IMG/VR virus record: IMGVR_UViG_3300001683_000016
Span: 1-64,000 of that record
Reading direction: 5' to 3' (one strand)
Length of the DNA stretch: 64,000 nucleotides
Origin: a virus
The translations under genes were made by a program, and so were the position numbers. Position 1 is the first letter of the stretch. Every line of letters begins with the position of its first letter. The notes under the pieces are model-generated. The model made no database searches. It was not told the origin of the DNA and saw only the letters and a program-made list of their open reading frames with translations. This document shows, one piece after another, positions 1 to 64,000 of this stretch.

Positions 1-114
1 ATTGCTTGGTTCGATACTTGGCTTATTGATAACTCACTATCAATGAAAGAATACAACACATTAATGAATGATAAATACTCACCCTTTTGTAGTAGCATCG
101 GGGTGTGGAGTTGA
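1..114 (+). CDS. 3' end of a truncated CDS
   Basis: Frame 1 is open from position 1 (IAWFDTWLIDNSLSMKEY...GVWS) to TGA at 112-114, which overlaps the RBS of the next gene. Confidence 0.5.
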   Translation: MAWFDTWLIDNSLSMKEYNTLMNDKYSPFCSSIGVWS

Positions 115-118
115 TAAA

Positions 119-445
119 ATGGCACTAAAAATTGAATACAATACAAACTACGGTATAACCTGCGAAGATGCAATATGTGTAATTATAGACACACGATGTA
201 ATAAAGAAATACAAAAAGAAACGGATGAAAACGATGAAGAAGTAGTTACTAAAACATTTCCAATAGCCTACAATGGTAAAATATACGCATCACAAACCGC
301 TTATGATGATGCTGCTCCTATTGGTGGCTTCAATGGTCACTTTGAAATGACTGAATCTGCTGCTAAGACTCAGTACAATATAATCAAACAATGCTACCTT
401 GACTTAAAGACGCAAGATGGTTTTACAGACGGCGTAGATTGTTAA
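119..445 (+). CDS. hypothetical virion/tail-associated protein
   Basis: ORF 68..445; likely start ATG 119 after GGAGTTGA (MALKIEYNTNYG...); last gene of a plus-strand run that converges on the replication arm. Confidence 0.55.
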   Translation: MALKIEYNTNYGITCEDAICVIIDTRCNKEIQKETDENDEEVVTKTFPIAYNGKIYASQTAYDDAAPIGGFNGHFEMTESAAKTQYNIIKQCYLDLKTQDGFTDGVDC

Positions 446-502
446 TCTTCAATATCAACTGTGATAATTGAGTAAAGATACCTCATCCAAAAGGGCATGT
501 CG

Positions 503-784
503 TCATTCATTAGTCTGCCCCTGTAAATTCCTCGACATTTGCACACAATATCTTATTTTCTGTGTGCTGTGTAAAACCCAAAAAGAGTCTTGAGGCAAAT
601 CAAAAGTTTCCTCTACTCTCCGACATAAATCATATCGTGAACTAACCTTTAGGTCATCGTCAATAGGCACGCCGAGAACATTACTGACTTCTTCTTCAGT
701 ATATTTTACCCTTCTATCGAGCCATACATACGCGTTACCCATGATGCTCATAAGTTTGCGAGCGAGCCACGTGAATGCCGACAT
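503..784 (-). CDS. hypothetical protein
   Basis: 93-aa ORF collinear with the minus-strand operon. Confidence 0.6.
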   Translation of the reverse strand: MSAFTWLARKLMSIMGNAYVWLDRRVKYTEEEVSNVLGVPIDDDLKVSSRYDLCRRVEETFDLPQDSFWVLHSTQKIRYCVQMSRNLQGQTNE

Positions 785-819
785 GGTGTAAAAAATGCAC
801 CGCTTCTATATTGATGTTG

Positions 820-984
820 TTACTTAAAAACCGAATCTTGCCAAAAATGACCACATTCTTTACACTGCCATAATTGGATTCTTTTTGCAGTTTCGTTATG
901 AAAACGAGCAGATAGGCGATGAGGGATATGCTTGTGCTTACAATTACGGCACTCTACAATTAGCCTATCCATCAATCGTCCCAT
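820..984 (-). CDS. small Zn-ribbon protein (TFS/RpoM C-terminal-like); not in the ORF track
   Basis: Hand translation MGRLMDRLIVECRNCKHKHIPHRLSARFHNETAKRIQLWQCKECGHFWQDSVFK*; CxxC...CxxCGHxW; fills the gap after the thermosome gene. Confidence 0.65.
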   Translation of the reverse strand: MGRLMDRLIVECRNCKHKHIPHRLSARFHNETAKRIQLWQCKECGHFWQDSVFK

Positions 985-989
985 CTTTA

Positions 990-2489
990 TCAAGCGCCTT
1001 TCTTTGCTATCATATCATCAATCTTTAAGATTGCAGTAGTAACTTCTGTGGCACTCAAAATTGCTTGTTTAACTAAAGATGAAGGCTCGAATACTCCTAA
1101 GTCCCACATAGATGTAATTCCCCCATTTTCTAAGTCGGGGCCAGCGTGTAAGAAGCCTTGTTGTATCTCATGCCTTAGTGCTAATATACAGTCGAGTGGG
1201 TCTTGTCCACCGTTCTCTGCTATGGTAGCAGGTAGTATCTCTAAAGCGTCTGCAAATGCTTCGATAGCCATTTGACTCCTACCTTGGGTTGATGCCGCTT
1301 GTGAACGTAGGTGAGATGCCATTGCCGCATATGCACTACCCCCACCACTTACGAGTTTGTCACCATTCATACAAAGAGAGACTACCCCAAGAGCGTCATC
1401 AAATCCACGCTCTATTTCTTCTAGTGTAGTTATGGTTGCACCTCGTAGCACTAAAGTAGATTGGTCTGATTCAATAACACCATCTACAAATAGATAGTTT
1501 ACATCATAATGCCTTTGTCTACTTATCTTACCTATTGCAGCACATTCTATGTCAGAAGGTGTTTGTGCGATAGGTATACCAAGAGTAGAGGAAAGTGCCC
1601 TCATGGTACTCTCAGGTAATCTCCTAACCACGCTTATGTTATGTTTGTATAAAAACGCGCATACGTGGTCTAAAGCACCATCTCTTACGAACACTACACC
1701 ACCGTCGTCAGGCATTTGCTCTAAGATTAATTTTGCTTGTTCTAATAAATCATCATTAGCCGAACTCTTGAATTGAGTGTATCCTTGCATGTCTAGTTGT
1801 ACTTGTATATTTTCTTCAGTCTTTTGAGGCTCTAGCCCACTATTCAATAAAACGATGCTATGTTTTCCATCTATCTCTTTTTCAATAGTCAAGTCTTTAT
1901 TTACTATAGCGCCGTTAAATAAATACGAGTCTCTTAACCCGCCACCCGGTAGACTCATCACGCGTACCTTTTCTGCATCACCCGCTTTTTGTACAGATTG
2001 TACGCACAAAGATGCAACCGCATCAAGAGACGCGTCTACTGTTTTACCTGTTATTGCAGTACGTGCAATTGCTTCTAATAACTCATTGCTATCACAATCG
2101 TGACTAAGTGTATCTAGTAGATAGTCTATAGCCATGTTAGCGGCTTCATTGTAGCCTTTACATACCACATTAGGGTGTAATCCCTTATTCATCAATGCTT
2201 CACTATTAGATAATAATTCACCTGCTAATACAACAGCAGACGTAGTACCATCATAGCATAGCGCTTCTTGAGTTTGAGCACATTCTATTACCATTTTACC
2301 AGCAGGGTGAGAAACGTCTAGTTCGCGTAATATGGTAGCACCGTCGTTGGTTACTATGGTGTTTCCACCACCATCAACCATTAACTTATCACGGCCTAGT
2401 GGCCCTAGTGTAGTCTTGACTGTTCTTACTATCGTCTTTACAGCATCTATGTTATTTCTCAATGTTGTTTCACTATCTTTTTCAGTCAT
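990..2489 (-). CDS. ths: thermosome / group II chaperonin
   Basis: TLGPLGRDKLMVD, TNDGATIL, DGTT, LVLRG, GGG, FADALE, ATEVTTAILKIDD motifs. Confidence 0.96.
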   Translation of the reverse strand: MTEKDSETTLRNNIDAVKTIVRTVKTTLGPLGRDKLMVDGGGNTIVTNDGATILRELDVSHPAGKMVIECAQTQEALCYDGTTSAVVLAGELLSNSEALMNKGLHPNVVCKGYNEAANMAIDYLLDTLSHDCDSNELLEAIARTAITGKTVDASLDAVASLCVQSVQKAGDAEKVRVMSLPGGGLRDSYLFNGAIVNKDLTIEKEIDGKHSIVLLNSGLEPQKTEENIQVQLDMQGYTQFKSSANDDLLEQAKLILEQMPDDGGVVFVRDGALDHVCAFLYKHNISVVRRLPESTMRALSSTLGIPIAQTPSDIECAAIGKISRQRHYDVNYLFVDGVIESDQSTLVLRGATITTLEEIERGFDDALGVVSLCMNGDKLVSGGGSAYAAMASHLRSQAASTQGRSQMAIEAFADALEILPATIAENGGQDPLDCILALRHEIQQGFLHAGPDLENGGITSMWDLGVFEPSSLVKQAILSATEVTTAILKIDDMIAKKGA

Positions 2490-2692
2490 TCCTCTTCCTC
2501 CACTATATGAGGTGTGAATGGATATTGCACTTGTGACGCTAATCTATTCGCTACTCTTTGTATGTCGGCTAAATTATTACCTCTTTGTAACATACTAAAG
2601 AGCACGTCTAACGCCTTTTTCAATTTCCATATTTCTTCTTCTGTTGTATCATCCACTTTTATTTCTCCTTCTCTTGGGTTATATTCTACCAT
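2486..2692 (-). CDS. hypothetical protein
   Basis: 68-aa ORF overlapping both neighbours. Confidence 0.6.
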   Translation of the reverse strand: MVEYNPREGEIKVDDTTEEEIWKLKKALDVLFSMLQRGNNLADIQRVANRLASQVQYPFTPHIVEEEE

Positions 2693-3294
2693 TCTACTTC
2701 TACCTCCACTATGTCTCCGGTCTCAAAAGACCTTGACTTTAATACACCGTGTTCTTTACCGAACTGATATACGTCATATGTGAGTTGTGCATCTTTCACG
2801 CAATAGTCACACACCTCTTCAAATTTACCTGCTCTCCACCCTTTAGGTGCATCTTCGCTCTTCATACTCTTACTCTTTCCTAGAGTGTGTTGTACTAACG
2901 ATTGTAAGTTTGATTCTAATTTCCCATAAGACAACGATGCCTTTTGGAAAAGTAGTTTAGTATCAATAACATTATCGGCCTTTTGCATAATATCACCAAT
3001 AGCATAACAGTCTAAGGATTGCTTCAATACTGGGAAATCAAAACCTATGATGTTATGTCCTAGTATCTTGCCACCTTTTTGTACATGTGCGGTGATATGG
3101 TCTCCAAGCGCACGTGGGTGTAACTCGTGTGTGGTTACACCGTCTATCAACACATCTTCCTTGGTGAATATGTGTGCATCTGAGCCATCCCAAGTAGCGA
3201 CTACGGATACGTCGAATAACGCTTTGTTATTCCATCCGCCTATTTCCCATGAGTAATTACTCGTCTCTATATCTAATGCCATTATGTCCGTCAT
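2686..3294 (-). CDS. DEDD-family 3'-5' exonuclease (RNase H-like)
   Basis: ExoI DIET, ExoII HNIIGFD, ExoIII YCVKD. Confidence 0.85.
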   Translation of the reverse strand: MTDIMALDIETSNYSWEIGGWNNKALFDVSVVATWDGSDAHIFTKEDVLIDGVTTHELHPRALGDHITAHVQKGGKILGHNIIGFDFPVLKQSLDCYAIGDIMQKADNVIDTKLLFQKASLSYGKLESNLQSLVQHTLGKSKSMKSEDAPKGWRAGKFEEVCDYCVKDAQLTYDVYQFGKEHGVLKSRSFETGDIVEVEVEW

Positions 3295-3494
3295 TCTTTC
3301 ACCAACTTGTATTCCTTCTCAATGAGTGGTTGTCCGTGTATATTGTATGATTGAAGTTCATTCAAATGCGAGAGTAGTCCAACATAGTTCTGCACTATGG
3401 CGGGGTCATTCGTAATCGTCAATCCACGAAATATCTCCTGACGAATGTTTTGGCACATCTTTGCGATTTCTTCTTGGTGCTCCTTGTCTGTCAT
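3291..3494 (-). CDS. hypothetical protein
   Basis: ATGA-coupled short ORF. Confidence 0.55.
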   Translation of the reverse strand: MTDKEHQEEIAKMCQNIRQEIFRGLTITNDPAIVQNYVGLLSHLNELQSYNIHGQPLIEKEYKLVKE

Positions 3495-3694
3495 TCAAAC
3501 ACCTCAGTATAGTGCTTGAACACAACACCTTCGTCTGTACAACCACAGAAGTCCGGTTCTTCACATTGATATCCATCCCCATCCCAACACTTGGTTGTGC
3601 CTACTATTCCACTACCCCCGCAGATGTAGCAATCGCCATCATCATCCACCGGGTACACATTAGGTTCAAACTTTATCGTCATTTGAATCCACAC
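3491..3694 (-). CDS. small Cys-rich hypothetical protein
   Basis: CYICGGSG and CGCTDEG motifs. Confidence 0.5.
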   Translation of the reverse strand: MWIQMTIKFEPNVYPVDDDGDCYICGGSGIVGTTKCWDGDGYQCEEPDFCGCTDEGVVFKHYTEVFE

Positions 3695-3806
3695 TCCCCG
3701 AAATCACCACATGGACATCTCCATGTACCTCTATTGAGATTAGCGGAAGCATGACCCTTACATGAAGGGCATGGTATGGGCATAACCCACTCTTTGGGTT
3801 TCAGCA

Positions 3807-4001
3807 TCACGCCTCACCCCCGTAGCCCTTGCATCCCATCCTGTTCGGTCGGTGCTTCTTGGTAGTGACCTGCTTGCCGCATCTGCGGCATTCATAATCA
3901 CCAGCATTGGGGGCATCGGTATTACCAATCGTGCTGCACCACCATCGGTGTTCGCCCTCCGGCTGATTTCCTAAGTCGTAGTGGTAGGCGAAGGACATCA
4001 C
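3807..4001 (-). CDS. small Zn-finger hypothetical protein
   Basis: CRRCG motif, coupled to the upstream gene. Confidence 0.5.
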   Translation of the reverse strand: MMSFAYHYDLGNQPEGEHRWWCSTIGNTDAPNAGDYECRRCGKQVTTKKHRPNRMGCKGYGGEA

Positions 4002-4339
4002 TCATCACCTTCCACGCCTATCGTACCTGCTTCTACGTCGCAGTCCACATTACCATCTTCTATTGCTTCCCATTCTAGTTGCATATCGTGGAACTTCATC
4101 AGCACATCCCATGCCTTGTCGGTCTTGTCATGCTCCCAGTTGATTCGTTCTAGTTTCCAATAAGGCACGCGCTTTTCATTCATGCACCCTTCTACATACG
4201 TTGCGCCTTCAAGCGTCATTCTCAGATGAGTGATTAGTTCCATCAATTGCAATTCACTCAAACCTGAGTGCGGTAACACCACACCTGATGAGCCAATTAC
4301 ACCTCTCTCGCATTTCCATTCTTCTTCTTCATTTAACAA
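3998..4339 (-). CDS. hypothetical protein
   Basis: 113-aa acidic ORF in the operon. Confidence 0.55.
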   Translation of the reverse strand: MLNEEEEWKCERGVIGSSGVVLPHSGLSELQLMELITHLRMTLEGATYVEGCMNEKRVPYWKLERINWEHDKTDKAWDVLMKFHDMQLEWEAIEDGNVDCDVEAGTIGVEGDE

Positions 4340-4483
4340 TATACATCATCTCCTTCATATTCCTTTACAATAGCCTCGCGTTCTTCTTCTATACACGACA
4401 TACAAGGCTCACAATCATATTCACCATCAGCATTCTGAAAAAATACCGCGCCAGTACCTCTACATTCTAAACAGATTTTTATT

Positions 4484-5890
4484 TCATTTGACATCTTTCA
4501 CTTCCTCCTTTAGCCTTAGATACGCTATCGTACCATCTTTTGTGTTCTCGAACATTTTTGTTGCCCATTTTCCGAAGTGAGCATACGCTGTACCTCTAGT
4601 AACGCCCGTTTGCTTTCTGTAAACCTGTATTAGTTCTTGCTTCTTTATCCATTTGTCACCCTTGTTACCAAGTTCAAATGTTTCACATGTTTGCATAGAT
4701 ACAACCCATCTGTTTCTTTGTGTTATTCTTTCCGCAATTTTTGGTCCAATCTCCACTTCGCCTTCTAACCATGAGATTAAGTTACGGAATAAATCGAACA
4801 ATATTTCTGTTGCCATAGAAACGTGTTCTCCCGTAATCACCCATTTTTCATCTAACATAGCGAGGTGTGATGCAATAATTACTGTGTAATTTTCCATTGC
4901 AGGTATAAAAGACGCAACTACGTCGCTAATACCCGGTCCTAAACCATGCATTAGTTCATAGTATTCGTCTATTGCTTGAGCAAAAGCAGTATAGAATGTA
5001 TCTTCATCTGCCGTAAACATCTGTGTCATACTGTCTTGTAGCAATGTCTCTTGTTCATCTCTAGACATAGAATCCCATTCCACAAAAGATGTCTCGGTTA
5101 CATCTAATACTTTATCTCTTAATCTCTTCTCTAATTCGGTGAAGTAACTTACAATATTCTCGTATGTAATTTTCATTTTAGGCTTCTTTTTCAATGCTGA
5201 CTCTGAACGTATTAAACTTACATTTTTTCTTCTCTTCATATCCCAGTGCGACCAATACAGGAGCACTCTTTGAAAGATGCCCTTTGTTAATACGTATTCT
5301 TTCACTCCGGCAGGTGGATATGTTGTTATCCATAAAGACACCATCGACTCTATCTCTGCTCTACCACCCCTTTGTTGGAGAACTAACTTGTTGTTATTGC
5401 TCCCTACTGGGTTACAAGAAGATTGGAGATACAAAACGGTCTGCTGACTGTGTGTGCTAGGGTTGAGTATGATTGAACCTTCATCGAAGTTTAATGCTTT
5501 ACGACCTGATAGTAAACCTTCCTTGTGTATGTAATTCTCTTGACCGTTTTCATCTTTTTCTATGTGGAATGAGCCTAATAATCCAGCATCAGTACCTGAT
5601 GTATACATGTCAGATGGAACGTTTATGTCATCTAGTATGTCACCAACGAACTCCCATGCAATGCTCTTCCCTGTTCTACTCGATTGTATCCAAAACGAAT
5701 GTACTCTAGGGTCTAGGTGACTTGCGCCCCACGGTAATCTCACATAAGGGACTGCCAATTGTCCCTGTATGAAGAAAAACGACAACATTGCAGGTATGTC
5801 GTTATCTATAGATACGTTACCAAAATGCTTGATGTAACCATCAAATATCTCAAATTTCTTTATTGCCTCATATTCATTTGCTTGTTTCAT
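4484..5890 (-). CDS. divergent AAA+ ATPase, probable MCM-like replicative helicase
   Basis: Walker A SSRTGKS, SGTDAGLLG (MCM-like), Walker B LNFDE, GIFQR arginine-finger-like; replication context. Confidence 0.65.
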   Translation of the reverse strand: MKQANEYEAIKKFEIFDGYIKHFGNVSIDNDIPAMLSFFFIQGQLAVPYVRLPWGASHLDPRVHSFWIQSSRTGKSIAWEFVGDILDDINVPSDMYTSGTDAGLLGSFHIEKDENGQENYIHKEGLLSGRKALNFDEGSIILNPSTHSQQTVLYLQSSCNPVGSNNNKLVLQQRGGRAEIESMVSLWITTYPPAGVKEYVLTKGIFQRVLLYWSHWDMKRRKNVSLIRSESALKKKPKMKITYENIVSYFTELEKRLRDKVLDVTETSFVEWDSMSRDEQETLLQDSMTQMFTADEDTFYTAFAQAIDEYYELMHGLGPGISDVVASFIPAMENYTVIIASHLAMLDEKWVITGEHVSMATEILFDLFRNLISWLEGEVEIGPKIAERITQRNRWVVSMQTCETFELGNKGDKWIKKQELIQVYRKQTGVTRGTAYAHFGKWATKMFENTKDGTIAYLRLKEEVKDVK

Positions 5891-5915
5891 TTTTTCTTCT
5901 CTCCTTTCCTACCCT

Positions 5916-5987
5916 TCCGAGTATTCCTAATGTCCGTCTATACTAAGGTACATAATAGTAACTATGTATAGACAATACATCGGAATA
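5916..5987. repeat. palindromic element, copy 1 of 3
   Basis: TATTCC..ATGT..GTCTATAC (5936-43) pairs with GTATAGAC (5966-73)..ACAT..GGAATA; aligns with 55068-55135. Confidence 0.7.
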
Positions 5988-5995
5988 ACTGACAT

Positions 5996-6020
5996 TTCAT
6001 TCTTTGTTTAAGTAGTCAAT
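5996..6020 (-). promoter_or_regulatory. conserved early/middle promoter motif
   Basis: ATTGACTACTTAAACAAAGAATGAA on the minus strand, upstream of the helicase. Confidence 0.8.
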
Positions 6021-6697
6021 CATCGAAATACCGTCCGTTCAATATGAATCGCATCTTCGCTGGTCAACACTTCTGCAATTTTCTTTGCAGTTTTTCCTCC
6101 TAATCCTTTTACTTTCTTCAGGGAATCCTCATACATCATTTCTTCAATGGAGCCGCAAGTTTTCAATAATCTCTCAGCCATAATATTACCTACACCGGGT
6201 ATTGTGAGTAACACATCTTTACGCACATCGTTAGTGCTAACTCTGCGAATTGCTTGTGCACCATGTAATGATGCTGGCTTGTGTAGTTTGTTATGCAGTT
6301 TAACGACGAATAGAGCCGCTTCACTTACATTAGGGGTAAAGATTACCTGACAGTCAAAATCGGCCATTATACGGGCTATTAAACCCATGAATTTATTTTG
6401 TGTCCTACTATACGAAGTCTTAACCATTTTTACATATTGAGATATACTACCATGTATGAGTAAGAAGAAGCGTTCGTAGTTAGCATCCATATTATCTAAC
6501 TGCTTCCATAAGTGACCGCTATCACATGATTGGAGAAAATCACTAACAGACTTAGCCTCAACACACGCAGCACCTAGTAAGTAATCGCCTACTATTAACG
6601 GTTTTCTATCAACCCTCAATCCTTCTTTCTCGGCCTTACGAATGATTGATTCGCAAAGTTTACCTCTTTCGTTACTATCTATTATTAAATCAATCAT
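6020..6697 (-). CDS. xpf: XPF/ERCC4 endonuclease with HhH domain
   Basis: IIDSNE, VGDY, VEAKSVSDF, LLIHG and C-terminal IPGVG/VKGLG HhH pair. Confidence 0.9.
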   Translation of the reverse strand: MIDLIIDSNERGKLCESIIRKAEKEGLRVDRKPLIVGDYLLGAACVEAKSVSDFLQSCDSGHLWKQLDNMDANYERFFLLIHGSISQYVKMVKTSYSRTQNKFMGLIARIMADFDCQVIFTPNVSEAALFVVKLHNKLHKPASLHGAQAIRRVSTNDVRKDVLLTIPGVGNIMAERLLKTCGSIEEMMYEDSLKKVKGLGGKTAKKIAEVLTSEDAIHIERTVFR

Positions 6698-6926
6698 CTA
6701 TAATACTCCTCTTCGTTGAATGCATGGCACAATACTCACTACCATTTAATTTTCTCATTTTACATTTTCTTTTTTGATTCGTAAGAGATATACACTTATC
6801 TTCATCTTTGGGTTTGGAGTAACAAATGTGACAAAAATGTGTTATTTTACTTCCTCTTGAAGTATAATTTCTCGTTCCTAGTTTTCTTCCGCATTGTAAA
6901 CAATTTTCTATATATTTTTGTGTCAT
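6690..6926 (-). CDS. small Cys/His-rich protein
   Basis: CLQCG, CHIC, C...C...YCAMH. Confidence 0.6.
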   Translation of the reverse strand: MTQKYIENCLQCGRKLGTRNYTSRGSKITHFCHICYSKPKDEDKCISLTNQKRKCKMRKLNGSEYCAMHSTKRSIIDD

Positions 6927-8020
6927 AATAATTTATCCCCCGTTCCGTCATAGAATCTACATTTACCTGTGCATAATCCTTCTTCCATGAGCGTGCTACA
7001 TCTAGCATGTGCATAGCCTTTGTATACTATACTCTCAACTTGTACTGTCGTAACATCTTCATTATAATCAGCCCATCCTTGCTCTGAACATATCTGTACA
7101 ATTTGCTCTACGTGCTTTTCTAGTTCCTCTTCGGGAACTCTTTCAACAGGGAAGAACCATCTGAGTCTATCCGCTAGATAAGATGCTAGATGATATCTAG
7201 CCCTGTGAATAGGATTGCCTTCGCCTAGAGCCGCTTGCGCTAAACAAGGCAACACCTGTATTTTACCAAGAGAGACAGTTGGTAAATCTGCAACCTTCTT
7301 TTTATTTACTGCGAACACACCACCCCTTCTTTCAGGTAATGTGAGTTTAATTGGGATATTACCAAGTTGTAAATATCCGCCTCTTGGTTCTTGTGCTAAG
7401 TCTAAATAATCCTCATGTTCAAGAGTCATAATTTCTTCTGATGTAAGGGGTATAGACCAACACCCTCTTTTCATATTGTAAGAGTTAGGTATACGTATCA
7501 TACCCGCTAAGTCAAATGCTACGGTAGGGTCATTACATGATAAGTCCAAAGCATCGTGCCAATTCATCATAAGCATTTTACCAGCGCTCTTTAGTCTAGT
7601 TACTTCTAATCCATCTGTGGGTAGAAAAGTATCAGCAAAAGGAATCCATATATGAAAACCTCCGCCTGAAAAATACACATAGTGATGATAGTCGTTATCA
7701 AGTAAATGTCGATGCAGTCTTTTTACTTGACCATGCATGAAAGGAAAATCCACTCCAATACCTTTTTGTTTGAAGTCCTTACAATCGAAATCCATGACAA
7801 AGTGTCGTACTATCGCTGTGTTATATTCAGCCCTATGATGTCTAGGTGCTTGAGTACGTCTATATCCATAGGCTGTAAAATAAGCATTCCCTCTGCCGTT
7901 TTTACTTTCCCAATATTTTTCTAATTCATCCCAATTCTTGACAAGGTATCGACCGCCATGCCCGCCGTGAGCACTTAGTTCTAAGACTTCCCTAGGGAAA
8001 TCAAGAGGGATAAATGGCAC
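6923..8020 (-). CDS. archaeo-eukaryotic primase, PriS-PriL fusion
   Basis: MDFDC (DxD), SGGGFH, RIPNS; C-terminal PC...CSTL....LC...C Fe-S-like cysteines. Confidence 0.88.
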   Translation of the reverse strand: MPFIPLDFPREVLELSAHGGHGGRYLVKNWDELEKYWESKNGRGNAYFTAYGYRRTQAPRHHRAEYNTAIVRHFVMDFDCKDFKQKGIGVDFPFMHGQVKRLHRHLLDNDYHHYVYFSGGGFHIWIPFADTFLPTDGLEVTRLKSAGKMLMMNWHDALDLSCNDPTVAFDLAGMIRIPNSYNMKRGCWSIPLTSEEIMTLEHEDYLDLAQEPRGGYLQLGNIPIKLTLPERRGGVFAVNKKKVADLPTVSLGKIQVLPCLAQAALGEGNPIHRARYHLASYLADRLRWFFPVERVPEEELEKHVEQIVQICSEQGWADYNEDVTTVQVESIVYKGYAHARCSTLMEEGLCTGKCRFYDGTGDKLL

Positions 8021-8024
8021 GTAA

Positions 8025-8357
8025 TCACCCTAATTTATTTTTTATTGAATCATTATATATCGCTCGCGGAAATAACCATGAGTATATGTCTCCTTCTTTC
8101 GCTTCCCATTCTACTATTTCCTTTAGTTTATGTTTACTTATTGTAACAATAATAACAGGAAAGGATTGCACGCCGTCTTCTGTGGTATACGCCCTCAAAG
8201 TCATCTGTTCTCCCACATAAACTCTATATCTTTCATCCCCAATCATACCACATTCGACCTTTAACTCTAAGTCAGGTTTATCTATTAATTTCGTTAGGCT
8301 CGTCTTTATATCTCTTAATATCCGCTTGTGTTCATCACTCACTCTTTTAACTCTCAT
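8025..8357 (-). CDS. hypothetical protein
   Basis: 110-aa ORF in the operon. Confidence 0.6.
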   Translation of the reverse strand: MRVKRVSDEHKRILRDIKTSLTKLIDKPDLELKVECGMIGDERYRVYVGEQMTLRAYTTEDGVQSFPVIIVTISKHKLKEIVEWEAKEGDIYSWLFPRAIYNDSIKNKLG

Positions 8358-9368
8358 TTATTTGTCCTCCAATTTTATTTCTGTTTGACTGTCTATATTG
8401 TTGCCCCAAGCGGGGCATAGTTCCATGAAACTACACCATTGGCAACTAGATACTACGTTTCCTTGCCAGTCTGTGTAGTTAAACGGTTCAGGCTCAAAAG
8501 AGTCTGTTATGTGGGCTTTTACTAATTTTTTCAAATTATTTTGTACAGTCTTAGGTGCATACCTAGTTATCTTTGTACCTACTTCTTCTAATTCCCATTC
8601 GGCTTTTACTCCACCGTTTACCCAACCTCTAGGGAACTCCCAAGCCCAATGTGTAACGGGTAACCAGTCTGAAAACTCACCCTCATCTAACATTAATTTA
8701 TAGAACTGCATTTCTTCTCTCAACTTTTTAGCGGTCTTTTTTGGTTGCCACTTACCTGTCTTTAATTCCATTAAGACAAACCCTCCTTCCCCATCAGCGA
8801 AGATAGTATCTATGTACCCACGCAAGTGTACAGGGTAATCTACGCCATCCACATTAACATTAATCTTAGCATGAGCAGAAACCTCGTTACCCACCGCTGC
8901 CCAATTTACTCCTTTCGTTAATAAGAATCTATTCCATTGCCAATCAAACCATTGGCGTATAACTTCTTCTTCTCCTAGAAGATAAGACATAGGTGGTGTT
9001 GGTATTACACTATACATCAATTCTTTTGCTAGGATTAATTTATCATCTGCTATAAGCGTCAGGGTTTCATCAATCCGTGAAGGTGCTTCATCCCAAAAGT
9101 ATTCTACGATGTTATGTACATTAGTACCTCTTACCATATCATCAGTTTCTTCTTGCGAAAGTCTATACAGGTACTGCATTTTGTAAGAATAACCACACCA
9201 ACCGTGTGCATTAAGGGATGATTTACTGACTCTCAAATATTTATCCATACCCGGTTGCCATGCGTATGTGCTATTGTTATAGGACTCTAATAGTTCAGGA
9301 GTATGAGCCTCTGCCCCTCTATCTTGTAGACTCTCCTTGTTAGGATTAAACTTCATAAACTCGCTCAT
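8358..9368 (-). CDS. PD-(D/E)XK RecB/Cas4-like exonuclease
   Basis: SKSSL...C, RGTNVH, GYID, ELKTG, QFY, CQWC....C. Confidence 0.85.
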   Translation of the reverse strand: MSEFMKFNPNKESLQDRGAEAHTPELLESYNNSTYAWQPGMDKYLRVSKSSLNAHGWCGYSYKMQYLYRLSQEETDDMVRGTNVHNIVEYFWDEAPSRIDETLTLIADDKLILAKELMYSVIPTPPMSYLLGEEEVIRQWFDWQWNRFLLTKGVNWAAVGNEVSAHAKINVNVDGVDYPVHLRGYIDTIFADGEGGFVLMELKTGKWQPKKTAKKLREEMQFYKLMLDEGEFSDWLPVTHWAWEFPRGWVNGGVKAEWELEEVGTKITRYAPKTVQNNLKKLVKAHITDSFEPEPFNYTDWQGNVVSSCQWCSFMELCPAWGNNIDSQTEIKLEDK

Positions 9369-9479
9369 GATGAACATCCATCACATTTCAATTGAGATAA
9401 TTTACGACCACAAGCAGGACACACCGGATAACCTGATTCAATCATAGTTGATTTTAATCCTTGCCAGCCACAGAAACAT

Positions 9480-9674
9480 TCAGCAATCATTCTCTTCCTC
9501 CACCGTTATTACTTTTTCAATATAAACTAGAGCGTCCATTAGTTCCTCAGATAGATGTGTCATCCACTCTTTGAATGATAGGTCGCCTCTTTCCATTGTA
9601 ACACCATATTTTTTCTTTCCTACTTTCGTTCTCATCATAATTTTCTTGCACACGCTTTCTTCAATCTTACTCAT
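9480..9674 (-). CDS. small phage protein, possible MazG-like helical fold
   Basis: GKKKYGVTMER...EELMDALVY pattern. Confidence 0.5.
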   Translation of the reverse strand: MSKIEESVCKKIMMRTKVGKKKYGVTMERGDLSFKEWMTHLSEELMDALVYIEKVITVEEENDC

Positions 9675-10108
9675 TATACTTCACCTCTACATTTGATACA
9701 GGAGGCGCAATCCTCTTCGGCTGTCCATAGGTCATCCCAAGTAACATAATCCGATTGGTCATCACATCCAACACAGAAGGCATATTCTTCATAACTTGCC
9801 CAATCGTTGTGTGTTTGGTGCGTCTTTCCGACCAACCCCCACTTACGGTTTTCTTCGTTATCTACGAACTTTTTCGTGCAACCCGGAGAGCCAGTATTCC
9901 TGTAAGTTTTCCAGTCTTCAAAGACAGTCCTTTTGGTTACATTATCCCAGTTTATTTTTCTACCTTCTTGTCTTGATAAGTCTATTTCTACGCCTACGCA
10001 ATGTTGACATGCCGCACACGGACTATACTTATTGATACATTCAGGTCCGACACCTCGTTTGACGCTTTTTTCTGCGGTTAATTTAGCATTACAATATTTA
10101 CATTTCAT
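9674..10108 (-). CDS. Zn-finger protein (DUF6011-like N-terminus)
   Basis: CxxCxxxLTxxxSxxRGxGPxC. Confidence 0.6.
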   Translation of the reverse strand: MKCKYCNAKLTAEKSVKRGVGPECINKYSPCAACQHCVGVEIDLSRQEGRKINWDNVTKRTVFEDWKTYRNTGSPGCTKKFVDNEENRKWGLVGKTHQTHNDWASYEEYAFCVGCDDQSDYVTWDDLWTAEEDCASCIKCRGEV

Positions 10109-10112
10109 TTTA

Positions 10113-12542
10113 TCACCAATGCTTTTTGGGTATAGCCGCTCCTATGGCTGCTTCAATATCCCAATCTAATACGCTATATATGTTCTTAATTTTTCTTGTG
10201 ATGAATTTATCGACACATGTATGGTGGTCAATGACAAAATCATCAATCTCATCTACTGACCTAAAGCCCACTACGTTAGTATGAACCATACCGTCAGGTG
10301 ATGCTTTCGTGTAGACCCATTGTAGACTATCTCCCACCTTGAAAGGCTCTCTAGGGTTGATGTACTCGTTGTAATAGTAAGCACCTCTCACCGCCATAGG
10401 AGGTACACGTACGTAATCTTTCTTGCCTATACGACCATATGGTGCTAGTTCATCAACGCCTCTTTCGCCTTTCATTACGGAAAGTGCAATTGGTCTAATG
10501 AATGATGTAACTTCTTCTTCTTCAGAACCTGTACCTATCATCTTGAATATCTGTCCCTGTACTTCCTTTGTGATTGGAGAGACGCTTGACGCTTTATATG
10601 AAAAGCCAGTAACCTTCAACTGTCCCTTCTTTTCTTCAGGCCACACAAATATACCAAAGTTCTGATTCTTTACATCTGCGGTTAACCAATAGTCGAAATA
10701 TGCCTCTAGTTCAATTTCCATACTTGGTAAATCGTATTTATTACGTATCAGTTTATTCAGATTATCAATATGAGTTTCTGCTTCATCAAAAGGAATTTGA
10801 ATATAGCCTGAATCTGTATGTCCAGCAAGTGCTCTATAACCCGCTTTCTCGCTCTCAAGTAGTAGCGTGTTAATACACTCCCTACCATAATATGTAATTG
10901 TTGAGCCTATGTCGGGGTCAATCCAACCCCCACCAATTTTCTTTTGGGATACATACCCGTACGCGGCGTTGGTCGCCACTTTGATGGCAGTTTGCATCAT
11001 ATCATATTGCAATTTTTCTTCATCAGTTTTGGCTGCTTTTAATAGCCTTTTATATTCTGCTCTAAGTTCCAACATACTTGAAATGATAGTTGGTAACACC
11101 CCTTTCTCTCTAGTCCAATGTGTACCATTGGGGACACTACGAATATCATCACCACCATGTCTACGTTTGGTAGTAGGACATAGATTCCCGTCTACGATAA
11201 TTATAGGATACATGGCCTTAAAATCCACACAAGCCACACCTTTGTGCCTTCCACCAACAGTATCGGGTACAGTAGCAGCCTTGTAGTCGTCTCTTTGTCT
11301 ATGAAAAGTTGTTAGTGCCTTCAAATCAGTTTCACGTGAAATTAAACCTCTAATATAATTAGATACATTACACGTACTCCTGAAAGATACACCGCAATGT
11401 TTCTGCATAGCAAGATGATATGGTATTGCTTTTACCTTCTCAGTACATCTACGAAGAAGGGTAGTATCTCGTACACAGTAATCAACAAACTCATCGAAGT
11501 TATCAACCCACCAAGTAAATACATCAGCATCCATCTTAGAGCCTTCTTCACCAAACTCTTTGTCTAATTCCAAATCTTCTGCGATAGTAGCCAACTTCTT
11601 GTTTCTGAATTGCCCCCTACCGCTCTTTTGCCACATGGCTTCTAAGCCACTACCTTTCTCCCAAGAGAGTGCAGTATCGTAGCATAATCTACCTAGTATT
11701 GGCTGACTGTTCTCCCTGTATCCATTTTTCTTATGAGGTCTTATTACTTGTCTGACAGGACTAAGCCTCTCGGAATCATTACCCAACCTTCTAATTAACT
11801 GCGGTAAGTCAGCCCACATTAAGGCATGAGCAACTAACATATCGGGGTCACATTTCTCCAAGTGCTCTAGGAATCCAGTGAGCATGTCCTCCTCATTGCT
11901 GTAGACATAGAGCATGTATCCGCCTTCTCTATCTATGTGGTTGACGAAGGGATGCAAGTCTGTGTATTCTACACCATCCCGTTGGAGCACTTTACAAACA
12001 TCGTGGTTATTTTTAGACCAAGCGAAAATAACAGGTTCATCTGCATGAGTGTCGTCTATTGCAATCATGGTGATTGCACCTTCATGGGGACACCCTTCGG
12101 GTTGCCACTCCATATCGAAGTACCAAATTCTCGGCTCAAACAAAGGTATCTTGCTAGTATCAGGATACATATGTCTGATTAACACATCATTGTAATTTAT
12201 ATCGGCTTCATAAGTCTTTATTTCATTCCTAATATCGTACAATTGTGCAGGGTTAGGAACATCGAAGCGCATTAACTCGATACCGTCTAAACCGGTAGCG
12301 GTAATATCGTACCTGACTCTAGTGCCCGGATATCTAGCAGTAACTCTACTTAATCTTCTAGGATGTGTGTGGGCATTAACCCAACAATGAGACGTTATGT
12401 ATGTATTAAAATCAATATCTGTATCATTAGGGTCTATTGTTAATTCAACTAAAGCACCGTCAGCGCCTCTATGCCTCATATAGACATGAGGTTTGCCTAC
12501 TCCCTCCCATTCATCTTCAGGATAGTAGTAGTCGATTATCAT
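10113..12542 (-). CDS. polB: family B DNA polymerase
   Basis: Exonuclease FDMEW, YDT, YCVRD; polymerase DFKAMYP, KxxxNAAYG, GHTDS; likely start MIIDYY at 12542. Confidence 0.95.
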   Translation of the reverse strand: MIIDYYYPEDEWEGVGKPHVYMRHRGADGALVELTIDPNDTDIDFNTYITSHCWVNAHTHPRRLSRVTARYPGTRVRYDITATGLDGIELMRFDVPNPAQLYDIRNEIKTYEADINYNDVLIRHMYPDTSKIPLFEPRIWYFDMEWQPEGCPHEGAITMIAIDDTHADEPVIFAWSKNNHDVCKVLQRDGVEYTDLHPFVNHIDREGGYMLYVYSNEEDMLTGFLEHLEKCDPDMLVAHALMWADLPQLIRRLGNDSERLSPVRQVIRPHKKNGYRENSQPILGRLCYDTALSWEKGSGLEAMWQKSGRGQFRNKKLATIAEDLELDKEFGEEGSKMDADVFTWWVDNFDEFVDYCVRDTTLLRRCTEKVKAIPYHLAMQKHCGVSFRSTCNVSNYIRGLISRETDLKALTTFHRQRDDYKAATVPDTVGGRHKGVACVDFKAMYPIIIVDGNLCPTTKRRHGGDDIRSVPNGTHWTREKGVLPTIISSMLELRAEYKRLLKAAKTDEEKLQYDMMQTAIKVATNAAYGYVSQKKIGGGWIDPDIGSTITYYGRECINTLLLESEKAGYRALAGHTDSGYIQIPFDEAETHIDNLNKLIRNKYDLPSMEIELEAYFDYWLTADVKNQNFGIFVWPEEKKGQLKVTGFSYKASSVSPITKEVQGQIFKMIGTGSEEEEVTSFIRPIALSVMKGERGVDELAPYGRIGKKDYVRVPPMAVRGAYYYNEYINPREPFKVGDSLQWVYTKASPDGMVHTNVVGFRSVDEIDDFVIDHHTCVDKFITRKIKNIYSVLDWDIEAAIGAAIPKKHW

Positions 12543-12709
12543 GCCAATCCACCAGCCATGTATTCTTCGCAAAGCATTTCTTTCACCCATTCGTATTGTT
12601 CCATCACTGTTTCTGCCTCATCGTGTTCGTTGTTATCAGTCAAACGCTCATACTGTTTTCCAAGTTTGAACAACCGCTTTAGTGCCATGCTAAACGCTTG
12701 AGGTTTCAT
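12539..12709 (-). CDS. hypothetical 56-aa protein; not in the ORF track
   Basis: MKPQAFSMALKRLFKLG...GGLA*, ATGA overlap with polB. Confidence 0.55.
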   Translation of the reverse strand: MKPQAFSMALKRLFKLGKQYERLTDNNEHDEAETVMEQYEWVKEMLCEEYMAGGLA

Positions 12710-12714
12710 TCATC

Positions 12715-13482
12715 TCACTCCTGTTGGTCTATGATTATCAATAGTCGCTTTACCATGTTATCTGATTGTATTACTACTAGCCCTGTGGAATCACCAAAGT
12801 GTATCTTAGATACCATTTTTTGATTTACCAAGCCTAGACATGGTAGTAACCAAGCGCCGAAACTAGACGATACTGAATGTTTTGGCCCCTCGGTGTCTCT
12901 CATGCTACTTGTTGCAAATAACTTCACATCGTGTGCTTTACCTACAGATATCGTGAGTTCAGATGAGTCTGCATCAGCCGTCATCTTGAAGTCAGAATCT
13001 TTATTGATTATTGACTTTAATGTTGCTAATTTTAGTATGTCCGTCATTTGTGTCTTACCTTCAAACGTAAAGGTATCTTGACCAAAAGATTTCCAATCAG
13101 CCTCTTCTGCCTTCACTACTAACTTTTCAAAGGTAGGTACTAATTGACTACTTTTCATATCGGTAACAGGCAGATTCATTTTCATGTTACCACTTGTTAC
13201 ATACAGAGTCTTGCCACCTTTTACTTGCTTAATGGTGACGAGACCTGCACACTTGTTTATGAAAGCACAAGTCTTGCCTAAATCAGAGACATTTAGCATA
13301 CCTGCTTTTGCAGGTGCATCGGGATATTGATAATACACTTTCAAGAAATGTGTTTGATATGCGCTACTATAGCCTATACACGTAGGCTTCTCCATGATAT
13401 TAATACTCAAATCATTGATGTTAGCATCAAACTGACTCAAATGGGTTAACCATTCTTTCTTGTCAAGTGTAATCTGTGCCAT
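12715..13482 (-). CDS. pcn: probable PCNA-like sliding clamp
   Basis: 255 aa with a two-domain beta/alpha pattern; lies between polB and RFC; sequence divergent. Confidence 0.65.
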   Translation of the reverse strand: MAQITLDKKEWLTHLSQFDANINDLSINIMEKPTCIGYSSAYQTHFLKVYYQYPDAPAKAGMLNVSDLGKTCAFINKCAGLVTIKQVKGGKTLYVTSGNMKMNLPVTDMKSSQLVPTFEKLVVKAEEADWKSFGQDTFTFEGKTQMTDILKLATLKSIINKDSDFKMTADADSSELTISVGKAHDVKLFATSSMRDTEGPKHSVSSSFGAWLLPCLGLVNQKMVSKIHFGDSTGLVVIQSDNMVKRLLIIIDQQE

Positions 13483-13739
13483 TATTTATTCACTTCCTTC
13501 AACTTTAGCAATTCACGGTAATATTTTGTGGATATTCGGTGCCTTTCGCTTATGGCTCGGCGGGTGATGTTATTCCACAAAGCCCCGCACTCAATACAAA
13601 GGATAGCGGTTGATAACTCACGTTCAAGTCTATCATAAACAGGGTATTCTTCAACCATTTCAGAAGCACAATTGAAACAATTATCCATGCCCTCATCAAT
13701 GTTATTCTCTACATACAGATATTCCATTTTATCACTCAT
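13482..13739 (-). CDS. Zn-ribbon protein
   Basis: CFNC...CIECG. Confidence 0.6.
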   Translation of the reverse strand: MSDKMEYLYVENNIDEGMDNCFNCASEMVEEYPVYDRLERELSTAILCIECGALWNNITRRAISERHRISTKYYRELLKLKEVNK

Positions 13740-13743
13740 TCAA

Positions 13744-14469
13744 TCACAGCCTTTGTAGTTCAGGTAATCCAATCCAAGATGGTGCTTTACCTTGTTCTGT
13801 AATTAGTATAGTACTACGCTGTCCTTGTAATGTAGCATCCGTCTTAGACTTCTCAAAGGTAGCCGTAAACTCAGAACGTGTTGGTCTGCCATTATCGTCA
13901 AACGTATCCTCTCGCCTACAATGTACAATCTGATACATGTAGCCTGCACTAGTTTTCTCCCATGCAGGTTGCCCTTCACTAGATGTAATCTTACCATCTT
14001 TGCCGTATACGTCTTTCAAATGTGTTTCCCAAAAGACATTCACCCCTCTCTTTACAAGAGCACGTGATAATGCGGTTAGTTGATGGAATCTTGTTGCTCG
14101 TATACTCCAGTCCCATTTCGATTGAACTCTTTTGTTAACTCCTTGTCCGCGATTGTCTGCCGCTTCGATACCGTCTTTAGATAATCCCAAATCGCTGATA
14201 CGCATACAGTTGGTCGCCACGGAATCCCACAAATCTATACCTGTTACCAATACACCCCACAGTTCCTCATGAGAGTCTAAAGCGAATTGCATAATCTTAA
14301 TTGTACGGTCATGTGTAGCCGGATAATCATAGGCTGTTCTATCGCTTTTGTTCATCACCCAAGGTTCCCAACACTTGATATTATCATTATCAGGATAATA
14401 TGCTGACTTGGTAGCAGAGCCACCTGTATCAAAATCCACTATCCATAATTGTTTAGGCTTATCACTCAT
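13744..14469 (-). CDS. RecA/Sak4-like ATPase, C-terminal part
   Basis: WIVDFDTGG, VLVTGID (Walker B-like), WETH, FEKSKT; own RBS GGGGTGA. Confidence 0.65.
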   Translation of the reverse strand: MSDKPKQLWIVDFDTGGSATKSAYYPDNDNIKCWEPWVMNKSDRTAYDYPATHDRTIKIMQFALDSHEELWGVLVTGIDLWDSVATNCMRISDLGLSKDGIEAADNRGQGVNKRVQSKWDWSIRATRFHQLTALSRALVKRGVNVFWETHLKDVYGKDGKITSSEGQPAWEKTSAGYMYQIVHCRREDTFDDNGRPTRSEFTATFEKSKTDATLQGQRSTILITEQGKAPSWIGLPELQRL

Positions 14470-14726
14470 TCTTTCACCCCTGTAAAGTCTGTTAATTTCG
14501 TCTGTTTACTTGTTTCAAAAGTATCGCAGTATCTCTGATAGAAATCAAAAATTATTGCACTCTTACCGGTATTTTCATGACCTATTAAGGCCATGAATAT
14601 ATGTGTCTTAGGTTGATTAGCGTTCACATCAGCCAATTCAGTCCTTAAGTCAGCAAACGGGTCAGCCGCAGGGGCTTCCGCTAACTTCTCAACTTTCTTA
14701 CTCTCTCCAAATCCAGCCATACTCAA
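14466..14726 (-). CDS. RecA/Sak4-like ATPase, N-terminal part (Walker A)
   Basis: ALIGHENTGKS P-loop; stop about 30 codons later, overlapping the next ATG. Confidence 0.65.
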   Translation of the reverse strand: MSMAGFGESKKVEKLAEAPAADPFADLRTELADVNANQPKTHIFMALIGHENTGKSAIIFDFYQRYCDTFETSKQTKLTDFTGVKE

Positions 14727-15004
14727 ACTTCCTCTTCAGCCGCATCTGCTTCTGCTTGTGCTTCTGATTGTGTAGACCTGTTAACTTCGGCTACATCACT
14801 ACGCAATTTGTTTAGAGCCATATTAACTTCGTTAGCAAATGACTCTAGTAGTCTAATACTAACTAATCTCTCACTCGACACCTTTTGTACCTGCATAGCC
14901 TCTGCGTAAAGCGTATTGTATTGCTCTACAAGGCTCACATTGTTCGATGTAACTGTCTCCAATTCTTCTTCTAATTCTTTTTTCGTTTTCTTTTTATCTG
15001 TCAT
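14723..15004 (-). CDS. coiled-coil hypothetical protein
   Basis: Heptad-rich 93-aa ORF. Confidence 0.6.
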   Translation of the reverse strand: MTDKKKTKKELEEELETVTSNNVSLVEQYNTLYAEAMQVQKVSSERLVSIRLLESFANEVNMALNKLRSDVAEVNRSTQSEAQAEADAAEEEV

Positions 15005-15015
15005 TTTTATTCACC

Positions 15016-16341
15016 TTATTCAAATTGTGAAGAATCGGTATCCCCACCACCGACTCTTCTAATTGCTCTTGATGGATTTGTATATACTCCGAATACACTG
15101 AGTTGCGGTTGACTTATTCCGTCTTGCACTCTCATCTTCAATCGTCCATATACTAATACAGAACTCTTTTCTCCGTATCCCCATAATTCATCATCTATAT
15201 CCTTGAAGTGGAAAGGGCTTGCTATATCATTACAAGAGCCGCTAACCCAACATGGAATTTCACTCATTCTTCCTTTACCGTGTTGATTTTGTAGGTTTAA
15301 GGAAGAAACTGCGAGGCTAAAGTTCCGTCCAGTCTCATCCCAATCACTAGGTTTACCTTCAGTAGACATTCTCATCACGCTTCCACGTACAATTATATCA
15401 GGTCCAACCGTACCATCATTACCATCTCTACCTGTGAAGTGTCTCTTACCAGCATTGTATGCTTCTTCTAGGTCTGTTAGGTTAACATATGCATCGCCCA
15501 TGTAGTCTTCATTAGTCCACATTTTGAAAGGTTGTAGATGATGTCTAAGATGTTCAGGACACCAATCATCGGTGTATTTAATCGTCTCAGAAAAATTGTA
15601 GTTAGTGCTGAGTACATCTTGGAATGCTTCACTCTTGGTATTAGGTAGTCTTACTTGTATAGATACAGGTACACCCACGTTTATCTTCATATTTCTATTA
15701 TCATTAGTTAGGTCTACTCTCCAAAATTGTAAGTCACCATCTAAGAACTTCTTTGGTTCGTTACCGAAGAATCTGTAATATCTACCAATTCTTTCAGGTG
15801 GATAAGGTCTACCTGCTTTACTTAGTAAACAAATCCAGTCGTCTCCTACTTCAATACCCATAGTTGGGTCTTCGTCAGCCTTATCTGTTGTCACTAAAGC
15901 GCCATTAGACGTATTGATTGCCCACACGCCATCTTCTGTGTAATAATGTCCTACAACGCCGTCTGACATAGCGGAATTAGGGTCTTCTGTCCATTTTGAG
16001 GTTGCATTTCTAACCGACCAGCCGTTTCTGTCTGCTGATTTATCTTCTACACCCATCCAGTGCCCTACTAAAGTAACTGTATCTCCGCCACCACCGCTTA
16101 TGTTTGTACTCCTATCTTCAATGTACATTCCTTCTGCCCAATCCACGAGTAAGTCTGCATCTTCAGCAGTCCAATCAGTACAACTCCATGTGTCAGCAAT
16201 GTGTTTGATGTATGCTTCAATAACTTTCTCCACAGTTTCACCGGTTCTCTTCGCTTGCATTTTGAAGCGTAACATTACTTCCTCAGGCCATTCGTCTTTC
16301 TTTTCTTCCCGTTTCTTAAACGGATTTTGTTCTTCATTCAT
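15016..16341 (-). CDS. probable RPA-like ssDNA-binding protein (OB folds)
   Basis: OB-like strands (IIVRGSV, VLVYGRLK, SVFGVY), acidic tail; lies between RFC and the recombinase. Confidence 0.55.
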   Translation of the reverse strand: MNEEQNPFKKREEKKDEWPEEVMLRFKMQAKRTGETVEKVIEAYIKHIADTWSCTDWTAEDADLLVDWAEGMYIEDRSTNISGGGGDTVTLVGHWMGVEDKSADRNGWSVRNATSKWTEDPNSAMSDGVVGHYYTEDGVWAINTSNGALVTTDKADEDPTMGIEVGDDWICLLSKAGRPYPPERIGRYYRFFGNEPKKFLDGDLQFWRVDLTNDNRNMKINVGVPVSIQVRLPNTKSEAFQDVLSTNYNFSETIKYTDDWCPEHLRHHLQPFKMWTNEDYMGDAYVNLTDLEEAYNAGKRHFTGRDGNDGTVGPDIIVRGSVMRMSTEGKPSDWDETGRNFSLAVSSLNLQNQHGKGRMSEIPCWVSGSCNDIASPFHFKDIDDELWGYGEKSSVLVYGRLKMRVQDGISQPQLSVFGVYTNPSRAIRRVGGGDTDSSQFE

Positions 16342-17362
16342 TTTTATTACCTCTGTTTACTTGTTTTCTCATTTTTGATACCATCCAATCTAGGAAGGAG
16401 TAATCGTCACCCGGCCATGTGTATCTGTGTGTCATAGAATCTCCGTATACCGCCATGATGTCCCATATCATTTCCAATGTATCCTCATCTTCAAAATGAG
16501 AATAAATGTTGCTATAAAAGCCATTGAGTACTGCTGGGAGTGTTCTGCCGGATTTGAGTTGTCCATGAAGGTTTCGTCTTAAATTGAACCATTCGTTGTT
16601 AATTGCATATGCTATCGAATCTTCTGCACTAGATGCTTCAAATATGTTCACACGCTCTTCTAGGTCAGCGAGGTCTATTGAATCGAGGAACATGATAGTC
16701 GCTCTCATATCACCGTTCATGAGTTCGACAAGGGTTTCTAACAACGGCATTAGTGCTTCATCGTGGGGAACTATTCCTATTGTCAGTCTATACTTAGGCG
16801 CGAATATCGCTCGTAATCTATTTGCAGCGGCTTCCGGTGACACAGGGGGGAATGCATAGACGGTACATCGTGAGCGTATAGCAGGTCGTATCTTCTCAAT
16901 CTCATTACACGTGAGTATGACCATTGCATTGTCAGCATACTTCTCTATCAACTGGCGCATAGCATCTTGTGCTGCCGGTGTAAGGCCGTCTGCCTCATCT
17001 AGTAGGATTATCTTCCTATTAGCACCTATTCCAGCACTAGTTAAATTTTTAGTTCTCATAGCAGTCTTGAACGAGCCTCTAATGAAATCAATACCTCTAT
17101 CATCACTTGCATTACTTTCAATAAAGTTATGACAGTTGAAGTCGTTACCAAGAAATGTGCGTGCTATTACATAAGCAGCACTAGTCTTACCTGTACCGGG
17201 AGGTCCATGAAACAATAATGCCTGTGGTAATGCAGCCTGCGGCTGACCCGATTGCCCAGTTTGGTATTCGTGGGAATACCAAGAATTTATATCTGCCTTG
17301 AGGTCATCTAGCCCCACCATCTCGTCCATTGTTGTTGGTCGAGCCGACTCTACGAATTTCAT
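16334..17362 (-). CDS. rfcS: replication factor C small subunit (clamp loader)
   Basis: RP...E, GPPGTGKT, NASDDRGID, LDEAD, AQDAMR, SRC, GDMR. Confidence 0.93.
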   Translation of the reverse strand: MKFVESARPTTMDEMVGLDDLKADINSWYSHEYQTGQSGQPQAALPQALLFHGPPGTGKTSAAYVIARTFLGNDFNCHNFIESNASDDRGIDFIRGSFKTAMRTKNLTSAGIGANRKIILLDEADGLTPAAQDAMRQLIEKYADNAMVILTCNEIEKIRPAIRSRCTVYAFPPVSPEAAANRLRAIFAPKYRLTIGIVPHDEALMPLLETLVELMNGDMRATIMFLDSIDLADLEERVNIFEASSAEDSIAYAINNEWFNLRRNLHGQLKSGRTLPAVLNGFYSNIYSHFEDEDTLEMIWDIMAVYGDSMTHRYTWPGDDYSFLDWMVSKMRKQVNRGNKNE

Positions 17363-17371
17363 GGCTCATAT

Positions 17372-17396
17372 TTCATTCTTTGTTTAAGTAGTCAAT
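17372..17396 (-). promoter_or_regulatory. conserved promoter motif
   Basis: Exact copy; rfcS ATG follows closely (leaderless-type spacing). Confidence 0.8.
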
Positions 17397-17829
17397 CCGT
17401 TTTATCGTACGAGAGCATGTCTCTTTCTGTATCATAAGCCTCTACCCACAATAGAAAATTATCCCAATCCTTAGGTAACGTATTATCAACAACCCAAGAC
17501 AGCATATGCCAGCCCATGCGGTCAGACAGTGCAGAACGTATACCATACATATTCTCTAATTTATCTAATAGAACTAGCCACTTGAAAATATCATCTTGAC
17601 TGTAATAATTTTCCTTTAGTTCCATACCAAAGGGAGAAAGAAACTTCTCCACACAAGATTGTTGGATGTATGTACCGCTAGAGAATAGAGAGCGCCAACC
17701 TATTTGTTTCTTCACTCGCATACCTAATTTAGAATCACTTCTATTTTCCACCCACGTTTTCATACGTAGTTCAGATACTATAATGCCTAAACCCATCCAC
17801 TCTTCTCTTCTATCCACTTCACTATTCAT
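17392..17829 (-). CDS. hypothetical protein
   Basis: 145-aa ORF coupled to the ligase-like gene. Confidence 0.6.
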   Translation of the reverse strand: MNSEVDRREEWMGLGIIVSELRMKTWVENRSDSKLGMRVKKQIGWRSLFSSGTYIQQSCVEKFLSPFGMELKENYYSQDDIFKWLVLLDKLENMYGIRSALSDRMGWHMLSWVVDNTLPKDWDNFLLWVEAYDTERDMLSYDKTD

Positions 17830-19090
17830 TTACTACACCTACCAAATCTACATACTGTGCTATATCCGATATACCCATATCGTTATCTATTTCTACAAAC
17901 GATGAGGCGCTTAAAGTATCAGTACGTCTGTCCATAAATGGTGAAGATACACGTATAACTATACAAATATCTTCAGGTATTTCTTTCCACCTATTTACTT
18001 CTTCTGTATTAGCACCAAGTATTCTTTCAATATCGTATGTTATAGAACCTTTTTCTGAGGGTATATGAACTCCACAGAAACCTACGTCCACAAACTCGTC
18101 TATTCCATCTATTGCTTGTAGTTTTATATCTAATACATCACCATGCCTATACGCCGCTAACCTAAGATTATGAATGTGAGATTGTTTTACTAAAACATAA
18201 CCTCCGTATTCTGTTGGAGAGAAAGCGCCGGTATTTGGAAAGCGTACAGTATCCTTCTGTTTGATTATTGCATCCCAAGATGGGGTAGTCATAGGCCACG
18301 CCATTTCGTCGCTATGCGTTTCAGCATACTTACTGAATCTTTTCTTTAGAGACAGTTGCGGGTGATTCGGATAGGCAACATCGGTTATGACATTACCTGC
18401 CCTTTCTATTATGATGTTTTCTTCTTTATTATATTCAACACTCACCGCGCCGCCGTTAGGTATAGATTGGTAAACTTCTATGTCTACGGATTTATGTTTA
18501 CTCCATGGTATCCATCTACGTTTCCTTAACGCTGCCGTAGGTTTCTGATACCACAACTTAGGATTATACAATAGATTCTCGTCAGTATATATCGCATTAA
18601 TGATTTCTCTATCAGTAAGGAATCTTCTACTCGCCGCTATGATGTCGGGACTAATATTAGTGTCTAAATTTTTTAGAAACTTAAGAGTGGATATGGGGTA
18701 CTGCTCACCTATAGTAGATGCCCAAAAGAGTTTAGCGTCTATCTCACTCATCTGTTTACTCAACGCTAAGAAAGAATAATCACCCGCTATAACAGCGTCT
18801 CGCGTCTTGAGTATATCTTCTAAACTCCACAAACATGGATTAGATGCACTACTCTCTGATGCTAACAGTAGTGACACCCTTCTGTCTAATAATTCTAAAA
18901 GAATCTCATAAGGCACTTCTAATTCAATTGCCACTTTAGATAATACTTTTCTTTCGGTCAAGGTTTCTTTAGGGAATAACACATCATATGCTTGTTGTGC
19001 GGTCGCTTTGTCCTCAAACTGTAAAGCACTTAGGCATCTATTTCCTAAGCGACTTCTTTCCCAAGCGTTCGCTAAATCCGTATACCGCAT
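17822..19090 (-). CDS. degenerate ATP-dependent DNA ligase-like protein
   Basis: Ligase-like helical N-terminus (MRYTDLANAWE...LFP) and OB-like C-terminus; no KxDG motif seen. Confidence 0.4.
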   Translation of the reverse strand: MRYTDLANAWERSRLGNRCLSALQFEDKATAQQAYDVLFPKETLTERKVLSKVAIELEVPYEILLELLDRRVSLLLASESSASNPCLWSLEDILKTRDAVIAGDYSFLALSKQMSEIDAKLFWASTIGEQYPISTLKFLKNLDTNISPDIIAASRRFLTDREIINAIYTDENLLYNPKLWYQKPTAALRKRRWIPWSKHKSVDIEVYQSIPNGGAVSVEYNKEENIIIERAGNVITDVAYPNHPQLSLKKRFSKYAETHSDEMAWPMTTPSWDAIIKQKDTVRFPNTGAFSPTEYGGYVLVKQSHIHNLRLAAYRHGDVLDIKLQAIDGIDEFVDVGFCGVHIPSEKGSITYDIERILGANTEEVNRWKEIPEDICIVIRVSSPFMDRRTDTLSASSFVEIDNDMGISDIAQYVDLVGVVNE

Positions 19091-19383
19091 TAAACCAGTA
19101 AGTGACCGTGGGCGGCTATCCACTTATTTGGGTTTGGTTTTGTGCCAACGCCAAATAACTCCATAGTTATCTTTTCTACTTTCTCCACGCTGATACCTGT
19201 GTGTCCTTTCTTGGCATACAAATAGAGGCAGTCGATAATCAATCTTTTATCTCCTCTGACATTAGACCAATCAGAGTCTAATCTTATTTTAGTATAAGAA
19301 ATAATTGCTTTGTTTATGTCTAAAGGTTTCATTCCAAATGATATTCCGAGAGCAAATATGTCTTTCTCTCTCATTCCACTCAC
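19090..19383 (-). CDS. single cyclin-fold protein resembling one TFB/TFIIB repeat
   Basis: KAIISY...VRGDKRLIIDCLYLYAK..GISVEKV resembles the TFB repeat RGRS...AACLYIACR..RTL.EI. Confidence 0.45.
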   Translation of the reverse strand: MSGMREKDIFALGISFGMKPLDINKAIISYTKIRLDSDWSNVRGDKRLIIDCLYLYAKKGHTGISVEKVEKITMELFGVGTKPNPNKWIAAHGHLLV

Positions 19384-19694
19384 CTTTCATCATAAAAGAA
19401 ATGGTATACTTCACTCCATATGTTTGTATATACGCTATGTAATTTTTTATCTACTACCGAGTTTTTGAAATTAGGATAACTAATTTCCATTAATCTTTCT
19501 GATATCACGTTTGCTACATGTTCTCTTTCTATGTAAGCACGATAAGGATAATCTGCTGTCTCAATCTTAAATAAATCACATTCAGGAAACACATTCAACA
19601 GATGCTTCTCTGACCTAGCCCTCACTAACAGCGTTTCCTCATCGTTCAAATTCTCTACTATACTTAACCATCCATCGTTAAATGCTATCCACAT
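19380..19694 (-). CDS. conserved phage hypothetical protein
   Basis: MWIAFNDGWLSIV...LLVRAR...DYPYRAYI...YPNFK; start moved downstream of the promoter. Confidence 0.65.
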   Translation of the reverse strand: MWIAFNDGWLSIVENLNDEETLLVRARSEKHLLNVFPECDLFKIETADYPYRAYIEREHVANVISERLMEISYPNFKNSVVDKKLHSVYTNIWSEVYHFFYDER

Positions 19695-19716
19695 TTTATT
19701 CACTTCCTCTTCCTTT

Positions 19717-19740
19717 TTCATTCTTTGTTTAAGTAGTCAA
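19717..19740 (-). promoter_or_regulatory. conserved promoter motif
   Basis: TTGACTACTTAAACAAAGAATGAA. Confidence 0.8.
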
Positions 19741-19747
19741 GTTGCTT

Positions 19748-20416
19748 TTACGCCACTTGTCTAGCAACATCGCCTATTCGTTGTTGCATGATATCTCTTG
19801 TTTGATTGTTCCTAAGCACAGACAGGGCTGCATTCATAGCATCGCTACCACCGTGTTTATCGTATGACTGTCCCATTTCTTCAGGTGTCATCTGCCCATA
19901 GACTTCTTCTGTATGTGGCGGCTTATATTGCATTGATTGTAATTCAGACACTTCCGACCCCCAACCTTGTCCTTTAGGTGCTCCTTGTGCTCTATACGGT
20001 CCAGCGCCACCTACATCAACATAGGTGGGTGTTCCATCAGGTCTCATCAATACGTTGTCCATATCCGCACCTAACGCATCCCAATTACCAATCAACGCCT
20101 GAGGTACGAAATCTTCTCTTAGCCTCTTCTTATCATCATAAGATACATTTCTAGCCCCTTCTTCAAAATCTGTGAGCATAGTGGGTCTACCTCTTTCTTC
20201 TACCATTTCAGCATTAGGTACGGCCAAACCTAATTTATTCAGGTAGCGATTCATATCGAACTCATTATTGATATGTGCTGCGGGGTTACCGCCAGCAAAC
20301 CCTCCTCGCTTTACCACAACTCTCTTTCCGTTAGGTAATGTGCGTAAACCTGCACCAGTAGAGCCTCTGAGTCTGACTTCTTCTTTAAGAAAAGCCCATG
20401 CATCATGTATTGTCAT
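19748..20416 (-). CDS. tagged PI3K/HipA-like kinase-fold protein
   Basis: N-terminal DAWAFLK tag; VVVK, NEF, LG.AVP, IGNWD....DNV, YVDVG. Confidence 0.6.
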   Translation of the reverse strand: MTIHDAWAFLKEEVRLRGSTGAGLRTLPNGKRVVVKRGGFAGGNPAAHINNEFDMNRYLNKLGLAVPNAEMVEERGRPTMLTDFEEGARNVSYDDKKRLREDFVPQALIGNWDALGADMDNVLMRPDGTPTYVDVGGAGPYRAQGAPKGQGWGSEVSELQSMQYKPPHTEEVYGQMTPEEMGQSYDKHGGSDAMNAALSVLRNNQTRDIMQQRIGDVARQVA

Positions 20417-20933
20417 TCTTTTTGCTCCGTTGTTTAAGATATTTAGTGAATACTTCTAACCCCTTTAACCTGTTCTTCTTAATTACGCTTGCAAAGTTCT
20501 TAACTAATAAATTAATCTCTGTATCCAACCTAAACATACGGGTATTCAGTATCGCTAACTGTGTGGTAAATTTAACATTCAATTTATCAAACTCACTTGA
20601 TACATGTTCTTCCACATTTTTCTCTATATTAATATAAGCCTTATCAATAACATCAGTTATTGCCTTTCCTATAGTTATAGCCATTTCTTCTTTCATAGTT
20701 TCGCCCATAGTTTCAATGTAAGTATCAAAAATATGTTTTAAATCTTTTAAATCTTCTTCGATTGTACGTATTCTCATTTCTTCCAAACTTTCATCTTTCC
20801 GTTTTGTTCTATTGTATATGTTCTTCCTGTTAATCCCGTATGTCCAGCAACTGTCACAATATGACTTAGAGTCTTTCATACTAAATTTTGTAAAATTGCT
20901 TTTACACTTTAAACAAACAGATACATAACTCAC
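20403..20933 (-). CDS. Zn-finger plus coiled-coil protein
   Basis: CLKC...CDSC followed by a helical region. Confidence 0.55.
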   Translation of the reverse strand: MSYVSVCLKCKSNFTKFSMKDSKSYCDSCWTYGINRKNIYNRTKRKDESLEEMRIRTIEEDLKDLKHIFDTYIETMGETMKEEMAITIGKAITDVIDKAYINIEKNVEEHVSSEFDKLNVKFTTQLAILNTRMFRLDTEINLLVKNFASVIKKNRLKGLEVFTKYLKQRSKKNDNT

Positions 20934-21659
20934 TCACTCACCTAACATTGATTTCCACATATCTATTGCATCTTTTTGTTCTTGACTTAAGGTTTCAAGT
21001 AACTCTTGAGCAGCACTCTTGGTCTTTGGTGTAGGCTTACTCACACAATCAGTACATTGAACTCGTAGTTTTCCTCTCCCCTCTTGCTCGTGTTCTTTCT
21101 CACACAGCCTACAAGTAAACTTTCTAACTACGGGTTTGTAGTTTGTCTTAGCGGATTCTCTAGCAATCTTAGCGTGATTCTTTTTCTGACATTCAACACA
21201 ACGTAGTTTCATCTTACCTCTACCAGTCATAGTTTCTAATTGACAATTACAATCTATACATGCCCCTACTCTCTGTAAAGGTACGAAAGTTTTAGCCCTG
21301 TACTCTGCATTTTGTTTTTGTCTGAGTATAACTTGACAATCTTCACAGCGTGTAATAGTTCTCCCTTTACCTTTCTGCACAATAACATTCTCACATTCAT
21401 TGCCTGCACAAACATTCGTACGGATTACTTTCGGTTTAGGTTTCCTTATGTTTCGTCTATGTGTCTTTCTACATTCTTCTGATTGACAAAGAGTCGGTGC
21501 TTTACCCTTCTTTACTTCGTAAGTAAACTCTTCTTCACATATTCTACATGTGGATTGTTTATGTGTCTCTTTCTTTTTCTTCTCTTTAACAATCAATATG
21601 CTATCGTCTCCGAGCATCTTCGCTAACATTTTCCTTGCATCTTCATCTGTTATATTCAT
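20934..21659 (-). CDS. protein with four Zn-finger-like repeats
   Basis: Four C(x2-5)C..(KG)KGR/K..CxxC units. Confidence 0.7.
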   Translation of the reverse strand: MNITDEDARKMLAKMLGDDSILIVKEKKKKETHKQSTCRICEEEFTYEVKKGKAPTLCQSEECRKTHRRNIRKPKPKVIRTNVCAGNECENVIVQKGKGRTITRCEDCQVILRQKQNAEYRAKTFVPLQRVGACIDCNCQLETMTGRGKMKLRCVECQKKNHAKIARESAKTNYKPVVRKFTCRLCEKEHEQEGRGKLRVQCTDCVSKPTPKTKSAAQELLETLSQEQKDAIDMWKSMLGE

Positions 21660-21898
21660 ATTTTCCTTCTCCTTCTTATGTCGTCTAAGTATTCAAACAT
21701 CATACCCATACCTGCGAATGACCAAAACCAATCACTATCTATATCTGCGTAACCTAGTACGTTTGCTAGGCTTCCGCTTGTAATTAATATACCTGCCACG
21801 AATAACCATTCGTGTCTAACAAGCAAGAATCTAATATCGTCTAGGTCTAGTTCGCCATCGTTATTGGCATCTAATATTTTCACTAGAGTACGCTTCAT
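21656..21898 (-). CDS. small membrane protein with EF-hand-like motif
   Basis: DANNDGELDLDD plus two hydrophobic segments. Confidence 0.6.
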   Translation of the reverse strand: MKRTLVKILDANNDGELDLDDIRFLLVRHEWLFVAGILITSGSLANVLGYADIDSDWFWSFAGMGMMFEYLDDIRRRRKI

Positions 21899-21923
21899 TC
21901 ATTCATCTCCTTGTTTGTTCTTC

Positions 21924-22421
21924 TCATAATAAGTCCGCCATTTCATCCCATGCATGTTCGTTCATAGTAAAGGAATCCTTTGTATATTGTTCATTTCGTA
22001 TTCTAATAGGTGTGTAGAATGTAAAATATATTACCTTCAATTCATCTCCTAATTTATAGGTTAAATCTGACGGCATAGTTGTTAATAATTCTTCAGTAAT
22101 ATCAATAATTTTACTGCGATATGAAACATCACAATCCATATATTGACCACCACTGATTATAATAGCATTATGTCGAAACAAATCATTCTCATGTTCTTTC
22201 TTAAGTAATAACATCTCATCACAGCACCATTCTAACCAATCACTATATATTGTATGTTCTTCAATTATCATTAGTGGTTTTTCATATTGATGTGGACAAG
22301 TTGCCCAATCACCTTTGCGATAAGCATCATTATCTGTTAAATTCCAATTACACCATGAACTCATGCTGTCAACTCCACGCCTTTGTGGAACACACGGTAT
22401 AGTGTACCGTTGATTGTCCAA
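21924..22421 (-). CDS. hypothetical protein
   Basis: 165-aa ORF; start uncertain. Confidence 0.5.
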   Translation of the reverse strand: MDNQRYTIPCVPQRRGVDSMSSWCNWNLTDNDAYRKGDWATCPHQYEKPLMIIEEHTIYSDWLEWCCDEMLLLKKEHENDLFRHNAIIISGGQYMDCDVSYRSKIIDITEELLTTMPSDLTYKLGDELKVIYFTFYTPIRIRNEQYTKDSFTMNEHAWDEMADLL

Positions 22422-22510
22422 TGAGGAATTGCTACCATTTCTGTTTCATCACAAACATATACTTTTTGACCTTTTATCATTTCCATTCTCCATCCTTTGT
22501 AATTTTTCAT

Positions 22511-22750
22511 TCAATCCACCCTAGTCTCCCACGCTAATACTTGGGTAGTATCCCGACACTCTTTTGCCAAGTAGTCATACGCATCAGTCCACGCTTCTAT
22601 GTAATGCCGACAAGTCTCCATTCGTCTTTTCAAATCCCTAATGGTCTCCTTCTTCGAGTGTTCTTCGCCTTTCTTATAGTGGTAAATCTCATCACTATCT
22701 GTAATTCCTGATGTATGATGTTCTTCGCCTTTCTTATATTCGAGATTCAT
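22511..22750 (-). CDS. hypothetical protein with duplicated YKKGEEH
   Basis: 20-bp direct repeat at about 22660 and 22720. Confidence 0.55.
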   Translation of the reverse strand: MNLEYKKGEEHHTSGITDSDEIYHYKKGEEHSKKETIRDLKRRMETCRHYIEAWTDAYDYLAKECRDTTQVLAWETRVD

Positions 22751-22751
22751 T

Positions 22752-23048
22752 CTAATTCACCATTTCTTTCAGAACCGATGTTTCATGTGCATCCCACGCT
22801 ATAGTACCGCTTGGGTCTATTTGTCCTGAATCTAAAAGTCCATTACATCTTGTACATAATAAACTAATAGTCCACACATTCCATAAGTCTGAGCCGACCG
22901 TAGTTAAAGTCCAAACGTGCCCATCCTCTGCACAGGATTTGAGACTTTTCTCCACATCTTTCATCCTTACTAGGTCATTCATTCTTGCTGCTAACTTCGC
23001 TCTTTGCTCGGTTATATCTTCAATCTCTTGTTCATATTTTGTCTTCAT
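22752..23048 (-). CDS. hypothetical protein
   Basis: First gene after a promoter copy. Confidence 0.6.
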   Translation of the reverse strand: MKTKYEQEIEDITEQRAKLAARMNDLVRMKDVEKSLKSCAEDGHVWTLTTVGSDLWNVWTISLLCTRCNGLLDSGQIDPSGTIAWDAHETSVLKEMVN

Positions 23049-23065
23049 TTTAATTCACTCCTTCT

Positions 23066-23089
23066 TTCATTCTTTGTTTAAGTAGTCAA
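23066..23089 (-). promoter_or_regulatory. conserved promoter motif
   Basis: Exact core copy. Confidence 0.8.
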
Positions 23090-24207
23090 GTAGTCTTTCA
23101 GGTACAGTCCCTCGGCATTACCCCTCTCAAGATGACTATCATCTATAGAAACCGCATCACCCTTTGCAATTACTCTTGCTTTCCTAATATAAGCCATCAA
23201 CGTGTTCCTTCTATACTGCTCTTTCCACATCATATTAACACAATCATCGCACAGCCTACCATCTTTCGCAGCCTTCTTGCTAGGCTCGGTGTACTCTGCA
23301 CCACACAGGGTATCATCACGTATACGAAAGTGAATCATAACCCGTACACCTCATTGTAGACATCACCTTCAGCAATTGACGATTTCATTTCCTTAATACT
23401 CAACTGATATGTTTCAGGTGAGCAGTGTTTTTTTACAACCCAACTTTCATACTCAGAAACACAACAAGAACTCACAAATGGAGTCCAACCTTCTCCTTTA
23501 CCAATCACAACATGACGACGCTTCACAGAAGTAAAGCGACCACAACTCAGACACCTGTGTTCACTCATTCAGTCGCCCCCGTAATTTCTTTTCTGCTGGT
23601 GAATCTGAGCCTCTCATTTCTATCTCCCATCCACAATTAACACAGACAAAAGAAACAATCACGACAGTGCGGGGTATCTGACCCATTTTTCGCTGAATAT
23701 ATTGAGGTTGTTGAAAGTTATGTTTAGCAATATCACAACCATAGAACTCAAGTTTCATTCAAACCCACTCCACTTCACCATTATTCCAATGAATAACATG
23801 CTCAACTCTAATCTCCTTACATCCATGTTCATTTGAGTGTGATTCACACCACTCATGAACTTCTTGGATGGTGGTTAGTTCAACGCTTCCATCAATGTGT
23901 TTACATTGAGGGTAGTAAGCGTGTGAGAACCAATACTCACCATTATGTGCAACAGGAACACTCATGCCTTCACCTCATATTCAACATGGTCTTTTGGTAG
24001 AAAACGTCTACGTGTTTCCATTTTATTATGTAACATCTCGGCTATATTATCAGCAGCGCTATCGAATCTCTTAGCGGCATACTTCGCCGCTTTAGCATCC
24101 TTACCTATTACCATTTGTTCCCTTAGCGATTTCAAATTTATATCACTCATTATATGCCAAAGTATTTCATACTCAGCATGTTGTTTATTCTTTGCTCTTC
24201 CTTTCAT
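23078..24207 (-). CDS. run of five small coupled hypothetical ORFs (23078-23338, 23335-23568, 23561-23758, 23759-23965, 23962-24207)
   Basis: Abutting or overlapping start-stop pairs, GAGGTGA RBSs, several CxxC motifs. Confidence 0.55.
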
Positions 24208-24454
24208 CTTCTTCCCTCTTGTTTTTCATGTCCACTAACATGTCTCTCAGTATAGGTAACAACTCTTCCAACTGTTGCTCATTCAACCTTATACCGTGTC
24301 TAGTAAAATTAGGTGGAGTGTTAGACATATTCATGATTCGCATGTCTATCCAGTCCTTACCGTAATACTCAATAGCGCGTAGGTGAATAACGCCCTTACC
24401 GTCCTTCCACTTACCTTCCATGCTAGGAGATTGCCACTTGATTTCATCACTCAT
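24185..24454 (-). CDS. PC4/KELP-family ssDNA-binding protein
   Basis: IEYYGKDWIDMR...TRHGIRL..QQLEEL matches the PC4 pattern (F/Y.GK..IDIR....P.KKGI.L). Confidence 0.75.
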   Translation of the reverse strand: MSDEIKWQSPSMEGKWKDGKGVIHLRAIEYYGKDWIDMRIMNMSNTPPNFTRHGIRLNEQQLEELLPILRDMLVDMKNKREEDERKSKE

Positions 24455-24574
24455 CTCTTCACCGCCCCTCGTAATGTTGCATTGCATTTTTTACATCGAA
24501 ATTTTAACGTACTAGTTTGAATTATATCCTTCGCACTTTCAATTTGTTCAAGTTCCCAATCATGGCTTGGTGGG

Positions 24575-25198
24575 TTACACAACATTTTCTTTCACCTTCT
24601 CTAAGTCTAATTCTGCATAATCGAAAGGTGCAAGTAATTGTTTGACTTTCTCATCGTCTGTAGTTTCAAGTATCCGAGAGACTACGGAATGTAAGTTTAA
24701 TAATTCTGCACATAATTTAGGTATCATCGTTATCACTTTACCTTCAGCAGTTAGTAATAACTTATCGCAATCAATTTTACTATGAATACCGGATTCCACT
24801 CTCATCTGTATAGTTATGGATTTAGTATCAACAGTCCCAATAGTTAATCCTTTAATGTCAGTTGATAACGGGTGAGGTTCTAATGTTTTTATATTCTTTA
24901 ATATCTCTACACCACCGACCGGATTCCACTCTCTAGTATAGGGAGTTGTCGTTAAAGGGTCGAAACCAGTAGCACCATGTTTTTCTGCTAACATGGGTAA
25001 CATTAATGTATATTTTAGAGCATTCATTTTATCTAAAAAATACATACCTGTATCAATCTGAGTTTCCTTCTCTATTATTGGAAATAAATCACCAGTGAGA
25101 GATAGGCCACTGTTTGTAAAAGACCAACTCTTATCTGTGATATAACTTGTAGATACGGCCTTTATTATATCTAACTCATCCTTACTTAGTGCATTCAT
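24575..25198 (-). CDS. hypothetical protein
   Basis: 207-aa ORF. Confidence 0.6.
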   Translation of the reverse strand: MNALSKDELDIIKAVSTSYITDKSWSFTNSGLSLTGDLFPIIEKETQIDTGMYFLDKMNALKYTLMLPMLAEKHGATGFDPLTTTPYTREWNPVGGVEILKNIKTLEPHPLSTDIKGLTIGTVDTKSITIQMRVESGIHSKIDCDKLLLTAEGKVITMIPKLCAELLNLHSVVSRILETTDDEKVKQLLAPFDYAELDLEKVKENVV

Positions 25199-25470
25199 AA
25201 TGTCACATCCTTATGCGCTCTCATACTACTGCTAATTATTCTCAGTACATCTTCTTTTGAGAACATCATCTCTTCATTCATTTTATTACATCTATCCTGA
25301 CATTCTTTTCTTGTTGTACCCCAATAGTACGGAAGTGAACCCGCTTTCTCTCCACTTTTACATAGGGTATACCCATGAATATTCTCAAAAACAATAACTG
25401 GAATATAATGATTTACTCCATCTATAACGTCATACTCATTTACGTCTGTATATACAAAAATATTACTCAT
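25195..25470 (-). CDS. hypothetical protein
   Basis: Coupled ORF. Confidence 0.6.
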   Translation of the reverse strand: MSNIFVYTDVNEYDVIDGVNHYIPVIVFENIHGYTLCKSGEKAGSLPYYWGTTRKECQDRCNKMNEEMMFSKEDVLRIISSSMRAHKDVTL

Positions 25471-26240
25471 TCTTCTTCGCTCCTATCAGTAAACATACAG
25501 TATGTACCCCACATCCATGGAGGTATTCTTACAGGTATAGTTCCGTCATTTGTATGCAACTTATCACCAAGTCCTTGAATGGACGTGCTACCTACTGCAC
25601 AACCTTGGTCAGTACCTATGTTAGAGTCTACGTATTCTATCATTTCTTCACGACTCAATGCATGATATTCATAATTCATCTCGCTTTCGTTAAACTTACT
25701 GGAACGTAATCTAAATCGCATGAAGTATTTGTCACCCATAAGTAGGTGGTAATCATCGGGGTCTATGCTAATCTCCTCATCATTATTTGGATTTGTAAGA
25801 ACGTAAGCCCACACTTCTAGAGTAGTAGTGTCACCGTTGTCGAGTAGTATCTCTCTATCTTCTATGTAACTAGGCCATATATCTTCTAGCCCCATGTCTT
25901 TGAGTAATGTGCCATCACTAGCAGCCCAATTCTGTGCTATGTCTCGCTTCATGTGTATCTCCATCATCCTTGCTTCTTCTGCGCTTGTAGGTTCAGGTAA
26001 TACTTGGGTGGTGTCCTCTAAGAGAGTAAAACCAACATCAAACATTAATACTTTCATACGTTGAAGATTATCTTCTGCTTCCGCGTTCTCCACTTTAGAC
26101 TTCAAAGACCAAGTGTTCTCACTTACCTTTACGAAAGTTAATCCGCTACCATCAGGCATCCATATTCCACCTATTTGCATCTCTGCAAAATGTTTCATTG
26201 CCCACTCTTTTAATTTTCTATCAGGTTTCCATTCATTCAT
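25467..26240 (-). CDS. hypothetical protein
   Basis: 257-aa ORF. Confidence 0.65.
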   Translation of the reverse strand: MNEWKPDRKLKEWAMKHFAEMQIGGIWMPDGSGLTFVKVSENTWSLKSKVENAEAEDNLQRMKVLMFDVGFTLLEDTTQVLPEPTSAEEARMMEIHMKRDIAQNWAASDGTLLKDMGLEDIWPSYIEDREILLDNGDTTTLEVWAYVLTNPNNDEEISIDPDDYHLLMGDKYFMRFRLRSSKFNESEMNYEYHALSREEMIEYVDSNIGTDQGCAVGSTSIQGLGDKLHTNDGTIPVRIPPWMWGTYCMFTDRSEEE

Positions 26241-26529
26241 TTTTTATATCTCCATTTATTTCTATATCATCTGCATACATAACGTACTTATCACAATTTA
26301 TACAAGCAAATACATCTCCGGTGTCCGTCTTTAACACAAGACAACTCTTACACCCTTGGTTACACATAGGACAGACTATATTAGTACCGCTAGACCACAG
26401 CAGGACTTCAGCATCTCCCCATGCAAATGTAAATGTCCTACCCTCTATATTTACAGTGTTTGCCTCCGCTATTACTGACATCATATAAGGTGTAATTGAT
26501 ACCTCATCCGGTAACAATTTTTTCCACAT
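26233..26529 (-). CDS. Zn-finger protein
   Basis: CPMC...CINC. Confidence 0.55.
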   Translation of the reverse strand: MWKKLLPDEVSITPYMMSVIAEANTVNIEGRTFTFAWGDAEVLLWSSGTNIVCPMCNQGCKSCLVLKTDTGDVFACINCDKYVMYADDIEINGDIKNE

Positions 26530-28156
26530 CCTCTTTAGTTTCTTCTTGATTCAAAATTTGAGGTCTTTTGTAAAATTTCGCTGTTTTCTCATTCAGATAA
26601 GCAATATGTTTGTCATAGTCTTGTGGTGTGCCCCAAAAGAGCGCATGTAGAACTTCCTTTGGTGTAGGTATTATTTCAGGTTCTTTATCCGCATCCATTT
26701 CTAAAATATGTGTTGTAGTTGTTAATTTCATGTTTTCCGAAGGTTCTATTGAATCTAAACCTGCTGTAGCATCCCACGTTCTACCATCTTTATTTACTGC
26801 ACCTAGTTTACACGCTAGTTGATTAGCCATATTTTTGAAATTTGCTGCTGATTTCAAATCAGGAAATCTATATGGTAATGTTACTCCGTCTCGCCATCCA
26901 TATTTTTGTTTTATGTGATAAGTTTTTATTGATTCTTTGTCACAATATGACTTAGGTACTGTATTATTATTATCCACATGATAATCCGTATTCTCTTTAC
27001 CCGGAATCCATTTGAATTTAGCAATCTCGTGTCCAAAAGATTTGCGTGATTCATATTTTGTATATTTCCAACCATTGACTAAATCATGCTCTTTCCTATT
27101 TTTCTTACTAGTTTGTGTTATCCAATTTTGTAAACTAAATAACCAATCCCAATTCTTCCAAGTGTATCTAGCCTTATTCCTCAAACCTTCCTTGCGTACA
27201 ACATTAAAGTTCCTAGCAGACATACGCCTCAAAGCACCATTAATCTCTTTGATGACTCTCTTTTCTTCCATAATATTACCAAGACTTCTAGCATTTTTAT
27301 TCCATAAAATAACTCTTTCAGGTGAGATATTTTTGTAACCGTTGTATCCAAAATAACCTTGAATTTGGTCGATATGCCACCCATTTTCTACAACTGCCTC
27401 TCCTCTTTCTCTGCTCCACAATTGTGTGAATCCGTCTCCATTTTCTGTTTTTACCATTACCCAGTCTGTAATATACGACCCATCATGATGTCCACACTTT
27501 TGTTCAGGGTCGTCTTTCCACCCACATACACCTTGAGTATTTTTCATCTCGTATAGGTTGGCGCTAGAGTTAGATGGTGTAGCCCATTTGGTGCTACCTA
27601 ATTTCTTCTCAATTGCCAACCTAAGAGGCTTGTATTTATTACTCAATAGCATACCTATAAGGGCAGAAATATCATTATTAATGAGTGTAGCATAATGGCT
27701 GGTAGTTCTAAATTTTCCATACGAATCAAGTCCTGTGATTTTGTTTTTCATTAACCAATTTACTAAAGTAGTCTTACCTTCCATGTAGATTATATCATTA
27801 ACTAGTATAGGGGCTTTAAACGTACAAACCAAACCATTAACCATATCTTTTTCACATGATTTAGTTTCAGGGTTAGGCACTTTACCATATGCAACTGTCT
27901 GCGACATCATCGCTGTTGCTGCTCTTGTATATTGATTAACTAAATCTTTAGCGCTCAAGTCTGCATTTGGTCCAGCGGATGCTAATGAATAAGCAACTGC
28001 GGCATCAATAGGATAACACTTACCTATTGTTTGTTTAGTCTTTCCAATTGCGTGGTCTATTATAATTTGATTATCTGTAAACATTATCGTGTCATCTACT
28101 ATACCTGCTTTCATGTATCTATTCCATGTATTCCATCCTTGTCTTTCTGCCGCCAT
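26504..28156 (-). CDS. large hypothetical protein
   Basis: 550-aa ORF; no motif recognised. Confidence 0.7.
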   Translation of the reverse strand: MAAERQGWNTWNRYMKAGIVDDTIMFTDNQIIIDHAIGKTKQTIGKCYPIDAAVAYSLASAGPNADLSAKDLVNQYTRAATAMMSQTVAYGKVPNPETKSCEKDMVNGLVCTFKAPILVNDIIYMEGKTTLVNWLMKNKITGLDSYGKFRTTSHYATLINNDISALIGMLLSNKYKPLRLAIEKKLGSTKWATPSNSSANLYEMKNTQGVCGWKDDPEQKCGHHDGSYITDWVMVKTENGDGFTQLWSRERGEAVVENGWHIDQIQGYFGYNGYKNISPERVILWNKNARSLGNIMEEKRVIKEINGALRRMSARNFNVVRKEGLRNKARYTWKNWDWLFSLQNWITQTSKKNRKEHDLVNGWKYTKYESRKSFGHEIAKFKWIPGKENTDYHVDNNNTVPKSYCDKESIKTYHIKQKYGWRDGVTLPYRFPDLKSAANFKNMANQLACKLGAVNKDGRTWDATAGLDSIEPSENMKLTTTTHILEMDADKEPEIIPTPKEVLHALFWGTPQDYDKHIAYLNEKTAKFYKRPQILNQEETKEDVEKIVTG

Positions 28157-28157
28157 C

Positions 28158-28775
28158 TCATACCACCTCTATTTTTATTTCTTTCACTTTATTTTCTACT
28201 TCAACATTATTTGATATACCTTCTATATTCTCGGTCAAAACATATATCTGTTTAACACAATTTAATTGGGTACGTGACAACGGTGATGGACCCATATAAT
28301 TCACAGTATAATTACCACAATTACCGGTAAAATATGGTAAACTGCGCAGTTTATCTGATAATTCTATCACCACTAGATTATAGTCACCTAGATTCTTACG
28401 AAACCTAGTTTTCAAAGCATGTTTAATATAACCAATACTGTAAGCAGTCCATGTTTGTGATATATATCCCTTCATAACACTAGTATCAAAATATTTTACT
28501 GATTCTGATATTTTAAAAGTATTATAATATCCTGTGTAAGGATACAGACTTATACAATGTAACTCATTTGTTTCTTTGTCTTGTAGGGCATAATAACCGG
28601 TATGCTCTTGGGGATATAATTTAGTACCATCTGCTAATGTTACTGCCTGATTGTGGCTCCCATACTGGTATTCATCACTCAAAAAGTATCTATTTGATAA
28701 TCCCATTGGCTTTCGATACCCTGATATTTGCACACTTTCTCCGTTTAGTATTGTCATTTTATCTTCTTCTGTCAT
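28158..28775 (-). CDS. hypothetical protein
   Basis: Start MTEEDK after the promoter and GGAG RBS. Confidence 0.65.
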   Translation of the reverse strand: MTEEDKMTILNGESVQISGYRKPMGLSNRYFLSDEYQYGSHNQAVTLADGTKLYPQEHTGYYALQDKETNELHCISLYPYTGYYNTFKISESVKYFDTSVMKGYISQTWTAYSIGYIKHALKTRFRKNLGDYNLVVIELSDKLRSLPYFTGNCGNYTVNYMGPSPLSRTQLNCVKQIYVLTENIEGISNNVEVENKVKEIKIEVV

Positions 28776-28791
28776 ATTTCTCTCTCCTTCT

Positions 28792-28816
28792 TTCATTCTT
28801 TGTTTAAGTAGTCAAT
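28792..28816 (-). promoter_or_regulatory. conserved promoter motif (about 50 bp identical with the 35.5-kb copy)
   Basis: catatttctctctccttctttcattctttgtttaagtagtcaatcattctt at about 28773-28823 and 35517-35567. Confidence 0.85.
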
Positions 28817-28823
28817 CATTCTT

Positions 28824-30063
28824 CTACGCGAACTCGACCTCTATCCCTACTCGTTCTGCATGTTTAAGCGCAATTTCAGGGGAATAGTTTACTGTTTTTG
28901 GTAACATCATTATCGCCTCAACGTCCCAGTAATTGCCTGATAATGCACCATCCCATGCCGCTCTCATGAGTGAAGGTGTTGAGTAAACAGCCTCGTCTAA
29001 ATTTATTGTAGGGCATCCACTTTTATCTATTAAGAAAGGGTCAAAACCTCTTATTCTGATGTCCATAAACGATGGGTCTGTACGTATGTAATATACTAGA
29101 CTAGAAAAGAATCCAACAGGTACGTCGTGCATTTCTGATAACTCTTTCCATAGAGAGAGCATAATCGGCGTATCTAAAATATCGCAAGGTGCGAGCGATG
29201 CCCAACCTGTATGATTAACGAGACTATCATCAATTAGCATTGTGTGTGCCTGAGTTAGTTTTCTCCTCTCAGATATCATTGCTGCTGTACGAGATGGTAT
29301 AGGAAATGTAGTACCTATCTCACTTATGAGTAAACTAAGAGTACCCCAAATATCATTCAACACATGTTCCGCAGGCTTAAACGGTAACTTATTCATAATT
29401 CCACCATCTTTCCATCGTGAATGTACCCCGGTGAACCCTTCCAATTCTCTCGGTTGAACATTTCCCACATATTCATCATGGCTTTGAAGTTCGACTCACT
29501 GTAATCTAAGACAACGAATATTGAGCCGCTCTTCATGTGTATGTCCACGTTGACGTTCTTATACGCACTTCTTTTCATTGCCTTGTTGTGAGGACGGCGA
29601 ACAATCGCTACTACCTCGGTCATTACTATGTATGCTTCTCCTGTCTGTGTGTTACATCTCATGTATGTCATACTTTCACCCCATCTGTAGTGTAAGGTTC
29701 TTCGTCTGAATCTTCTATGAAGCCTGCTTTTTCAGCAAACAGAAGTAGATTTTTGACTCCAACAGAAAGAGGGTGCATGTTTAGCACAGCCCCGCTTGGG
29801 TGATTTCCGGGCGTACCGGGGATGAATATCTGAGGCACTTTATTTGTGTATCTAATAATCTGAAATGGTGTGTAAGCAAGTGTATTAGATGCCGCAGATA
29901 GATTCACAGCCGGCTGCTCTCTCAACCACATGCTAACTTCGGTAGTAGTACGTACCTTTGTAGCAAAGCCATATTCTCGACCTTGATTTACACTCTTAGA
30001 TACACCTTGTATGTGCATCACCCCTTCGTCATAATTGCATTTTACTTGTAATCTTTCTTCCAT
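28824..30063 (-). CDS. three hypothetical ORFs (28824-29468, 29393-29671, 29668-30063)
   Basis: Coupled ORFs; start of 28824 ORF probably nearer 29396. Confidence 0.55.
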
Positions 30064-30065
30064 AT

Positions 30066-31259
30066 TTATTTCTCCATGTTTATTTTTCTTTGCCCCGTAA
30101 ATTCTATACCTTGTATTGCACTACGGGATTGTTTATACGCTGGAGATTTCATAGAAACTATTTCATCTCCTATAGTTTTTAGTAAATGAACGGGTATGTA
30201 TCTGTTACCTATCTTTATCGTTTCATAACCATTCTTATCTCTTCTAATGTTCATCTCTCTTCTCATTGCTTCACCTACATAAGATACATTTTCATCATAC
30301 ATTTCTATTTGATGATACATATCATTTGTTACTAAACAGTATTTTGTTTTATTACCATTGAGAAATTCTTGGTCTACTTGTAGAAAACCATTATCACAGT
30401 CACATATACCACACGGTGTAGTAAATGTATGAGCATTTGCTTTACGCCATTGTTGGTGGTAGCAATCACTACACTCTATAATAGTCCAACCTTTTTCTAT
30501 AGGTGTGTTAATCTTGGGTACTTCCTTTCCAAACGGTGTAAAATCATCTAGTGTATGTTTCTTTGGTTTACCGTTCTTTCTATCATTAGCCTTACGCCTA
30601 GACTTGGATTTCTTCTCTTCTTTAATCATCAATATTTCTTCTGCTTTTAGTTCATCATCTGTGAGTAAACTTTCATCATTATAATCAAAGTTAGACCACT
30701 GTGTTTGTGTTACTGCTATAACAGACTCTCCCACAGGTATACCACATATATCAGCAACATATGTTTGCTGTGATTTAGCCTCTACTGCATGGTTACAAAA
30801 ATTATCACGTACCCATGTAATAAGTTCAGCAGCAGTAGTCCATGTGTGTTGTTTTTTAGGTATTAATAAGTGTGCTAATATAGCCAACTGAACGCCAGTA
30901 CGACCATGACCACCCATACATTGTGTTGATATTGTTTTGATATTGTTATCCTTTATGTCTTGTATTAATGCCTTCCACCAAGATGAGCCTAAGTTACTAG
31001 GTATACTATAATCAGGCCAATCTATTTCTATAACAGTAGGTGTGTTGCCACCTATAATAGACGATGATGACTTCCAACCTACGGGTAAAATATCAATCAT
31101 TCTAGCACTTTGTATAACGCCTATTGGACCCATAGCCAAGTCAGGCACAGGCTTCATTTTATGCCACCCACCTTTTCTATTCGTTCCGCCAGCATATACT
31201 TTTATTTTACCAGTGTCAAACACTAGTGGGTTTCCTTCGTGACATCCTTGTTTGTTCAT
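30066..31259 (-). CDS. CX5R (PTP/dual-specificity) phosphatase with Zn-binding C-terminus
   Basis: WPDY acid loop, QCMGGHGRTG P-loop, AVE...Q. Confidence 0.85.
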   Translation of the reverse strand: MNKQGCHEGNPLVFDTGKIKVYAGGTNRKGGWHKMKPVPDLAMGPIGVIQSARMIDILPVGWKSSSSIIGGNTPTVIEIDWPDYSIPSNLGSSWWKALIQDIKDNNIKTISTQCMGGHGRTGVQLAILAHLLIPKKQHTWTTAAELITWVRDNFCNHAVEAKSQQTYVADICGIPVGESVIAVTQTQWSNFDYNDESLLTDDELKAEEILMIKEEKKSKSRRKANDRKNGKPKKHTLDDFTPFGKEVPKINTPIEKGWTIIECSDCYHQQWRKANAHTFTTPCGICDCDNGFLQVDQEFLNGNKTKYCLVTNDMYHQIEMYDENVSYVGEAMRREMNIRRDKNGYETIKIGNRYIPVHLLKTIGDEIVSMKSPAYKQSRSAIQGIEFTGQRKINMEK

Positions 31260-33793
31260 TGTACTTCCTCTTTTAATACTTTTAATACTTCATCTGTCCA
31301 AGTGTTATTATCAGACATTTGATTTCGCAAAAACTTTTGAAGTAATTCAGATAATAACGGGTATGTGACATCTAATTTATTTAATCCATTCCACCCATTT
31401 ATCCACATCTGAGGTGTTACATCTTGATACTTCTTCTCTCTTAATAATGATGCTACTGCATAACTTTCTAATGAAGAGACATCCTTACCGCTTGCCATAA
31501 ACACCTCAGGGTATGAATTAGTTAGTAGTTGAGAACTAACACTACCATACTTTAAGTCCATTACAAGCACATCATTCTCTTTACATAACTTACATGTAGA
31601 CATTCCACAAGGTATGAATCCTTCGGCGGTTGAGTATTTATTATTCCAGTGCATATATTTAGGTCCACACGCAACTGCTGCATCCCTAAGAGCCTCAGGT
31701 ATTTCGAGACTATTTGCTATAAATTGTTGACGAAAATAACTCGCCCCTTTACCTCTCAAGAAGTTGAACAAAGTTATCCAGTCTGCATTGGGTACTGCAT
31801 TTTTCTCATTTACATCTCCATCCATAAACTCAGATGCTAACTCATATGTTCTAAACATATATGCTAATGAATCAGGTGAGTGAGAAAATAGACCTTTCTG
31901 ATTATCTGTACCGCTTGAATGTAGGCTACTATAATCAAACGCTTTTTGTGAAAGGAACTTATCGTATAAGAAGCCCCCGTTATGCTCAAGATTCTTTGCA
32001 AGATTTACTTCCCCTATCAATTCATTTAATGTTTCTTGATTTGGATTTACTAAAAAGGCATTAACTGATTTACATACGTTAGCGCCTCTTGATGCACACT
32101 CAGCCCAATTAGTACCACCAAAACTAGTGCTAGTACCCCAACCAGTAGAGAATTGCTTCTTACACCATGTGAGAGCAAGAGCAATTTCTATTGTATCTAC
32201 ATTCATTTGTTCGACTAAAGCATAGTAATGTTGACGAACAGTACTAGCGTGTTTATTACCACTCACTTCTCTCCACTTAGTTTCACCCATCATTGTTGTT
32301 AATGTAGGCCACAAATCCACCATCATATTCTTTTTATAATCTTTACAATATCTCATCTCACCTAGTGAGACAGCGAGGATTGCTTTAGTCATCCAACCAA
32401 CAAAAGCCCCTGATAAGTAAGCATCGTTTATACCATTGTAATTCATGCCACCTGCCCATTGATGAAAGAAGTGGGCAAACCATCCTTGCTGTCTCTGCCA
32501 GTGTGTTTGTGAACGTAGTAAACCAGCCTTGAACGCCTCTATATATTCAGGGGCACAAGCATTGTATGGTTGTGGTATAATATCCCAATTAGGGTCAAGT
32601 GCAAGCCATGTGGGTGTGCCTTCTGTAAATCTATCCCCAACATTAACTTCACCAACCACGTAGGGTATACCGTGTTGTCTAGCATGAGCGCAAATATGAG
32701 ACATCAGAGAACCTGTTGGATGTGATATAACAAAACCTTTAGGACACTTCTCTCTTGTAATATTCTCTTCTAACCACGCTACTTCTTCTAATCCTGATGC
32801 TACCCATACTGCACCTAGTGATGCTATACCCGACGTGCTTAGGAACTCTGTCATATCTTTTACTTCACATCGACCAGTTGTGCCAGCACTACCAGTAATT
32901 TTTGCTACTTTCAAACAGGTATTATCAGGACAATCAAGTTCTTCGTTTACGTTTTCGACCTTATAGTTAGGACAACTCACATTTGTGTGCCATGTAAAAG
33001 GGGACGCTCTAGGTGGATTAGGTGGTGAAGCACGTATCTGTGTGATATATGGTTCATTACCACCGCCCATTTTCTTCTTGTATTCTTCATCTCTTTTGTA
33101 TACAAACTCTAACTCGTAATTAGTTGTACCAGTTTTAATATCAAATTCATGACTATTATTTATCATGTTAATATCATTACTCATGTAAGTTTGAGTAGGA
33201 TTCAAAGCGAAGTATAGTGTTCTTTCATTACCTGCTGTGATACCATCGTGTCCTTTACCGATAGTAGCAAACTGCTGGGGTGCTAGTACAGCACTAGATG
33301 TCGCATGAACAAAGGGTTGTAATATCATACAACCTCTTGGGTCTTCTTTCTTCATAGTCTCAGTCAATGAAATCCAATTTTCTTGTAGGTTTTCTTTAGT
33401 AACTTTGATTGATTCAAGCACACCATGCCTAGCAAACTCAGGGCAAGCACGAAGGAAGGCAGTTTCTCCATCTTCACATTCAGGTAGTATTCTACCGAAC
33501 GCTGCATTCACTACATCAATTGTATCATCTAATAGAATTAGTTCTAAGGGTAAAGGTTTCCATCGTATTGAACCTCCCTTATACGCCATATCAACTTTTA
33601 TTAAATCATCTGCTTTCTGTGCACTTACAAACGACAAGCGTTCTTTTTGTGTCGTTGATTGTTTGTATGCACCATCTTTTATTATTGCGTCCTTCTCGTC
33701 TGTTAATTCATTATATATGTTTGCAAATAAATCTTCGGCGGTTAACTCACCTATGTCATCGTAAGATTTACTGTCGTCTTTAGTTATAGTCAT
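31256..33793 (-). CDS. PEP-synthase/PPDK-like dikinase (ATP-grasp, His swivel domain, unknown C-terminal domain)
   Basis: FLRA, LQPFV...SAV, GHDGITAG, ELEF, ITQIRA (ATP-grasp); TGSLMSHICAHARQHGIPYVVG (phospho-His domain). Confidence 0.75.
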   Translation of the reverse strand: MTITKDDSKSYDDIGELTAEDLFANIYNELTDEKDAIIKDGAYKQSTTQKERLSFVSAQKADDLIKVDMAYKGGSIRWKPLPLELILLDDTIDVVNAAFGRILPECEDGETAFLRACPEFARHGVLESIKVTKENLQENWISLTETMKKEDPRGCMILQPFVHATSSAVLAPQQFATIGKGHDGITAGNERTLYFALNPTQTYMSNDINMINNSHEFDIKTGTTNYELEFVYKRDEEYKKKMGGGNEPYITQIRASPPNPPRASPFTWHTNVSCPNYKVENVNEELDCPDNTCLKVAKITGSAGTTGRCEVKDMTEFLSTSGIASLGAVWVASGLEEVAWLEENITREKCPKGFVISHPTGSLMSHICAHARQHGIPYVVGEVNVGDRFTEGTPTWLALDPNWDIIPQPYNACAPEYIEAFKAGLLRSQTHWQRQQGWFAHFFHQWAGGMNYNGINDAYLSGAFVGWMTKAILAVSLGEMRYCKDYKKNMMVDLWPTLTTMMGETKWREVSGNKHASTVRQHYYALVEQMNVDTIEIALALTWCKKQFSTGWGTSTSFGGTNWAECASRGANVCKSVNAFLVNPNQETLNELIGEVNLAKNLEHNGGFLYDKFLSQKAFDYSSLHSSGTDNQKGLFSHSPDSLAYMFRTYELASEFMDGDVNEKNAVPNADWITLFNFLRGKGASYFRQQFIANSLEIPEALRDAAVACGPKYMHWNNKYSTAEGFIPCGMSTCKLCKENDVLVMDLKYGSVSSQLLTNSYPEVFMASGKDVSSLESYAVASLLREKKYQDVTPQMWINGWNGLNKLDVTYPLLSELLQKFLRNQMSDNNTWTDEVLKVLKEEVQ

Positions 33794-33810
33794 TTTAATT
33801 CCTTCCTTCT

Positions 33811-33835
33811 TTCATTCTTTGTTTAAGTAGTCAAT
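33811..33835 (-). promoter_or_regulatory. conserved promoter motif
   Basis: Exact copy upstream of the dikinase. Confidence 0.8.
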
Positions 33836-33859
33836 AGGTTTCATCTCGTCTGTATACAT

Positions 33860-35519
33860 TCAGTCCTCTTGGACTTGACCGCTAAAAGTAGTTCCGCACT
33901 TCTTACATTCAATTACTATATCAAATTGACATTGATAAGTATTGTAATGATACTCATTAATACAAACATCTTCGTGTTCACAATCCGGCGCACCATCAAG
34001 GTATGCGTGGTCTGCCGCCGTCATACTGTCAGGGTAGTTGTTCATTCAACCAACTCCTTTTCCTTCCTCAACCTGACTGTTTCATAGATAGCAACTTCTG
34101 CCTTTATTGCATCGAAGGCCGCTACTAAATCACCGATATTTGCGGCTTCCTTTTTGTCAAATCTCTTGATGATATTTCTAATTCTTCGCATTCTATAATC
34201 CACGCTCATGCTCTCACCTTCTCCAATTCAGTATCGGAAAAATCACTACTTCTTTTTAGACTACATTTCTCACAAGTTATTTCAACGCAGATAGTATCTC
34301 CATGTGGGTTTTCATATCCCGCATAGAGATATGCTTCAGTTATTTTCCAAATGTGGTAAGCCTCACCTATCGCTGGCACTCTTGCTGGACATTCCTCGGT
34401 CACTTGCTCACCTCTAAGTGGTCGGTGTATTGTTGATATGCTTCAGTAAAGGATTCACCACACAGATTACATCTCCATTTCACAGATGCTATATTTTCTT
34501 CAAAGTTCACCCTTCCGGCAATTGGTTGAAAATTGTGCTCGTATATTGAACTACAACTCATTCAATCGCCTCATCTGTTTTTACTAAGCCTATATGCTGA
34601 CGAATTGATATTGGTTTATCTTTGGCATGAAATTCAACCACTCCTAACCAACCACAATCGTAGCATTCTCCTTGTAAATATACTTCTAATTTGGATAAAT
34701 AAAACTCAAAATCAACACCACTTGCGCTAAAGTGTATAGTGTTTTTACAGTTAGGACAATCGTGGTTTAATGTAGTATCTATAATCTCGTAGTTTTCATG
34801 TTCTTTGTTCACATAATCCCAAGCCATTTCAAGTCTTTCATAGTCTTGACTTCTGAGTTTTTGTCCTTCAAACATATACTCAAATGTTCCACCTACATTA
34901 TCATCCCATACATCTTCAAACTGCTGTGTATCTATCAAGGGGTCGTTTTTAGCGCACTCAATGAGCGCATCTGCTACTCTCCCCATCGCGTCATAGAAAG
35001 CCTTCAAGTCTCTCTCTGTTACAACATATAATTTCTCTTCACTCATTCCTCTTCCTCCGTTACTATCCATTCACCTAAGATACCCATACATTGGAAACAA
35101 TGAACAGTCTTTGTCAACTGATTGTGGGTGATGTGATTGTATATGTGCCAGCCCAAACTGAGTGATGTTTCAGGACAATGCCATGTCCTCATGCCCTTTG
35201 AATTAGGACAGGCTATTCCCCTACCATTCTCATGTTTCTCACCATTGGGTAATAACAAGTAACCTGTTTTATCAGGGTACTTTGCATAATACTCACTACC
35301 GCTTACGCCGGGTGTTATGCTCTCGCTCATTCACTCTTCCTCCTGTTTTGCTAGTATCATATCAATATCATATAATTTACCTACAAATTGCACACCATCT
35401 AGTGTCATATCTATTAGTAATTCACCTGCTTCTTCATCTAACTTACATTTAATAATTCTACCCTTACCTATTGGTGGGCTACTATACCTTGCAAAATTAA
35501 TCCAACTCTTTTGTTTCAT
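33860..35519 (-). CDS. cluster of small early hypothetical ORFs (33860-34045, 34206-34403, 34558-35046, 35043-35330, 35331-35519)
   Basis: Short ORFs with frequent CxxC motifs and archaeal RBSs. Confidence 0.5.
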
Positions 35520-35535
35520 ATTTCTCTCTCCTTCT

Positions 35536-35560
35536 TTCATTCTTTGTTTAAGTAGTCAAT
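35536..35560 (-). promoter_or_regulatory. conserved promoter motif
   Basis: Exact copy. Confidence 0.85.
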
Positions 35561-35773
35561 CATTCTTTATTGTACACTCTCATATATTCAACGACTATCA
35601 TCATTACGCATGAGAACATATAAACTAATCATGGTATACACCTAACCTCGCAGGTATTACCTTCGTAAAATTGCATTTATCACAACATTTATCAGGCAAA
35701 TTCCCCAAAGGCGCAGGGTTATTTCCCCATTCTTTTATGTCTTTTTTACCACATAATATGCAATCAAACGGAC

Positions 35774-36439
35774 TCATAACATCACCATTCTATTTCGATG
35801 ATGTATTAAATCATGACCCACATAGTATGCTGACACGAAGAATACCAATGAATGTAGTGAGACTAAAACCATTGTACTGAAAGCCTCTTCAGTATATGCT
35901 ACACCTATTTCTGTTAAATGTAGTAAGCCCTCACCTAGTAAGAATAACTGTGTTAATCTGCCTGTATTATTTCTAATCTTCATTCAATCACACCCTCAAC
36001 GCAAGTTCTGATACATTCCCATTGACTTTGACATCCTTCATCACATACACAAGCACAAGGGATTCCACAGGTATTCATGTGTCCTAAGAATGGGTCAATA
36101 TCAGGCTCACACACTAAACATCTATCGCATTTTTCACAGTAGCGACAACGCTCTGCTACGGGAACATACTGACTCATTCATCATCGCCCCTTTCATATTC
36201 TAACAGAACATCGCCATCATTTCTTTTTTCATTCTTCTTCACTTCCTTTAGCCGAAGTAAATACTTCGGGTGGGATTTCTCCAATTTACCGTATAAGATT
36301 TGGCTTTTACCTTTCTTTGTTCGGAAGGCTTCTTGATACTATCAATCTGCGCTTCGCACTTCTTACAAGTCCAAATAGAACTAAACTTGGTGGGGTGGTT
36401 TCCCCACCATGTTTTCTCCCAATTGTGTTCGCAATTCAT
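35774..36439 (-). CDS. small early ORFs (35774-35983 membrane-like, 35980-36177 Cys-rich, 36248-36439)
   Basis: Coupled short ORFs. Confidence 0.5.
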
Positions 36440-36796
36440 TCAATCATCTCCAAATGGGCAACCGCCCGTAACATCATTTTCTGTATGGTATCGAATATGT
36501 TCTTCAATACTCAATCCGCATTCATAACAAATTAGGAAATCAATCTTCTTCTGCACTTCACGCAACCGCTTGACTTCTGCTAAGAGAAGTGGTGAGTCTG
36601 CTATGAGTTTAGTATCAGGCATATCATCAGTCAATTCACCAACCCACAATGGCCCAAGTATTCGCTCACCATCTGTATATCCAAAATTACTTTCATCTTC
36701 ATCATTCACTACACATGACCCTTCCACTTGAGGGTGGTTGAACAATGCCTTCCACGGTGCAGGTGTGTGTCCTTCATAGTCGTCTGTGTCAATCAT
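36440..36796 (-). CDS. phage HTPGPW...LIAAAP-type protein, paralog A
   Basis: MIDTDDYEGHTPAPW...LIADSPLLLAEVKRL. Confidence 0.7.
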   Translation of the reverse strand: MIDTDDYEGHTPAPWKALFNHPQVEGSCVVNDEDESNFGYTDGERILGPLWVGELTDDMPDTKLIADSPLLLAEVKRLREVQKKIDFLICYECGLSIEEHIRYHTENDVTGGCPFGDD

Positions 36797-37125
36797 TCAC
36801 CCACCACCTCATGTATGTTAAGGAGAGCCTCATTACCCCGTTCCTCGCTCTCAACCACTTCATAGGCAAGGTCGGAAATACGGGTGAGTTTGTCTTGCAA
36901 TCGTTTGACTTCTGCTAAGAGAAGTGGTGAGTCTGCTATGAGTTGTGCGTCTGCTTCATTCTTGAAGTAGCAACTACCTTCCAATTGCCTCATAGGTAGG
37001 GGTCTTACTTGCCATAGATGAAGTCGTTTGCCTCTGCGGATTCCCCAATATGCACCATTATTAAACAAATCTTCTGCCTTCCACGGCCCTTCTGTGTGTC
37101 CTTCATAGTCGTCTGTATCAATCAT
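36793..37125 (-). CDS. phage HTPGPW...LIAAAP-type protein, paralog B
   Basis: MIDTDDYEGHTEGPW...LIADSPLLLAEVKRL. Confidence 0.7.
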   Translation of the reverse strand: MIDTDDYEGHTEGPWKAEDLFNNGAYWGIRRGKRLHLWQVRPLPMRQLEGSCYFKNEADAQLIADSPLLLAEVKRLQDKLTRISDLAYEVVESEERGNEALLNIHEVVGE

Positions 37126-37346
37126 TCAATCACCAAATCATCACCATACACATTACATTCGTATCGCTCTCTACAAAACCCGTCGTGGTCTGCACCTTGA
37201 TAGCCTAAGTGTTCAAGTGCTATGTTCAAAGCACCGTCATATTTATCTCTCTCTTGACGTAGGTTGTCTAATTTCTTCTGTAAGTCCTTGATTTCGTCTT
37301 CCAATTCTTCTAATCTTTCTAATTTATTTTTTATTTCTTCAATCAT
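37122..37346 (-). CDS. coiled-coil hypothetical protein
   Basis: Heptad pattern. Confidence 0.6.
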   Translation of the reverse strand: MIEEIKNKLERLEELEDEIKDLQKKLDNLRQERDKYDGALNIALEHLGYQGADHDGFCRERYECNVYGDDLVIE

Positions 37347-40054
37347 TCTTCATCTTCTCCTGTGTGTGTCTTAGGTTTGGCTACACCTATATCATTCATC
37401 ATACCTGCTGGTATATCTCCGGCATCCACCATCGCTTGTAGTAGTGCCTTTGCTACACCTGATTTCGTTCCCTCTTCATGTGTAGTACCATCTAAGATAG
37501 CACTCACTACCTCTCTCTTTTCTTCCACTATTCTATCGAACTTCTCATCAATAGTACCAACAACTGATAGATATACTGCGTGAACTAAATCTGCATCCTG
37601 TCCTATACGATTGACTCTATCTTCTGCTTGTTCTTCCCAACCTGATACCCACTCTCTTTCTATGAACACTACTGTGTCCGCTTCTGTAAGAGTCAAGCCT
37701 TCTTTCGCTGCTATTGTTGAGCAGATTAAACCATCTAACTCACCTGCTTGGAATGCCTCAACCCTTGCAAACCTCTTCTCTGCTGATACAGAACCGTTGA
37801 TTGTACCCCATTTCTTACCTTGAAACCTCTTGTCGGTGCGTAATAGTTTAACTAATTCTTCTCCTACATCTCGGTGATGGTGGAATACTATGATAGGTTT
37901 GTCTGTGTTTTGGTCTTGATATTCTGCTATCCAATTAGCAGCAGCAGGTACTTTCATTTGTCCGGCAGCGTGTCTTAATGCTGTTAGCATATTCAATACA
38001 AATCCAGCGGGCATCCCGCCTGTGGTCTTGTAGTAATCATACTCACTGAGCCATTGTCTCGCCATTCTTCTATAATCTGCTAAGTATTTTGTGCTAGGTA
38101 CTATCGGTATGAATTGCCTAATCTTATCAGGCAACTCGTCTAACACATCTTTCTTCATTCTGCGTATCATGGTATCCCTTAATTTCTCATGTAGTTCTTC
38201 CACATTAGAAGAGCCGGTAAAATCCCAACCCCAACCATTGTTATGTGCGTCACAATATCTCTTAGCATAAGGAAAGAAGTTACCCTTGTATTCAGCAGGT
38301 TTTATCATTTCTAATGTAGTAAATAATTCGATAGGTCTGTTAGTAATAGGTGTACCACTAAGACACAAGACTGACTCTACATGCTCTGCTAACTCTACAC
38401 AGGCTACTGTTCTCTTGATTGGTTTGCTTGTTGTACCCTTATTCTTTAGGTAATGTGATTCATCAAAGATGATTAGGTTAGCATCAAGAGCATGAAGATT
38501 ATCTTGCTGTTTTGCTACTAAATCATAGTTAATCACAGTAAAATCACAGCCTTCTAAGTCAACTTTACCATTCTTTACTACTTGAAGTGTTGATTTAGGT
38601 AGCCAAGTGCTTATCTCTCTGCCCCAATTGTATTTTACATTTGCAGGTGTTACTACTAACACAGGCCAATACTCTTGATGAAGTGCGGCGTATGCGATGG
38701 CTTGGATAGTCTTGCCCACACCCATGTCATCACCTATGAGGGCACGACCTTCTGCTAACTCAGCAAACCTTACACCAGCATACTGAAAGGGATACAACTC
38801 ATGACCTGCTGGGAACATTACTGCTAATCTCTCCTTCATATCATCCACTAATTCATCATCATGTAGTGCAGTAGCATCGCTGATTGCTATTCTCTCAGCC
38901 TTACCAAGTAAGTATGTCTTAACCTTCTCAATCTTGTTTATTTCTGTGAGTAGTGATGCACATTTCTCATCTCCTTGTTCAGTATTTGCAACAAAGTTTG
39001 TTAATTTCTTAATCAATGAACTTGCTTCTGATATGGGTACAGACCATGCCTTATCATCAGGTTGCCACTTTCTTCCATTGACTTGCTTAATTACATACCT
39101 TGAATCAGTATCATCATATGGAACTTTGAGCATTATAGCATCTGCTTTTAATGTGGCACTATAACCACTACTGTTAGTTGTTACAGGTGCGCTCTTCTTG
39201 AGTGTCTCTAGGTATGCGTCTATGTTTTGTGTGTAGTAACCCTCGTCCTGTAAGATAACTATTGCATCTTGAATAACCCTTTCATCAATAGATATAGACA
39301 TACGAGTACCATCCCATTTGAATGAAGGGAATGATATACTATTTTTGAGTCTATTATACAATCCTCTATTCCTTGAACCCCAATCTAATGCTAATCTCTT
39401 ACTTTTTCGCGGGTATCTTTGTGAAGGGTCATTCCTGCTGAACCACACCTCTTCATACTCTTCTATTTTGACTACCTTACTGTTATTATCAGAGACTATC
39501 ATCCGTGTGTACTTGTTTAGCCATTCAATAACTAGAGCCATGGCTTCCGCCTTATCCATTCCGAGTTCTTCTAGGCTATTCCATATCAAAGACGCATCCC
39601 CGTCAGGTAATGTTTTTCCATACTTTTCATCAAAGATGGGGTTTGCATTTATGTATAATTTCTTAAACATAGCACGAAACTTGGCCTCTATTACATTTCT
39701 TTGCCGCCTAAACTCTGCTAGTATAACTGCGGCTTTATCCTTCTCTTCTCTTGCTTTCATACCTACTTCTTTCAATAGTATTAGAGCCTGTGACCAGTCA
39801 GTTTCAGGTGGATAACCTGCTATGTGTTGAATAAGAGGTAACTGTGTTCTTGTGTATTTGTGAAATCTATCAGTCATCTCTATGTAATCTTCTTCATCAA
39901 CTTCATCTGCTTCAGCCATCTTTACAAAGAATGGTGCGTCGGGCTTATTTGGGCCGATGTCATCTAATGCACCATCAACATGCACAGAGGCAAAGGCTTT
40001 GATGAGTTTGTGCATATCTTCTTTGGTTGGTATAAACTTACTACTACCTATCAT
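37343..40054 (-). CDS. SNF2-family helicase (SMARCAL1/HARP-like)
   Basis: LYPFQ, DDMGVGKT, DESH, SGTP, EGLTL, QAEDRVNRIGQ; upstream RKW.PDDKAWSVP HARP-like motif. Confidence 0.9.
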   Translation of the reverse strand: MIGSSKFIPTKEDMHKLIKAFASVHVDGALDDIGPNKPDAPFFVKMAEADEVDEEDYIEMTDRFHKYTRTQLPLIQHIAGYPPETDWSQALILLKEVGMKAREEKDKAAVILAEFRRQRNVIEAKFRAMFKKLYINANPIFDEKYGKTLPDGDASLIWNSLEELGMDKAEAMALVIEWLNKYTRMIVSDNNSKVVKIEEYEEVWFSRNDPSQRYPRKSKRLALDWGSRNRGLYNRLKNSISFPSFKWDGTRMSISIDERVIQDAIVILQDEGYYTQNIDAYLETLKKSAPVTTNSSGYSATLKADAIMLKVPYDDTDSRYVIKQVNGRKWQPDDKAWSVPISEASSLIKKLTNFVANTEQGDEKCASLLTEINKIEKVKTYLLGKAERIAISDATALHDDELVDDMKERLAVMFPAGHELYPFQYAGVRFAELAEGRALIGDDMGVGKTIQAIAYAALHQEYWPVLVVTPANVKYNWGREISTWLPKSTLQVVKNGKVDLEGCDFTVINYDLVAKQQDNLHALDANLIIFDESHYLKNKGTTSKPIKRTVACVELAEHVESVLCLSGTPITNRPIELFTTLEMIKPAEYKGNFFPYAKRYCDAHNNGWGWDFTGSSNVEELHEKLRDTMIRRMKKDVLDELPDKIRQFIPIVPSTKYLADYRRMARQWLSEYDYYKTTGGMPAGFVLNMLTALRHAAGQMKVPAAANWIAEYQDQNTDKPIIVFHHHRDVGEELVKLLRTDKRFQGKKWGTINGSVSAEKRFARVEAFQAGELDGLICSTIAAKEGLTLTEADTVVFIEREWVSGWEEQAEDRVNRIGQDADLVHAVYLSVVGTIDEKFDRIVEEKREVVSAILDGTTHEEGTKSGVAKALLQAMVDAGDIPAGMMNDIGVAKPKTHTGEDEE

Positions 40055-40365
40055 TCAACCATCTCCTTTAGGTGAGTTTCTTTCCACACTATCCTTAAAG
40101 CAGTAACAATAGCATCGTGGTATGATTTCTTACCCGTCAATTCCATTAAGAAACTGATGAGGTCATCCCCTTCACAGGGTTCACACACACCACATTCAAC
40201 ACATTTCATTACTACACAATCAATCGTGTGATGCTCAGGTTCAGCCCAAGGCTGGTGCATTCTTCCCATCTCTAAAGCCATACCTTTCTCACCACAAAAC
40301 TCACAAGTAAATAGCATACCACTCACTGTCTCGTCATCATTGTTTTCATTATCAATACTATTCAT
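40051..40365 (-). CDS. Zn-finger hypothetical protein
   Basis: CEFCG, CVECG. Confidence 0.6.
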   Translation of the reverse strand: MNSIDNENNDDETVSGMLFTCEFCGEKGMALEMGRMHQPWAEPEHHTIDCVVMKCVECGVCEPCEGDDLISFLMELTGKKSYHDAIVTALRIVWKETHLKEMVE

Positions 40366-40387
40366 TTCATTTCATCTCCCTTACTAC

Positions 40388-40410
40388 TTCGTTCATTGTT
40401 TAAGTAGTCA
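40388..40410 (-). promoter_or_regulatory. promoter motif variant
   Basis: TGACTACTTAAACAATGAACGAA. Confidence 0.75.
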
Positions 40411-40593
40411 TGCGCTCACTTCCTCGTAGTGTGATTCAGAATAGAGTCCGAGCATGATTTGGTCGCCGTTATCCACGGTGATACCACCATCGGGTTCAAG
40501 GATGGGGCGCGAAAGTTCGTGCTTGTTCCAATCAGGGAAGAGCGCATCGCGTATCATCTCAAACAATTCATCAGGGATGACAATGTCAGTCAT
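40408..40593 (-). CDS. hypothetical protein
   Basis: Coupled to ardC. Confidence 0.55.
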   Translation of the reverse strand: MTDIVIPDELFEMIRDALFPDWNKHELSRPILEPDGGITVDNGDQIMLGLYSESHYEEVSA

Positions 40594-41528
40594 GCGTCCA
40601 CCCCCATGAGGGATTTGAGTATGTAATCTGCGGCTGTCTGAGCACTACTAAACGCTTGACTGAGAGCCTTATCTTTATCTTTACACGCAGCCAACCATGA
40701 CTTAAGGTAGGCTTGACTGTTAGCATTATCCTCAACTACTGAGTCAGGTTTGAACTCTCCGCCTAGTGTGAGTGTCACGATTAACTGCCCCATTTCAGCA
40801 ATCAATTCTTCATAGGCATACTCAGGTGAACCAAAGGCAGACTTGAGTGGCCTCTCAACTCTGTTGACATGACCTGTACTATGAATAGCCTCATGGAATG
40901 CGGTCATTACTTCACCAATAGGTGAGATGAATGATTCATGTGGTGGCATTACAATATCATCTTTCTCTGACGAGTAGTATGCACGTACACCTTTGCGATG
41001 CAGGACAAGTGTATCCTGTGATGCTATGTAATCGTTGAAGTGAACCATCATCTCAGACTCAGGCACTACCTCAACCTCTTCTACATCAGGTGCTACATAA
41101 TCGACACATTGTTCAACACAAAATACAGTGTACCATCGTGTTAGCCATCTGCTGCGTGTCTCTTCTTCTCCGTCATCGTTCTCAACAATGAACTTACTAC
41201 GCTTGAAGAACTGTATGTTCACGCCATCACCATTAGTCAAGCCTTCTATTGAGTAACCTTTGCTTAATAATTGTTTACGAGTAGCAAAACGAAGGTCAGT
41301 CCATCCTCGTACCATACCCTCTATCCATAGTTGTACTATATTTCCACCTCGATATGCTTTCTTGCTAACCAAGTTATGTGGCATACTACCTGTACCACCA
41401 ACCCAAGGCTTGCGCCAAGGTAAGTTGTTGTCCGTTATAGCAGTGCTTAGGTTAGCAAACCATCGCTCTTGATTTTCCTGCTGCTTCATCTCTCCGTATG
41501 CCCTTTTCTGTTCTTTGTTCATTGTCAT
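40590..41528 (-). CDS. ardC: ArdC-like antirestriction protein (ssDNA-binding plus zincin)
   Basis: PWRKPW, YRGGN, T.KQ, VF.VEQ, AYY, HEAIHSTGH, YAYEELIAE, Y..SWL. Confidence 0.9.
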   Translation of the reverse strand: MTMNKEQKRAYGEMKQQENQERWFANLSTAITDNNLPWRKPWVGGTGSMPHNLVSKKAYRGGNIVQLWIEGMVRGWTDLRFATRKQLLSKGYSIEGLTNGDGVNIQFFKRSKFIVENDDGEEETRSRWLTRWYTVFCVEQCVDYVAPDVEEVEVVPESEMMVHFNDYIASQDTLVLHRKGVRAYYSSEKDDIVMPPHESFISPIGEVMTAFHEAIHSTGHVNRVERPLKSAFGSPEYAYEELIAEMGQLIVTLTLGGEFKPDSVVEDNANSQAYLKSWLAACKDKDKALSQAFSSAQTAADYILKSLMGVDA

Positions 41529-41548
41529 CTTTTCATCTCCCTTCTTAT

Positions 41549-41571
41549 TTCATTCATTGTTTAAGTAGTCA
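41549..41571 (-). promoter_or_regulatory. promoter motif variant
   Basis: TGACTACTTAAACAATGAATGAA upstream of ardC. Confidence 0.8.
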
Positions 41572-41661
41572 TTTATTTAACGACTATCATATCATCTACT
41601 CGTAGTCGTTTAATTTCTGCAATCAACAAACTGCTTAGGTATCTTATTGCATCTTTTACTC

Positions 41662-41862
41662 TCATTCAATCACCTCGTAGTCTGTTGAGTCAAGTAAGAA
41701 ACCTAACTCAGTAGTGTCACCTTCTGCATTTTGTATGAACACAAGTCCTCTACTCTCCCAATTTGGTTGGTTAGTAGCATGAACAGCATCGTATATTTTA
41801 TCCTTAGACACCTGTATTCCTGAGCCTAGCATCTTGAAATCATTCAATGGTCTTACTCTCAT
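41662..41862 (-). CDS. hypothetical protein
   Basis: Coupled ORF. Confidence 0.55.
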   Translation of the reverse strand: MRVRPLNDFKMLGSGIQVSKDKIYDAVHATNQPNWESRGLVFIQNAEGDTTELGFLLDSTDYEVIE

Positions 41863-42287
41863 TCAATCATCTCCTTCTCATATACTTGAGGGTACTTTGG
41901 ATGTGTACTATACAACATCACTCTGTTGTCATTGTGAATCCAATACACATCACCGAAAGGATATACTGTTGCTTCATCAGCATTTGTATTCATATCCTGT
42001 ATGAACCATTCCCAATTCTTTTGGAACACATAGAATCCTTGTGGTAAGTGTTCATTCAGTCGTGCCTTCGTGGTGACTGTTCTCCAACCACCATCCAACA
42101 GTTCAATCCTATCTTTGTGGATAATCATAATCAAATTACCATGTAACCTGATTTCATAGGCACAGTAACAGATGTTTCCAATATATGTGCACGTGCCTCT
42201 ATGCAACCGTGTGTTGTTTCCAATGGGCTTACCCTTCTTCTTGTCTCTCGCTGTTTCCATCAGTCTTTGTGCTGTATTCCAATTCAT
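41859..42287 (-). CDS. conserved phage early protein
   Basis: LHGNLI...DGGWRTVTTKARLN...VFQKNWEWF pattern. Confidence 0.7.
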   Translation of the reverse strand: MNWNTAQRLMETARDKKKGKPIGNNTRLHRGTCTYIGNICYCAYEIRLHGNLIMIIHKDRIELLDGGWRTVTTKARLNEHLPQGFYVFQKNWEWFIQDMNTNADEATVYPFGDVYWIHNDNRVMLYSTHPKYPQVYEKEMIE

Positions 42288-42308
42288 TCATCATCACTCC
42301 TTTCCTAT

Positions 42309-42333
42309 TTCATTCTTTGTTTAAGTAGTCAAT
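42309..42333 (-). promoter_or_regulatory. conserved promoter motif
   Basis: Exact copy. Confidence 0.8.
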
Positions 42334-42668
42334 GTTTATTCTCCGATGGTTATGCGTTCCATGCTAACATTCGTAGTCCATCTATCTCATCACAAAGACT
42401 GATGATTTCATCTTCATGTGTTTGTTTGTATTCATCCGTGAGAGCGATAGCATCCTTGAGGGCTTGCTTAAGCGCATGGTTCTCCTTCTTCAATCTCCAA
42501 TATCCTGCTTGAAACTTATTCATTCATCATCACCTATCTCTCGACCTCTAATCCAGTCACCAGTGTCGCTACATTCAAAACATACATTACATTCACCGTG
42601 TATTGTATGGTCGTGCCATCCTTCATCATCACCATCTACTAATCTATTACATTCATCACATCTTTCAA

Positions 42669-43111
42669 TCATTCATCATCACCTGCAATCATCTTGTAAA
42701 CATCAGGTGCAAATTCACGCATCCATGTTTTGTATCTTTGTAGTTCATGTACTTCTGTGAGCAGGTCATCGTAAATCTCTAAGTTGCGTTTCCATTGAGG
42801 CTCATCTTCTCCTATGTCTATGAAGTCAAGGAATAGTTGCCTCATGTTTTGCGCGGGAGAAAGCATCCATTCGTATATACCGCCTTCAACTAACATGACG
42901 ACACCACCGTAAGCACAAGGTTAGGCACATCACCCTCGTGTATTTCACAGTCACATTGAATGTTGAAGTTGGCAATCGGTATGCCATTATCACGCCCCGT
43001 CCATAAGTAGGACAAGTCAATGGGGCAGCAGCACGTTAAGCACTCCACACCAACATTGGCTAGAATGTCGTTCGTCGTTATGGCAAAGTCTGAGGTTACT
43101 ATTTCAGTCAT
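42669..43111 (-). CDS. two small early ORFs (42669-42896, 42890-43111)
   Basis: Directly downstream of the 43121 promoter copy. Confidence 0.55.
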
Positions 43112-43120
43112 GGTACTACA

Positions 43121-43145
43121 TTCATTCTTTGTTTAAGTAGTCAAT
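43121..43145 (-). promoter_or_regulatory. conserved promoter motif
   Basis: Exact copy; ATG 10 nt past the motif. Confidence 0.8.
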
Positions 43146-43188
43146 GTTTATTCTATCGCTCCTGTGAGAGCATGAGGGTAAAGGGTTG

Positions 43189-43304
43189 CTGTCCGAAGAT
43201 TCCGATTATTCGTTTATACGATTAGACAATTGTATTAGTACGGTAGTCTCTCTTCTATATATAATATTCTTAATGTATAGATAATACATTAGACAAGTCG
43301 GAAT
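43189..43304. repeat. palindromic element, copy 2 of 3
   Basis: ctgtccgaagattccgatt...tatataatattcttaatgtatagataatacattaga..gtcggaat; aligns with 55065-55136. Confidence 0.65.
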
Positions 43305-43595
43305 ATTGCTTTCAATTATGTGAATCTGTTCTGTCCTCACGTGTGTATGTGCATATGAGCAGAATCCATACAGACTGTGCAGATTCACGGTGTGTGAATT
43401 GAAACCACCAAAATCAGTAGGCTCGCTTATGTGTGAGTGGACTGGTTGGCTGTCGCTCTCGTAGAAGAAGCAGTTTATTTTCTGAGTAGCACAGACTTAC
43501 CACCCGTATGGTTGGAGAGGATTCCGAGAGATACGCAAGGCGTATTCGAGATAAAGAATCCGAATCCAAGCCACGCGTAACGCTTACGCTAGACC

Positions 43596-43671
43596 AAAAA
43601 AAATGCCCACCCCGCGAGTGCAGGGTGAGCGTAATGGGTGCTGACCCCCTGCGAGTGTACCCGCAGAGGGC
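43596..43671 (-). terminator. double GC hairpin plus T8 tract
   Basis: Minus strand GCCCTCTGCGGGTACACTCGCAGGGGGT and GCTCACCCTGCACTCGCGGGGTGGGC, then ATTTTTTTT; downstream of the 43714-44496 gene. Confidence 0.7.
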
Positions 43672-43713
43672 TTGTGTAATGCTACGAATCTCGTGTACTC
43701 GTGTGCTACTTGT

Positions 43714-44496
43714 TCACGATAGGAACTTAGCCATGTACGCCTTAGCGCCCTTGACTGTGCTTGCTTTGCTACCTAGTTGACGAGCCGCCGCGATGATTGC
43801 GTCGTCTGCACTCATGGCTGCATCACTTGTGATGGTGGTGTCTGCATCCACTTTCACGTATGTGCCTTGATACACGATTGCAAGTGCTAGTCTCTTTGCT
43901 TTCGTTTCTTTGTTCATCTTAAGGGTTGGCTGTCCGGTGTTCCACCAGTTAGCGCCAAAGTTGCATTTCTGAGCGCACCATAACTTTCGTGCTTTCTTCT
44001 CAGATACACATGCTCGACCTGCTCCTTCTTTGTCGGTTACGCCCTCTGCAAACCATACTCCGCCGTCTGCTTGTGCCTTAGCCAAGTCAACCTCACGCTT
44101 TGCGCTTTTGATGGCACGCTTGTCCTCTCTGCGTGCTCTGTTCAACCCGTATGCAAAGACGTTCACTTCGTTGCCTTTGTTCTTGCCACTCGTTAGAATG
44201 TGGGTCAGTTCCATGCCGTGAGCACTAGGTGTAAGACCTGATGCCGGTGACCAACCTGTACCTATGGTAGTTTGGCAAAAGCGTGCTAGTATGGCTAATG
44301 CTTGCTTAGGTGTGAGCGTGGTGTCTGCCACCTTCTCATCGTAGATGGGGTTAGGGTATGCACCTGTTACATCCCATCGCCCTATGCTCACCTTGGCTTT
44401 GCCTTTTCCTTTGCTGACAGCCATTAGGCTGCGCAAGAGCGTGGCAATACGCTCAATCATCGTTGTTTTCGCTACTGTATCATCAGTTGTCGTCAT
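43714..44496 (-). CDS. first gene of the early arm, basic Ala/Lys-rich hypothetical protein
   Basis: Own promoter, GGAGG RBS and terminator; start MTTTDD. Confidence 0.75.
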   Translation of the reverse strand: MTTTDDTVAKTTMIERIATLLRSLMAVSKGKGKAKVSIGRWDVTGAYPNPIYDEKVADTTLTPKQALAILARFCQTTIGTGWSPASGLTPSAHGMELTHILTSGKNKGNEVNVFAYGLNRARREDKRAIKSAKREVDLAKAQADGGVWFAEGVTDKEGAGRACVSEKKARKLWCAQKCNFGANWWNTGQPTLKMNKETKAKRLALAIVYQGTYVKVDADTTITSDAAMSADDAIIAAARQLGSKASTVKGAKAYMAKFLS

Positions 44497-44518
44497 TTCA
44501 GATTCCTCCACACCCTCT

Positions 44519-44543
44519 TTCATTCATTGTTTAAGTAGTCAAT
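44519..44543 (-). promoter_or_regulatory. conserved promoter motif (outermost copy)
   Basis: ATTGACTACTTAAACAATGAATGAA. Confidence 0.8.
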
Positions 44544-44577
44544 GTGGATTGAAGCCAAGAAAGAAAGAAATGGTTAG

Positions 44578-45058
44578 CATTACGCGGGTGTGCATTATGC
44601 AAAGCATTACGCCTTGTGTATAAGAAGAGGCATTTTTGCCCCAACCATACGGGTGGGGAATCCAAAGCGGTGCAAAGGGCTGGCGCTAAAGCGTGCTAAG
44701 TGTGAGGCGCGTTATGCCTAGCAGTACAGCGTTTATAGTGCCGCGACTTAGGTGCTTACGTGCATAGGTAAACGTACAAGCGTTACGCAAGGCGTAACGT
44801 GCGTTAGTCAAGCATTACGCTAGATTAACATGGCATTACGCTAAGAGCGTAATGTCCGACAGGCTCGCAGTACCCCATTACGCTAGAGCATTACGCTGGC
44901 TTAGCCGGAGCATTAGCATTACGCTATTAGCATTACGCTCTTATAGCCACACACAGCGCTTGAGCAAAAAAAATATTTTTGGTAAAAAAGCCCCTGCGTG
45001 TCTCATATATACAACAGTCAAGGTTTTAACATTACGCCAACTAAATATAACATTACGC
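44578..45058. repeat. CATTACGC octamer cluster at the strand switch (candidate origin or packaging/terminus region)
   Basis: 10 direct copies, 1 inverted copy, and an A/T tract at about 44966-44989. Confidence 0.75.
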
Positions 45059-45070
45059 TGTCCGCTAATC

Positions 45071-45451
45071 ATGTCGGCGGCATTCGGTAATGCATGGAAT
45101 GTGCTCAAAGCGTTACCAAATCAGCAAGTTGAGATACCCGGTGCACGATATACTTCTCATGGGCCGCAGCCAGTAAAAACTATGCATCCGGGGATTGCTT
45201 CGTTGTTGGCGAGGAAGCCGGGTGCCAATATACAAAATCCTGATATGATTGATTCGCAAAATATGGAAATGCACATGAGTGGGGAAGAAAGGGGTGGTCC
45301 AGCGCAACTTTGGGACCCCGTTAATGAAAAAATGATAACATTACCTATGAGTGAATCGTCTATGTCTGATGTTCATATGAATGATTATGGCAAAAAGCCA
45401 AATTGGGCGCTTAACTCAGTAGGAAGATTGGCTAACGATGGTCAATCATAA
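45071..45451 (+). CDS. tagged protein (AFGNAWNVLK)
   Basis: ATG at 45071 gives the shared N-terminal tag. Confidence 0.7.
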   Translation: MSAAFGNAWNVLKALPNQQVEIPGARYTSHGPQPVKTMHPGIASLLARKPGANIQNPDMIDSQNMEMHMSGEERGGPAQLWDPVNEKMITLPMSESSMSDVHMNDYGKKPNWALNSVGRLANDGQS

Positions 45452-45539
45452 GGTCCTAGATTCATTGGCGACTCATTTTTGTTCCATGTTAAAGAGTAAC
45501 GGGCGGCAGTTCAAAATAGAGTAACGCTATGTGAGGAGC

Positions 45540-46286
45540 ATGGTGGCAGCGTTCGACCAAGCGTGGGCTTTGCTGAAGGCAGTAGAGTTCGACCCTTATG
45601 CTAAGGACATAAAGGAGGCTCGCCCCTTCAAAGCATATCGTAGTATTCCGACGAAGTTCCTCGATGAGGTGCTTTCCGAAGGCATACAGCCAAGAAGTGT
45701 AGAGCCATGGACGGAAAGGATGCAGAGAAGCGGCCTCAAGCCTGAAACGAGCGCCAGCAAAGCCCATGTTTGGTCACCGAGTGACAAAGGAGTGTGGTCG
45801 TTCATGCATAAAAGAGGTGCTTTACCCAATACCAAAGGGCAACAAGAACTGAGAGAATCATGGCCTTATGCCCCTGTGAGTCATCCTGCTCTGTCTGCGC
45901 GGTATTTTGCTGATAACTTTAGTCGTCGGGCGGCAGAAATAGCAGAGACACCTGAACATATTAAAAGCAAAAAAATGCTTGATGGGGTAAAATCATCATC
46001 GACTATGCCCCCTCAGTCATTTTGGGACGAATATGCGAAACTGAATGACAATCTCCAACACTCGATAGTAGGTTCCACTATATTACCTCCGGGCAAGAGA
46101 TTCGAGGACTTGGATTGGCACAAGGGTCGTGACTATGCGACAAAACCTATACTAACGACAGACCCAATACCAGCGAGATATTTAGATGAGGCTATCCCGT
46201 TAGACTTTCAAGGAAACGAAATCCGTTATACACAAGGTAGTCGCATACCAGATAATTTTCGTAATGAATGGGGGTTTAACGAATGA
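45540..46286 (+). CDS. tagged protein, ADP-ribosyltransferase-like
   Basis: AFDQAWALLK tag; AYRS...VLSEGIQP, GVWSF, DPIPARYL. Confidence 0.5.
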   Translation: MVAAFDQAWALLKAVEFDPYAKDIKEARPFKAYRSIPTKFLDEVLSEGIQPRSVEPWTERMQRSGLKPETSASKAHVWSPSDKGVWSFMHKRGALPNTKGQQELRESWPYAPVSHPALSARYFADNFSRRAAEIAETPEHIKSKKMLDGVKSSSTMPPQSFWDEYAKLNDNLQHSIVGSTILPPGKRFEDLDWHKGRDYATKPILTTDPIPARYLDEAIPLDFQGNEIRYTQGSRIPDNFRNEWGFNE

Positions 46287-46927
46287 ACCCCTTCAACCAA
46301 GCGTGGCTTTTGCTGAAGTCCGAAATGCTGTTGTGGCCCAAACAACTCAACAATTACCGCAGCCCCGACTCTGCCAAGAGCAAGCCTGAATTGAGAATGC
46401 CGGGGCAGTTCAAGAAGCCGAGCGCAGCCGGATTCACTCAATTGTATCAGAAACCCGGTTTGGCTCGTTCATACGTGTCTCTTCCCAATATGGAACAACC
46501 GGGAAGTAGGATTGGTCTGAATAGCACTCTTAATGACCCCGCTATATCGGATAAGGACAAGGCAGGAGTCCAAGGAAGATATGATGAGCGTTTAGCCCAC
46601 AATGTGATGGGAACTGATGTACACGAGGATACGCATGTTGCGATGGATAGGATTGGGGAGACTTCGGACAATCCTTACCACAATGAGTTACCAGCCCACA
46701 TAGCAGAGACGCTTCAATTCACGAGAAGGCCGAGAGAAACGATAAACTCCAATGATGTGGTGCTTCAAGACCTCGATAGCGGCATGTCCCCTACTGAAGT
46801 CGCAGTCAAACGTGGAAAACAAGGAGCGATGATGCATCAACAGGTTAGTGGAACTGGACCCGATAATGGGATGTACACAACTGTAGGGCCGCAGAAGTTC
46901 ACCTATACGGGGGAACAGGGACAATGA
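46283..46927 (+). CDS. tagged protein, zincin metallopeptidase-like
   Basis: MNPFNQAWLLLK tag; HEDTH followed by NELPAH. Confidence 0.55.
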   Translation: MNPFNQAWLLLKSEMLLWPKQLNNYRSPDSAKSKPELRMPGQFKKPSAAGFTQLYQKPGLARSYVSLPNMEQPGSRIGLNSTLNDPAISDKDKAGVQGRYDERLAHNVMGTDVHEDTHVAMDRIGETSDNPYHNELPAHIAETLQFTRRPRETINSNDVVLQDLDSGMSPTEVAVKRGKQGAMMHQQVSGTGPDNGMYTTVGPQKFTYTGEQGQ

Positions 46928-47982
46928 ACCCCTTCGACCAAGCGTGGGTTTTGCTGAAACAAGAAGATAATAGAGATGAGATGATTGAAGGTGCATACCC
47001 TCACGAAACTCATTTGTGCAAACATTGTGGCTATCCCATCTATCACCATTGGCAACAAGGGCAAGGTGATGGAAGTCACCCACCGCAAGAGGTGTGGAGT
47101 GGTGAAGATGATGAAGGCGGAAACTGTTCAAGCCCAAGTGGATTTTGTGAGCCGGGAGAATCTCTCGGTAGGACATATCAAAGTGGTGAACCAATTGAGG
47201 CCACACCCGAATCGCACCCGAATCAAATCTACTTGAATGGGCGATTGGTTGATGCGAATGATTGGACAGACGAGCATGAAGCAGAAGTGAATGCTAACAA
47301 AGACCCGGAATCGGGCCAGCCGCTAGTCAATTGGAATGATACTTGGGATTGGAATAAGGATATTCAAACAGGCGAACCTATGGAAGTCGCTATGCGGTTG
47401 TTGAAGGATGATGACCCTCTGCAACATGTTGGGACATTTCTCAATCAATTAACACCGGATGATACGGGGGTTGAAAGATTAGGCGACCATACTGTTCACT
47501 TTGAAGGATTTACTGATATGTGCAATCTGTCAATCACACCTAATTGCCCTGCTGAACAATTACACCAAGAAGTGTGGGATGACTTTGATAAGCGACAAGG
47601 GCAAGAAGCCATCCATAGAGGTAAATGGGGTACGGAAGAAAACCCTACTATTTATTCTGTATATCATACACCGCAAGATGAGGTCAAAACAGGCGAACCT
47701 ATGGACATCGCCATGCGGTTGTTGAAGGGGCGTAACCTTTCACCAGCAGCACGTAAACACAAGTTGGAATACGATACAAAATACGAGTCTAACCCTAAAA
47801 GGGTCAAATATAGAGTTGACCTGAATCGTGAAAGACGGCGCAGGGGCATCTATGGTTCGGGCAACCGTAAAGATGTGAGTCATACCGAAGGTGGTAAACT
47901 CACCTTAGAAAACGAACACGATAATAGGGCTAGGCACTTTAAGGGTAAAGGCACACTTCGCAGAGTTAAGGTGAAGAAATGA
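46924..47982 (+). CDS. tagged polyprotein (Zn finger / unknown / HNH-like)
   Basis: N-terminal tag plus two internal TGEPMxxAMRLLK; CKHCG; C-terminal DVSH...NRAR. Confidence 0.7.
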   Translation: MNPFDQAWVLLKQEDNRDEMIEGAYPHETHLCKHCGYPIYHHWQQGQGDGSHPPQEVWSGEDDEGGNCSSPSGFCEPGESLGRTYQSGEPIEATPESHPNQIYLNGRLVDANDWTDEHEAEVNANKDPESGQPLVNWNDTWDWNKDIQTGEPMEVAMRLLKDDDPLQHVGTFLNQLTPDDTGVERLGDHTVHFEGFTDMCNLSITPNCPAEQLHQEVWDDFDKRQGQEAIHRGKWGTEENPTIYSVYHTPQDEVKTGEPMDIAMRLLKGRNLSPAARKHKLEYDTKYESNPKRVKYRVDLNRERRRRGIYGSGNRKDVSHTEGGKLTLENEHDNRARHFKGKGTLRRVKVKK

Positions 47983-48476
47983 ACCCCTTCAACCAAGCGT
48001 GGCTTTTGCTGAAGGCACCCATTTATGAAACAGGTATTCCCAACATCAATTTTGTTACACAAGGCCCATTTCCAGACCCTTTTTGGAGGGAAGAGGAAAA
48101 TGTATACGGCTACGTTCCTGATGACCCAAAAGGGAATGCGTATGGCTATTATGATGAAGGAAATGAGGTTGGGGAGATTCAACATATGACACCCGGTGAA
48201 TACGGAAAAATGACTACTGGTGAGGAAAAGGGTGGTATGTATGTTGACGCATTGGGAAGAAAAAAGTCTCCAAGAGAGTCAGATGACACTTTCTATCAAG
48301 AGTTGATGGATAGGGCACAAGCGGGAGAGAACGTCAAGTTCGGTATGCCGTATGTTTTTCCCGATTTTGAGCCTGAAACATATCATGATGGGAGACATAG
48401 AATGGCTGAACTCTTCGCTCGTGGTCATGGTGATACACCCTTACCAGTCAAAGTCATGAGGGGGACTCACGGATGA
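47979..48476 (+). CDS. tagged protein, ParB/Srx-like
   Basis: MNPFNQAWLLLK tag; MTPGEY, HDGRHR...G...LPV. Confidence 0.55.
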   Translation: MNPFNQAWLLLKAPIYETGIPNINFVTQGPFPDPFWREEENVYGYVPDDPKGNAYGYYDEGNEVGEIQHMTPGEYGKMTTGEEKGGMYVDALGRKKSPRESDDTFYQELMDRAQAGENVKFGMPYVFPDFEPETYHDGRHRMAELFARGHGDTPLPVKVMRGTHG

Positions 48477-48946
48477 ACCCCTTTGACCGAGCGTGGGCTT
48501 TGCTCAAACAAGATACGCGTCAAAGTACGTTAGGTGAGTATCATCCTGATTTTCCTTCCCCATATGGCGATGTGAAGTATTACCATGGGACAACAGTAGA
48601 GCCAGCGTCGAGAATTAACTTTGAAGGGTTGAAGCCGACGGAACCTTCCACGCTAGGGTGGAATCGAAAACTAAGTGGAATGTTTCCTAAAGGTGTATAT
48701 GCAACCGATAATAAAGATGTAGCAGCCGATTATGCCCACACGAGAGGGCAAAATAGGAATCAACAGGGTCGAATATTTGGAATAAGGGAAGGGGCACCCC
48801 AACAAGCAAATCCTACAACGCCGTTAACGCCGAATGCGCCCGATAACGTATTTCGATATGACGAAAAAATACCGAGACAGTATCTTACTCCGGTAGATTA
48901 CCCAAGTGAGAAACTTGTCCCATATTTTAGGTACGGAGATGAGTGA
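48473..48946 (+). CDS. tagged protein, ADP-ribosyltransferase (H-Y type, Tpt1/Arr-like)
   Basis: MNPFDRAWALLK tag; YYHGT, I..EGL, GVYAT, A..YA, IPRQYL. Confidence 0.65.
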   Translation: MNPFDRAWALLKQDTRQSTLGEYHPDFPSPYGDVKYYHGTTVEPASRINFEGLKPTEPSTLGWNRKLSGMFPKGVYATDNKDVAADYAHTRGQNRNQQGRIFGIREGAPQQANPTTPLTPNAPDNVFRYDEKIPRQYLTPVDYPSEKLVPYFRYGDE

Positions 48947-49795
48947 ATGAGTGACTTCTCCATTTACGAAGTTGGTCCACGCGACGGTCTACAGAGCGCC
49001 GACACAATAACATCAACATATGACAAAGTAACCCTGATACGAAAAATTGCTAAGGCCGGTATCAAAAATATCGAAGTTGGCTCAATGGTCAATCCTGACA
49101 GAGTTCCTAATATGGCCGATAGCGATGTGGTTTTTCTCAAGGTTCAAGATTTAGCGCCTGAGCACAATCTCGGTGTCTTAGTGCCTAATCGCAGGGGAGT
49201 TGAGAGAGGAAAGGCTGTAGGTGTGGAAAAGTTCAATATTTTTTTCTCGCCGTCCAACTTTTTCAATGTCAATAACTTCGGAAAGAGCCTAAATACGATT
49301 TTTGCTGAATATTGTGGTGCATTAGACGGAATCCGACCCGAAAACGTTAGAGTATACCTTTCTACAGCCTTTGGATGTCCCATAATAGGTGAAATACCGC
49401 AAGAAGATATGTTAAAAACCATGGAATGGGCTAATACGCTGGGTGATACTATCGTTTTGTCTGATACAATTGGCAATGCTAACCCGTCCTTAATTCGTAA
49501 AGTGATGCGTTTAACTGACAGAAAAATAGATGCTAAGATAGCACTACATCTACATCATGGATTTAGAGAGGGTAGAATGTATGATAACTTGTCTGCTGGC
49601 TTTGATTGTGGGATAACTCAGTTCGATTCAAGCATTGGTGGGATGGGCGGATGTCCGTTTATACCGGGTTCAGGGGGCAATTTAGCCACTGAACAATTAG
49701 TACGCTGGGGTAGTAAAGAGAATCTTGATTGTGGTGTTACGATTAAAGATTTAGAACCGCTAATGAAGTTTGTAAATACTAGAATAAAAGTATAG
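48947..49795 (+). CDS. hmgL: hydroxymethylglutaryl-CoA lyase (DRE-TIM)
   Basis: EVGPRDGLQ, VPNMAD, AFGCP, DTIG, HLH, GGCPF..G..GNLATE. Confidence 0.92.
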   Translation: MSDFSIYEVGPRDGLQSADTITSTYDKVTLIRKIAKAGIKNIEVGSMVNPDRVPNMADSDVVFLKVQDLAPEHNLGVLVPNRRGVERGKAVGVEKFNIFFSPSNFFNVNNFGKSLNTIFAEYCGALDGIRPENVRVYLSTAFGCPIIGEIPQEDMLKTMEWANTLGDTIVLSDTIGNANPSLIRKVMRLTDRKIDAKIALHLHHGFREGRMYDNLSAGFDCGITQFDSSIGGMGGCPFIPGSGGNLATEQLVRWGSKENLDCGVTIKDLEPLMKFVNTRIKV

Positions 49796-49807
49796 CGTTA
49801 ATAGCAA

Positions 49808-50629
49808 TCATGCTACGGCGACCTGCCCGCCAGTTCCTGTACTGGCTTTTGCTCGACCTGCTGATGACAAATCTTCAATTCTTTTCATTTCGGCTTGTTG
49901 TTTGGCTTGATTTTGCTGTTTATGCTGTTCTAGTTGATTAAAACCGTATGCGCCTGTTGCTGACGCTACGCCAATTGGAGTGTTAGTTTTTTGACTATCG
50001 TCGTAATTTTTCTGCGCATCTTGCAATTTTTCATTCATTTTATCGCTTTGTGATTGAGCGGCATTGACATTTTGTTGAGCGATATTTTCGGTTTCATAAG
50101 CATCCATTACTTCGGGTGTAAAAGAGGTTTGACCAGTATCAAAGCCTGTACCTTCTGTTAGTTTGGTAGTTTCCATACTCGGTGTTTCTGTCGCTGCATC
50201 TTCTGCTCTTTGTGATAATTGTCCAAACGGATTATTTTCACCCGATTGAGATTCAAAGCCTGTACCACCATATTGTGTTAAGTCTGCATCTTCACCGGGC
50301 AAATCCGCAAATCTTTTCTTTGCTGCTCCACTTTTATAATTAGGACCGCGAGAATAGGAAACACGCCCTGCTTGTCCAGTCGTCATTGATGCTGTTTGTG
50401 CAGCCTTACTTGCATCGCGTGCAGCCTTCAAACCTTTCCCCGCTTGCGCTGCTTTTCTCCCAGCCAATAATGCTCTACCACCTTGAACTCCGACCATAGC
50501 ACCTCTTGCCGCAGCACCTGCTGCTAGTGAAGCGCCACCCGTAAAAGGTGCAGCCAGTATAGAGGCTGCTGTTAATGCAGTTCCTAATTTACCTTTCACC
50601 ACTAAAACAGAAGGTGTGGCGGCTCCCAT
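49808..50629 (-). CDS. Ala/Gly-rich protein with hydrophobic N-terminal segment
   Basis: Lone minus-strand gene in the plus arm; AAPFTGGASLA segment; start MGAATPSVLVVKG. Confidence 0.65.
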   Translation of the reverse strand: MGAATPSVLVVKGKLGTALTAASILAAPFTGGASLAAGAAARGAMVGVQGGRALLAGRKAAQAGKGLKAARDASKAAQTASMTTGQAGRVSYSRGPNYKSGAAKKRFADLPGEDADLTQYGGTGFESQSGENNPFGQLSQRAEDAATETPSMETTKLTEGTGFDTGQTSFTPEVMDAYETENIAQQNVNAAQSQSDKMNEKLQDAQKNYDDSQKTNTPIGVASATGAYGFNQLEQHKQQNQAKQQAEMKRIEDLSSAGRAKASTGTGGQVAVA

Positions 50630-50789
50630 ACTCCCACCTGTATTGCGGTGATGATGAGTGGTATGGAAAGAAGAAGTTGCAACAACTTGAACCTGCGGAA
50701 AGGGAACCACCACGAATACAGCACGAAGCGTAACATATTAGAAGTATCGCACTAGTAGAGAAGGTGTTAGCAGTACGGCGGAGAGCAAA

Positions 50790-51053
50790 ATGAAACCAAT
50801 AGATGCAGCAATAAAACTTCTAAAATCTACCCCTTCTTCTCAAGTCGCTATGCAACACGATATGCCTTCTTACATGGAAGAAGCGCTAAATCAAAGCGGT
50901 AAAACTCGTTCTGATAGCCGAAAAAAGAAAGACAAGGCTACAAAGTTACGTCAAAAAATAGACGACCATGAAGAAGATTCGCAAATAATTGATTTCTATA
51001 GACAGAATCACCCTGAGTGGTTTGATTCATTTAGAGGTGGCGAAGGTGAGTAA
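50790..51053 (+). CDS. tagged small protein (PIDAAIKLLK)
   Basis: Tag variant at the N-terminus. Confidence 0.65.
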   Translation: MKPIDAAIKLLKSTPSSQVAMQHDMPSYMEEALNQSGKTRSDSRKKKDKATKLRQKIDDHEEDSQIIDFYRQNHPEWFDSFRGGEGE

Positions 51054-51579
51054 ATTGAATAAAAGACCAAAGAAAGGTGTTGCAGTAGTTATTAGCATCG
51101 GTCCTAAAATGAAAACTAAGCCAACGGATGCTGCTACTCCTGAAATGCCAATAAAGAAGTATGGTTCAATGCCAATGAAAAAGGCAATGGCTGTTCTAAA
51201 ACAAAGGGGTAAATATGTACCCACAACTGCTGAAGATGAATATGTTGCATCAAATTCTGAAAATCGACATCATCCTATGAGTAATAGAGAAAAGGATGAG
51301 GCGTGGAAAGAGGCGCAGTTAGATGGAAGATATGATGAAGATTACTATCCCGATGAGGATGAAACACCTATATGGAATGATAATCGACAACCAATCGGTA
51401 AACCTGAGTTTGGTAATGAAGGTGCACGTGAAGCAGAAATGAATCAAGCAGAGCGTGCTGCAATAATGGCAGAAGGTATGCCTGAGGGGCGTAGACCTCG
51501 TATTCCACCTCGAACAGAAGGTTTTGACCCTAATAAGCAAGGTCGAGTGCCAAGAGATATTTTTCAAAATAGAAGGTAA
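51046..51579 (+). CDS. protein with internal tag variant (PMKKAMAVLK)
   Basis: GTG start overlapping the upstream stop. Confidence 0.6.
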   Translation: MSKLNKRPKKGVAVVISIGPKMKTKPTDAATPEMPIKKYGSMPMKKAMAVLKQRGKYVPTTAEDEYVASNSENRHHPMSNREKDEAWKEAQLDGRYDEDYYPDEDETPIWNDNRQPIGKPEFGNEGAREAEMNQAERAAIMAEGMPEGRRPRIPPRTEGFDPNKQGRVPRDIFQNRR

Positions 51580-51583
51580 GTGA

Positions 51584-51811
51584 ATGAGTGCTTTCACAAA
51601 ATCTTGGCTATTTCTCAAAACCGAGCCAATTGATATGCAGCAAGGCTCAGATGGAACTTGGCGTGCACCTCAGGAAGATATAACACCAGAAAAAAAATTG
51701 TGGCAACAAATCCAAGCAAGAAACGCACAGGCTAGGCAAAACTTGCAGAAACCTGCACAAGTAGCACAACCTAAACCTACACCACAACCGGGGTATTCAG
51801 GATGGATGTAA
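51584..51811 (+). CDS. tagged small protein (AFTKSWLFLK)
   Basis: Tag variant. Confidence 0.65.
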   Translation: MSAFTKSWLFLKTEPIDMQQGSDGTWRAPQEDITPEKKLWQQIQARNAQARQNLQKPAQVAQPKPTPQPGYSGWM

Positions 51812-51812
51812 A

Positions 51813-54695
51813 ATGGTATTCAATAAATCTTGGAACTATTTGAAATCAATAAGCGATTGGTCGTCTACTGATAGTTTATATGGTAATGAGTATGAAGATG
51901 AACCTAGTATAGAAAGAAGAAATACTCCAACTATGGATAACTCGTATCAAAAAATCTTACCTCAAGATGACCCAAGATTAGATTATAGAACTGGTTGGAA
52001 AGGTGTAGAACCCGTTAGGGCTATTCGTGTACAATCAAATCATCGAAAGGCAGGTCAACCCGTACCTCAAGACGGCTCTAATATAAATTATGAACAAGGT
52101 GACCCAAAGTTACCGCCAAAGATTCCTGAGATACCTGATGACGATGACCCTGTTTGGGATGACCCCGACTCACGATGGAGTAAAGACCCCAAATCGGGTT
52201 CAAGATATTATATGTCGGGTAAATATGAAGATGGTAAGTATATTTCTCGTAAAAACAAGCATTTTGTTGATTTGAAAAATGCAAAGGCTGGAACTTGGGC
52301 TGCAAACAATACTGTTGGGGATATTAATAATTTATATACTCATAACCAACCTGATAAGTTGGTCTATATTCGTGGGAGTCCCGATAAATATGGTAAAGTA
52401 CACAGAAGGGATAGTGACGAAGCGGATGAAGGTTTAGCAGAAATGTTTATCGAACATAAAAAAGATATTTCACCTGAAAACCTTGTTGAAGTACCGTTAA
52501 AGACTCATTATAGAAACCAAACAAAAGATATGGGTACTCCTGACCTTGGGCATAATAGACGCTCAAAAAGTGATAAAAGCGGGCGAGTTAGTCGTTGGAG
52601 TGATAAACCTGTACCTTGGGGCTACAGCCACAAGAAAAAGGGCGAACCAATGGACATAGCCTTCCAGTTGCTCAAGATGTCTGCTGATGAAGCAGATGAG
52701 TTGGAAGAGCAAATGCTTTCTGATATGGAAAGAGGGACCAGTAATCCACGCTCACGAAGAAAACAGCGAAGTATGGGCGAAAGGGAATCAAAGGCATCTA
52801 TCCATAATTTTCCCGGTTCATCATCTCGTAGAGAAATGTGGGATGAAAAGCAGAAAGAAAGAGACTGGGAACGATGGGGAAAGAGACATGCTGAAGATAA
52901 AGCAATTGCAGGAAAAGACCTACCCTCATATCATGGGTTTGGTAGCGATAGGCTAAGAGAAATCCATCCGGGTGATAGAGGGAACGATTTCTCATCTATG
53001 AAACCGGGAAAATATGAGTTTGACGGTGTAGGTAGGGAAGAAAGACCCATACCTTTTGAGCCGGGTGATAACCTTATGGAGTGGTTACAGCCCGGATACA
53101 ACGAATCTAACAACCTAAGACTATTCAGGGATAAGGATGACTCTAAACATGAGTGGCAACCAAAACCGTGGACAACAAGTGGCCCTATCAATCATGTTCC
53201 CGAAACCCAAGAATGGGTAAACAACCCTTTTGATGAAGAACCAACTTTTCACGGGATACCATTCAATGAAGATACGGGTTTCACAACAGGTGAACCAATG
53301 GACATAGCCTTCCAGTTGCTCAAGGGAAAGACAAGGCAATCTACTCTTTGGGGTTACGACCCAAAAATGGTAGAGAACTTACTCGCAGAAGATAACAGTA
53401 ATATTTTCATCGCCGCTAAACCCGGAAACGATGATATGCCCGATGATGAACAAAATGAGCGTTCGGATAAAATGCTACAAGACCTCGCCGCACTCAAAGA
53501 GGAACATGGTCACTTCGATATAACCAGTGCCACAGGTAGAGCGCAGTGGGACGCAGAACCATCTTTCATGCTCACTAACGTGCCTGATAGTGCAAGGGAT
53601 TCCATTAATGAGATAGCGGAAAGATACGGTCAGGAATCCATGGGAATCTCGGAAAAGGGGGAGAAAGGGGTGAACTACGTTACACCGGAGGGGGAGGTAA
53701 AGGACAAGTTCAGTAGTATGGAGATGCAGGAAAAACCGGAGTACTCTACAGATTTTCCGAGTAGTCAGAGGCTGGCTTTTACGGGTTGGCAGGAAGCAAA
53801 TAAGGCTAATCCAATGCACATAGCCTTCCAGTTGCTCAAGGGTTGGGCAGGTGGTGTTAGAGGTATAGGTAATAATGCCACGGACAACATTTATCATTAT
53901 CCACACGAATTAGATTACGGCGCGATAGACGAATATATGGGTGAGAATCCTGATGCTACTCTCGGTAGTATGGTAACGCCGTATCTACAAGGACAGTTTA
54001 CAAATAATCCTCCTCTCTTTCCAGAATTAAGCACAAATCCGCCAACCTATCAAAGTGAAAGACCTACTCAATTACAAAGCACAGTTCCGGCACCTTTTCC
54101 ACAAACCCCCGAACAATCTAAAGGTGTTCAAAATCTCATTGATGATGGATTTGAAAACTATGAATCTAGAGATAGAACGAGAAAACCCCATTACGATAGC
54201 ATGAATAATGCAGTCAGAGTATTATCTAGAAATTTAAGAAGAAACCCTGCATACAATTTTACGCCGCCGGGACGATTACGAGGCACTAAGGGACAGGGCG
54301 GTAGAAGTAGGCAAATGCAGAACATGAAACTAAGAAGTTTGTTAGATACTCCTGTATCTCAAAGTATGGCAGAGATGAACATACCGAAACAAGGAATACC
54401 AATTGCGGCAGGCGAACCAATGAACATAGCCTTCCAATTGCTCAAAGAGCGCAAGTCACCAGCAGCATTTGCTCACAAGTTAGAGTATGACAAGCAATAT
54501 CAAAAGACACCTAAGCGCGTAAAGTACCGTGAGCAATTAAACGCAGAGCGTAGGAAGCGTGGCATATACGGTAAGGGTGGTGCGGATGTTAGCCACACAC
54601 AAGGTGGTAAACTCACTCTTGAAAGCGCACATGCTAATAGAGCAAGACATTTCAAAAACAAAGGCACTCTCCGCAGGGTCAAGGTGAAAAAATGA
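51813..54695 (+). CDS. tagged five-segment polyprotein (ART-like / unknown / SAM-lyase-like / unknown / HNH-like)
   Basis: N-terminal FNKSWNYLK; internal PMxIAFQLLK at 52641, 53289, 53811 and 54411. Confidence 0.8.
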   Translation: MVFNKSWNYLKSISDWSSTDSLYGNEYEDEPSIERRNTPTMDNSYQKILPQDDPRLDYRTGWKGVEPVRAIRVQSNHRKAGQPVPQDGSNINYEQGDPKLPPKIPEIPDDDDPVWDDPDSRWSKDPKSGSRYYMSGKYEDGKYISRKNKHFVDLKNAKAGTWAANNTVGDINNLYTHNQPDKLVYIRGSPDKYGKVHRRDSDEADEGLAEMFIEHKKDISPENLVEVPLKTHYRNQTKDMGTPDLGHNRRSKSDKSGRVSRWSDKPVPWGYSHKKKGEPMDIAFQLLKMSADEADELEEQMLSDMERGTSNPRSRRKQRSMGERESKASIHNFPGSSSRREMWDEKQKERDWERWGKRHAEDKAIAGKDLPSYHGFGSDRLREIHPGDRGNDFSSMKPGKYEFDGVGREERPIPFEPGDNLMEWLQPGYNESNNLRLFRDKDDSKHEWQPKPWTTSGPINHVPETQEWVNNPFDEEPTFHGIPFNEDTGFTTGEPMDIAFQLLKGKTRQSTLWGYDPKMVENLLAEDNSNIFIAAKPGNDDMPDDEQNERSDKMLQDLAALKEEHGHFDITSATGRAQWDAEPSFMLTNVPDSARDSINEIAERYGQESMGISEKGEKGVNYVTPEGEVKDKFSSMEMQEKPEYSTDFPSSQRLAFTGWQEANKANPMHIAFQLLKGWAGGVRGIGNNATDNIYHYPHELDYGAIDEYMGENPDATLGSMVTPYLQGQFTNNPPLFPELSTNPPTYQSERPTQLQSTVPAPFPQTPEQSKGVQNLIDDGFENYESRDRTRKPHYDSMNNAVRVLSRNLRRNPAYNFTPPGRLRGTKGQGGRSRQMQNMKLRSLLDTPVSQSMAEMNIPKQGIPIAAGEPMNIAFQLLKERKSPAAFAHKLEYDKQYQKTPKRVKYREQLNAERRKRGIYGKGGADVSHTQGGKLTLESAHANRARHFKNKGTLRRVKVKK

Positions 54696-55063
54696 GTAAT
54701 TATCCGTCATACCCAACGACACCTCCTAAAAAATGTGAATATTGTAATGGTGCTGGAATTATTGACCCTTATGGTGATGAAGAGGATGTGGCTCAGGCTG
54801 ACCCAAGATATCCACATGAAACATGTTGGAAGTGCAAAGGAACAGGTATACAGACAGAATGGTCATTTAACCCATATATGCCTTCTTTCCACCCCCCTTC
54901 TTTCCCCCCCCCTTCTTTCCACCCCCCTTCTTACCACGCCCCTCCCCCGTCCAAAATGGAATTAGGAGAGCCAACAATTAATTTTGACCCTGAATGGCAA
55001 GAAATGAATAAAAGTTCTAGTGTTGCATTTTCATTAGCGTGGAACTTACTTAAATCAGAATAA
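54692..55063 (+). CDS. Zn-finger/Pro-repeat protein with C-terminal tag (AFSLAWNLLK)
   Basis: CEYCNGAG, CWKCKGTG; PSFHP repeats. Confidence 0.65.
   Translation: MSNYPSYPTTPPKKCEYCNGAGIIDPYGDEEDVAQADPRYPHETCWKCKGTGIQTEWSFNPYMPSFHPPSFPPPSFHPPSYHAPPPSKMELGEPTINFDPEWQEMNKSSSVAFSLAWNLLKSE
54881..54937 (+). repeat. 15-bp tandem repeat with poly-C (PSFHP, about 4 units)
   Basis: ccttctttccacccc units. Confidence 0.8.
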
Positions 55064-55064
55064 A

Positions 55065-55148
55065 CTGTCCGATAATTCCGATTGTACGTCTATACAAATA
55101 TACATAATATTACTTGTATATAGACAATACATTAGATTATTCGGACAG
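55065..55148. repeat. palindromic element, copy 3 of 3
   Basis: CTGTCCGA..TGTA.GTCTATA...TATAGAC..TACA..TCGGACAG, followed by a TATA-like AACCCTTAAG. Confidence 0.8.
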
Positions 55149-55195
55149 CCAACCCTTAAGATGACCCCCACTGTGGGCTAACACGAGGTCACAGC

Positions 55196-55852
55196 ATGAG
55201 CAGAGATGTAGGGGATACAAACGAAATGAAAATGACAGGGTTGATTTTATCTCAATCGGCCTTAGTTGGATTAGCAATAGGAGTATATAGTTCGGGTTTA
55301 TGGATGCCCGCAGGTTCAAGTGCAAGTTCAACAATAGATGGTATGACTTATGCGATGGGTGCGCTTGCAGTTCAAACAATAGCATATTATTTGTTTAAGA
55401 TGTTCTTTGAACAGTCTATGAAAGAGAAAGTGGAAGTTGCAGAATTACAAAGAAACAGGCAGAATATGTATAGACAGCAGCAAATGGGCTTTGACCAACG
55501 TAGAGTAGATTTAGAATTGAGACAAATGGAACTGCAATTAGAAAACGAATTACGTATGATGCATGAAGACCCTAACAGAGTATTAGATAATAATTTTAAT
55601 AGCGGTGCAGTTAGTGCTGGTGTTCAAGGTGACTATCATAATACCTTCAACCCCGGACTTGTACCTGTGCATGGTGCAAAAAATGAGGTACCAATGAATC
55701 TTGGACTTACTAGTACACAGGAAGCAGTTGACTCAATGGCTCACTCCAATTTACCGCCACGCAGTTTACCTATACCGCCAAGAGACGGACAACCTACAAC
55801 ACAGCGTTTGAAGAAAGATGGTACGCCGGATTTAAGATATAGAGCATCGTGA
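55196..55852 (+). CDS. membrane protein (2 TM plus coiled coil)
   Basis: Two hydrophobic segments, Q/E-rich coil, C-terminal LKKDGTPDLRY. Confidence 0.7.
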   Translation: MSRDVGDTNEMKMTGLILSQSALVGLAIGVYSSGLWMPAGSSASSTIDGMTYAMGALAVQTIAYYLFKMFFEQSMKEKVEVAELQRNRQNMYRQQQMGFDQRRVDLELRQMELQLENELRMMHEDPNRVLDNNFNSGAVSAGVQGDYHNTFNPGLVPVHGAKNEVPMNLGLTSTQEAVDSMAHSNLPPRSLPIPPRDGQPTTQRLKKDGTPDLRYRAS

Positions 55853-55863
55853 GGTAGACCGAT

Positions 55864-56151
55864 ATGGTACTACCCGGACAACTAATTCCCTCTCCGTTGC
55901 GTATATTTCGTAATATTGGTGATGATTCGGTCGAAGAAACTCTTAGAGCAATGCATTTAGCAAATACTGTAGATAATACTTATGAATGGGGACTTGGTTG
56001 GATTAGAACAATAGTCGTATCTATTGTTGCTGTTATGTCTGTGTCTGCTATGGAAGCGAACTCAGATTGGAATCTTTGGGAATTAACAGTAGAATGGTGG
56101 TATCAAAAAGTAGCAGATTTTGGTTCTTGGATTACTAATAAGTTTAGTTGA
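55864..56151 (+). CDS. small membrane protein
   Basis: IRTIVVSIVAVMSVSAM segment and Trp-rich amphipathic tail. Confidence 0.65.
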   Translation: MVLPGQLIPSPLRIFRNIGDDSVEETLRAMHLANTVDNTYEWGLGWIRTIVVSIVAVMSVSAMEANSDWNLWELTVEWWYQKVADFGSWITNKFS

Positions 56152-56162
56152 GTTGATGCTTA

Positions 56163-56879
56163 GTGGTCGCTGCGAGTGGTAGTGTATTAGTAGGCGTGGC
56201 CTTGTATGGTAAACAAGCATACAATAATTGGAAATCTCGAAGAGTAGGGATTTATGGTGCAACTATGGTTGGTAAGACAACTTTAGACAAATATATGACT
56301 ACTCCGGGCGAAATGGAAGAAATACCTGAACATGAAAGAACCACGCATTTTAAGTTGGTTACTCGCTATATACTTCCTAAACCTACTCGTAAAAGAGTTC
56401 GCTGGGAAGGTGAAAGGAGGGTTATTCATTCTGCCGACATAGGTGGCGAAGAGCGTTTTTGGAATCTTTGGATTGATGATATGGTAACTAGACAATGTGA
56501 ATACGTTATATTCATGTTTGATGATAGAGCGTTTCAAGGAGGGGATGAGGCTTTACAGCAAGTAGGAGGTTTTAGATTCTTAGTTGATAGTATAATAAAT
56601 AGAAATTATAGGTATAGAAACTGGAAGAGTTGGAGAAGGGGTAAGAGGTATGTGCCTAAGATGATATTACTAGTTGCAAATAAAGCAGATAGATATTTTG
56701 ATGCTAAAGCGGCACAGTTATGGAGAGAGGGTAGAATTGGAGAACATAAGATATTTGACCCTTTTAGAGAAGACCTAATTAGATTACAAAAAGCAGGTGT
56801 ACCAACGCGCCGTTCATTCATGGCAACACGTATAGGGTGGAACGTTGAGAACACATTATTAGAGATGATAGATTACTGA
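56163..56879 (+). CDS. Ras-superfamily (Arf/Rab-like) small GTPase
   Basis: G1 GATMVGKTT, G2-like RTT, G3 DIGG, VIFMFD, G4 NKAD, G5-like MATR.G.NV. Confidence 0.85.
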   Translation: MVAASGSVLVGVALYGKQAYNNWKSRRVGIYGATMVGKTTLDKYMTTPGEMEEIPEHERTTHFKLVTRYILPKPTRKRVRWEGERRVIHSADIGGEERFWNLWIDDMVTRQCEYVIFMFDDRAFQGGDEALQQVGGFRFLVDSIINRNYRYRNWKSWRRGKRYVPKMILLVANKADRYFDAKAAQLWREGRIGEHKIFDPFREDLIRLQKAGVPTRRSFMATRIGWNVENTLLEMIDY

Positions 56880-56922
56880 CCTCAAAAGTGACCTTTTTAA
56901 TGTGGTAGGGTGTGGGAACGAC

Positions 56923-57102
56923 ATGGCGAAGGGGGCGACGACGACTGCATTAGTTTCCACAGGAGGCTCTAGTAATTCACTTAGAACTACTATACCTATG
57001 TGGATTGTGGAACAATTTGGTTTGTCTGCTGGCTCTAAAATAGAATGGACTTTAGAAGTTAAAAATGGGGAAATGTCTATTTCAGTATGCCCACAGGAGT
57101 GA
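56923..57102 (+). CDS. AbrB/SpoVT-type DNA-binding protein
   Basis: SLRTTIPMWIVEQFGLSAGSKIEW. Confidence 0.8.
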   Translation: MAKGATTTALVSTGGSSNSLRTTIPMWIVEQFGLSAGSKIEWTLEVKNGEMSISVCPQE

Positions 57103-57107
57103 TATAT

Positions 57108-58076
57108 ATGGTAATGGGTATGAATCCTTTTAATAATTCGCAACAACCAAATCTTGGGCAAGTAAACGACGCTACATTAATGGCATTATCTCAACAAGGA
57201 AATCCGAATTTCTCTCATGCTGCCCTATTAGAACAAGCATCAGCACAACAGCAAATGCAAAGGATGGCAACAGAAAAAAATATAGAAGTACCTAAGGTAA
57301 ACTTTTATCCTTCTCGTCATGCTAATCCATATAAAGCAAGAAAACAAGATATTAATCAAGCATACAAACTCTTGGCTCCTACAAAACGTGCTTTTTTTGA
57401 CCCTAGGAGATTATTTCGCCATAGTAAATATATGTATAATAAAGATACTGCTGTGTGTTGTGTAGATGGTTGTAATGTAAAACAATTAATACAACACGAT
57501 AATCTGTATGCTAGAATAACTGATGAAGAAAGTGGTAGAACACTTTGGGATATGTATTGGCAGAATCCAGTTACTGGAGAGCCTGAAGCGTTTATTGCTA
57601 GAGAGGGCGTAACTAGCGGTCGTAAAATGAGGGCTACATATTGTCCTGAGCATTTACATTTGTATCATTTGTTATGTAGGTGGGAGGACCAACAAGATGT
57701 TGAAGATGAAATGAAACCTAGTCGCTTCCGTGATAAAATAAAAAGAGGAGTTAGTATAGTCACAGTACCGATATCCACTGTCACTGGTGTTGATACAGGA
57801 CCATCTCACCCCATGATTACAAAATACGAAAGTTTCTTTGCTGAAATATCAGCAGATGCTAGAGGTAGTAACGGTATTAGTATGCAACATTATACTAATC
57901 CGGTTACTGGAGATAACGATATAACAACTATAACATTTGATATGAGAATGTTCCAAAAAGAATTAATGGAAATGAATCAGCCAAATCCAGCGTTTCAGGA
58001 TATTCTAAACCAACAGGCTCAAGTTCTCGCCCCCGCTCCGACGATACCGGAAGCAGTAATGGAGGGTATGCAATGA
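57108..58076 (+). CDS. hypothetical protein (Cys/His motifs, Q-rich ends)
   Basis: CCVDGC...YCPEHLH. Confidence 0.7.
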   Translation: MVMGMNPFNNSQQPNLGQVNDATLMALSQQGNPNFSHAALLEQASAQQQMQRMATEKNIEVPKVNFYPSRHANPYKARKQDINQAYKLLAPTKRAFFDPRRLFRHSKYMYNKDTAVCCVDGCNVKQLIQHDNLYARITDEESGRTLWDMYWQNPVTGEPEAFIAREGVTSGRKMRATYCPEHLHLYHLLCRWEDQQDVEDEMKPSRFRDKIKRGVSIVTVPISTVTGVDTGPSHPMITKYESFFAEISADARGSNGISMQHYTNPVTGDNDITTITFDMRMFQKELMEMNQPNPAFQDILNQQAQVLAPAPTIPEAVMEGMQ

Positions 58077-58726
58077 CTATGGGATGGAACAATCAACAAC
58101 CTGCTTCTAATGCATTAAATCTTAGTCAAACGGGTGCACCGAGTATGCAATATGGTAGTCCACAACCTAATTATTTACCGCCACAACAAGGTTGGTATGG
58201 TCAACAACAACAACCTTCATTTTTTAATTCTATGTTTGCTGGTGCTACTGGACAAGACCCATATAATCAACAAGCGATATTACCTCCGAGTGAAACTGAG
58301 ATTTTGATGACTATGTTGAATACCTCTTATCCGGTAGAAAGATTTCTTCAAAGTTCAATCTTCCCTATGTTATTAGAGGTTATTAGTCAAATTACTACAT
58401 TTTCATTACTGAATGTAATTAAAAATGCAAGTTATAACTTTGATGAAGAGAATGGTGTTTTTACATTAGATACTGCTAGTTTACCAACTGAATTACAAAC
58501 TATGAGTTCAGAAAATATAATGTCACAAATGAACTCTATGACTAATATGATTAATCAAACAGTTTCAAATGCAGATACACAAAGACAGCAAACAATGCAA
58601 AATGCTCAACAAAGTATGTTACAAAGTCAATTGACTAATGCGCTTGCTGACCCCGGTATGTTAAATAATGTAGCACAAGGTAGTGGTACTTTCTTCCGTA
58701 ATTTTATAACTGGGGGTAGAACATAA
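58073..58726 (+). CDS. Q/N/M-rich hypothetical protein
   Basis: Low-complexity N-terminus, helical core. Confidence 0.7.
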   Translation: MTMGWNNQQPASNALNLSQTGAPSMQYGSPQPNYLPPQQGWYGQQQQPSFFNSMFAGATGQDPYNQQAILPPSETEILMTMLNTSYPVERFLQSSIFPMLLEVISQITTFSLLNVIKNASYNFDEENGVFTLDTASLPTELQTMSSENIMSQMNSMTNMINQTVSNADTQRQQTMQNAQQSMLQSQLTNALADPGMLNNVAQGSGTFFRNFITGGRT

Positions 58727-58995
58727 TGTTAGGTAGTAATGGTTCTAGTAATTTTGGTATGCCTGTACCAAAACAATTAGCAGATATGTCAATACATATG
58801 CTTGCTCCAAAGAGAGAAGTAATTGTAGATATGGTGATGGTACAATTAATTAGCGCTATACTTATTTTTATGGGTATTCTAATATTCAAAAATAACGATA
58901 TTAACCAAGGGGAAATGTCTATGTATATGGTAGGAGTATTTTTATCCTTTATTCTCTTGACATCTATATATCAGCGAATAACGCGGTTTGTATAA
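58726..58995 (+). CDS. small 2-TM membrane protein
   Basis: Two hydrophobic segments. Confidence 0.7.
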   Translation: MLGSNGSSNFGMPVPKQLADMSIHMLAPKREVIVDMVMVQLISAILIFMGILIFKNNDINQGEMSMYMVGVFLSFILLTSIYQRITRFV

Positions 58996-59031
58996 GCAAG
59001 GCTGATTAACCATATGGTATTCGGGTTATAT

Positions 59032-59715
59032 ATGGTTGAGCGAGAGCCAGTTATGAAACGTTCCTGTGCTTTCTGTCAAAATGATGACAGAAAGGGTTTG
59101 GAAGAGACCATAAAAAATGGTGAATTATCTTGTGCTCAATTGGATAAAGATATGAGTTGGAGGGCCAATACCGCCGACCGTCATTATCGTAATCACATGG
59201 GTCAATATCACATGGCTGCAAACCCGTCTTGCCTTATTTGTTCAAGTGAGAACAGAGCAGAGTATGAAAGTAGATTCTTCTCTGATGGCACAGAATCTGA
59301 ATTAATAGCAGAAGAATTAGAAATTAAAGAAACTACGGTATATCACCATATGAAACATCACTTTCAGCCACTGGTTCAACGCTCGGCAGTAACCGAGGTT
59401 GCAATTACAGTTGGGAATGAAATAACTGTATTACGAAATAATGTTGAGAAACTTAATACTAAATTAGCAGAATTATTAGATGAAGGTAGTGTACACGAAG
59501 AGGGCTTTGTGAGAAATGCAGTAACTTTACATAAAGAAGTTAGAGAGTCAATAAAAGATTTAACTGGCTTCCAAGATAAATGGGGTACTACAACAGACGG
59601 TACACAAGTGAATCAAACTATTAATATACTCAAAATAGAATTAGCAAAAGAAAGTCCCGATAGTTGGAAGAGAATCAAAAGTAAGTTACAAGCGGAAATG
59701 GAGGAAGTTATATGA
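59032..59715 (+). CDS. tandem Zn-HTH protein, possible terminase small subunit
   Basis: Two CxxC...HTH...HxxxH repeats plus a coiled coil. Confidence 0.5.
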   Translation: MVEREPVMKRSCAFCQNDDRKGLEETIKNGELSCAQLDKDMSWRANTADRHYRNHMGQYHMAANPSCLICSSENRAEYESRFFSDGTESELIAEELEIKETTVYHHMKHHFQPLVQRSAVTEVAITVGNEITVLRNNVEKLNTKLAELLDEGSVHEEGFVRNAVTLHKEVRESIKDLTGFQDKWGTTTDGTQVNQTINILKIELAKESPDSWKRIKSKLQAEMEEVI

Positions 59716-60116
59716 TACCTGTATCGGATTTAATGCAAGTTCAACATCCGGGTTATCGTACTTTTATACAATCTAATACTATGTCCGCTATGCATTATCC
59801 TTTATTTTTTGATTATTGTATATGTGTATCAGAAAGATTTAGACATTATGCATATCAAGAGGCTAATGTACTAATTAATGAAAATAGTCTTATGCATATA
59901 ATAGATTGCATAAAACAATTAGATGATACCGATGAGCCTGAAATAGTATTACCGTTGAGAGAACAGATAAGACATTCATGTTACGAGTTCTTAGAACATT
60001 GTAATGATATGTCTACTAAATTCAAAAGCCCAACCAGTATTTCTTTATTTTATAATGAGTTAGGACAACTCGTGATGCAGACCGCTTTTGAGTTTGCGGG
60101 GGTACAACATGAGTAA
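59712..60116 (+). CDS. hypothetical protein
   Basis: 134-aa coupled ORF. Confidence 0.6.
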   Translation: MIPVSDLMQVQHPGYRTFIQSNTMSAMHYPLFFDYCICVSERFRHYAYQEANVLINENSLMHIIDCIKQLDDTDEPEIVLPLREQIRHSCYEFLEHCNDMSTKFKSPTSISLFYNELGQLVMQTAFEFAGVQHE

Positions 60117-61509
60117 GCCAGTAAAGATTTTGAAGTCAGGTATGACTAGTACTGGTAGCGATACTCGTATGTATGGACCGAGAAGTGAATCCTCTCACAT
60201 GTTCCATGGTAATCACGAAGATGAAGGGGATGTTTACGGTGGAGAAGGGGGTGAATATCGTGATGCAAGAATTGACCGCAAAAAGAAAGAACGTAAAGAA
60301 AGAGAATCTGAAATGAAGAAGTTAAGACATATTTCAGTAACTACAGCAGATTTACCTCCTGAAGATGAGGAAGAAAAAGATAAAGACTTAGAACCGACAA
60401 AATTCGATAATGAACTTGAGCCTTCTTTAATGACCGGTACTCCGGGTAATTTTGGTGCTATGACTAGTATGGCTAATCAAGCAAGGGGGCCGGGTTTTGC
60501 CGGTGGGCATAATTTTGCTATGGGAGAACCAATGAATATAGCGTTCCAGTTATTGAAAGGCGGGAGAGCCGGTTTTATAGGTAAAAAACCAAAGAGGGCG
60601 AAGGGTGCTAAAGCAGCAAGAGCGCATAAAGAAAGGCAGAAGAAATGGAGGCCATCTACTGGTGAGTTCAAAAGGCCGCCGGGTGGTATGACACCGGCTA
60701 GTGCTACATCTAGAAGAGCAAAGGCAAGAATGCGAGGTATTGCCGGTAGCAAGAAAACAGGGTTAGGTAGAGCACATCTTGCTGTCGAAATGTCTCACAG
60801 AGGTGTAAAAACTAAACAGCCTATGTCGAAAGATGTAAAGAGATATAGACAATACCTAGGACAGTCTGAAGCAAGAAAGCGTTTAGGTAACATACGAACT
60901 ATTTCTTCTACACCTTCTAGATTTGGTGCACGTTCATACAAAGCGGGGTTAACTGGCGGTGGTACACTACAAAGTCTACTCCCCGGACAAGCCCAACAAA
61001 TGAGAAGACCATCACTTAGGTCAATTAGACCTCCACCGTTAATGCCACCTTCTGCACCTAGTAGAGCCACTTTACCTTCACCTTCCATACCGAGTCCTCC
61101 TGTAATGTCCCAACCAAGAATGGGAGTTGGGGTGCAAAGCATGTCCAACCAAAGTCCAACTTATAGACCTAAGTTACCTAGTTCTTCAATACAAGGTGCA
61201 CCTGTAATGACTGGTGAGATTGGAGAAGGTAGTGAACTACAAAAAAGGGGACTATCATACTATGACACCACAGAATTAAGACAATTACTCCTTGATGCTA
61301 AAAGAGCCTTGAACCGTAAAGAGAATAAGAAAAAGGGTAAAGGAGAGAGAAGTACAGATGCTGCTAGTCATTTACCCGCCCATACAGAAGCAGGCCCGAA
61401 ACAGACCACAAGACCTGAAGGCGCTACAGAAGATGCAAATAATGAGCCTCGCACATTTGGTATTAATCCTCTAGACCATCTTACAAGTAGAGGCGGTAGA
61501 ACACCTTGA
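60109..61509 (+). CDS. acidic/basic low-complexity protein with internal tag (GEPMNIAFQLLK)
   Basis: Tag at 60523-60558 separates an acidic segment from an R/K-rich segment. Confidence 0.75.
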   Translation: MSKPVKILKSGMTSTGSDTRMYGPRSESSHMFHGNHEDEGDVYGGEGGEYRDARIDRKKKERKERESEMKKLRHISVTTADLPPEDEEEKDKDLEPTKFDNELEPSLMTGTPGNFGAMTSMANQARGPGFAGGHNFAMGEPMNIAFQLLKGGRAGFIGKKPKRAKGAKAARAHKERQKKWRPSTGEFKRPPGGMTPASATSRRAKARMRGIAGSKKTGLGRAHLAVEMSHRGVKTKQPMSKDVKRYRQYLGQSEARKRLGNIRTISSTPSRFGARSYKAGLTGGGTLQSLLPGQAQQMRRPSLRSIRPPPLMPPSAPSRATLPSPSIPSPPVMSQPRMGVGVQSMSNQSPTYRPKLPSSSIQGAPVMTGEIGEGSELQKRGLSYYDTTELRQLLLDAKRALNRKENKKKGKGERSTDAASHLPAHTEAGPKQTTRPEGATEDANNEPRTFGINPLDHLTSRGGRTP

Positions 61510-63923
61510 TTGACTCATTCATCATAATGAAATCTCTTTTACTTAGAAAGGGAGACGGTAATTACAACCTGTTTGCAGGCCAATTACAAGCCTTGAGATA
61601 CCCTCCACCTGATTCTCATAATCCTGACCCTGACGGAATGGATATTCCAGCATTCGCACACACCGGAGCACATGGTGAAAAAGAATCAGGTATTCCCGGC
61701 GTAGGTCAGGTATATCCCGGTCAATGGAAAAAAGGAATGCATGGAGAAAATGTCTACGGTGATGAATCGGGCGGAGAACACATGCATGGTATTGACGGCA
61801 TTATACGAGCAGTTGGTGATTCTCTTTTACAACACGGTATTAAAGTACCTGCTAAAGATGTAATACAAAAAGCCATAGACATGCATAATCAAGACCATAA
61901 AGAAAATAATCATTTACCAAATGTAGATGACGTTGCTTGGAGAAAAATATATTTATCGCCATTAACAGAACAAGACCATAGAGTTAGAGGTAACTATGAC
62001 CAAGATGGTAATTTAACAACAACATATACTAACAGGCATGGTGATGACCATAGAAATGGTACTTATTTAGAATCTTATGCAGTACCGTTCAATAATCAAC
62101 TTGGTCAAGTTATGGGTGAGTTAGGTCATCCTACACCCCAACAACATAGTTGGATAAAGAAACCTTACGTTAAACCACATAGATTACATTTAGTTCCTGA
62201 TGGAGAGGGCGGAATGGAATTTGGCGCACAAGCGGTTGACACAGGTAAAGTAACTGATGGGAGAATACAACCGAGTCAAGCAGCAAAATGGGGAGGTAGA
62301 ATGCCTGATAGTAGAGCCTTTCAAAATATATCATCTTGGGGTATTGCACATCATTACCCAAACACATATTACATTCCTCAAAGAGACGCAGCCCCCGGAC
62401 AAAAAAGCCAACCAAGAACACAAACAATTAATAGTTTTCTTCATCATATGGCTTTAACGACTGGGAAAGACAGAGATGGTATTCTGAGTAATCTGATAGT
62501 TGATAGTTCAGGTGCTATGAAACATTTAGCAAACATACCGGGAGAAATAAACGGTAAACCGATAAAAGCGTTATTACAAACCCCTGAAGGACAATTAGAG
62601 GCAGCAAAATATTTCTCTCAGTTTCCAGCATTTCAAGCAGTTTATGGAGAAAATAGAAATCCTAAATTTAATGAAGACGGTAGTGTGAAACAACCGGGTC
62701 AAACTGTTGGAAGAATGAATCATTTTTATGGTCAAAGATATGGTGATACAGCAGAAGAAGGAAAAGGATTCGACCACTTTATGAGCCATAGTAGTAAAAT
62801 TGGTGTTGAACACCAATTAACTGGTAAAATAGGCCATCATAATAGAGCAAAAGATGCTTGGAGTAATGTTGTGCTTGCAGCATCGCAAGGAATTAACCAC
62901 ATGGATGATGAAATATCTCCTGAGGATTTACAGGCCGCTAATATTAATTTGCACGATACTCCTGAAACTAGGGCTAATGCTCCAAATATAAAAGCAATAC
63001 TAGACCATTTGTTTCACACCCACACTATAGCAGGTGGACACGAAAGAAAAGAAATACCTACACAAGAAGAATTACAACAACTACAACCTATTGTAGATAA
63101 TATAATTCAAGGTGGAACACATGAAGATAGAACTCAACTTGGCGTACCTGACTATATTAGATATTCAGAGATGCCTAATTCTATGACACCTGTGGGTGCA
63201 TCTATGCAGCCTGAAGAAAGTTCGTTAAAACCTAGAGATGGAAACGCAAAGGGTCAAGGCGGTGCACCTCTTCCGATTACCGGCGGGGCGGCGACGGCTG
63301 CAACTAATGCCGCACCACCACCTCAAACTCCACCACCTCAAACTCCACCTCAACAAATTGGTGTTATGCAAGGCCAACCTGCTAATGCTCCAAATTATCC
63401 TCCCCAAATGACATATGATAGAGGTCAAAGATTATCACAACCTGAATCTATGAACTTAACGCCACAACAAAGACAAAGGTTACAATTTGCAAACGCTCCT
63501 CAAAATGAAGTAGCACAAACAATGAGACAATCGGGCGCTGCGCCACAGAGAGCACCTTTAACTCCTGATAGAATGCAACAATTTCAACAAAATGTAGGAG
63601 ACCCTTATCAGAGATTCATATCGCAATATGCTAAAAGTTCTGATAATCCTAATGCTGCTAAAGAAAGATTAATCAAAGCGGTTGAAATATTACAAATAGA
63701 AGATGCAAGAAATGATAATGAAATAATCAAACACATGCCTTCAACACAATTAAGTGTAAATTCAATTACAGATATTCTATATTTAGCGAAAATGTTAGAG
63801 ATTACATCTATGGATGTTAGTACAATCTTAAACACTAAAGGCGATTGGCAAAGAATATCCAAGACATACGGTTATTCAGATAGAGTAGTTAAAGTAGTCA
63901 AGGTTTCATTCGGAGGTATCTAA
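61506..63923 (+). CDS. large His/Gln/Pro-rich protein, probably virion-associated
   Basis: 805 aa; PPPQT repeats at about 63315-63353. Confidence 0.7.
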   Translation: MIDSFIIMKSLLLRKGDGNYNLFAGQLQALRYPPPDSHNPDPDGMDIPAFAHTGAHGEKESGIPGVGQVYPGQWKKGMHGENVYGDESGGEHMHGIDGIIRAVGDSLLQHGIKVPAKDVIQKAIDMHNQDHKENNHLPNVDDVAWRKIYLSPLTEQDHRVRGNYDQDGNLTTTYTNRHGDDHRNGTYLESYAVPFNNQLGQVMGELGHPTPQQHSWIKKPYVKPHRLHLVPDGEGGMEFGAQAVDTGKVTDGRIQPSQAAKWGGRMPDSRAFQNISSWGIAHHYPNTYYIPQRDAAPGQKSQPRTQTINSFLHHMALTTGKDRDGILSNLIVDSSGAMKHLANIPGEINGKPIKALLQTPEGQLEAAKYFSQFPAFQAVYGENRNPKFNEDGSVKQPGQTVGRMNHFYGQRYGDTAEEGKGFDHFMSHSSKIGVEHQLTGKIGHHNRAKDAWSNVVLAASQGINHMDDEISPEDLQAANINLHDTPETRANAPNIKAILDHLFHTHTIAGGHERKEIPTQEELQQLQPIVDNIIQGGTHEDRTQLGVPDYIRYSEMPNSMTPVGASMQPEESSLKPRDGNAKGQGGAPLPITGGAATAATNAAPPPQTPPPQTPPQQIGVMQGQPANAPNYPPQMTYDRGQRLSQPESMNLTPQQRQRLQFANAPQNEVAQTMRQSGAAPQRAPLTPDRMQQFQQNVGDPYQRFISQYAKSSDNPNAAKERLIKAVEILQIEDARNDNEIIKHMPSTQLSVNSITDILYLAKMLEITSMDVSTILNTKGDWQRISKTYGYSDRVVKVVKVSFGGI

Positions 63924-64000
63924 ATGGGTAAGGTTTACGTTATTAGAAAAGAAGGTACACAACCGGGATTTACTAATTCAACTGCTGGTATAGTCGCAGG
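63924..64000 (+). CDS. 5' end of a truncated CDS (MGKVYVIRKE...)
   Basis: ATG directly after the upstream stop; GGAGG RBS. Confidence 0.55.
   Translation, partial: MGKVYVIRKEGTQPGFTNSTAGIVA

Follow-up and report, generated by a model that had tools for sequence, protein, structure and literature searches.

Tagged genes in the window

The genome examined here (115,554 bp) is that of a tailed virus with a host among the marine group II archaea, and the window that was analysed comprises the first 64,000 nucleotides of its IMG/VR record (IMGVR_UViG_3300001683_000016). A 12-residue helical peptide ending in Leu-Leu-Lys, hereafter called the tag, is common to approximately 15 unrelated accessory proteins of this virus and to the borders between its polyprotein modules. 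Tagged genes form an island that lies directly upstream of the morphogenesis module and in the same orientation, and all of the island genes described below are on the plus strand.

The first of these, a 129-aa protein (45062..45451), carries an N-terminal tag at 45074-45109 (9.5 bits) followed by an orphan cargo, for which a homologue search of 134 related loci was empty. A 251-aa protein (45531..46286; tag at 45543-45578) gives weak atlas leads to the ADP-ribosyltransferase (ART) family (Arr, DarT, PARP and pertussis S1, all <0.9 or with TM<0.5), and its five homologues in the same loci are all N-terminally tagged. The N-terminally tagged 214-aa protein at 46283..46927 had been described as an HExxH peptidase. 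Its cargo does contain the motif, but the only pointer to a family is one 0.89 lead to Peptidase_M91, and the protein has no Pfam or PHROG match and no homologue in the 134 loci. The next gene encodes a 352-aa cassette polyprotein (46924..47982) with an N-terminal tag, internal tags at 47371 and 47692, and a C-terminal basic phrog_6437 domain (pI 10.9), while modules 1 and 2 are orphans with respect to the 134 loci. An HNH-like identity proposed by the initial annotation is not supported, as the domain in question is the very basic phrog_6437.

Two further cargoes can be placed by predicted structure, and in both AF2 models the tag is a helix preceding the cargo domain. The 165-aa protein at 47979..48476 has an N-terminal tag (helix 3-11; model pLDDT 86) and a cargo with a DGRHR motif, and the nine best VIA matches to its model belong, by description or by known identity, to the ParB/sulfiredoxin (Srx) superfamily, with Osa (4ovb, Z 5.5) at the top. 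All 22 of its aligned homologues are tagged. In the 157-aa protein at 48473..48946, the N-terminal tag (helix 3-14; pLDDT 71) is followed by a low-confidence linker and a cargo that matches Pfam PARP with an E-value of 0.013. Its top Foldseek matches are nearly all members of the ART superfamily (KptA/Tpt1, Arr, PARP10/14 and pertussis S1). The ParB-like and ART-like assignments made previously are therefore confirmed at the level of fold.

The metabolic gene that follows (48947..49795; Pfam HMGL-like, E 1.5e-25) is untagged, as are 40 of its 44 homologues in relatives, the other four being truncated by the locus edge and thus not assessable. This gene, which is never tagged, is an internal control within the island. 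Downstream are an 87-aa protein (50790..51053) with a weak variant of the N-terminal tag (2.5 bits), 14 of whose 15 homologues have an N-terminal tag; a protein at 51100..51579 with an internal tag (51166-51201, 13.1 bits); and a 75-aa protein (51584..51811) whose N-terminal variant reads SW for AW (3.2 bits). A 960-aa cassette polyprotein (51813..54695) begins with another variant tag and consists of five modules parted by four near-identical internal tags (52641, 53289, 53805 and 54411), the last module being a phrog_6437 domain. Module 2, which extends from the second to the third internal tag, is DUF3293/SAM-lyase-like: all seven homologues match both DUF3293 (best E 6.5e-6) and S-AdoMet_lyase (best E 2.8e-4) below the cut-off, which lends weak support to the SAM-lyase-like function suggested earlier. 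The final island gene encodes a 123-aa zinc-ribbon protein (54692..55063) with a C-terminal tag two residues from the stop codon (11.8 bits). No Pfam polyvalent-family model was matched at cut-off. The cargo repertoire as judged by these resemblances (ART, ParB/Srx, SAM-lyase-like and basic DNA-binding-like) fits enzymes known to be virion-delivered.

The tags reported at the outset are each present in real ORFs and at the positions given, with the N-terminal ones at nine ORF starts, and the seven internal copies named above and the C-terminal copy were likewise recovered. Two more copies lie beyond the 45071-55063 range, at 60523(+) and 20416(-). The former is the full tag (60523-60558) of a conserved 466-aa protein (60109..61509, plus strand) that also has a short leader ending in KILK at its N-terminus and, after the tag, a very basic tail (pI 11.5), and whose homologues in some relatives have additional modules inserted between two tags. 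The adjacent conserved 798-aa protein (61527..63923, plus strand) starts with a short leader ending in LLLRK, followed by GDGNY, and in two relatives its homologues have a full tag at the end. The copy at 20416 is the N-terminal tag (9.4 bits) of a 222-aa protein (19748..20416, minus strand) that is an outlier located in the replication module, and for which no family match was found.

Composition and portability of the tag

Six-frame translation of the whole genome gives 18 matches to a strict version of the motif, A-[WFM]-x-hydrophobic-L-K, compared with 0.96 expected and a maximum of four in block-shuffled DNA. Within ORFs of at least 60 aa there are 16 matches, against 0.27 after residue shuffling. 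It is thus confirmed that the tag is real and well beyond chance. A profile made from 297 unique tags yields 16 strong matches in the study genome (9-22 bits) that are distinct from noise, with the weaker variants at 50790, 51584 and 51813 falling in or near the noise. No description of the tag was found in the searchable magrovirus papers.

The consensus of N-terminal tags is MNPFDQAWxLLK and that of internal tags, which have Met at -3, is GEPMDIAFQLLK. The helix is amphipathic and Pro-capped, its hydrophobic positions are i, i+4 and i+7/8, and it leads to an invariant hydrophobic-Leu-Lys end. After the Lys, A, M, E and Q are enriched at P1' and D and E at P2'. Every synonymous codon occurs at the conserved residues among 313 distinct tag DNA sequences, and therefore selection acts on the tag peptide.

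A further 346 tags were identified in 80 related magrovirus contigs. The late-gene strand carries 345 of 353 tags, and in five near-complete relatives the tags are concentrated in a single island of ~15 kb. As anticipated by the initial annotation, in these 80 relatives the tag joins highly variable, unrelated modules rather than one fixed domain. In all, 428 modules group into 139 clusters, and for five G000 modules the 134 related loci contain no homologue. Some modules (ART-like, DUF3293-like, m3 and basic) are encoded by tagged genes of their own as well as being parts of polyproteins, and the basic domain is found untagged and alone in cyanophages (Syn5 gp50 and S-CBS2). The extreme C-terminus is the location of 23 tags. 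Among divergent orthologues the helix degenerates and the hydrophobic-hydrophobic-K end is kept. These data show that the tag is portable, selected as a peptide, and carried on variable, unrelated cargo in a late-strand island. Given that it is absent from HVTV-1 and HCTV-1, which are related haloviruses, and from two tailed viruses of smaller size whose major capsid protein (MCP) is 41% identical, the tag is a lineage-specific add-on from which no receptor can be deduced.

Similar sites in protease and capsid proteins

The ORF of the 455-aa prohead protease starts with GTG at 75967 and has a 19-residue leader that ends in ILK, and its Pfam S78 domain spans residues 22-173. Downstream of this domain come a second such site, ILK/ED (the slash marks the P1/P1' junction), a variable linker and the scaffold, such that hydrophobic-hydrophobic-Lys is present at both edges of the domain. 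In HVTV-1, VFK/S immediately precedes the S78 domain, and HK97 gp5 reads TFNK/S at its known cleavage site. The conserved N-terminal site of the MCP is LLK/AD, and cleavage there would leave a mature MCP beginning with ADSPML. In 122 diverse MCPs this site follows a loop of 0-32 residues; 75% of them have L, I, V or F at P3, 75% have K at P1 (11% have R), and 78% have D at P2'. The vir519 MCP has N-A-D in place of K-A-D. The residues following the tag (A, E or Q, then D or E) agree with LLK/AD and ILK/ED.

Short N-terminal leaders ending in hydrophobic-(R)K are also found in three conserved genes just upstream of TerL. A hydrophobic-Lys ending like that of the tag is thus shown at domain or propeptide boundaries not only in the protease and capsid protein but also in three late proteins that are conserved. 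The LK-type sites predicted for capsid and scaffold proteins are present at places where cleavage during maturation would be expected. With the tag profile, no match was obtained in the scaffold, MCP, portal or any structural protein of the study genome, and scaffold, MCP and portal resemble the tag in the last 3-5 residues alone.

Candidate functions of the tag

Because similar hydrophobic-Lys ends mark the head-protease boundaries and the capsid N-terminus, we consider the most likely role of the tag, with slightly less than an even chance, to be that of a portable address-and-cleavage peptide that loads enzymes into the virus head. The tag would have two parts, a docking helix and the invariant hydrophobic-Leu-Lys end. 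The helix would dock accessory proteins and polyproteins to a procapsid component, which could be the portal, the scaffold-protease or the inward side of the capsid protein, and the S78 prohead protease would cut after the tag Lys, removing N-terminal tags and parting polyprotein modules. The variable enzymes and basic DNA-binding-like proteins would then be packaged and delivered along with the DNA. We infer the cleavage at Lys sites, the procapsid docking and the delivery to the host alike.

It is unlikely, although worth weighing, that the tag docks effectors to a non-capsid hub without obligatory cleavage, with host RNA polymerase or replisome, the viral Arf-like GTPase and membrane cassette, or a replication compartment as candidate hubs. 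Such docking would suit the use of the tag at N-terminal, internal and C-terminal positions, the F/M-x3-W/F-x2-L helix face that is typical of groove-binding peptides, the tagged gene within the replication module, and the Arf-like GTPase/membrane cassette that adjoins the island downstream and is conserved enough to anchor relatives. However, it leaves unexplained why the terminal hydrophobic-hydrophobic-K is the best-conserved feature and is kept despite helix decay, why the residues after the tag resemble those at the boundary sites of the MCP and protease, and why polyproteins are punctuated by tags.

Somewhat less probable is a processing signal only, wherein the tag would serve as cleavage site and propeptide for S78 or another cytoplasmic peptidase, without packaging, so that polyprotein modules are freed and enzymes that may be toxic become active. 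Polyvalent proteins are presumed to be processed by peptidases embedded in them (PMC5512222), and the cassette polyprotein architecture, the hydrophobic-K sites flanking the protease domain and the tagged HExxH protein all accord with this role. However, the HExxH protein is not conserved in relatives, and a conserved helix of 12 residues far exceeds the 3-5 residues at the protease's own sites. HK97-type prohead proteases, moreover, act inside the procapsid. C-terminal tags would serve nothing if processing were the sole purpose, and because some tags are C-terminal, docking, beyond cleavage alone, must belong to the tag function.

We give little credence to tags as self-associating helices that bundle effectors into an inner-body-like bolus or condensate, encapsidated or not. 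A short amphipathic helix in many copies per genome, with several per polyprotein, would provide multivalency, but the heptad pattern and length typical of coiled coils are lacking, and neither the terminal Lys conservation nor the P1'/P2' preferences are explained. A signal at the nucleic-acid level (recombination substrate, translation-initiation region or internal start), with the peptide incidental, is very improbable: GGNGAA CCN ATG looks like a Shine-Dalgarno sequence plus start codon, internal tags have their Met, some tag subgroups within the study genome share identical synonymous sites, and in relatives the insertion points of module-plus-tag units coincide exactly with tags, but the full synonymous codon usage argues against it, as do the -6 Gly codons, which are mostly GGC or GGT equally, with the Shine-Dalgarno-forming GGT/GGA not favoured. 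It is more plausible that recombination at tags follows from their presence, and accelerates the shuffling of cassettes, than that it accounts for the existence of the tag.

The address-and-cleavage peptide would be a variation on the theme of the T4 capsid-targeting sequence (CTS) and of polyvalent proteins. What is new is that its hydrophobic-hydrophobic-Lys end recurs at the S78 edges, at the MCP LLK/AD site and in the three pre-terminase genes. The T4 CTS (IPI-III and Alt; removed by gp21) is likewise a short N-terminal amphipathic peptide on otherwise unrelated proteins that ends at the head protease consensus site, and among the proteins that carry it are an ADP-ribosyltransferase and basic, DNA-associated proteins. 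The CTS-cargo locus is hypervariable between T-even relatives. However, the T4 prohead cleavage consensus is L/I-x-E rather than hydrophobic-L-K, and gp21 takes the place of the S78 protease that is fused to the scaffold here. The present tag, known from sequence, also occurs as an internal separator and at C-termini, and the host is archaeal.

The virus shares with HK97-type maturation an S78 protease, whose domain is bracketed by hydrophobic-K here and preceded by it in HVTV-1. The HK97 protease, in contrast, is targeted via its own C-terminal tail, and we know of no family of tagged accessory cargo for HK97. Encapsulin cargo-loading peptides are alike as an idea only, in that a short terminal peptide docks cargo of various kinds on the inside of an HK97-fold shell, but they are not known to be cleaved.

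Polyvalent proteins of phages and conjugative elements are multi-domain polypeptides that join unrelated effectors, including ART, ParB-like and metallopeptidase domains, are encoded beside virion genes, and are proposed to be packaged and then proteolytically released (Iyer et al. 2017, PMC5512222). The ART, ParB/Srx and possible metallopeptidase cargo types match those seen here. However, descriptions of polyvalent proteins mention no repeated tag between domains, and their processing is attributed to MPTase or other peptidase domains that they contain (PMC5512222), whereas here the same 12-residue peptide precedes every module and heads stand-alone genes. Many head-internal proteins of the giant phages phiKZ and SPN3US (ejection and inner-body proteins) and of the P1 Dar system, which include anti-restriction cargo, also have propeptides that the prohead protease removes at a short consensus (see PMC5694885, PMC10052503, PMC12810830). 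These propeptides are long, are not known to share a portable motif and have another cleavage consensus.

Several counter-points to the address-and-cleavage role deserve mention. Cleavage of the 23 extreme C-terminal tags would achieve nothing, tripeptides such as LLK are common, and the conserved K-A-D of MCPs could be purely structural. Cargo of the ParB-like family begins directly after the Lys without a linker, Pro occupies P1' in 13 of 330 tags, and the tag is missing from the haloviruses and 41%-MCP viruses noted above. Finally, the tagged gene at 19748..20416 belongs to the replication module and is encoded on the opposite strand to the island. A 223-aa opposite-strand ORF with a tag match in a relative is its candidate counterpart, which hints that this gene is conserved.

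Distribution of the tag

The window covers the first 64 kb of the 115,554-bp genome of a tailed archaeal virus (G000), whose minus-strand half codes for a thermosome-type chaperonin, a family-B DNA polymerase and an SNF2 helicase, a gene set that is typical of magroviruses (PMC5434244). The plus-strand half runs from ~44.8 kb onward into a morphogenesis module that includes genes for TerL (64552-66033, +), the portal (67258-69006, +), a 1879-aa protein, an S78 protease-scaffold and the major capsid protein (MCP; 77364-78533, +). As judged by MCP, the closest cultured relatives are the haloviruses HVTV-1, HCTV-1 and HCTV-5 (31-34% identity). The strand switch and a GC-skew minimum both fall at ~44.5 kb, and G+C is 0.42-0.47 in the stretch 44000-56000 versus mostly 0.35-0.43 in most of the remaining window. 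Two adjacent paralogous small genes (36440-37125, -), coding for 118 and 110 aa, have their first eleven residues in common (M-I-D-T-D-D-Y-E-G-H-T).

The tag is a helical peptide of about 12 residues ending in hydrophobic-L-K, which is found at N termini, at C termini and between the modules of polyproteins. All tags named in the initial annotation were recovered (nine ORF starts, one ORF end and seven internal copies), and two further copies lie beyond the ~45-55 kb range that it had covered: one at 60523 within a conserved 466-aa protein, and one at the start of a 222-aa ORF (19748-20416, -) in the replication module. G000 thus holds 19 copies in total. A strict pattern gave 18 matches, compared with 0.96 in shuffled DNA, and 16 matches within ORFs, compared with 0.27 after residue shuffling. 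Likewise, a profile built from 297 unique tags gave 16 matches at 9-22 bits, below which there was only noise.

Related loci were located through the GTPase gene further downstream (127 viral contigs with a conserved cassette), and the 80 loci retrieved in this manner hold 346 strict tags; the late-gene strand carries 345 of 353. Their consensus is [M/G/S]-[E/T/N]-[P/A]-[F/M]-[D/E]-x-A-[W/F]-x-[L/V/I]-L-K. In five near-complete relatives, the tags are gathered on one strand within an island of ~15 kb. Only one match is on the other strand; it lies in a 223-aa ORF, which may be the counterpart of the 222-aa tagged protein of G000. No tag was found in HVTV-1, HCTV-1, vir519, Syn5 or S-CBS2, nor in five contigs whose MCP is 41-85% related, and an IMG/VR scan with P-F-D-x-A-W-x-L-L-K returned only 55 stretches, of which ~7 are expected by chance according to our own estimate. 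Among 313 distinct DNA versions of the tag, the conserved residues (Pro, Ala, Leu, Lys and Asp) are encoded by all of their synonymous codons, and selection therefore acts on the peptide. Subgroups of tags within one genome are nevertheless identical, synonymous sites included, which points to recent duplication or conversion and makes natural recombination points of the tags.

Proteins and modules joined to the tag

The segments located between tags comprise 428 modules that fall into 139 clusters. Module number and order vary among relatives, and a comparison with 134 related loci left five G000 modules without a homologue. The two polyproteins of the island, which lies upstream of the head genes, consist of three modules (352 aa; 46924-47982) and five modules (960 aa; 51813-54695). 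Four kinds of module, namely ART-like (ADP-ribosyltransferase-like), DUF3293-like, ‘m3’ and basic, are found both as free genes with an N-terminal tag and inside polyproteins. Homologues of the 466-aa protein (60109-61509) carry one tag in some genomes and, in others, two tags that flank an extra module, which in one homologue is DUF3293-like. A gene for an HMGL-like protein in the middle of the island (48947-49795, +) is untagged in 40 of 44 relatives, and is cut at the locus edge in the other four. Related genomes therefore hold variable cargo, as the initial annotation had predicted, and the stand-alone and embedded modules, the variable clusters, the orphan modules and the untagged HMGL-like gene together refute the view that the tag is a fixed part of one domain.

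Several side observations concern this same region. The HMGL-like protein belongs to the HMG-CoA lyase/2-isopropylmalate synthase family, and this metabolic gene, set amid the putative effector island, is present in 44 related contigs. On the opposite strand within the island lies a 301-aa Ala/Gly/Gln-rich low-complexity ORF without a family match (49808-50713, -). The residues T-R-Q-S-T-L directly follow the tag in both the ART-like (48509-48540, +) and the DUF3293-like (53325-53350, +) modules, and, in relatives, come after 9 out of 356 unique tags.

The functions that had been proposed for the cargo fared unevenly. The ‘ART-like’ assignment is supported at the level of predicted fold for the protein encoded by 48473-48946 (pLDDT 71), a putative ART whose best fold matches are to KptA/Tpt1, Arr, PARP10/14 and pertussis S1 (E of 2e-3 or weaker, TM ~0.4). 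Pfam matches to PARP (E 0.013) and ART-PolyVal (E 0.093) were below cut-off. YHGT and GVYAT are conserved in this family, but of the H-Y-E-type NAD-binding core no invariant catalytic Glu was seen. Weak ART leads were also obtained for 45531-46286. The ‘ParB-like’ claim is borne out by the model of 47979-48476, a predicted ParB/Srx domain (pLDDT 86) with a modest best match to Osa (Z 5.5). Its nine best structural matches are of the ParB/Srx superfamily, by description or prior knowledge, and G138, H140 and R141 of its DGRHR motif are invariant in the family, with D and the first R varying (DGxHR). In both models, the tag forms a helix ahead of the domain (residues 3-14 and 3-11 of the 48473 and 47979 proteins, respectively).

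The module at 53325-53804, described as ‘SAM-lyase-like’, and its six homologues all match both DUF3293 (best 6.5e-6) and S-AdoMet_lyase (2.8e-4), but none reaches the curated gathering score; the module is likely a distant relative of the SAM lyase/DUF3293 group rather than a filed member. The protein at 46283-46927 does have the HExxH motif of the proposed peptidase, but the only family lead was one of 0.89 to Peptidase_M91. The ‘HNH-like’ label for the C-terminal module of the two polyproteins (47728-47982 and 54447-54695, +) is not supported, given that this basic module (~30% Lys + Arg) gave no Pfam match at E up to 0.1 and matches only phrog_6437, a family of unknown function to which Syn5 gp50 is related. 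In Syn5 and S-CBS2, phrog_6437 is a free-standing small protein without a tag. The family is spread over marine cyanopodoviruses (Syn5, P60, P-SSP10), S-CBS2 and 68 Flavobacterium phage records, as a free small protein near virion genes, and is a candidate DNA-associated protein that crosses the divide between viruses of bacteria and archaea. PDB sequence searches with the cargo gave nothing significant, Pfam searches gave no MPTase or MuF match, and the 222-aa outlier and the 466-, 798-, 208- and 1879-aa late proteins have no Pfam or PHROG match.

Hydrophobic-lysine endings in late proteins

Degenerate tags in divergent orthologues have lost the helix and kept hydrophobic-hydrophobic-Lys (VIVLK, MILVK, DILK). 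This same ending is also present at boundaries of morphogenesis proteins (a slash marks the putative cut below, with P1 the residue before it and P1' the residue after). The protease ORF (G000 75967-77334; 15967-17334 in locus L001) has a GTG start behind a GGGGA Shine-Dalgarno sequence and codes for 455 aa. A 401-aa version beginning at the first ATG was rejected, as it would drop a 19-residue leader along with the strand that opens the S78 domain. The leader ends ILK/GAND, the S78 domain as defined by Pfam runs from residue 22 to 173, and after the domain there is ILK/ED, followed by a collapse of conservation (variable linker) and then the scaffold part. Although the leader is variable in 80 relatives, its end is always [ILV]-x-[ILV]-[LVI]-K followed by [GSA]-[GSAN]-[ND]-[DE]-L. 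Protease domains in distant loci were examined by hand, and that of HVTV-1 has VFK/S at the equivalent place.

The MCP of G000 reads LLK/ADSP at residues 32-38. Direct homologue searches gave only relatives with at least 79% identity, and we therefore used a sample of 122 representatives with at most 50% mutual identity. Of these, 75% have L/I/V/F at P3, 75% have K at P1 and 78% have D at P2', and a loop of 0-32 residues precedes the site. The HVTV-1 MCP aligns as MSK/ADN. The K before A-D is not universal, as the MCP of vir519 has N there. MCPs with a P1 other than K carry K as the next residue, and for this reason covariation between the tag Lys and the MCP site cannot be assessed. HK97 gp5 reads TFNK/S at the known position of capsid cleavage in the type S78 system. 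For the capsid protein of HVTV-1, the reviews searched give no N-terminal sequence.

Immediately before TerL lie three conserved genes whose products start with KILK/S, LLLRK/GDGNY and VIRK/EG. The leader of the 798-aa protein (61527-63923) varies among relatives with retention of hydrophobic-(R)K and then [GS]DGN, and in two relatives the C terminus of its homologue is a full tag. At P1' after the tag, A (2.6x), M, E and Q are enriched and K, L and V are almost absent, and at P2' D (2.5x) and E are enriched; these enriched residues are those that follow the MCP and protease sites. LK-type sites, as had been anticipated for capsid and scaffold proteins, do occur on either side of the S78 domain and at the putative N-terminal site of the MCP, in the form of the short ending only. 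A profile search found the full tag in none of the structural proteins, with the protease-junction motif scoring -0.4 bits, and the putative junction and the tag have just their last few residues in common.

Two giant ORFs are located beyond the window, one of 5516 aa in the tail region (G000 88525-105075) and one of 1879 aa between portal and protease (70282-75921), the latter located where HVTV-1 encodes its giant ‘zeta toxin’ protein. Neither carries a tag.

Proposed role of the tag

The simplest model that covers all of these observations is that the tag would combine a helix for docking with a maturation site specific for Lys, and we adopt it with a confidence that stops just short of the balance of probability. 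Core proteins, which would assemble through their own contacts, would carry the short site only, and accessory cargo the full helix. Tags at the C terminus (23 cases) indicate that docking must in itself be one of the functions. Our caution reflects the shortness of the similarity to structural-protein sites, the tagged gene in the replication module and the N in the vir519 MCP, as well as the fact that we infer the putative virion location and cleavage. The more general proposal of a modular address code, wherein any 12-residue helix ending in LLK would direct procapsid loading and release by the head protease in magroviruses, is also tentative, and we lean somewhat against it.

Such an arrangement would follow the logic of the capsid targeting sequence (CTS) of T4 internal proteins, but with an S78 protease-scaffold as its basis and with the tag serving also to separate polyprotein modules. 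As in T4, a short peptide is common to otherwise unrelated proteins (139 cargo clusters) and the locus is hypervariable among related viruses; however, the motif is another one and the protease is a Pfam Peptidase_S78 fused to the scaffold. Capsid-packaged polyvalent proteins have been described with a repertoire of ART, ParB-like and metallopeptidase domains (PMC5512222). They resemble the proteins described here in that one polypeptide has at least two unrelated domains and is encoded near virion genes, but of their signature families (ART-PolyVal, DdrB-ParB, MPTase-PolyVal and MuF) only ART and ParB/Srx have support here, at the fold level. The magrovirus tag is analogous, not homologous, to T4 CTS/gp21 and to polyvalent proteins. 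No such motif is mentioned in the magrovirus papers searched (including PMC5434244), and our search of the capsid-targeting literature returned bacteriophage systems only.

Under the address-code proposal, the island would be a quickly shuffled arsenal of injected host-takeover and anti-defence enzymes, the first such system in archaeal viruses and a viral counterpart of encapsulin cargo peptides, and the tag could readily be used to bring foreign proteins into HK97-fold shells. A capsid-loading role would extend the principle of T4 internal proteins to archaeal viruses and the S78 protease family, under a rule that is open to experiment (a tag of 12 residues, a cut specific for Lys and recombining tag-flanked cassettes). 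Magroviruses rank with the most abundant archaeal viruses of surface seawater, their hosts are uncultured, and we know of nothing reported on host takeover by viruses of marine group II archaea. With a capsid-loading signal, a simple motif search would yield candidate injected effectors for each magrovirus genome. Many of these would be orphans and others ART, ParB/Srx nuclease-like or SAM-lyase-like enzymes, and such lists would point to the defences used by marine group II hosts.

Among the other readings, we consider it unlikely that the tag addresses proteins to a hub other than the capsid; one tagged gene does lie among replication genes, and the tag's ending recurs in head proteins. Even with such a receptor, one peptide on more than 130 unrelated cargo families would be a strong lead in the search for a central infection hub. 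Processing without packaging would account for separators within polyproteins, but not for the C-terminal tags, and we rate this reading as rather less likely again. Self-association of the tags we judge to be very improbable. Finally, a nucleic-acid signal is the least probable reading and was rejected as the primary cause, because of the full use of synonymous codons described above.

Internal tags (47371-47727 and 52641-54446, +) are encoded by [GA]G[CT] GAR CCN ATG, which resembles a ribosome-binding site followed by a start codon. Nevertheless, internal starts at the tag Met (GGNGAA-CCN-ATG) are unsupported, given that the Gly codons at -6 (GGC 25, GGT 24, GGA 16, GGG 4) do not favour Shine-Dalgarno pairing and lend no support to selection for such starts. 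As a separate matter of codon usage, CTC, GAC and TTG are favoured in the island tags, and TTA and GAT are favoured by the genome.

Follow-up and report, generated by a model that had tools for sequence, protein, structure and literature searches.

The internal-protein (IP) loci of T-even phages are described as encoding unrelated small proteins with a common short N-terminal leader (CTS) that directs them to the head, and these proteins as being injected as anti-defence factors (PMC3012670, PMC12373910). In T4-type phages, PeSL shuffling has been outlined by Arbiol et al. 2010 (PMC2839356) and Comeau et al. 2014 (PMC4122927); according to the former account, plastic regions contain variable ORFs flanked by a short repeated motif, made up of a non-coding promoter and a stem-loop, that bounds indels and replacements between close relatives; exchange proceeds by the general recombination machinery without an integrase, and the authors themselves liken the system to integrons. 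For Rhs/CDI orphan cassettes, Koskiniemi et al. 2014 (PMC3967940) report that a conserved coding stretch before variable domains permits their swapping by homologous recombination, and their account includes an immunity gene per toxin and a large delivery protein that carries the domain. Integrons hold unrelated, independently mobile ORFs in promoter-proximal arrays with seamless junctions. The T-even IP loci and their CTS-coding DNA were reportedly also the subject of work by Repoila et al. in 1994.

Magroviruses rank among the most abundant archaeal viruses in the surface ocean, and we know of no culture of either these viruses or their hosts. They are presented as tailed viruses of Marine Group II archaea that encode a halovirus-like head module, PolB, a clamp loader and a chaperonin, with an SNF2 helicase in group A (PMC5434244). 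The words recombination, cassette and hypervariable are absent from the main text of the magrovirus papers examined. We analysed a stretch of 64,000 nucleotides (the window), positions 1 to 64,000 of IMG/VR record IMGVR_UViG_3300001683_000016, which is the 115.5-kb genome of a tailed archaeal virus from the ocean. By its gene content the virus is of magrovirus type, combining a halovirus-like head module with PolB, a clamp loader and a chaperonin, and its host assignment is putative. The major capsid protein has 31-34% identity to its counterparts in haloarchaeal tailed viruses only, and the replication genes are of the archaeal type. The genes for an S78 prohead protease (75967-77334), the major capsid protein, the portal and the terminase lie downstream of the locus described below, on the same strand.

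First-pass annotation of the window had recorded a 36-nt repeat at the head of each gene in an array at 45-49 kb. The exact identity that it reported for two copies (46283-46318 and 47979-48014) is correct over 36/36 nt; its description of two further copies as near-identical suits the one at 46924-46959 (3 mismatches) and overstates the one at 48473 (7 mismatches, 29/36). The partial copy that it placed at 45552 corresponds to the last 27 nt, with only 3 mismatches, of a copy at 45543-45578 that has 9 mismatches overall. No match to the 36-mer appeared in dinucleotide-preserving shuffles (0/100). The preceding ORFs end at 46286, 46927, 47982 and 48476, so that all four full copies indeed overlap the previous stop codon as ATGA. 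Synonymous positions are also conserved, as had been claimed: among degenerate codons that specify the same residue, 10/10 are identical between 46283 and 47979, 7/8 at 46924, 6/6 at 45543 and 4/7 at 48473. Given the codon usage of the cargo, independent encoding of the peptide would arrive at the exact codon choice with a chance of about 1e-6.

A PSSM scan placed the five array copies in a family of 18 twelve-codon tags at 45074-60558 on the + strand (Table 1), and no tag was found at the same score on the - strand of the window. The tags are located at gene starts, at joints between modules within two long proteins and at the end of one protein, and the encoded peptide of 12 residues has a gene-start consensus like MNPFxQAWxLLK and an in-frame linker form, GEPMDIAFQLLK. 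At the DNA level, the gene-start tags, the two linkers of the 352-aa ORF and the four linkers of the 960-aa ORF constitute subfamilies. The tagged array is GC-rich (44-52% vs 40%).

Table 1. Tags, tagged ORFs and the bordering gene in the window
Feature	Position	Strand	Score or match
Diverged tag copy, close to where the first tagged ORF probably starts (within ORF 44852-45451)	45074..45109	+	PSSM 25.6
Tag heading 251-aa cassette (ORF 45531/45540-46286)	45543..45578	+	
Exact tag heading 214-aa cassette (ORF 46283-46927); ATGA overlap	46283..46318	+	
Tag (3 mismatches) heading 352-aa three-module protein (ORF 46924-47982)	46924..46959	+	
In-frame linker tag within the 352-aa ORF	47371..47406	+	
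In-frame linker tag ahead of the conserved 82-aa C-terminal module (phrog_6437)	47692..47727	+	
Exact tag heading 165-aa cassette (ORF 47979-48476)	47979..48014	+	
Tag (7 mismatches) heading 157-aa ADP-ribosyltransferase-like cassette (ORF 48473-48946)	48473..48508	+	
HMG-CoA-lyase-like gene without a tag, bordering the first array on the right	48947..49795	+	Pfam HMGL-like, E 1.5e-25
Four tags at or near gene starts (50790, 51166, 51584, 51810), their codons ordinary and AT-rich	50790..51845	+	
960-aa five-module ORF; linker tags at 52641, 53289, 53805 and 54411	51813..54695	+	
C-terminal tag of 123-aa ORF 54692-55063; 2 residues after the tag	55019..55054	+	
Linker tag within ORF 60088-61509	60523..60558	+	

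The nearest precedent is the T-even IP locus together with PeSL shuffling. As in the IP loci, otherwise unrelated small proteins carry one short leader (18 tags in the window, 411 in 81 records), the number, order and identity of the genes vary among relatives, contrary to a fixed arrangement, and a prohead protease is present, although tag-directed encapsidation and cleavage are putative here. The locus differs from the IP loci in that it belongs to an archaeal virus with an HK97/S78-type head module that shows no homology to the T-even group in its capsid and replication genes, and in that its tag is found in further positions, joining the modules of multi-module proteins in frame and standing at a C-terminus; the tag peptide is presumably unrelated to the T4 CTS. 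With PeSL it shares the short repeat that bounds variable ORFs and the lack of a detected integrase. However, the T-even swap elements are given as promoter plus stem-loop (PMC2839356), while the likely swap point here is the tag-coding DNA itself, a translated repeat of 36 nt that keeps frame and tag and also occurs inside ORFs. PeSL mini-circles are reported to have been demonstrated by inverse PCR, whereas the present system is known from assembled contigs. The likeness to polymorphic-toxin arrays drawn by the first-pass annotation is valid as to the logic, in which conserved coding DNA acts as the swap point, and fails for membership, there being neither immunity genes nor a large delivery domain: the tagged ORFs at 45531-48946 abut by ATGA overlap with no genes between them, no Rhs/CdiA-like large carrier was found among the ORFs scanned, and the Rhs homology is given as 522 bp at 95% (PMC3967940) compared with 36 nt here. 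The array resembles integrons in the features listed above and differs from them in having a coding, direct repeat instead of an attC site and in that no integrase was found.

In the closest relative, R277 (loci L010/L021), the segment 45549-46317 is matched at 99.1% identity (cargo alone, 702/704), homology stops at 46317 and restarts exactly at the tag start 48473, and one unrelated 159-aa cassette stands in place of the three cassettes at 46318-48472. Neighbouring modules of the 960-aa ORF are 74%, 478/480, 90.7% and 249/249 identical in R277, with the steps at tags, and the 204-aa module between two tags (52677-53288) is missing from it. The 3' part of tag 45543 matches without difference the tag that this cargo carries in R277, and the 5' part of tag 45543 belongs to an upstream promoter-side context common to R676 and R759. 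Elsewhere, contigs L158/L131 match the 165-aa cassette and the tags on either side of it at 91%, the match being limited to the interval from 47978 to 48502-48508, and blastn matches to the 82-aa module in six metagenome contigs begin at 47686-47693 and stop at 48002-48014. Relatives have additional cassettes at the site of tag 55019; at that of tag 60523 they have either one more module, of 151 aa, or a longer one of 472 aa.

Relatives, all of them metagenome assemblies, were sought with the HMG-CoA-lyase-like gene as anchor; the 269-aa gene on the left flank retrieved none when used in the same way. The survey set of 81 records (1.31 Mb) contains 411 tags on the coding strand vs 9 on the other strand. 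No tags were found in the distant ArdC-anchored loci L017-L020, nor, even at low score, in HVTV-1 (35-80 kb), which is the closest relative in culture as judged by the capsid protein, and within the genomes examined the tag system seems to be restricted to the magrovirus clade. The 411 tags sort into 322 types of junction. Several downstream partners occur for 38 of 250 upstream contexts and several upstream partners for 45 of 252 cargo starts, and one upstream gene end leads through its tag to six different cargos. The cargo families behind the tags are unrelated by blastp.

The two halves of the tag follow different neighbours. Tag pairs with only the upstream context in common mismatch at 0.153 in nt 1-18 (0.305 in the matched background) and remain near background in nt 19-36 (0.236 vs 0.276); pairs with only the cargo in common mismatch at 0.176 and 0.123 in the two halves, against 0.301 and 0.288. 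The crossing pattern recurs in linker tags, persists in ATGA-type tags alone and has p of about 0.002 for each tag type when cluster labels are permuted; the context clusters (70% over 45 nt, single linkage) depend on thresholds of our choosing, and tag pairs are not independent. Tags of one record, especially those less than 1.2 kb apart, are more alike than tags of different records (9.2 and 7.8 vs 12.2 and 11.8 mismatches/36; permutation p 0.001), which could partly reflect a lineage-specific tag preference. Gene-start and linker tags are mixed in 0/88 multi-member cargo-start clusters and in 5/76 strict protein families, and their DNA families are nearly separate exchange pools.

The tags favour codons that are rare in the cargo (CCC, GCG and CTC make up 16%, 16% and 10% of their codon families there). 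One exact 24-mer encodes 17/24 of the MNPF[DN]QAW tags, before 15 different cargo starts in 13 records, and was found in 93 metagenome stretches; among 80 of these, 75 cargos of at least 40 aa fall into 36 blastp families. Tag codons 9-10 vary freely. Synonymous divergence in tag and cargo, a contrast to which the first-pass annotation had drawn attention, is about equal at orthologous junctions (129/1046 codon differences in tags vs 165/1390 in cargo), yet identical rare-codon DNA stands before unrelated cargo, and this combination is better explained by exchange or conversion than by purifying selection at the nucleotide level.

Comparison of the assembled records demonstrates that relatives differ in cassette content, that the junctions lie at or in tags, and that tag DNA is alike beyond what the peptide requires. 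We consider it probable that the tag DNA is a short portable homology patch and that general recombination between tags swaps the cassettes; the homology-driven crossover and the enzymes acting in it are inferred from the comparative patterns. The virus places the tag before, between and behind unrelated modules just upstream of the head-assembly genes; the peptide probably targets these proteins to the head as it forms and marks a cut site. Since near-identical 36-nt sequences stand at the borders of every module, the DNA could double as a homology patch, and recombination from tag to tag, in a single genome or between related viruses that infect the same cell, would delete, insert, replace or reorder cassettes. 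Such exchange would always leave the reading frame, start codon and tag intact, as well as the overlap of stop and start, and together with gene conversion it would keep the tags alike at synonymous sites. The suggestion of the first-pass annotation that the repeats act as anchors for the gain, loss and swapping of cassettes is supported by the content of the relatives and by their breakpoints at tags.

The position of the breakpoints, however, does not by itself prove a homology-driven crossover, because modules need tags and selection therefore enriches junctions there. In tag-bearing regions, 77/333 unbridged blastn match ends have a tag no more than 6 nt away in each of the two genomes, vs 6.3% of positions; the other 256/333 lie away from tags in one or both genomes, for example at stops before untagged genes or within diverged cargo. 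If any kind of recombination moved the cassettes and only products joined at tags survived, the identity of the tag DNA would be non-causal, and the survivors' junctions would have to be at tags, which bound every module. A single-pair change-point model is compatible with junctions exactly at the tag edges (posterior mass 6-12%, close to the prior of 5.4%). A stretch of 36 nt at 80-100% identity is short for homologous recombination to work efficiently, and no viral recombinase was identified; Rad51/RadA and RecT had no match in the 115.5-kb genome. Survival of tag-joined products alone is nevertheless an unlikely explanation in our judgement, as it does not account for identical rare-codon DNA before unrelated cargo when synonymous drift at orthologous junctions is normal, for a 5' tag part that tracks the upstream neighbour and a 3' part that tracks the cargo, or for the excess likeness of neighbouring tags and the near separation of two DNA dialects.

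We regard as quite improbable that the tag DNA or RNA is kept for re-initiation at ATGA or for an RNA structure, with shuffling incidental. The tag codons are non-random, TGA occupies nt 2-4 in 105/124 gene-start tags, and in 60/105 of these it ends an upstream frame open for at least 19 codons; but linker tags, which start no gene, have their own DNA-level conservation with rare codons, tag codons 9-10 are free to vary, and the synonymous divergence of tags is not below that of cargo.

The seamless junctions and integron-like cassette architecture, and a LAGLIDADG/HNH-like ORF at 66114-67256, would suit an integron-like or homing enzyme that recognises the tag DNA and moves cassettes. Such a site-specific system is very improbable: tyrosine integrase and serine recombinase gave 0 matches in the 115.5-kb genome (for PF00589, 0 matches in the complete record with controls 14/14), the junction position varies within the tag with no single fixed point, and the conserved 82-aa module has no nuclease match in Pfam or PDB. 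Returning to recombination between tags, it is conceivable, as a more speculative extension, that the tag DNA has evolved as an integrase-free 'coding attachment site', its 36 nt keeping effector modules for delivery by the head, pooled across the ocean, exchangeable among magroviruses. The two DNA dialects (gene-start with ATGA overlap, and in-frame linker) would then have the same peptide function and separate pools, and frequent conversion, or else selection for proficient recombination, would have left its footprint in the GC-rich rare codons and GC-rich array.

Read as a locus of tag-mediated exchange, this array would indicate a way for such a virus to keep its payload, probably head-packaged and host-directed, renewed without a dedicated recombinase, and one short sequence would serve twice, the peptide labelling the cargo and the DNA making it swappable in frame. 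The tag may thereby offer a handle for mining new effector domains, namely anything behind a tag, and the tag rule a testable basis for designing exchangeable cargo. The ADP-ribosyltransferase-like 157-aa cassette gave sub-threshold matches only (Pfam E 0.013; cholix toxin, exotoxin A and PARP in the PDB at a profile E of 0.08), and the 165-aa cassette family had no PDB match. The 82-aa C-terminal module was considered as a candidate small HNH motif, but profile searches gave no PDB or Pfam match.

That assemblers fused strains at common 24-36-nt repeats into false cassette orders is scarcely credible, even though several strains occur together in the same samples and Logan unitigs break at tags, since the repeats are shorter than reads and usual final k-mers, records of different metagenomes have the same junction sets (L027/L028, L036/L037, L049/L050), and contigs of independent sequencing runs span 4/5 array junctions (45543, 46283, 46924, 47979) with zero differences, so that the array is not an assembly chimera of a single record. 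Because unitigs break at repeats, contig ends at tags carry no evidential weight; loose contig ends were seen at 47689 and 47726 in run X8. No skip joints were found in the contigs of four sequencing runs, which are short and whose unitigs break at repeats. One back-joint, from 55117 to 50018, was observed in run X7.

The 36-nt repeat encodes a 12-residue peptide, here called the tag, which stands at gene starts, as an in-frame linker or at C-termini, and bounds protein-coding cassettes whose contents we call cargo. The first-pass annotation had reported identical copies at 46283 and 47979, which are exact 36-nt matches that 0 of 100 shuffles reproduced, and near-identical ones at 46924 and 48473, a description that suits 46924 (3 mismatches) but not 48473 (7 mismatches). 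The partial copy at 45552 was also recovered, as a repeat copy from 45543 with 9 mismatches, just 3 of them in the last 27 nt. At all four full copies the ATG of the ORF indeed overlaps the TGA that closes the ORF before it (ATGA), and the noted conservation of synonymous positions extends to 10/10 degenerate codons between the 46283 and 47979 copies; with cargo codon usage as the model, the probability of encoding the peptide independently with exactly these codons is about 1e-6. A scan of the window with a position-specific score matrix derived from window coordinates places 18 tags of 12 codons each on the + strand, at 45074-60558 and with gene-start tags among them, and 0 on the - strand at equal score. 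On the - strand, the N-terminus of the replication-side ORF 19748-20416 is weakly tag-like (score 13.1).

The IMG/VR record, of which the window forms the first 64 kb, is 115,554 bp long and rated complete. Its first 41.5 kb carry on the - strand genes for a Cpn60/thermosome-type chaperonin, a family-B DNA polymerase, an RFC-like clamp loader, a PD-(D/E)XK nuclease, an SNF2 helicase and an ArdC-metallopeptidase protein, and from 44.8 kb on the tagged genes, followed by the head-module genes, lie on the + strand. The major capsid protein is 31-34% identical to capsid proteins of haloarchaeal tailed viruses, with no closer match in the phage collection searched. This context, including the haloarchaeal-type capsid protein, agrees with the parts of the account of magroviruses by Philosof et al. 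used here (PMC5434244).

Features of the tagged arrays and their surroundings, in positions of the IMG/VR record
Feature	Position	Strand	Remark
ArdC-zincin metallopeptidase gene	40593-41528	-	ArdC N-terminal domain fused to polyvalent-protein-type zincin metallopeptidase
82-aa module (phrog_6437)	47728-47979, 54447-54692		conserved; always last in multi-module proteins
HMG-CoA-lyase-like gene	48947-49795		Pfam E 1.5e-25; untagged, between the two tagged arrays
In-frame linker tags	2 inside 352-aa ORF	+	score-matrix scan
In-frame linker tags	4 inside 960-aa ORF	+	score-matrix scan
C-terminal tag	55019	+	score-matrix scan
Linker tag	inside ORF 60088-61509	+	score-matrix scan; precedes 316-aa module
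Terminase	64540-66033	+	
LAGLIDADG/HNH-like ORF	66114-67256		between terminase and portal genes
Portal	67258-69006	+	
S78 prohead protease	75967-77334	+	
HK97-type major capsid protein	77364-78533	+	

Comparison with the closest relative, R277, revealed cassette replacement bounded by tags. The two genomes are 99.1% identical over 45549-46317 (cargo alone 702/704), and the following 2.2 kb, comprising three cassettes, are replaced in R277 by one unrelated 159-aa cassette, after which homology returns precisely at base 1 of the 48473 tag. The array tags of the window and R277 are identical at 32/36 and 31/36 positions, below the identity of the cargo to their left, and the two array tags of R277 are mutually identical, like the 46283 and 47979 copies. 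Within the 960-aa ORF, neighbouring modules share 74%, 99.6% (478/480), 90.7% and 100% (249/249) with R277, the 82-aa module being the same at 249/249 nt, and a 204-aa module between two tags is missing from R277.

Further relatives, all of them assemblies, were collected by anchor gene: 4 loci with the HMG-CoA-lyase-like gene, 7 with the ArdC gene and 80 (of 113) with the 218-aa gene at 55196. Gene order and content are not fixed, as shuffling would entail, and more distant relatives share these cargo families but order them differently, at two array sites: one before the lyase gene, the other flanked by the long ORF and the 218-aa gene. Behind one conserved upstream gene end, the tag leads into six different cargos. 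ORF 60088-61509 is conserved, and relatives either insert a 151-aa module in it or have a 472-aa module matching the SAM-lyase-like module of the 960-aa ORF. Breakpoints fall at the repeats in metagenome contigs as well as in R277: matches to the window run from tag to tag in two contigs (47978-48508 in L158, 47978-48502 in L131), and in six others they begin at 47686-47693 and stop at 48002-48014. Unbridged blastn matches end at most 6 nt from a tag in both genomes in 77/333 cases, compared with 6.3% of positions. Among contigs of sequencing runs placed on the window, no recombination events were seen in reads; in run X7, a single contig leads from 55117 back to 50018, with 30 different letters at the join.

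In 81 records (1.31 Mb), the coding strand holds 411 tags, of which 17 are C-terminal, and the opposite strand 9. Mini-ORFs of the tag alone (ATG, tag, two residues, stop) occur at L022:9827 and L042:2084, at an array end or in an array interior, and could represent empty cassettes or else landing pads. Classed by the 45 nt that flank them on each side, the 408 usable tags gave 322 junction types; 38/250 upstream contexts are joined to two or more downstream partners, and 45/252 cargo starts to two or more upstream partners. We then compared tags with one neighbour in common with unrelated tag pairs of the same two records, scoring each tag half separately.

Mismatch fractions in the two halves of the tag (background in brackets)
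Tags	Neighbour in common	nt 1-18	nt 19-36
Gene-start	upstream context alone	0.153 (0.305)	0.236 (0.276)
Gene-start	cargo alone	0.176 (0.301)	0.123 (0.288)
Linker	upstream context alone	0.161 (0.297)	0.254 (0.309)
Linker	cargo alone	0.287 (0.335)	0.202 (0.316)

The interaction between tag half and neighbour has a permutation p of about 0.002 for gene-start and for linker tags, with pairs that are non-independent and thresholds of our own choice, and it persists with ATGA-type tags alone. This mismatch pattern implies that the tag is divided between both sides of the junction. Judged from these alignments, the junction position is not fixed at either edge of the tag; in single examples divergence begins after nt 15, nt 27 or nt 35. 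A per-pair change-point model for junction position added nothing.

The identity of tag DNA, as read from its codons, is greater than the peptide requires. Codons favoured in tags (CCC, GCG, CTC) are rare in cargo. In the anchor-based set, 17/24 MNPF[DN]QAW tags have one exact 24-mer, which precedes 15 different cargo starts across 13 records. The same 24-mer recurs in 93 metagenome stretches and 13 viral contigs. In 80 of the metagenome stretches, 86 distinct contexts begin with it, and the 75 cargos of at least 40 aa behind it belong to 36 blastp families, a count that is conditioned on the 24-mer and gauges breadth, not frequency. Such identity could reflect selection at the nucleotide level, and the proposed comparison of synonymous divergence in tag and cargo bears on this: across 103 orthologous junction pairs (first 15 cargo codons, sum of four identity bins), synonymous differences are equally frequent in tag (129/1046 codons) and cargo (165/1390), which argues that nucleotide-level selection does not hold the tag DNA. 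Identical tags before unrelated cargo instead fit recent common descent via exchange or conversion. Two further patterns also fit this origin: tags are more alike within a record than between records, neighbours especially, and the gene-start and linker DNA dialects are nearly separate pools, being mixed in 0/88 cargo-start clusters and 5/76 strict protein families. The 43300-49000 stretch has a GC content of 44-52%, compared with 40% for the genome, and array tags have 50% with rare GC-ending codons; the GC-rich stretch is possibly a footprint of foreign origin or of biased conversion.

The suggestion that the repeats serve as homology anchors for cassette swapping thus gains support from the tag-bounded swaps and the half-tag pattern, from which the crossover itself is inferred. 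Searches of the 115,554-bp genome for a tyrosine integrase, serine recombinase, Rad51/RadA or RecT found none. The most likely mechanism would be general homologous recombination or copy-choice acting between tags, either in one genome or in co-infecting relatives, with recombination functions supplied by the host or by unrecognised viral proteins. Because tags occupy N-terminal, internal and C-terminal positions next to a co-oriented head module with an S78 protease, we infer that the tag may be a head-loading and cleavage label.

The closest precedents, as far as the portions of the cited papers drawn on here describe them, are PeSL-mediated shuffling (PMC2839356, PMC4122927) and, in T-even phages, the variable loci of internal proteins that bear a capsid targeting sequence (PMC3012670, PMC12373910, PMC2839356). 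A looser analogue is the recombination of Rhs orphan toxins, where the homology spans 522 bp (PMC3967940) versus 36 nt. The present case, in an archaeal virus, differs in that the repeat itself codes for the tag, spans just 36 nt and serves inside ORFs as well as at gene starts. The words recombination, cassette and hypervariable are absent from the main text of the magrovirus papers compared.

Signals for cargo identity are few. The 48473 cassette has a weak ADP-ribosyltransferase-like signal (Pfam E 0.013; PDB profile E 0.08), and all 44 PDB profile matches listed are toxin-type ADP-ribosyltransferases or PARPs; the 960-aa ORF has a weak DUF3293/SAM-lyase signal. The 82-aa module had 0 matches in Pfam or PDB, which leaves a suspected HNH-like motif in it unsupported. 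The HMG-CoA-lyase-like gene is kept in 4 relatives (68-97%), and the ArdC-zincin gene that adjoins the arrays is anti-restriction-like.

Follow-up and report, generated by a model that had tools for sequence, protein, structure and literature searches.

A portable helix-forming tag joins and heads exchangeable protein cassettes in a marine magrovirus and is a candidate head-loading address and cutting label

We analyzed a 64,000-nt window that is the left 64 kb of the 115.5-kb genome of a marine head-tailed virus of archaea, of the magrovirus kind, whose host is uncultured. We consider it strongly supported that its 960-aa open reading frame (ORF) consists of fused cassettes: one short tag separates five segments, S1 to S5 (Table 1), and every one of these segments turns up in relatives in a different order, within a different protein, or by itself behind a tag, as the preliminary description of this DNA had led us to expect. 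The tag is a portable peptide about 12 residues long, P-[M/F/I]-[D/E/N]-x-A-[F/W/M]-x-L-L-K, all copies of which finish in hydrophobic-Leu-Lys. It is most likely a head-loading address and a cutting label, where the docking partner, the loading and the cut are what we infer. In the surface ocean, magroviruses count among the most abundant viruses of archaea, with no known role for most of their genes; the tag unites dozens of such genes in each genome, and in metagenomes no fewer than 467 protein clusters, as one functional class. The tag is not mentioned in the literature on magroviruses, and a full-text search for the peptide strings returned nothing relevant.

The joints of the ORF are marked by a 29-nt repeat present in four copies, compared with none expected: CCAATGNACATAGCCTTCCANTTGCTCAA has exact matches, without a mismatch, on the plus strand at 52647, 53295, 53811 and 54417, and 100 dinucleotide-preserving shuffles gave a mean of 0.00 matches. 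The repeat codes for [G/A]-[E/N]-P-M-x-I-A-F-Q-L-L-K, and the five segments between its copies, previously described as unrelated, show no mutual BLASTP similarity at an E-value of 1e-5. The linker positions given earlier (52641, 53289, 53811 and 54411) are real and correct, but mix two conventions: 52641, 53289 and 54411 are the starts of the 12-codon linker (GGC/GGT GAA ...), while 53811 is the start of the 29-nt core in a linker that begins at 53805. The ORF at 46924-47982 had been said to follow the same plan, and both of its linkers were found where expected, at 47371 and 47692; its final 84 aa are homologous to the final 82 aa of the 960-aa polyprotein. Besides the polyprotein, the tag stands at the N-terminus of about 10-12 neighboring genes, inside two other ORFs and at one C-terminus. 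About 20 copies are located at 45-61 kb of the window, and a further one at 20.4 kb.

Table 1. Tagged genes, tags and modules in the window, and the head protease gene (coordinates of the latter in the whole genome)
Feature	Coordinates	Strand	Remarks
Tagged gene MTIHDAWAFLK	19748-20416	-	among replication genes
Probable tagged gene MSAAFGNAWNVLK	45071-45451	+	start deduced from tag
Single tagged gene MVAAFDQAWALLK	45543-46286	+	
Single tagged gene MNPFNQAWLLLK	46283-46927	+	HEDTH motif read from sequence
Second polyprotein, 352 aa	46924-47982	+	N-terminal tag MNPFDQAWVLLK, two modules, S5-like end
Its linker GEPMEVAMRLLK	47371-47406	+	
Its linker GEPMDIAMRLLK	47692-47727	+	
Single tagged gene MNPFNQAWLLLK	47979-48476	+	
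Single tagged gene MNPFDRAWALLK	48473-48946	+	weak PARP/ART-PolyVal matches
Tagged gene or module MPMKKAMAVLK	51169-51579	+	single in L009
Tagged gene MSAFTKSWLFLK, 75 aa	51584-51811	+	
Polyprotein ORF, 960 aa	51813-54695	+	stop included; tag-S1-tag-S2-tag-S3-tag-S4-tag-S5
N-terminal tag MVFNKSWNYLK (aa 1-11)	51813-51845	+	AF2 helix 7-13
S1 (aa 12-276)	51846-52640	+	beta-rich folded core aa 60-250, pLDDT 70-89
Linker tag 1 GEPMDIAFQLLK (aa 277-288)	52641-52676	+	AF2 helix 279-288, pLDDT <50 on both flanks
S2 (aa 289-492)	52677-53288	+	acidic; poor structure prediction
Linker tag 2 GEPMDIAFQLLK (aa 493-504)	53289-53324	+	mosaic breakpoint against L004
S3 (aa 505-664)	53325-53804	+	SAM-lyase-like (putative); Pfam PF23780/PF11697
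Linker tag 3 ANPMHIAFQLLK (aa 665-676)	53805-53840	+	repeat match and ORF translation
S4 (aa 677-866)	53841-54410	+	helical module, pLDDT up to 92
Linker tag 4 GEPMNIAFQLLK (aa 867-878)	54411-54446	+	repeat match and ORF translation
S5 (aa 879-960)	54447-54692	+	small, basic, pI 10.8, phrog_6437
Zinc-ribbon protein	54692-55063	+	C-terminal tag VAFSLAWNLLKSE before the stop, tag end 55054
Conserved protein	60088-61509	+	MSKPVKILK, acidic N-terminal domain, tag, basic tail
Its tag GEPMNIAFQLLK	60523-60558	+	followed by 316-aa tail, pI 11.5
S78 protease(-scaffold) gene	75967-77334 (genome)		directly upstream of capsid gene

We compared the polyprotein with its relatives in the tag-protein family, which comprises 467 representative metagenome clusters with a mutual identity of at most 50% and up to seven tags per protein (P0145). 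The modules are shuffled among these proteins: the order is S1-S3-S5 in L007 and S3-S1-S5 in P0006, S5, the usual C-terminal module in the polyprotein's family, lies ahead of S3 in P0055, P0057 and P0068, and S1 is fused to other modules in L004-L007, L011, P0006 and P0033-P0054. The preliminary description had asked whether the segments exist as stand-alone tagged genes, and they do occur separately, with S3 (P0012, P0081), S4 (behind MKAFEQAWTLLK in P0137) and S5 (P0088, P0092, P0120) each found without other modules. In L008, L010, L011 and P0017, S3 is in a different protein, immediately behind that protein's own tag, and S2 comes first in P0044, right behind the N-terminal tag and ahead of an ART-like module. 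The junctions are exact, the same module beginning straight after the Lys of either tag type: MSADE follows MKSFEQAWLFLK in P0044 and GEPMDIAFQLLK in the 960-aa polyprotein, and for S3 the junction reads ...LK/RQTTL. This closing Lys is present in all 226 internal tags. Against the closest relative, L004, which lacks S2, the identity steps up at precisely linker 2, from 84% to 96%, with S2 as an indel beside the breakpoint. An artefact can be discounted, given that hundreds of independent assemblies show the same cassette architecture; the module order in the window comes from one contig.

Both the peptide and its DNA appear to be maintained. The polyprotein linkers retain rare codons across genomes (GCC, CAG, TTG and CTC, at 10%, 21%, 15% and 7% of genome usage, respectively), whereas the tag of the 60088 family reads GCA TTT CAA TTA instead of GCC TTC CAG TTG, so that the peptide is kept despite synonymous change. 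In AF2 models all six of the six folded tag copies form a short helix with pLDDT below 50 on each side, pointing to a short amphipathic helix between floppy linkers. Its persistence through synonymous change, together with the helical prediction, indicates that the tag works as protein.

The models of the polyprotein were made on its two halves, because full-length alignments misaligned S2 or S4. S2 was predicted poorly, and S5 was modeled with low confidence. The clearest assignment is that of S3. In the window its score against the PF23780 profile (17.7 bits) is below the cut-off of 28; PF23780 matches were obtained in 19 of 25 S3 homologues at an E-value of 0.01 or less (best 3.4e-6). The six best Foldseek matches of the S3 model are the SAM lyases of phages T3 and Svi3-3 (probability 0.99-1.00), and its comparison with the T3 enzyme 7ock_L (VIA) gave a Z-score of 10.0 and an rmsd of 3.6 Å over 126 residues, the next match scoring 6.4. 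By its model, S3 shares its fold with solved SAM lyases, and we regard it as a putative SAM-lyase-like enzyme. S1 weakly resembles the ART-like effector AvrPphF ORF2 in structure comparison (Z 4.4). S1, S2 and S4 had no match in sequence searches of Pfam, PHROGs or PDB, and structure searches with the models of the two protein halves (S2 being poor, and S3 taking up the match list of the second half) gave no explanation for S1, S2, S4 or S5. A reading of S5 as an HNH (beta-beta-alpha metal finger) domain, from its invariant D-x-S-H ... N ... H, was not adopted, since two of the His residues are missing from the tag-free homologue Syn5 gp50 and confidence in the model is low. Judging from the S3 fold and the weak ART matches, the cargo looks like a set of effectors.

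A peptidase domain embedded in the 51813-54695 ORF was not found; the virus does encode a candidate enzyme for release of the modules. The protein encoded directly upstream of the capsid gene matches PF04586 (Peptidase_S78) with 38 bits over a cut-off of 21 and a PHROG of head maturation proteases, by which it is assigned to the HK97-type (S78) prohead proteases. Endings like that of the tag recur at probable processing sites of the head proteins. The capsid protein contains an invariant GSELLK/AD (K34/A35), which aligns with GG-MSK/AD at about residue 102 of the capsid protein of halovirus HVTV-1, the latter having an N-terminal extension. Among 63 distinct protease sequences, a variable stretch on the N-terminal side leads to an invariant-Lys motif just before the S78 domain, mostly [IL]-x-[ILV]-[LIV]-K-[GAS], and the domain closes with F-x-I-[LI]-K-[EQ]-D, followed by a variable acidic linker. 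In HK97, the type of the S78 family, the protease cuts at K103/S104 (PMC10275583). By itself, the conserved ELLK of the capsid protein does not discriminate, since identity is nowhere below 77% among the 80 capsid-gene loci and the 120 database homologues; taken together, the LLK-type ending at capsid K34, the borders of the S78 domain and the HK97 site make cutting by the head protease plausible, and with it the release of the modules by proteolysis that had been proposed, with the head protease as the candidate enzyme. The protease site and the tag also co-vary, in about three independent lineages: where the site is ..IVK or ..IIK, genes of the structural module begin with MGDVLVK, MMGHVLVK or MSRILVK, and where it is ..LLK or ..ILK the tags are of the ..LLK type. 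In one lineage, however, a single virus carries L at one protease site and I at the other, so that L, I and V may simply all be accepted by the enzyme. Ten relatives have tagged genes immediately downstream of the capsid gene, within the structural module, and at the four loci whose flanks were read (L061, L068, L069, L071) the hot-spot gene begins with a short VLVK/ILVK motif.

The following mechanism, to which we give about an even chance, would account for these observations. The tag helix would be an address that docks all tagged proteins and modules on one common partner, most likely some part of the head under assembly such as the capsid protein or the protease-scaffold. The hydrophobic-Leu-Lys end would be the cleavage site of the virus's HK97-type (S78) head protease, so that within the procapsid the polyprotein would be cut behind each ...LLK into separate cargo proteins. 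The cargo, comprising the SAM-lyase-like enzyme, the ADP-ribosyltransferase-like modules and the basic DNA-binding tails, would travel with the DNA to the next host; tagged proteins are probably loaded in advance to serve in the opening minutes of infection. In the DNA, the tags are near-identical repeats, at which recombination would gain, lose and swap cassettes. The complete plug-and-play version, in which one helix both loads an HK97-fold head and marks the cuts, the cassettes are injected and the DNA tags recombine, we advance tentatively, holding it somewhat more open to doubt than to belief.

Several observations count against the cutting step. Hydrophobic-Leu-Lys is a common tripeptide, the stretch around the capsid site is invariant in any case, 12 conserved residues far exceed what a cleavage site needs, and a cut behind Lys would leave S1-S4 with a C-terminal tag. 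Where the tag is itself C-terminal (...LLKSE before the stop), cutting would shed only two residues and be pointless, so that docking must be primary and cutting may be absent. The tagged cluster also lies where leftward replication genes and rightward genes diverge, with one tagged gene within the replication module, which leaves late expression presumptive. The length of the tag and its C-terminal occurrence favor an uncleaved polyvalent protein, a single multi-effector chain in which the tags are docking or spacer helices that offer several points of attachment to one partner; phage multi-domain polyvalent proteins are a known class (PMC5512222), and a 1879-aa protein of polyvalent style is encoded between the portal and protease genes. 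We consider such a chain rather unlikely, though deserving attention, as it does not explain the Lys kept in every internal tag with the module directly behind it, nor the recurrence of the ending where the capsid protein and the protease are probably processed; moreover, the modules also exist as single tagged genes and hence function as separate proteins. A tag that addresses a target other than the head, such as a host machine, a membrane site, a viral factory or a degradation or chaperone system, is improbable. Many kinds of partner are conceivable for an amphipathic helix bearing Trp or Phe, and one tagged gene (19748-20416) is within the replication module, among opposite-strand genes; however, the head protease and the capsid protein share the motif, many relatives carry tagged genes in the structural module, and the long, strongly basic tail behind the tag of the 60088 protein fits a DNA-bound internal protein. 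That the repeats matter as DNA only, as exchange anchors or as products of chimeric assembly around a functionless peptide, is very improbable: the rare codons held across genomes and the identity step at linker 2 with its adjacent indel would suit this explanation, but in other tag families the peptide survives synonymous change, it is conserved across the 467 clusters, and the tag is always in frame and helical in the models.

Separate N-tagged modules could also arise without proteolysis if the linker Met codons were internal starts behind GGnGA ribosome-binding sites, making the ORF a hidden operon, an alternative already raised in the preliminary description. The GGTGA/GGCGA that it noted ahead of most linker ATGs is indeed present in three of the four linkers of the 960-aa ORF, which, like many elsewhere, read GG(T/C/A)GAACCNATG. 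The spacing resembles that of real starts, e.g. aaGGTGAagaaATG at 47979, Met is kept in 210 of 226 linkers (93%), and some predicted proteins open exactly with MDIAFRLLK; the linker was plausibly derived from a ribosome-binding site and start codon once a stop codon had been lost. However, the counterpart of the linker Met in the N-terminal tags is Phe4, a hydrophobic position of the helix, and the Met is replaced by Ile, Phe, Leu or Tyr in the other 16 linkers; in three copies seen as DNA (L006, L007, L009) the codon is ATA (Ile), and internal tags free of Met exist (KKSVIVLK in P0017, GSWFDLVK in P0019). Gly is changed to Ser in 89 of the 226 linkers, Glu and Pro are conserved as amino acids, and the third position of the Gly codon (T 14, A 7, C 7, G 1) follows the codon usage of the genome, indicating no selection for GGTGA. 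Thus, while the sequence features from which internal starts were proposed are genuine, a Met that occupies the Phe position and is replaced in some copies, in a tag that also occurs at a C-terminus, makes them unlikely as a general mechanism. RNA structure at the linkers was considered as well and rejected, the four 70-nt stretches folding differently with z-scores of 0.01 to -1.16.

The head-loading and cutting reading recalls several known systems. The internal proteins of T4 are diverse anti-restriction proteins that have only a capsid targeting sequence (CTS) in common (PMC3012670). Encoded at a hypervariable locus, they (IPI-III, Alt) resemble the tagged proteins in carrying one short peptide on unrelated proteins; the CTS, of about 10 residues, directs diverse fast-changing proteins into the head, from which they are injected with the DNA (PMC3012670), and is removed by the prohead protease gp21. 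The protease here is of the HK97-type S78 family rather than gp21, the proposed cut is after Lys rather than Glu, and the tag is also internal (up to seven copies) and C-terminal, giving polyproteins, of which T4 has none. We take the tag sequence to be unrelated to the T4 CTS; with the S78 protease, this makes the likeness one of function and not of membership, with loading predicted for the tagged proteins. Polyvalent proteins, of phages and conjugative elements, carry several unrelated, shuffled conflict-type domains per polypeptide and are thought to enter with the DNA (PMC5512222). The 960-aa polyprotein likewise has five unrelated modules in one polypeptide, of which S3 has a predicted SAM-lyase fold and the others are weakly or not assigned, but every joint is one portable tag that also heads single-domain genes. 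Of the signature domains of the class (MuF, ART-PolyVal, peptidases and others), a weak ART-PolyVal match was the only one obtained, in the neighboring gene 48473-48946. Iyer et al. reportedly suggested in 2017 that polyvalent proteins may be self-processed. Encapsulin cargo peptides are short, terminal (at either end), carried by unrelated cargo, and dock inside an HK97-fold shell; they differ in being extended Gly-Ser-Leu-type motifs that involve no protease. Eukaryotic viral polyproteins and adenovirus precursors share with the tagged proteins one recurring motif between or at the ends of products, which in adenovirus is cut by the viral protease at one consensus site, whereas the cutting here is our prediction; the modules of those viruses of eukaryotes have a fixed order and identity, and the modules here are interchangeable accessories. 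The anti-restriction Dar proteins of P1 (DarA, Hdf, DarB and others) enter the head by packaging and leave it together with the DNA, and the N-terminus of DarA is trimmed by the head protease, beside the capsid protein's own cleavage site (PMC12810830). They have no common tag, are encoded by separate genes, and are loaded hierarchically via DarA and Hdf. If the tag is indeed an address and a cut site, it would represent the first description of capsid targeting in a virus of archaea, a polyprotein strategy not known from tailed viruses, and a 12-residue tool for packing foreign proteins in an HK97-type shell.

The product of the 48473-48946 gene, the ART-PolyVal match of which is weak (E 0.093), recurs as a module inside the polyproteins P0041 and P0044, and the module at 51169-51579 is fused behind 234-252 aa in L006 and L007. 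The zinc-ribbon protein with its C-terminal tag is arranged alike in L004, and relatives of the 60088 protein have additional modules inserted directly behind the tag.

The 960-aa ORF (hereafter the polyprotein) holds four copies of a 29-nt word that is found nowhere else in the window and of which no copy is expected by chance, so that the repeat at four linkers noted in the preliminary description is genuine. The word encodes [G/A]-[E/N]-P-M-x-I-A-F-Q-L-L-K, giving linkers at residues 277-288, 493-504, 665-676 and 867-878, and a variant, MVFNKSWNYLK, forms the N-terminus. We call this portable peptide of about 12 residues, predicted to be helical, a tag, and the modules between its copies S1 to S5. 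As also described earlier, the five segments are unrelated, no similarity being detectable among them, and ORF 46924 follows the same plan; the end module is common to both ORFs. We scanned the whole genome in six frames with the motif [FIM]-x-x-[AS]-[WFM]-x-[LY]-L-K (see table). All tag variants observed share the ending hydrophobic-[L/V/M]-K (..LLK, ..ILK, ..VLK, ..FLK, ..LMK, ..LVK), with the final Lys present in all 226 internal tags.

Positions of the tagged ORFs, their modules and other genes (window coordinates unless marked as genome; L numbers are contig pieces)
Feature	Position	Strand	Basis
Polyprotein, tag-S1-tag-S2-tag-S3-tag-S4-tag-S5	51813-54695	plus	
S1	51846-52640		
S5	54447-54692; also L095:550-828		
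ORF 46924	46924-47982		
About 10 genes, motif at N-terminus	45-52 kb		six-frame scan
ORF 60088, internal motif	60088-61509		six-frame scan
ORF with motif at C-terminus	54692-55063		six-frame scan
One gene with motif	20.4 kb	minus	six-frame scan
Gene 48473, tagged, 157 aa	48473-48946		
HMGL-like gene, untagged	48947-49795		
238-aa protein	56163-56879		
Family-B DNA polymerase, SNF2 helicase	within window	minus	gene content
Large terminase, portal, 1879-aa protein, prohead protease, capsid protein, tail tube, tape-measure-like protein	beyond window	plus	
Homing endonuclease gene	genome 66114-67256 (L001:2114-3256)		
1879-aa protein	genome 70282-75921 (L001:6282-11921)		
ORF of about 5500 aa	genome 88525-105075 (L002:4525 to L003:1075)		

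Ten related viral contigs have homologues of the polyprotein ORF, 439 to 764 aa long, in which the set of modules differs: that of L004 is 91% identical and lacks S2, that of L007 reads S1-S3-S5, and that of L011 has S1 and S5. In L008, L010 and L011, S3 lies inside the homologue of ORF 60088, directly behind that protein's own tag, a spot occupied by another module in L006 and L007. When 1.84 billion representative proteins were searched, 467 clusters matched, and E was <= 1e-30 for 139 of these; on the best 150 of the 467, on which tags and modules were mapped, there are 1 to 7 tags per protein at a median tag-to-tag distance of 168 residues, and tag plus S5 is almost always the C-terminal unit. 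Module order varies and every order is met, for example S3-S1-S5 in the metagenome protein P0006 and S5 before S3 in P0055, P0057 and P0068. S3 stands alone in P0012 and P0081, S4 alone behind a tag in P0137 (MKAFEQAWTLLK-S4), and tag-S5 alone in P0088, P0092 and P0120. S2 opens P0044 directly after the N-terminal tag (MKSFEQAWLFLK/MSADE..., the slash marking here and below the point after Lys) and is followed by a linker and an ART-like module of the family of gene 48473; therefore, the tagged genes that stand alone share one pool with the modules of the polyproteins. The tag-module junction is exact, since a given module begins directly after Lys no matter which type of tag comes before. The segments are separate cassettes, fused as the preliminary description had proposed and reordered, recombined or alone in relatives; stand-alone forms, for which it suggested looking, exist for S3, S4 and S5 among the metagenome proteins, and therefore it does not hold that the segments never occur separately. 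Gene 48473 itself has weak PARP (E 0.013) and ART-PolyVal (E 0.093) matches, and its module is also found inside the polyproteins P0041 and P0044. The tagged cluster also surrounds an HMGL-like gene (pyruvate carboxyltransferase / HMG-CoA lyase family, E 1.5e-25).

The 960-aa protein was folded as two halves, from alignments made module by module. In the predicted models all six tags are short helices with flanking residues of pLDDT < 50, and the pTM of the halves is low (0.44 and 0.37), as would be expected of beads on a string without proving it. Of the segments, for which the preliminary description expected independent domains, S1 (beta-rich, residues 60-250) and S4 (helical) gave confident cores and S3 a fold; S2 and S5 were modelled poorly. 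The six best Foldseek matches of S3 are T3 and Svi3-3 SAM lyases, the VIA score is Z 10.0 to 7ock_L (next match 6.4), and 19 of 25 S3 homologues touch Pfam S-AdoMet_lyase; S3 is, as modelled, a SAM-lyase fold. In both structure searches S1 matched the ART-like effector AvrPphF ORF2 best, but at no more than Z 4.4, a lead and not a finding. S1 has the conserved motifs ..V-x-x-R-G.., RRDSDEA and LAExF[IL]EH, which together with this weak match suggest a putative R-S-E type ADP-ribosyltransferase. In another lineage (P0019, P0023) the SAM-lyase module has a GNAT acetyltransferase module fused to it, with ..GSWFDLVK joints that may be a second tag dialect.

The whole record is a single contig of 115,554 bp (40% G+C), the window being its first 64 kb. 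Its prohead protease is of HK97 type (Pfam S78), fused to a scaffold-like tail, and its capsid protein (Pfam SU10_MCP) has as nearest cultured relatives those of the haloarchaeal siphoviruses HVTV-1, HCTV-1 and HCTV-5 (31-34% identity), the same level as reported for magroviruses by Philosof et al. (PMC5434244). The same capsid protein is found in >600 viral contigs and 1447 database proteins (77-100% identity for the best 80 loci and best 120 proteins among the matches listed), therefore this is a very common marine virus group.

The tag is very probably a shared address for one partner, and we lean slightly towards the assembling head as that partner. Tagged genes lie just downstream of the capsid gene, 2-4 kb from its start, in ten related contigs (L029, L030, L037, L047, L075, L015, L024, L026, L041, L048). 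The neighbours read in L061, L068, L069 and L071 place the matching spot between head and tail genes, namely between the '..DDIERLQKRGIRL' gene and the 'MPxVFSPGE' gene, with an occupant that starts with a short VLVK/ILVK motif; the present genome has nothing at the post-capsid spot and carries its tagged genes at 45-55 kb instead. ORF 60088 has a conserved layout of MSKPVKILK, acidic domain, tag and a 316-aa tail of pI 11.5, which would suit an internal protein that binds DNA and is released from a precursor. This layout and the placement in relatives favour a head role. Among known analogues, a capsid targeting sequence is all that T4 internal proteins share (PMC3012670), and in P1 the head protease trims one of the Dar proteins, DarA (PMC12810830).

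How the cassettes might become separate proteins is a further question, on which we consider cleavage by the head protease and internal translation. The capsid protein begins M..(33 residues)..GSELLK/ADSPM, and the HVTV-1 capsid protein (457 aa, about 74 extra N-terminal residues) aligns its GG-MSK/ADNLL (about residue 102) with the GSELLK/AD site. Among 63 distinct protease sequences, a variable N-terminal stretch (RNGDSP, LRRDES, QPQQSG, PAHPAS) ends with an invariant Lys, mostly [IL]-x-[ILV]-[LIV]-K-[GAS], directly before the S78 domain, which always ends F-x-I-[LI]-K-[EQ]-D ahead of an acidic linker, itself variable, that leads to the scaffold part. Judged by sequence, the hydrophobic-Lys ending of the tag recurs where cutting by the head protease would be expected, in the capsid protein and at both S78 borders; the HK97 protease, the type enzyme of S78, cuts its own capsid protein at K103/S104 (PMC10275583). 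Where the protease site is ..IVK or ..IIK (L050, L062, L061, L068, L069, L071), structural-module genes start MGDVLVK, MMGHVLVK or MSRILVK, and where it is ..LLK or ..ILK the tags are of ..LLK type, a weak indication that site and tag ending may co-vary, but one with a thin basis of about three lineages. The P0008 variant GEAMKVGDVLVK aligns position for position with GEPMDIAFQLLK. Given the shared Lys ending, the HK97 cut site and the co-variation, the best single guess is that the head protease would cut the polyprotein after the Lys of each tag, to which we give at most an even chance. However, a hydrophobic-Leu-Lys tripeptide is common, twelve conserved residues fit docking better than a cut site, and a C-terminal tag (..LLKSE and stop) gains nothing when cut; we have therefore rated address, head partner and cleavage apart.

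Present-day starts at the linker Met codons are possible but unlikely as a general mechanism. The likeness to a ribosome-binding site and ATG, pointed out in the preliminary description, is real, with spacing as at gene 47979, and Met is retained in 93% of linkers. However, when N-terminal (M-N-P-F-D-Q-A-W-x-L-L-K) and linker (G-E-P-M-D-I-A-F-Q-L-L-K) tags are aligned on Lys, this Met falls on Phe, a hydrophobic helix position, which is ATA (Ile) in three linkers seen as DNA and Phe in one, and M 210, F 6, I 5, L 3 and Y 2 among the 226 internal tags; some internal tags lack Met wholly (P0017, P0019). In 89 of the 226, Ser takes the place of the Gly at -11, and the wobble base of the Gly codon (T 14, A 7, C 7, G 1) is distributed as in the genome at large (GGT 54%, GGA 23%, GGC 15%), meaning that GGTGA is not under selection. 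A ribosome-binding site and start codon fused in frame may well be the ancestor of the linker.

At the DNA level, polyprotein linkers from several genomes use GCC, TTC, CAG, TTG and CTC in almost all copies, codons that make up 10, 42, 21, 15 and 7% of those for their amino acids in the genome; tags of the ORF 60088 family have GCA, TTT, CAA and TTA instead. Against L004, identity is 84% in S1, S2 is missing there, and from the opening bases of linker 2 through to the end identity is 95.8%. The breakpoint therefore lies on a tag, which would make the tags homology anchors for cassette exchange as well. The exact module order is that of the contig as assembled, in which repeats of 29-36 nt could mislead small-k assembly; the tag-module architecture recurs in hundreds of independent assemblies.

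The magrovirus literature searched makes no mention of the tag, and the peptide strings are in no relevant paper. New here are the connection of the tag with motifs of the protease itself and with the HVTV-1 capsid alignment, the family size (467 clusters, up to 7 tags per protein), the exact junctions and stand-alone evidence for each polyprotein module, the SAM-lyase fold predicted for S3, the evidence from codons and the breakpoint for recombination at tags, and the arguments against internal starts. The system is akin to capsid-targeting and processing tags and to polyvalent proteins, the mechanism here being a proposal.

Several other genes deserve mention. The 1879-aa protein, whose gene stands between those for the portal and the protease, a position taken in HVTV-1 by a 1313-aa 'zeta toxin' protein, reads ..RHRTELLK/AI at residue 34, just where the capsid protein has SELLK/AD, and starts MIGPILK/EEE or MVWPVLK/QEE in other lineages. 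A LAGLIDADG/HNH-like homing endonuclease gene separates the terminase and portal genes, and the ORF of about 5500 aa downstream of the tape-measure-like gene presumably encodes a giant tail fibre or adhesin. The 238-aa protein has a weak Roc/small-GTPase match (E 0.0021) and small membrane-like proteins as neighbours. Tag-free stand-alone homologues of S5, a small basic module, exist in T7-like cyanophages (Syn5 gp50, P60, S-CBP2, P-SSP10 and others; 42-58% identity), therefore S5 is common to marine archaeal and cyanobacterial viruses.
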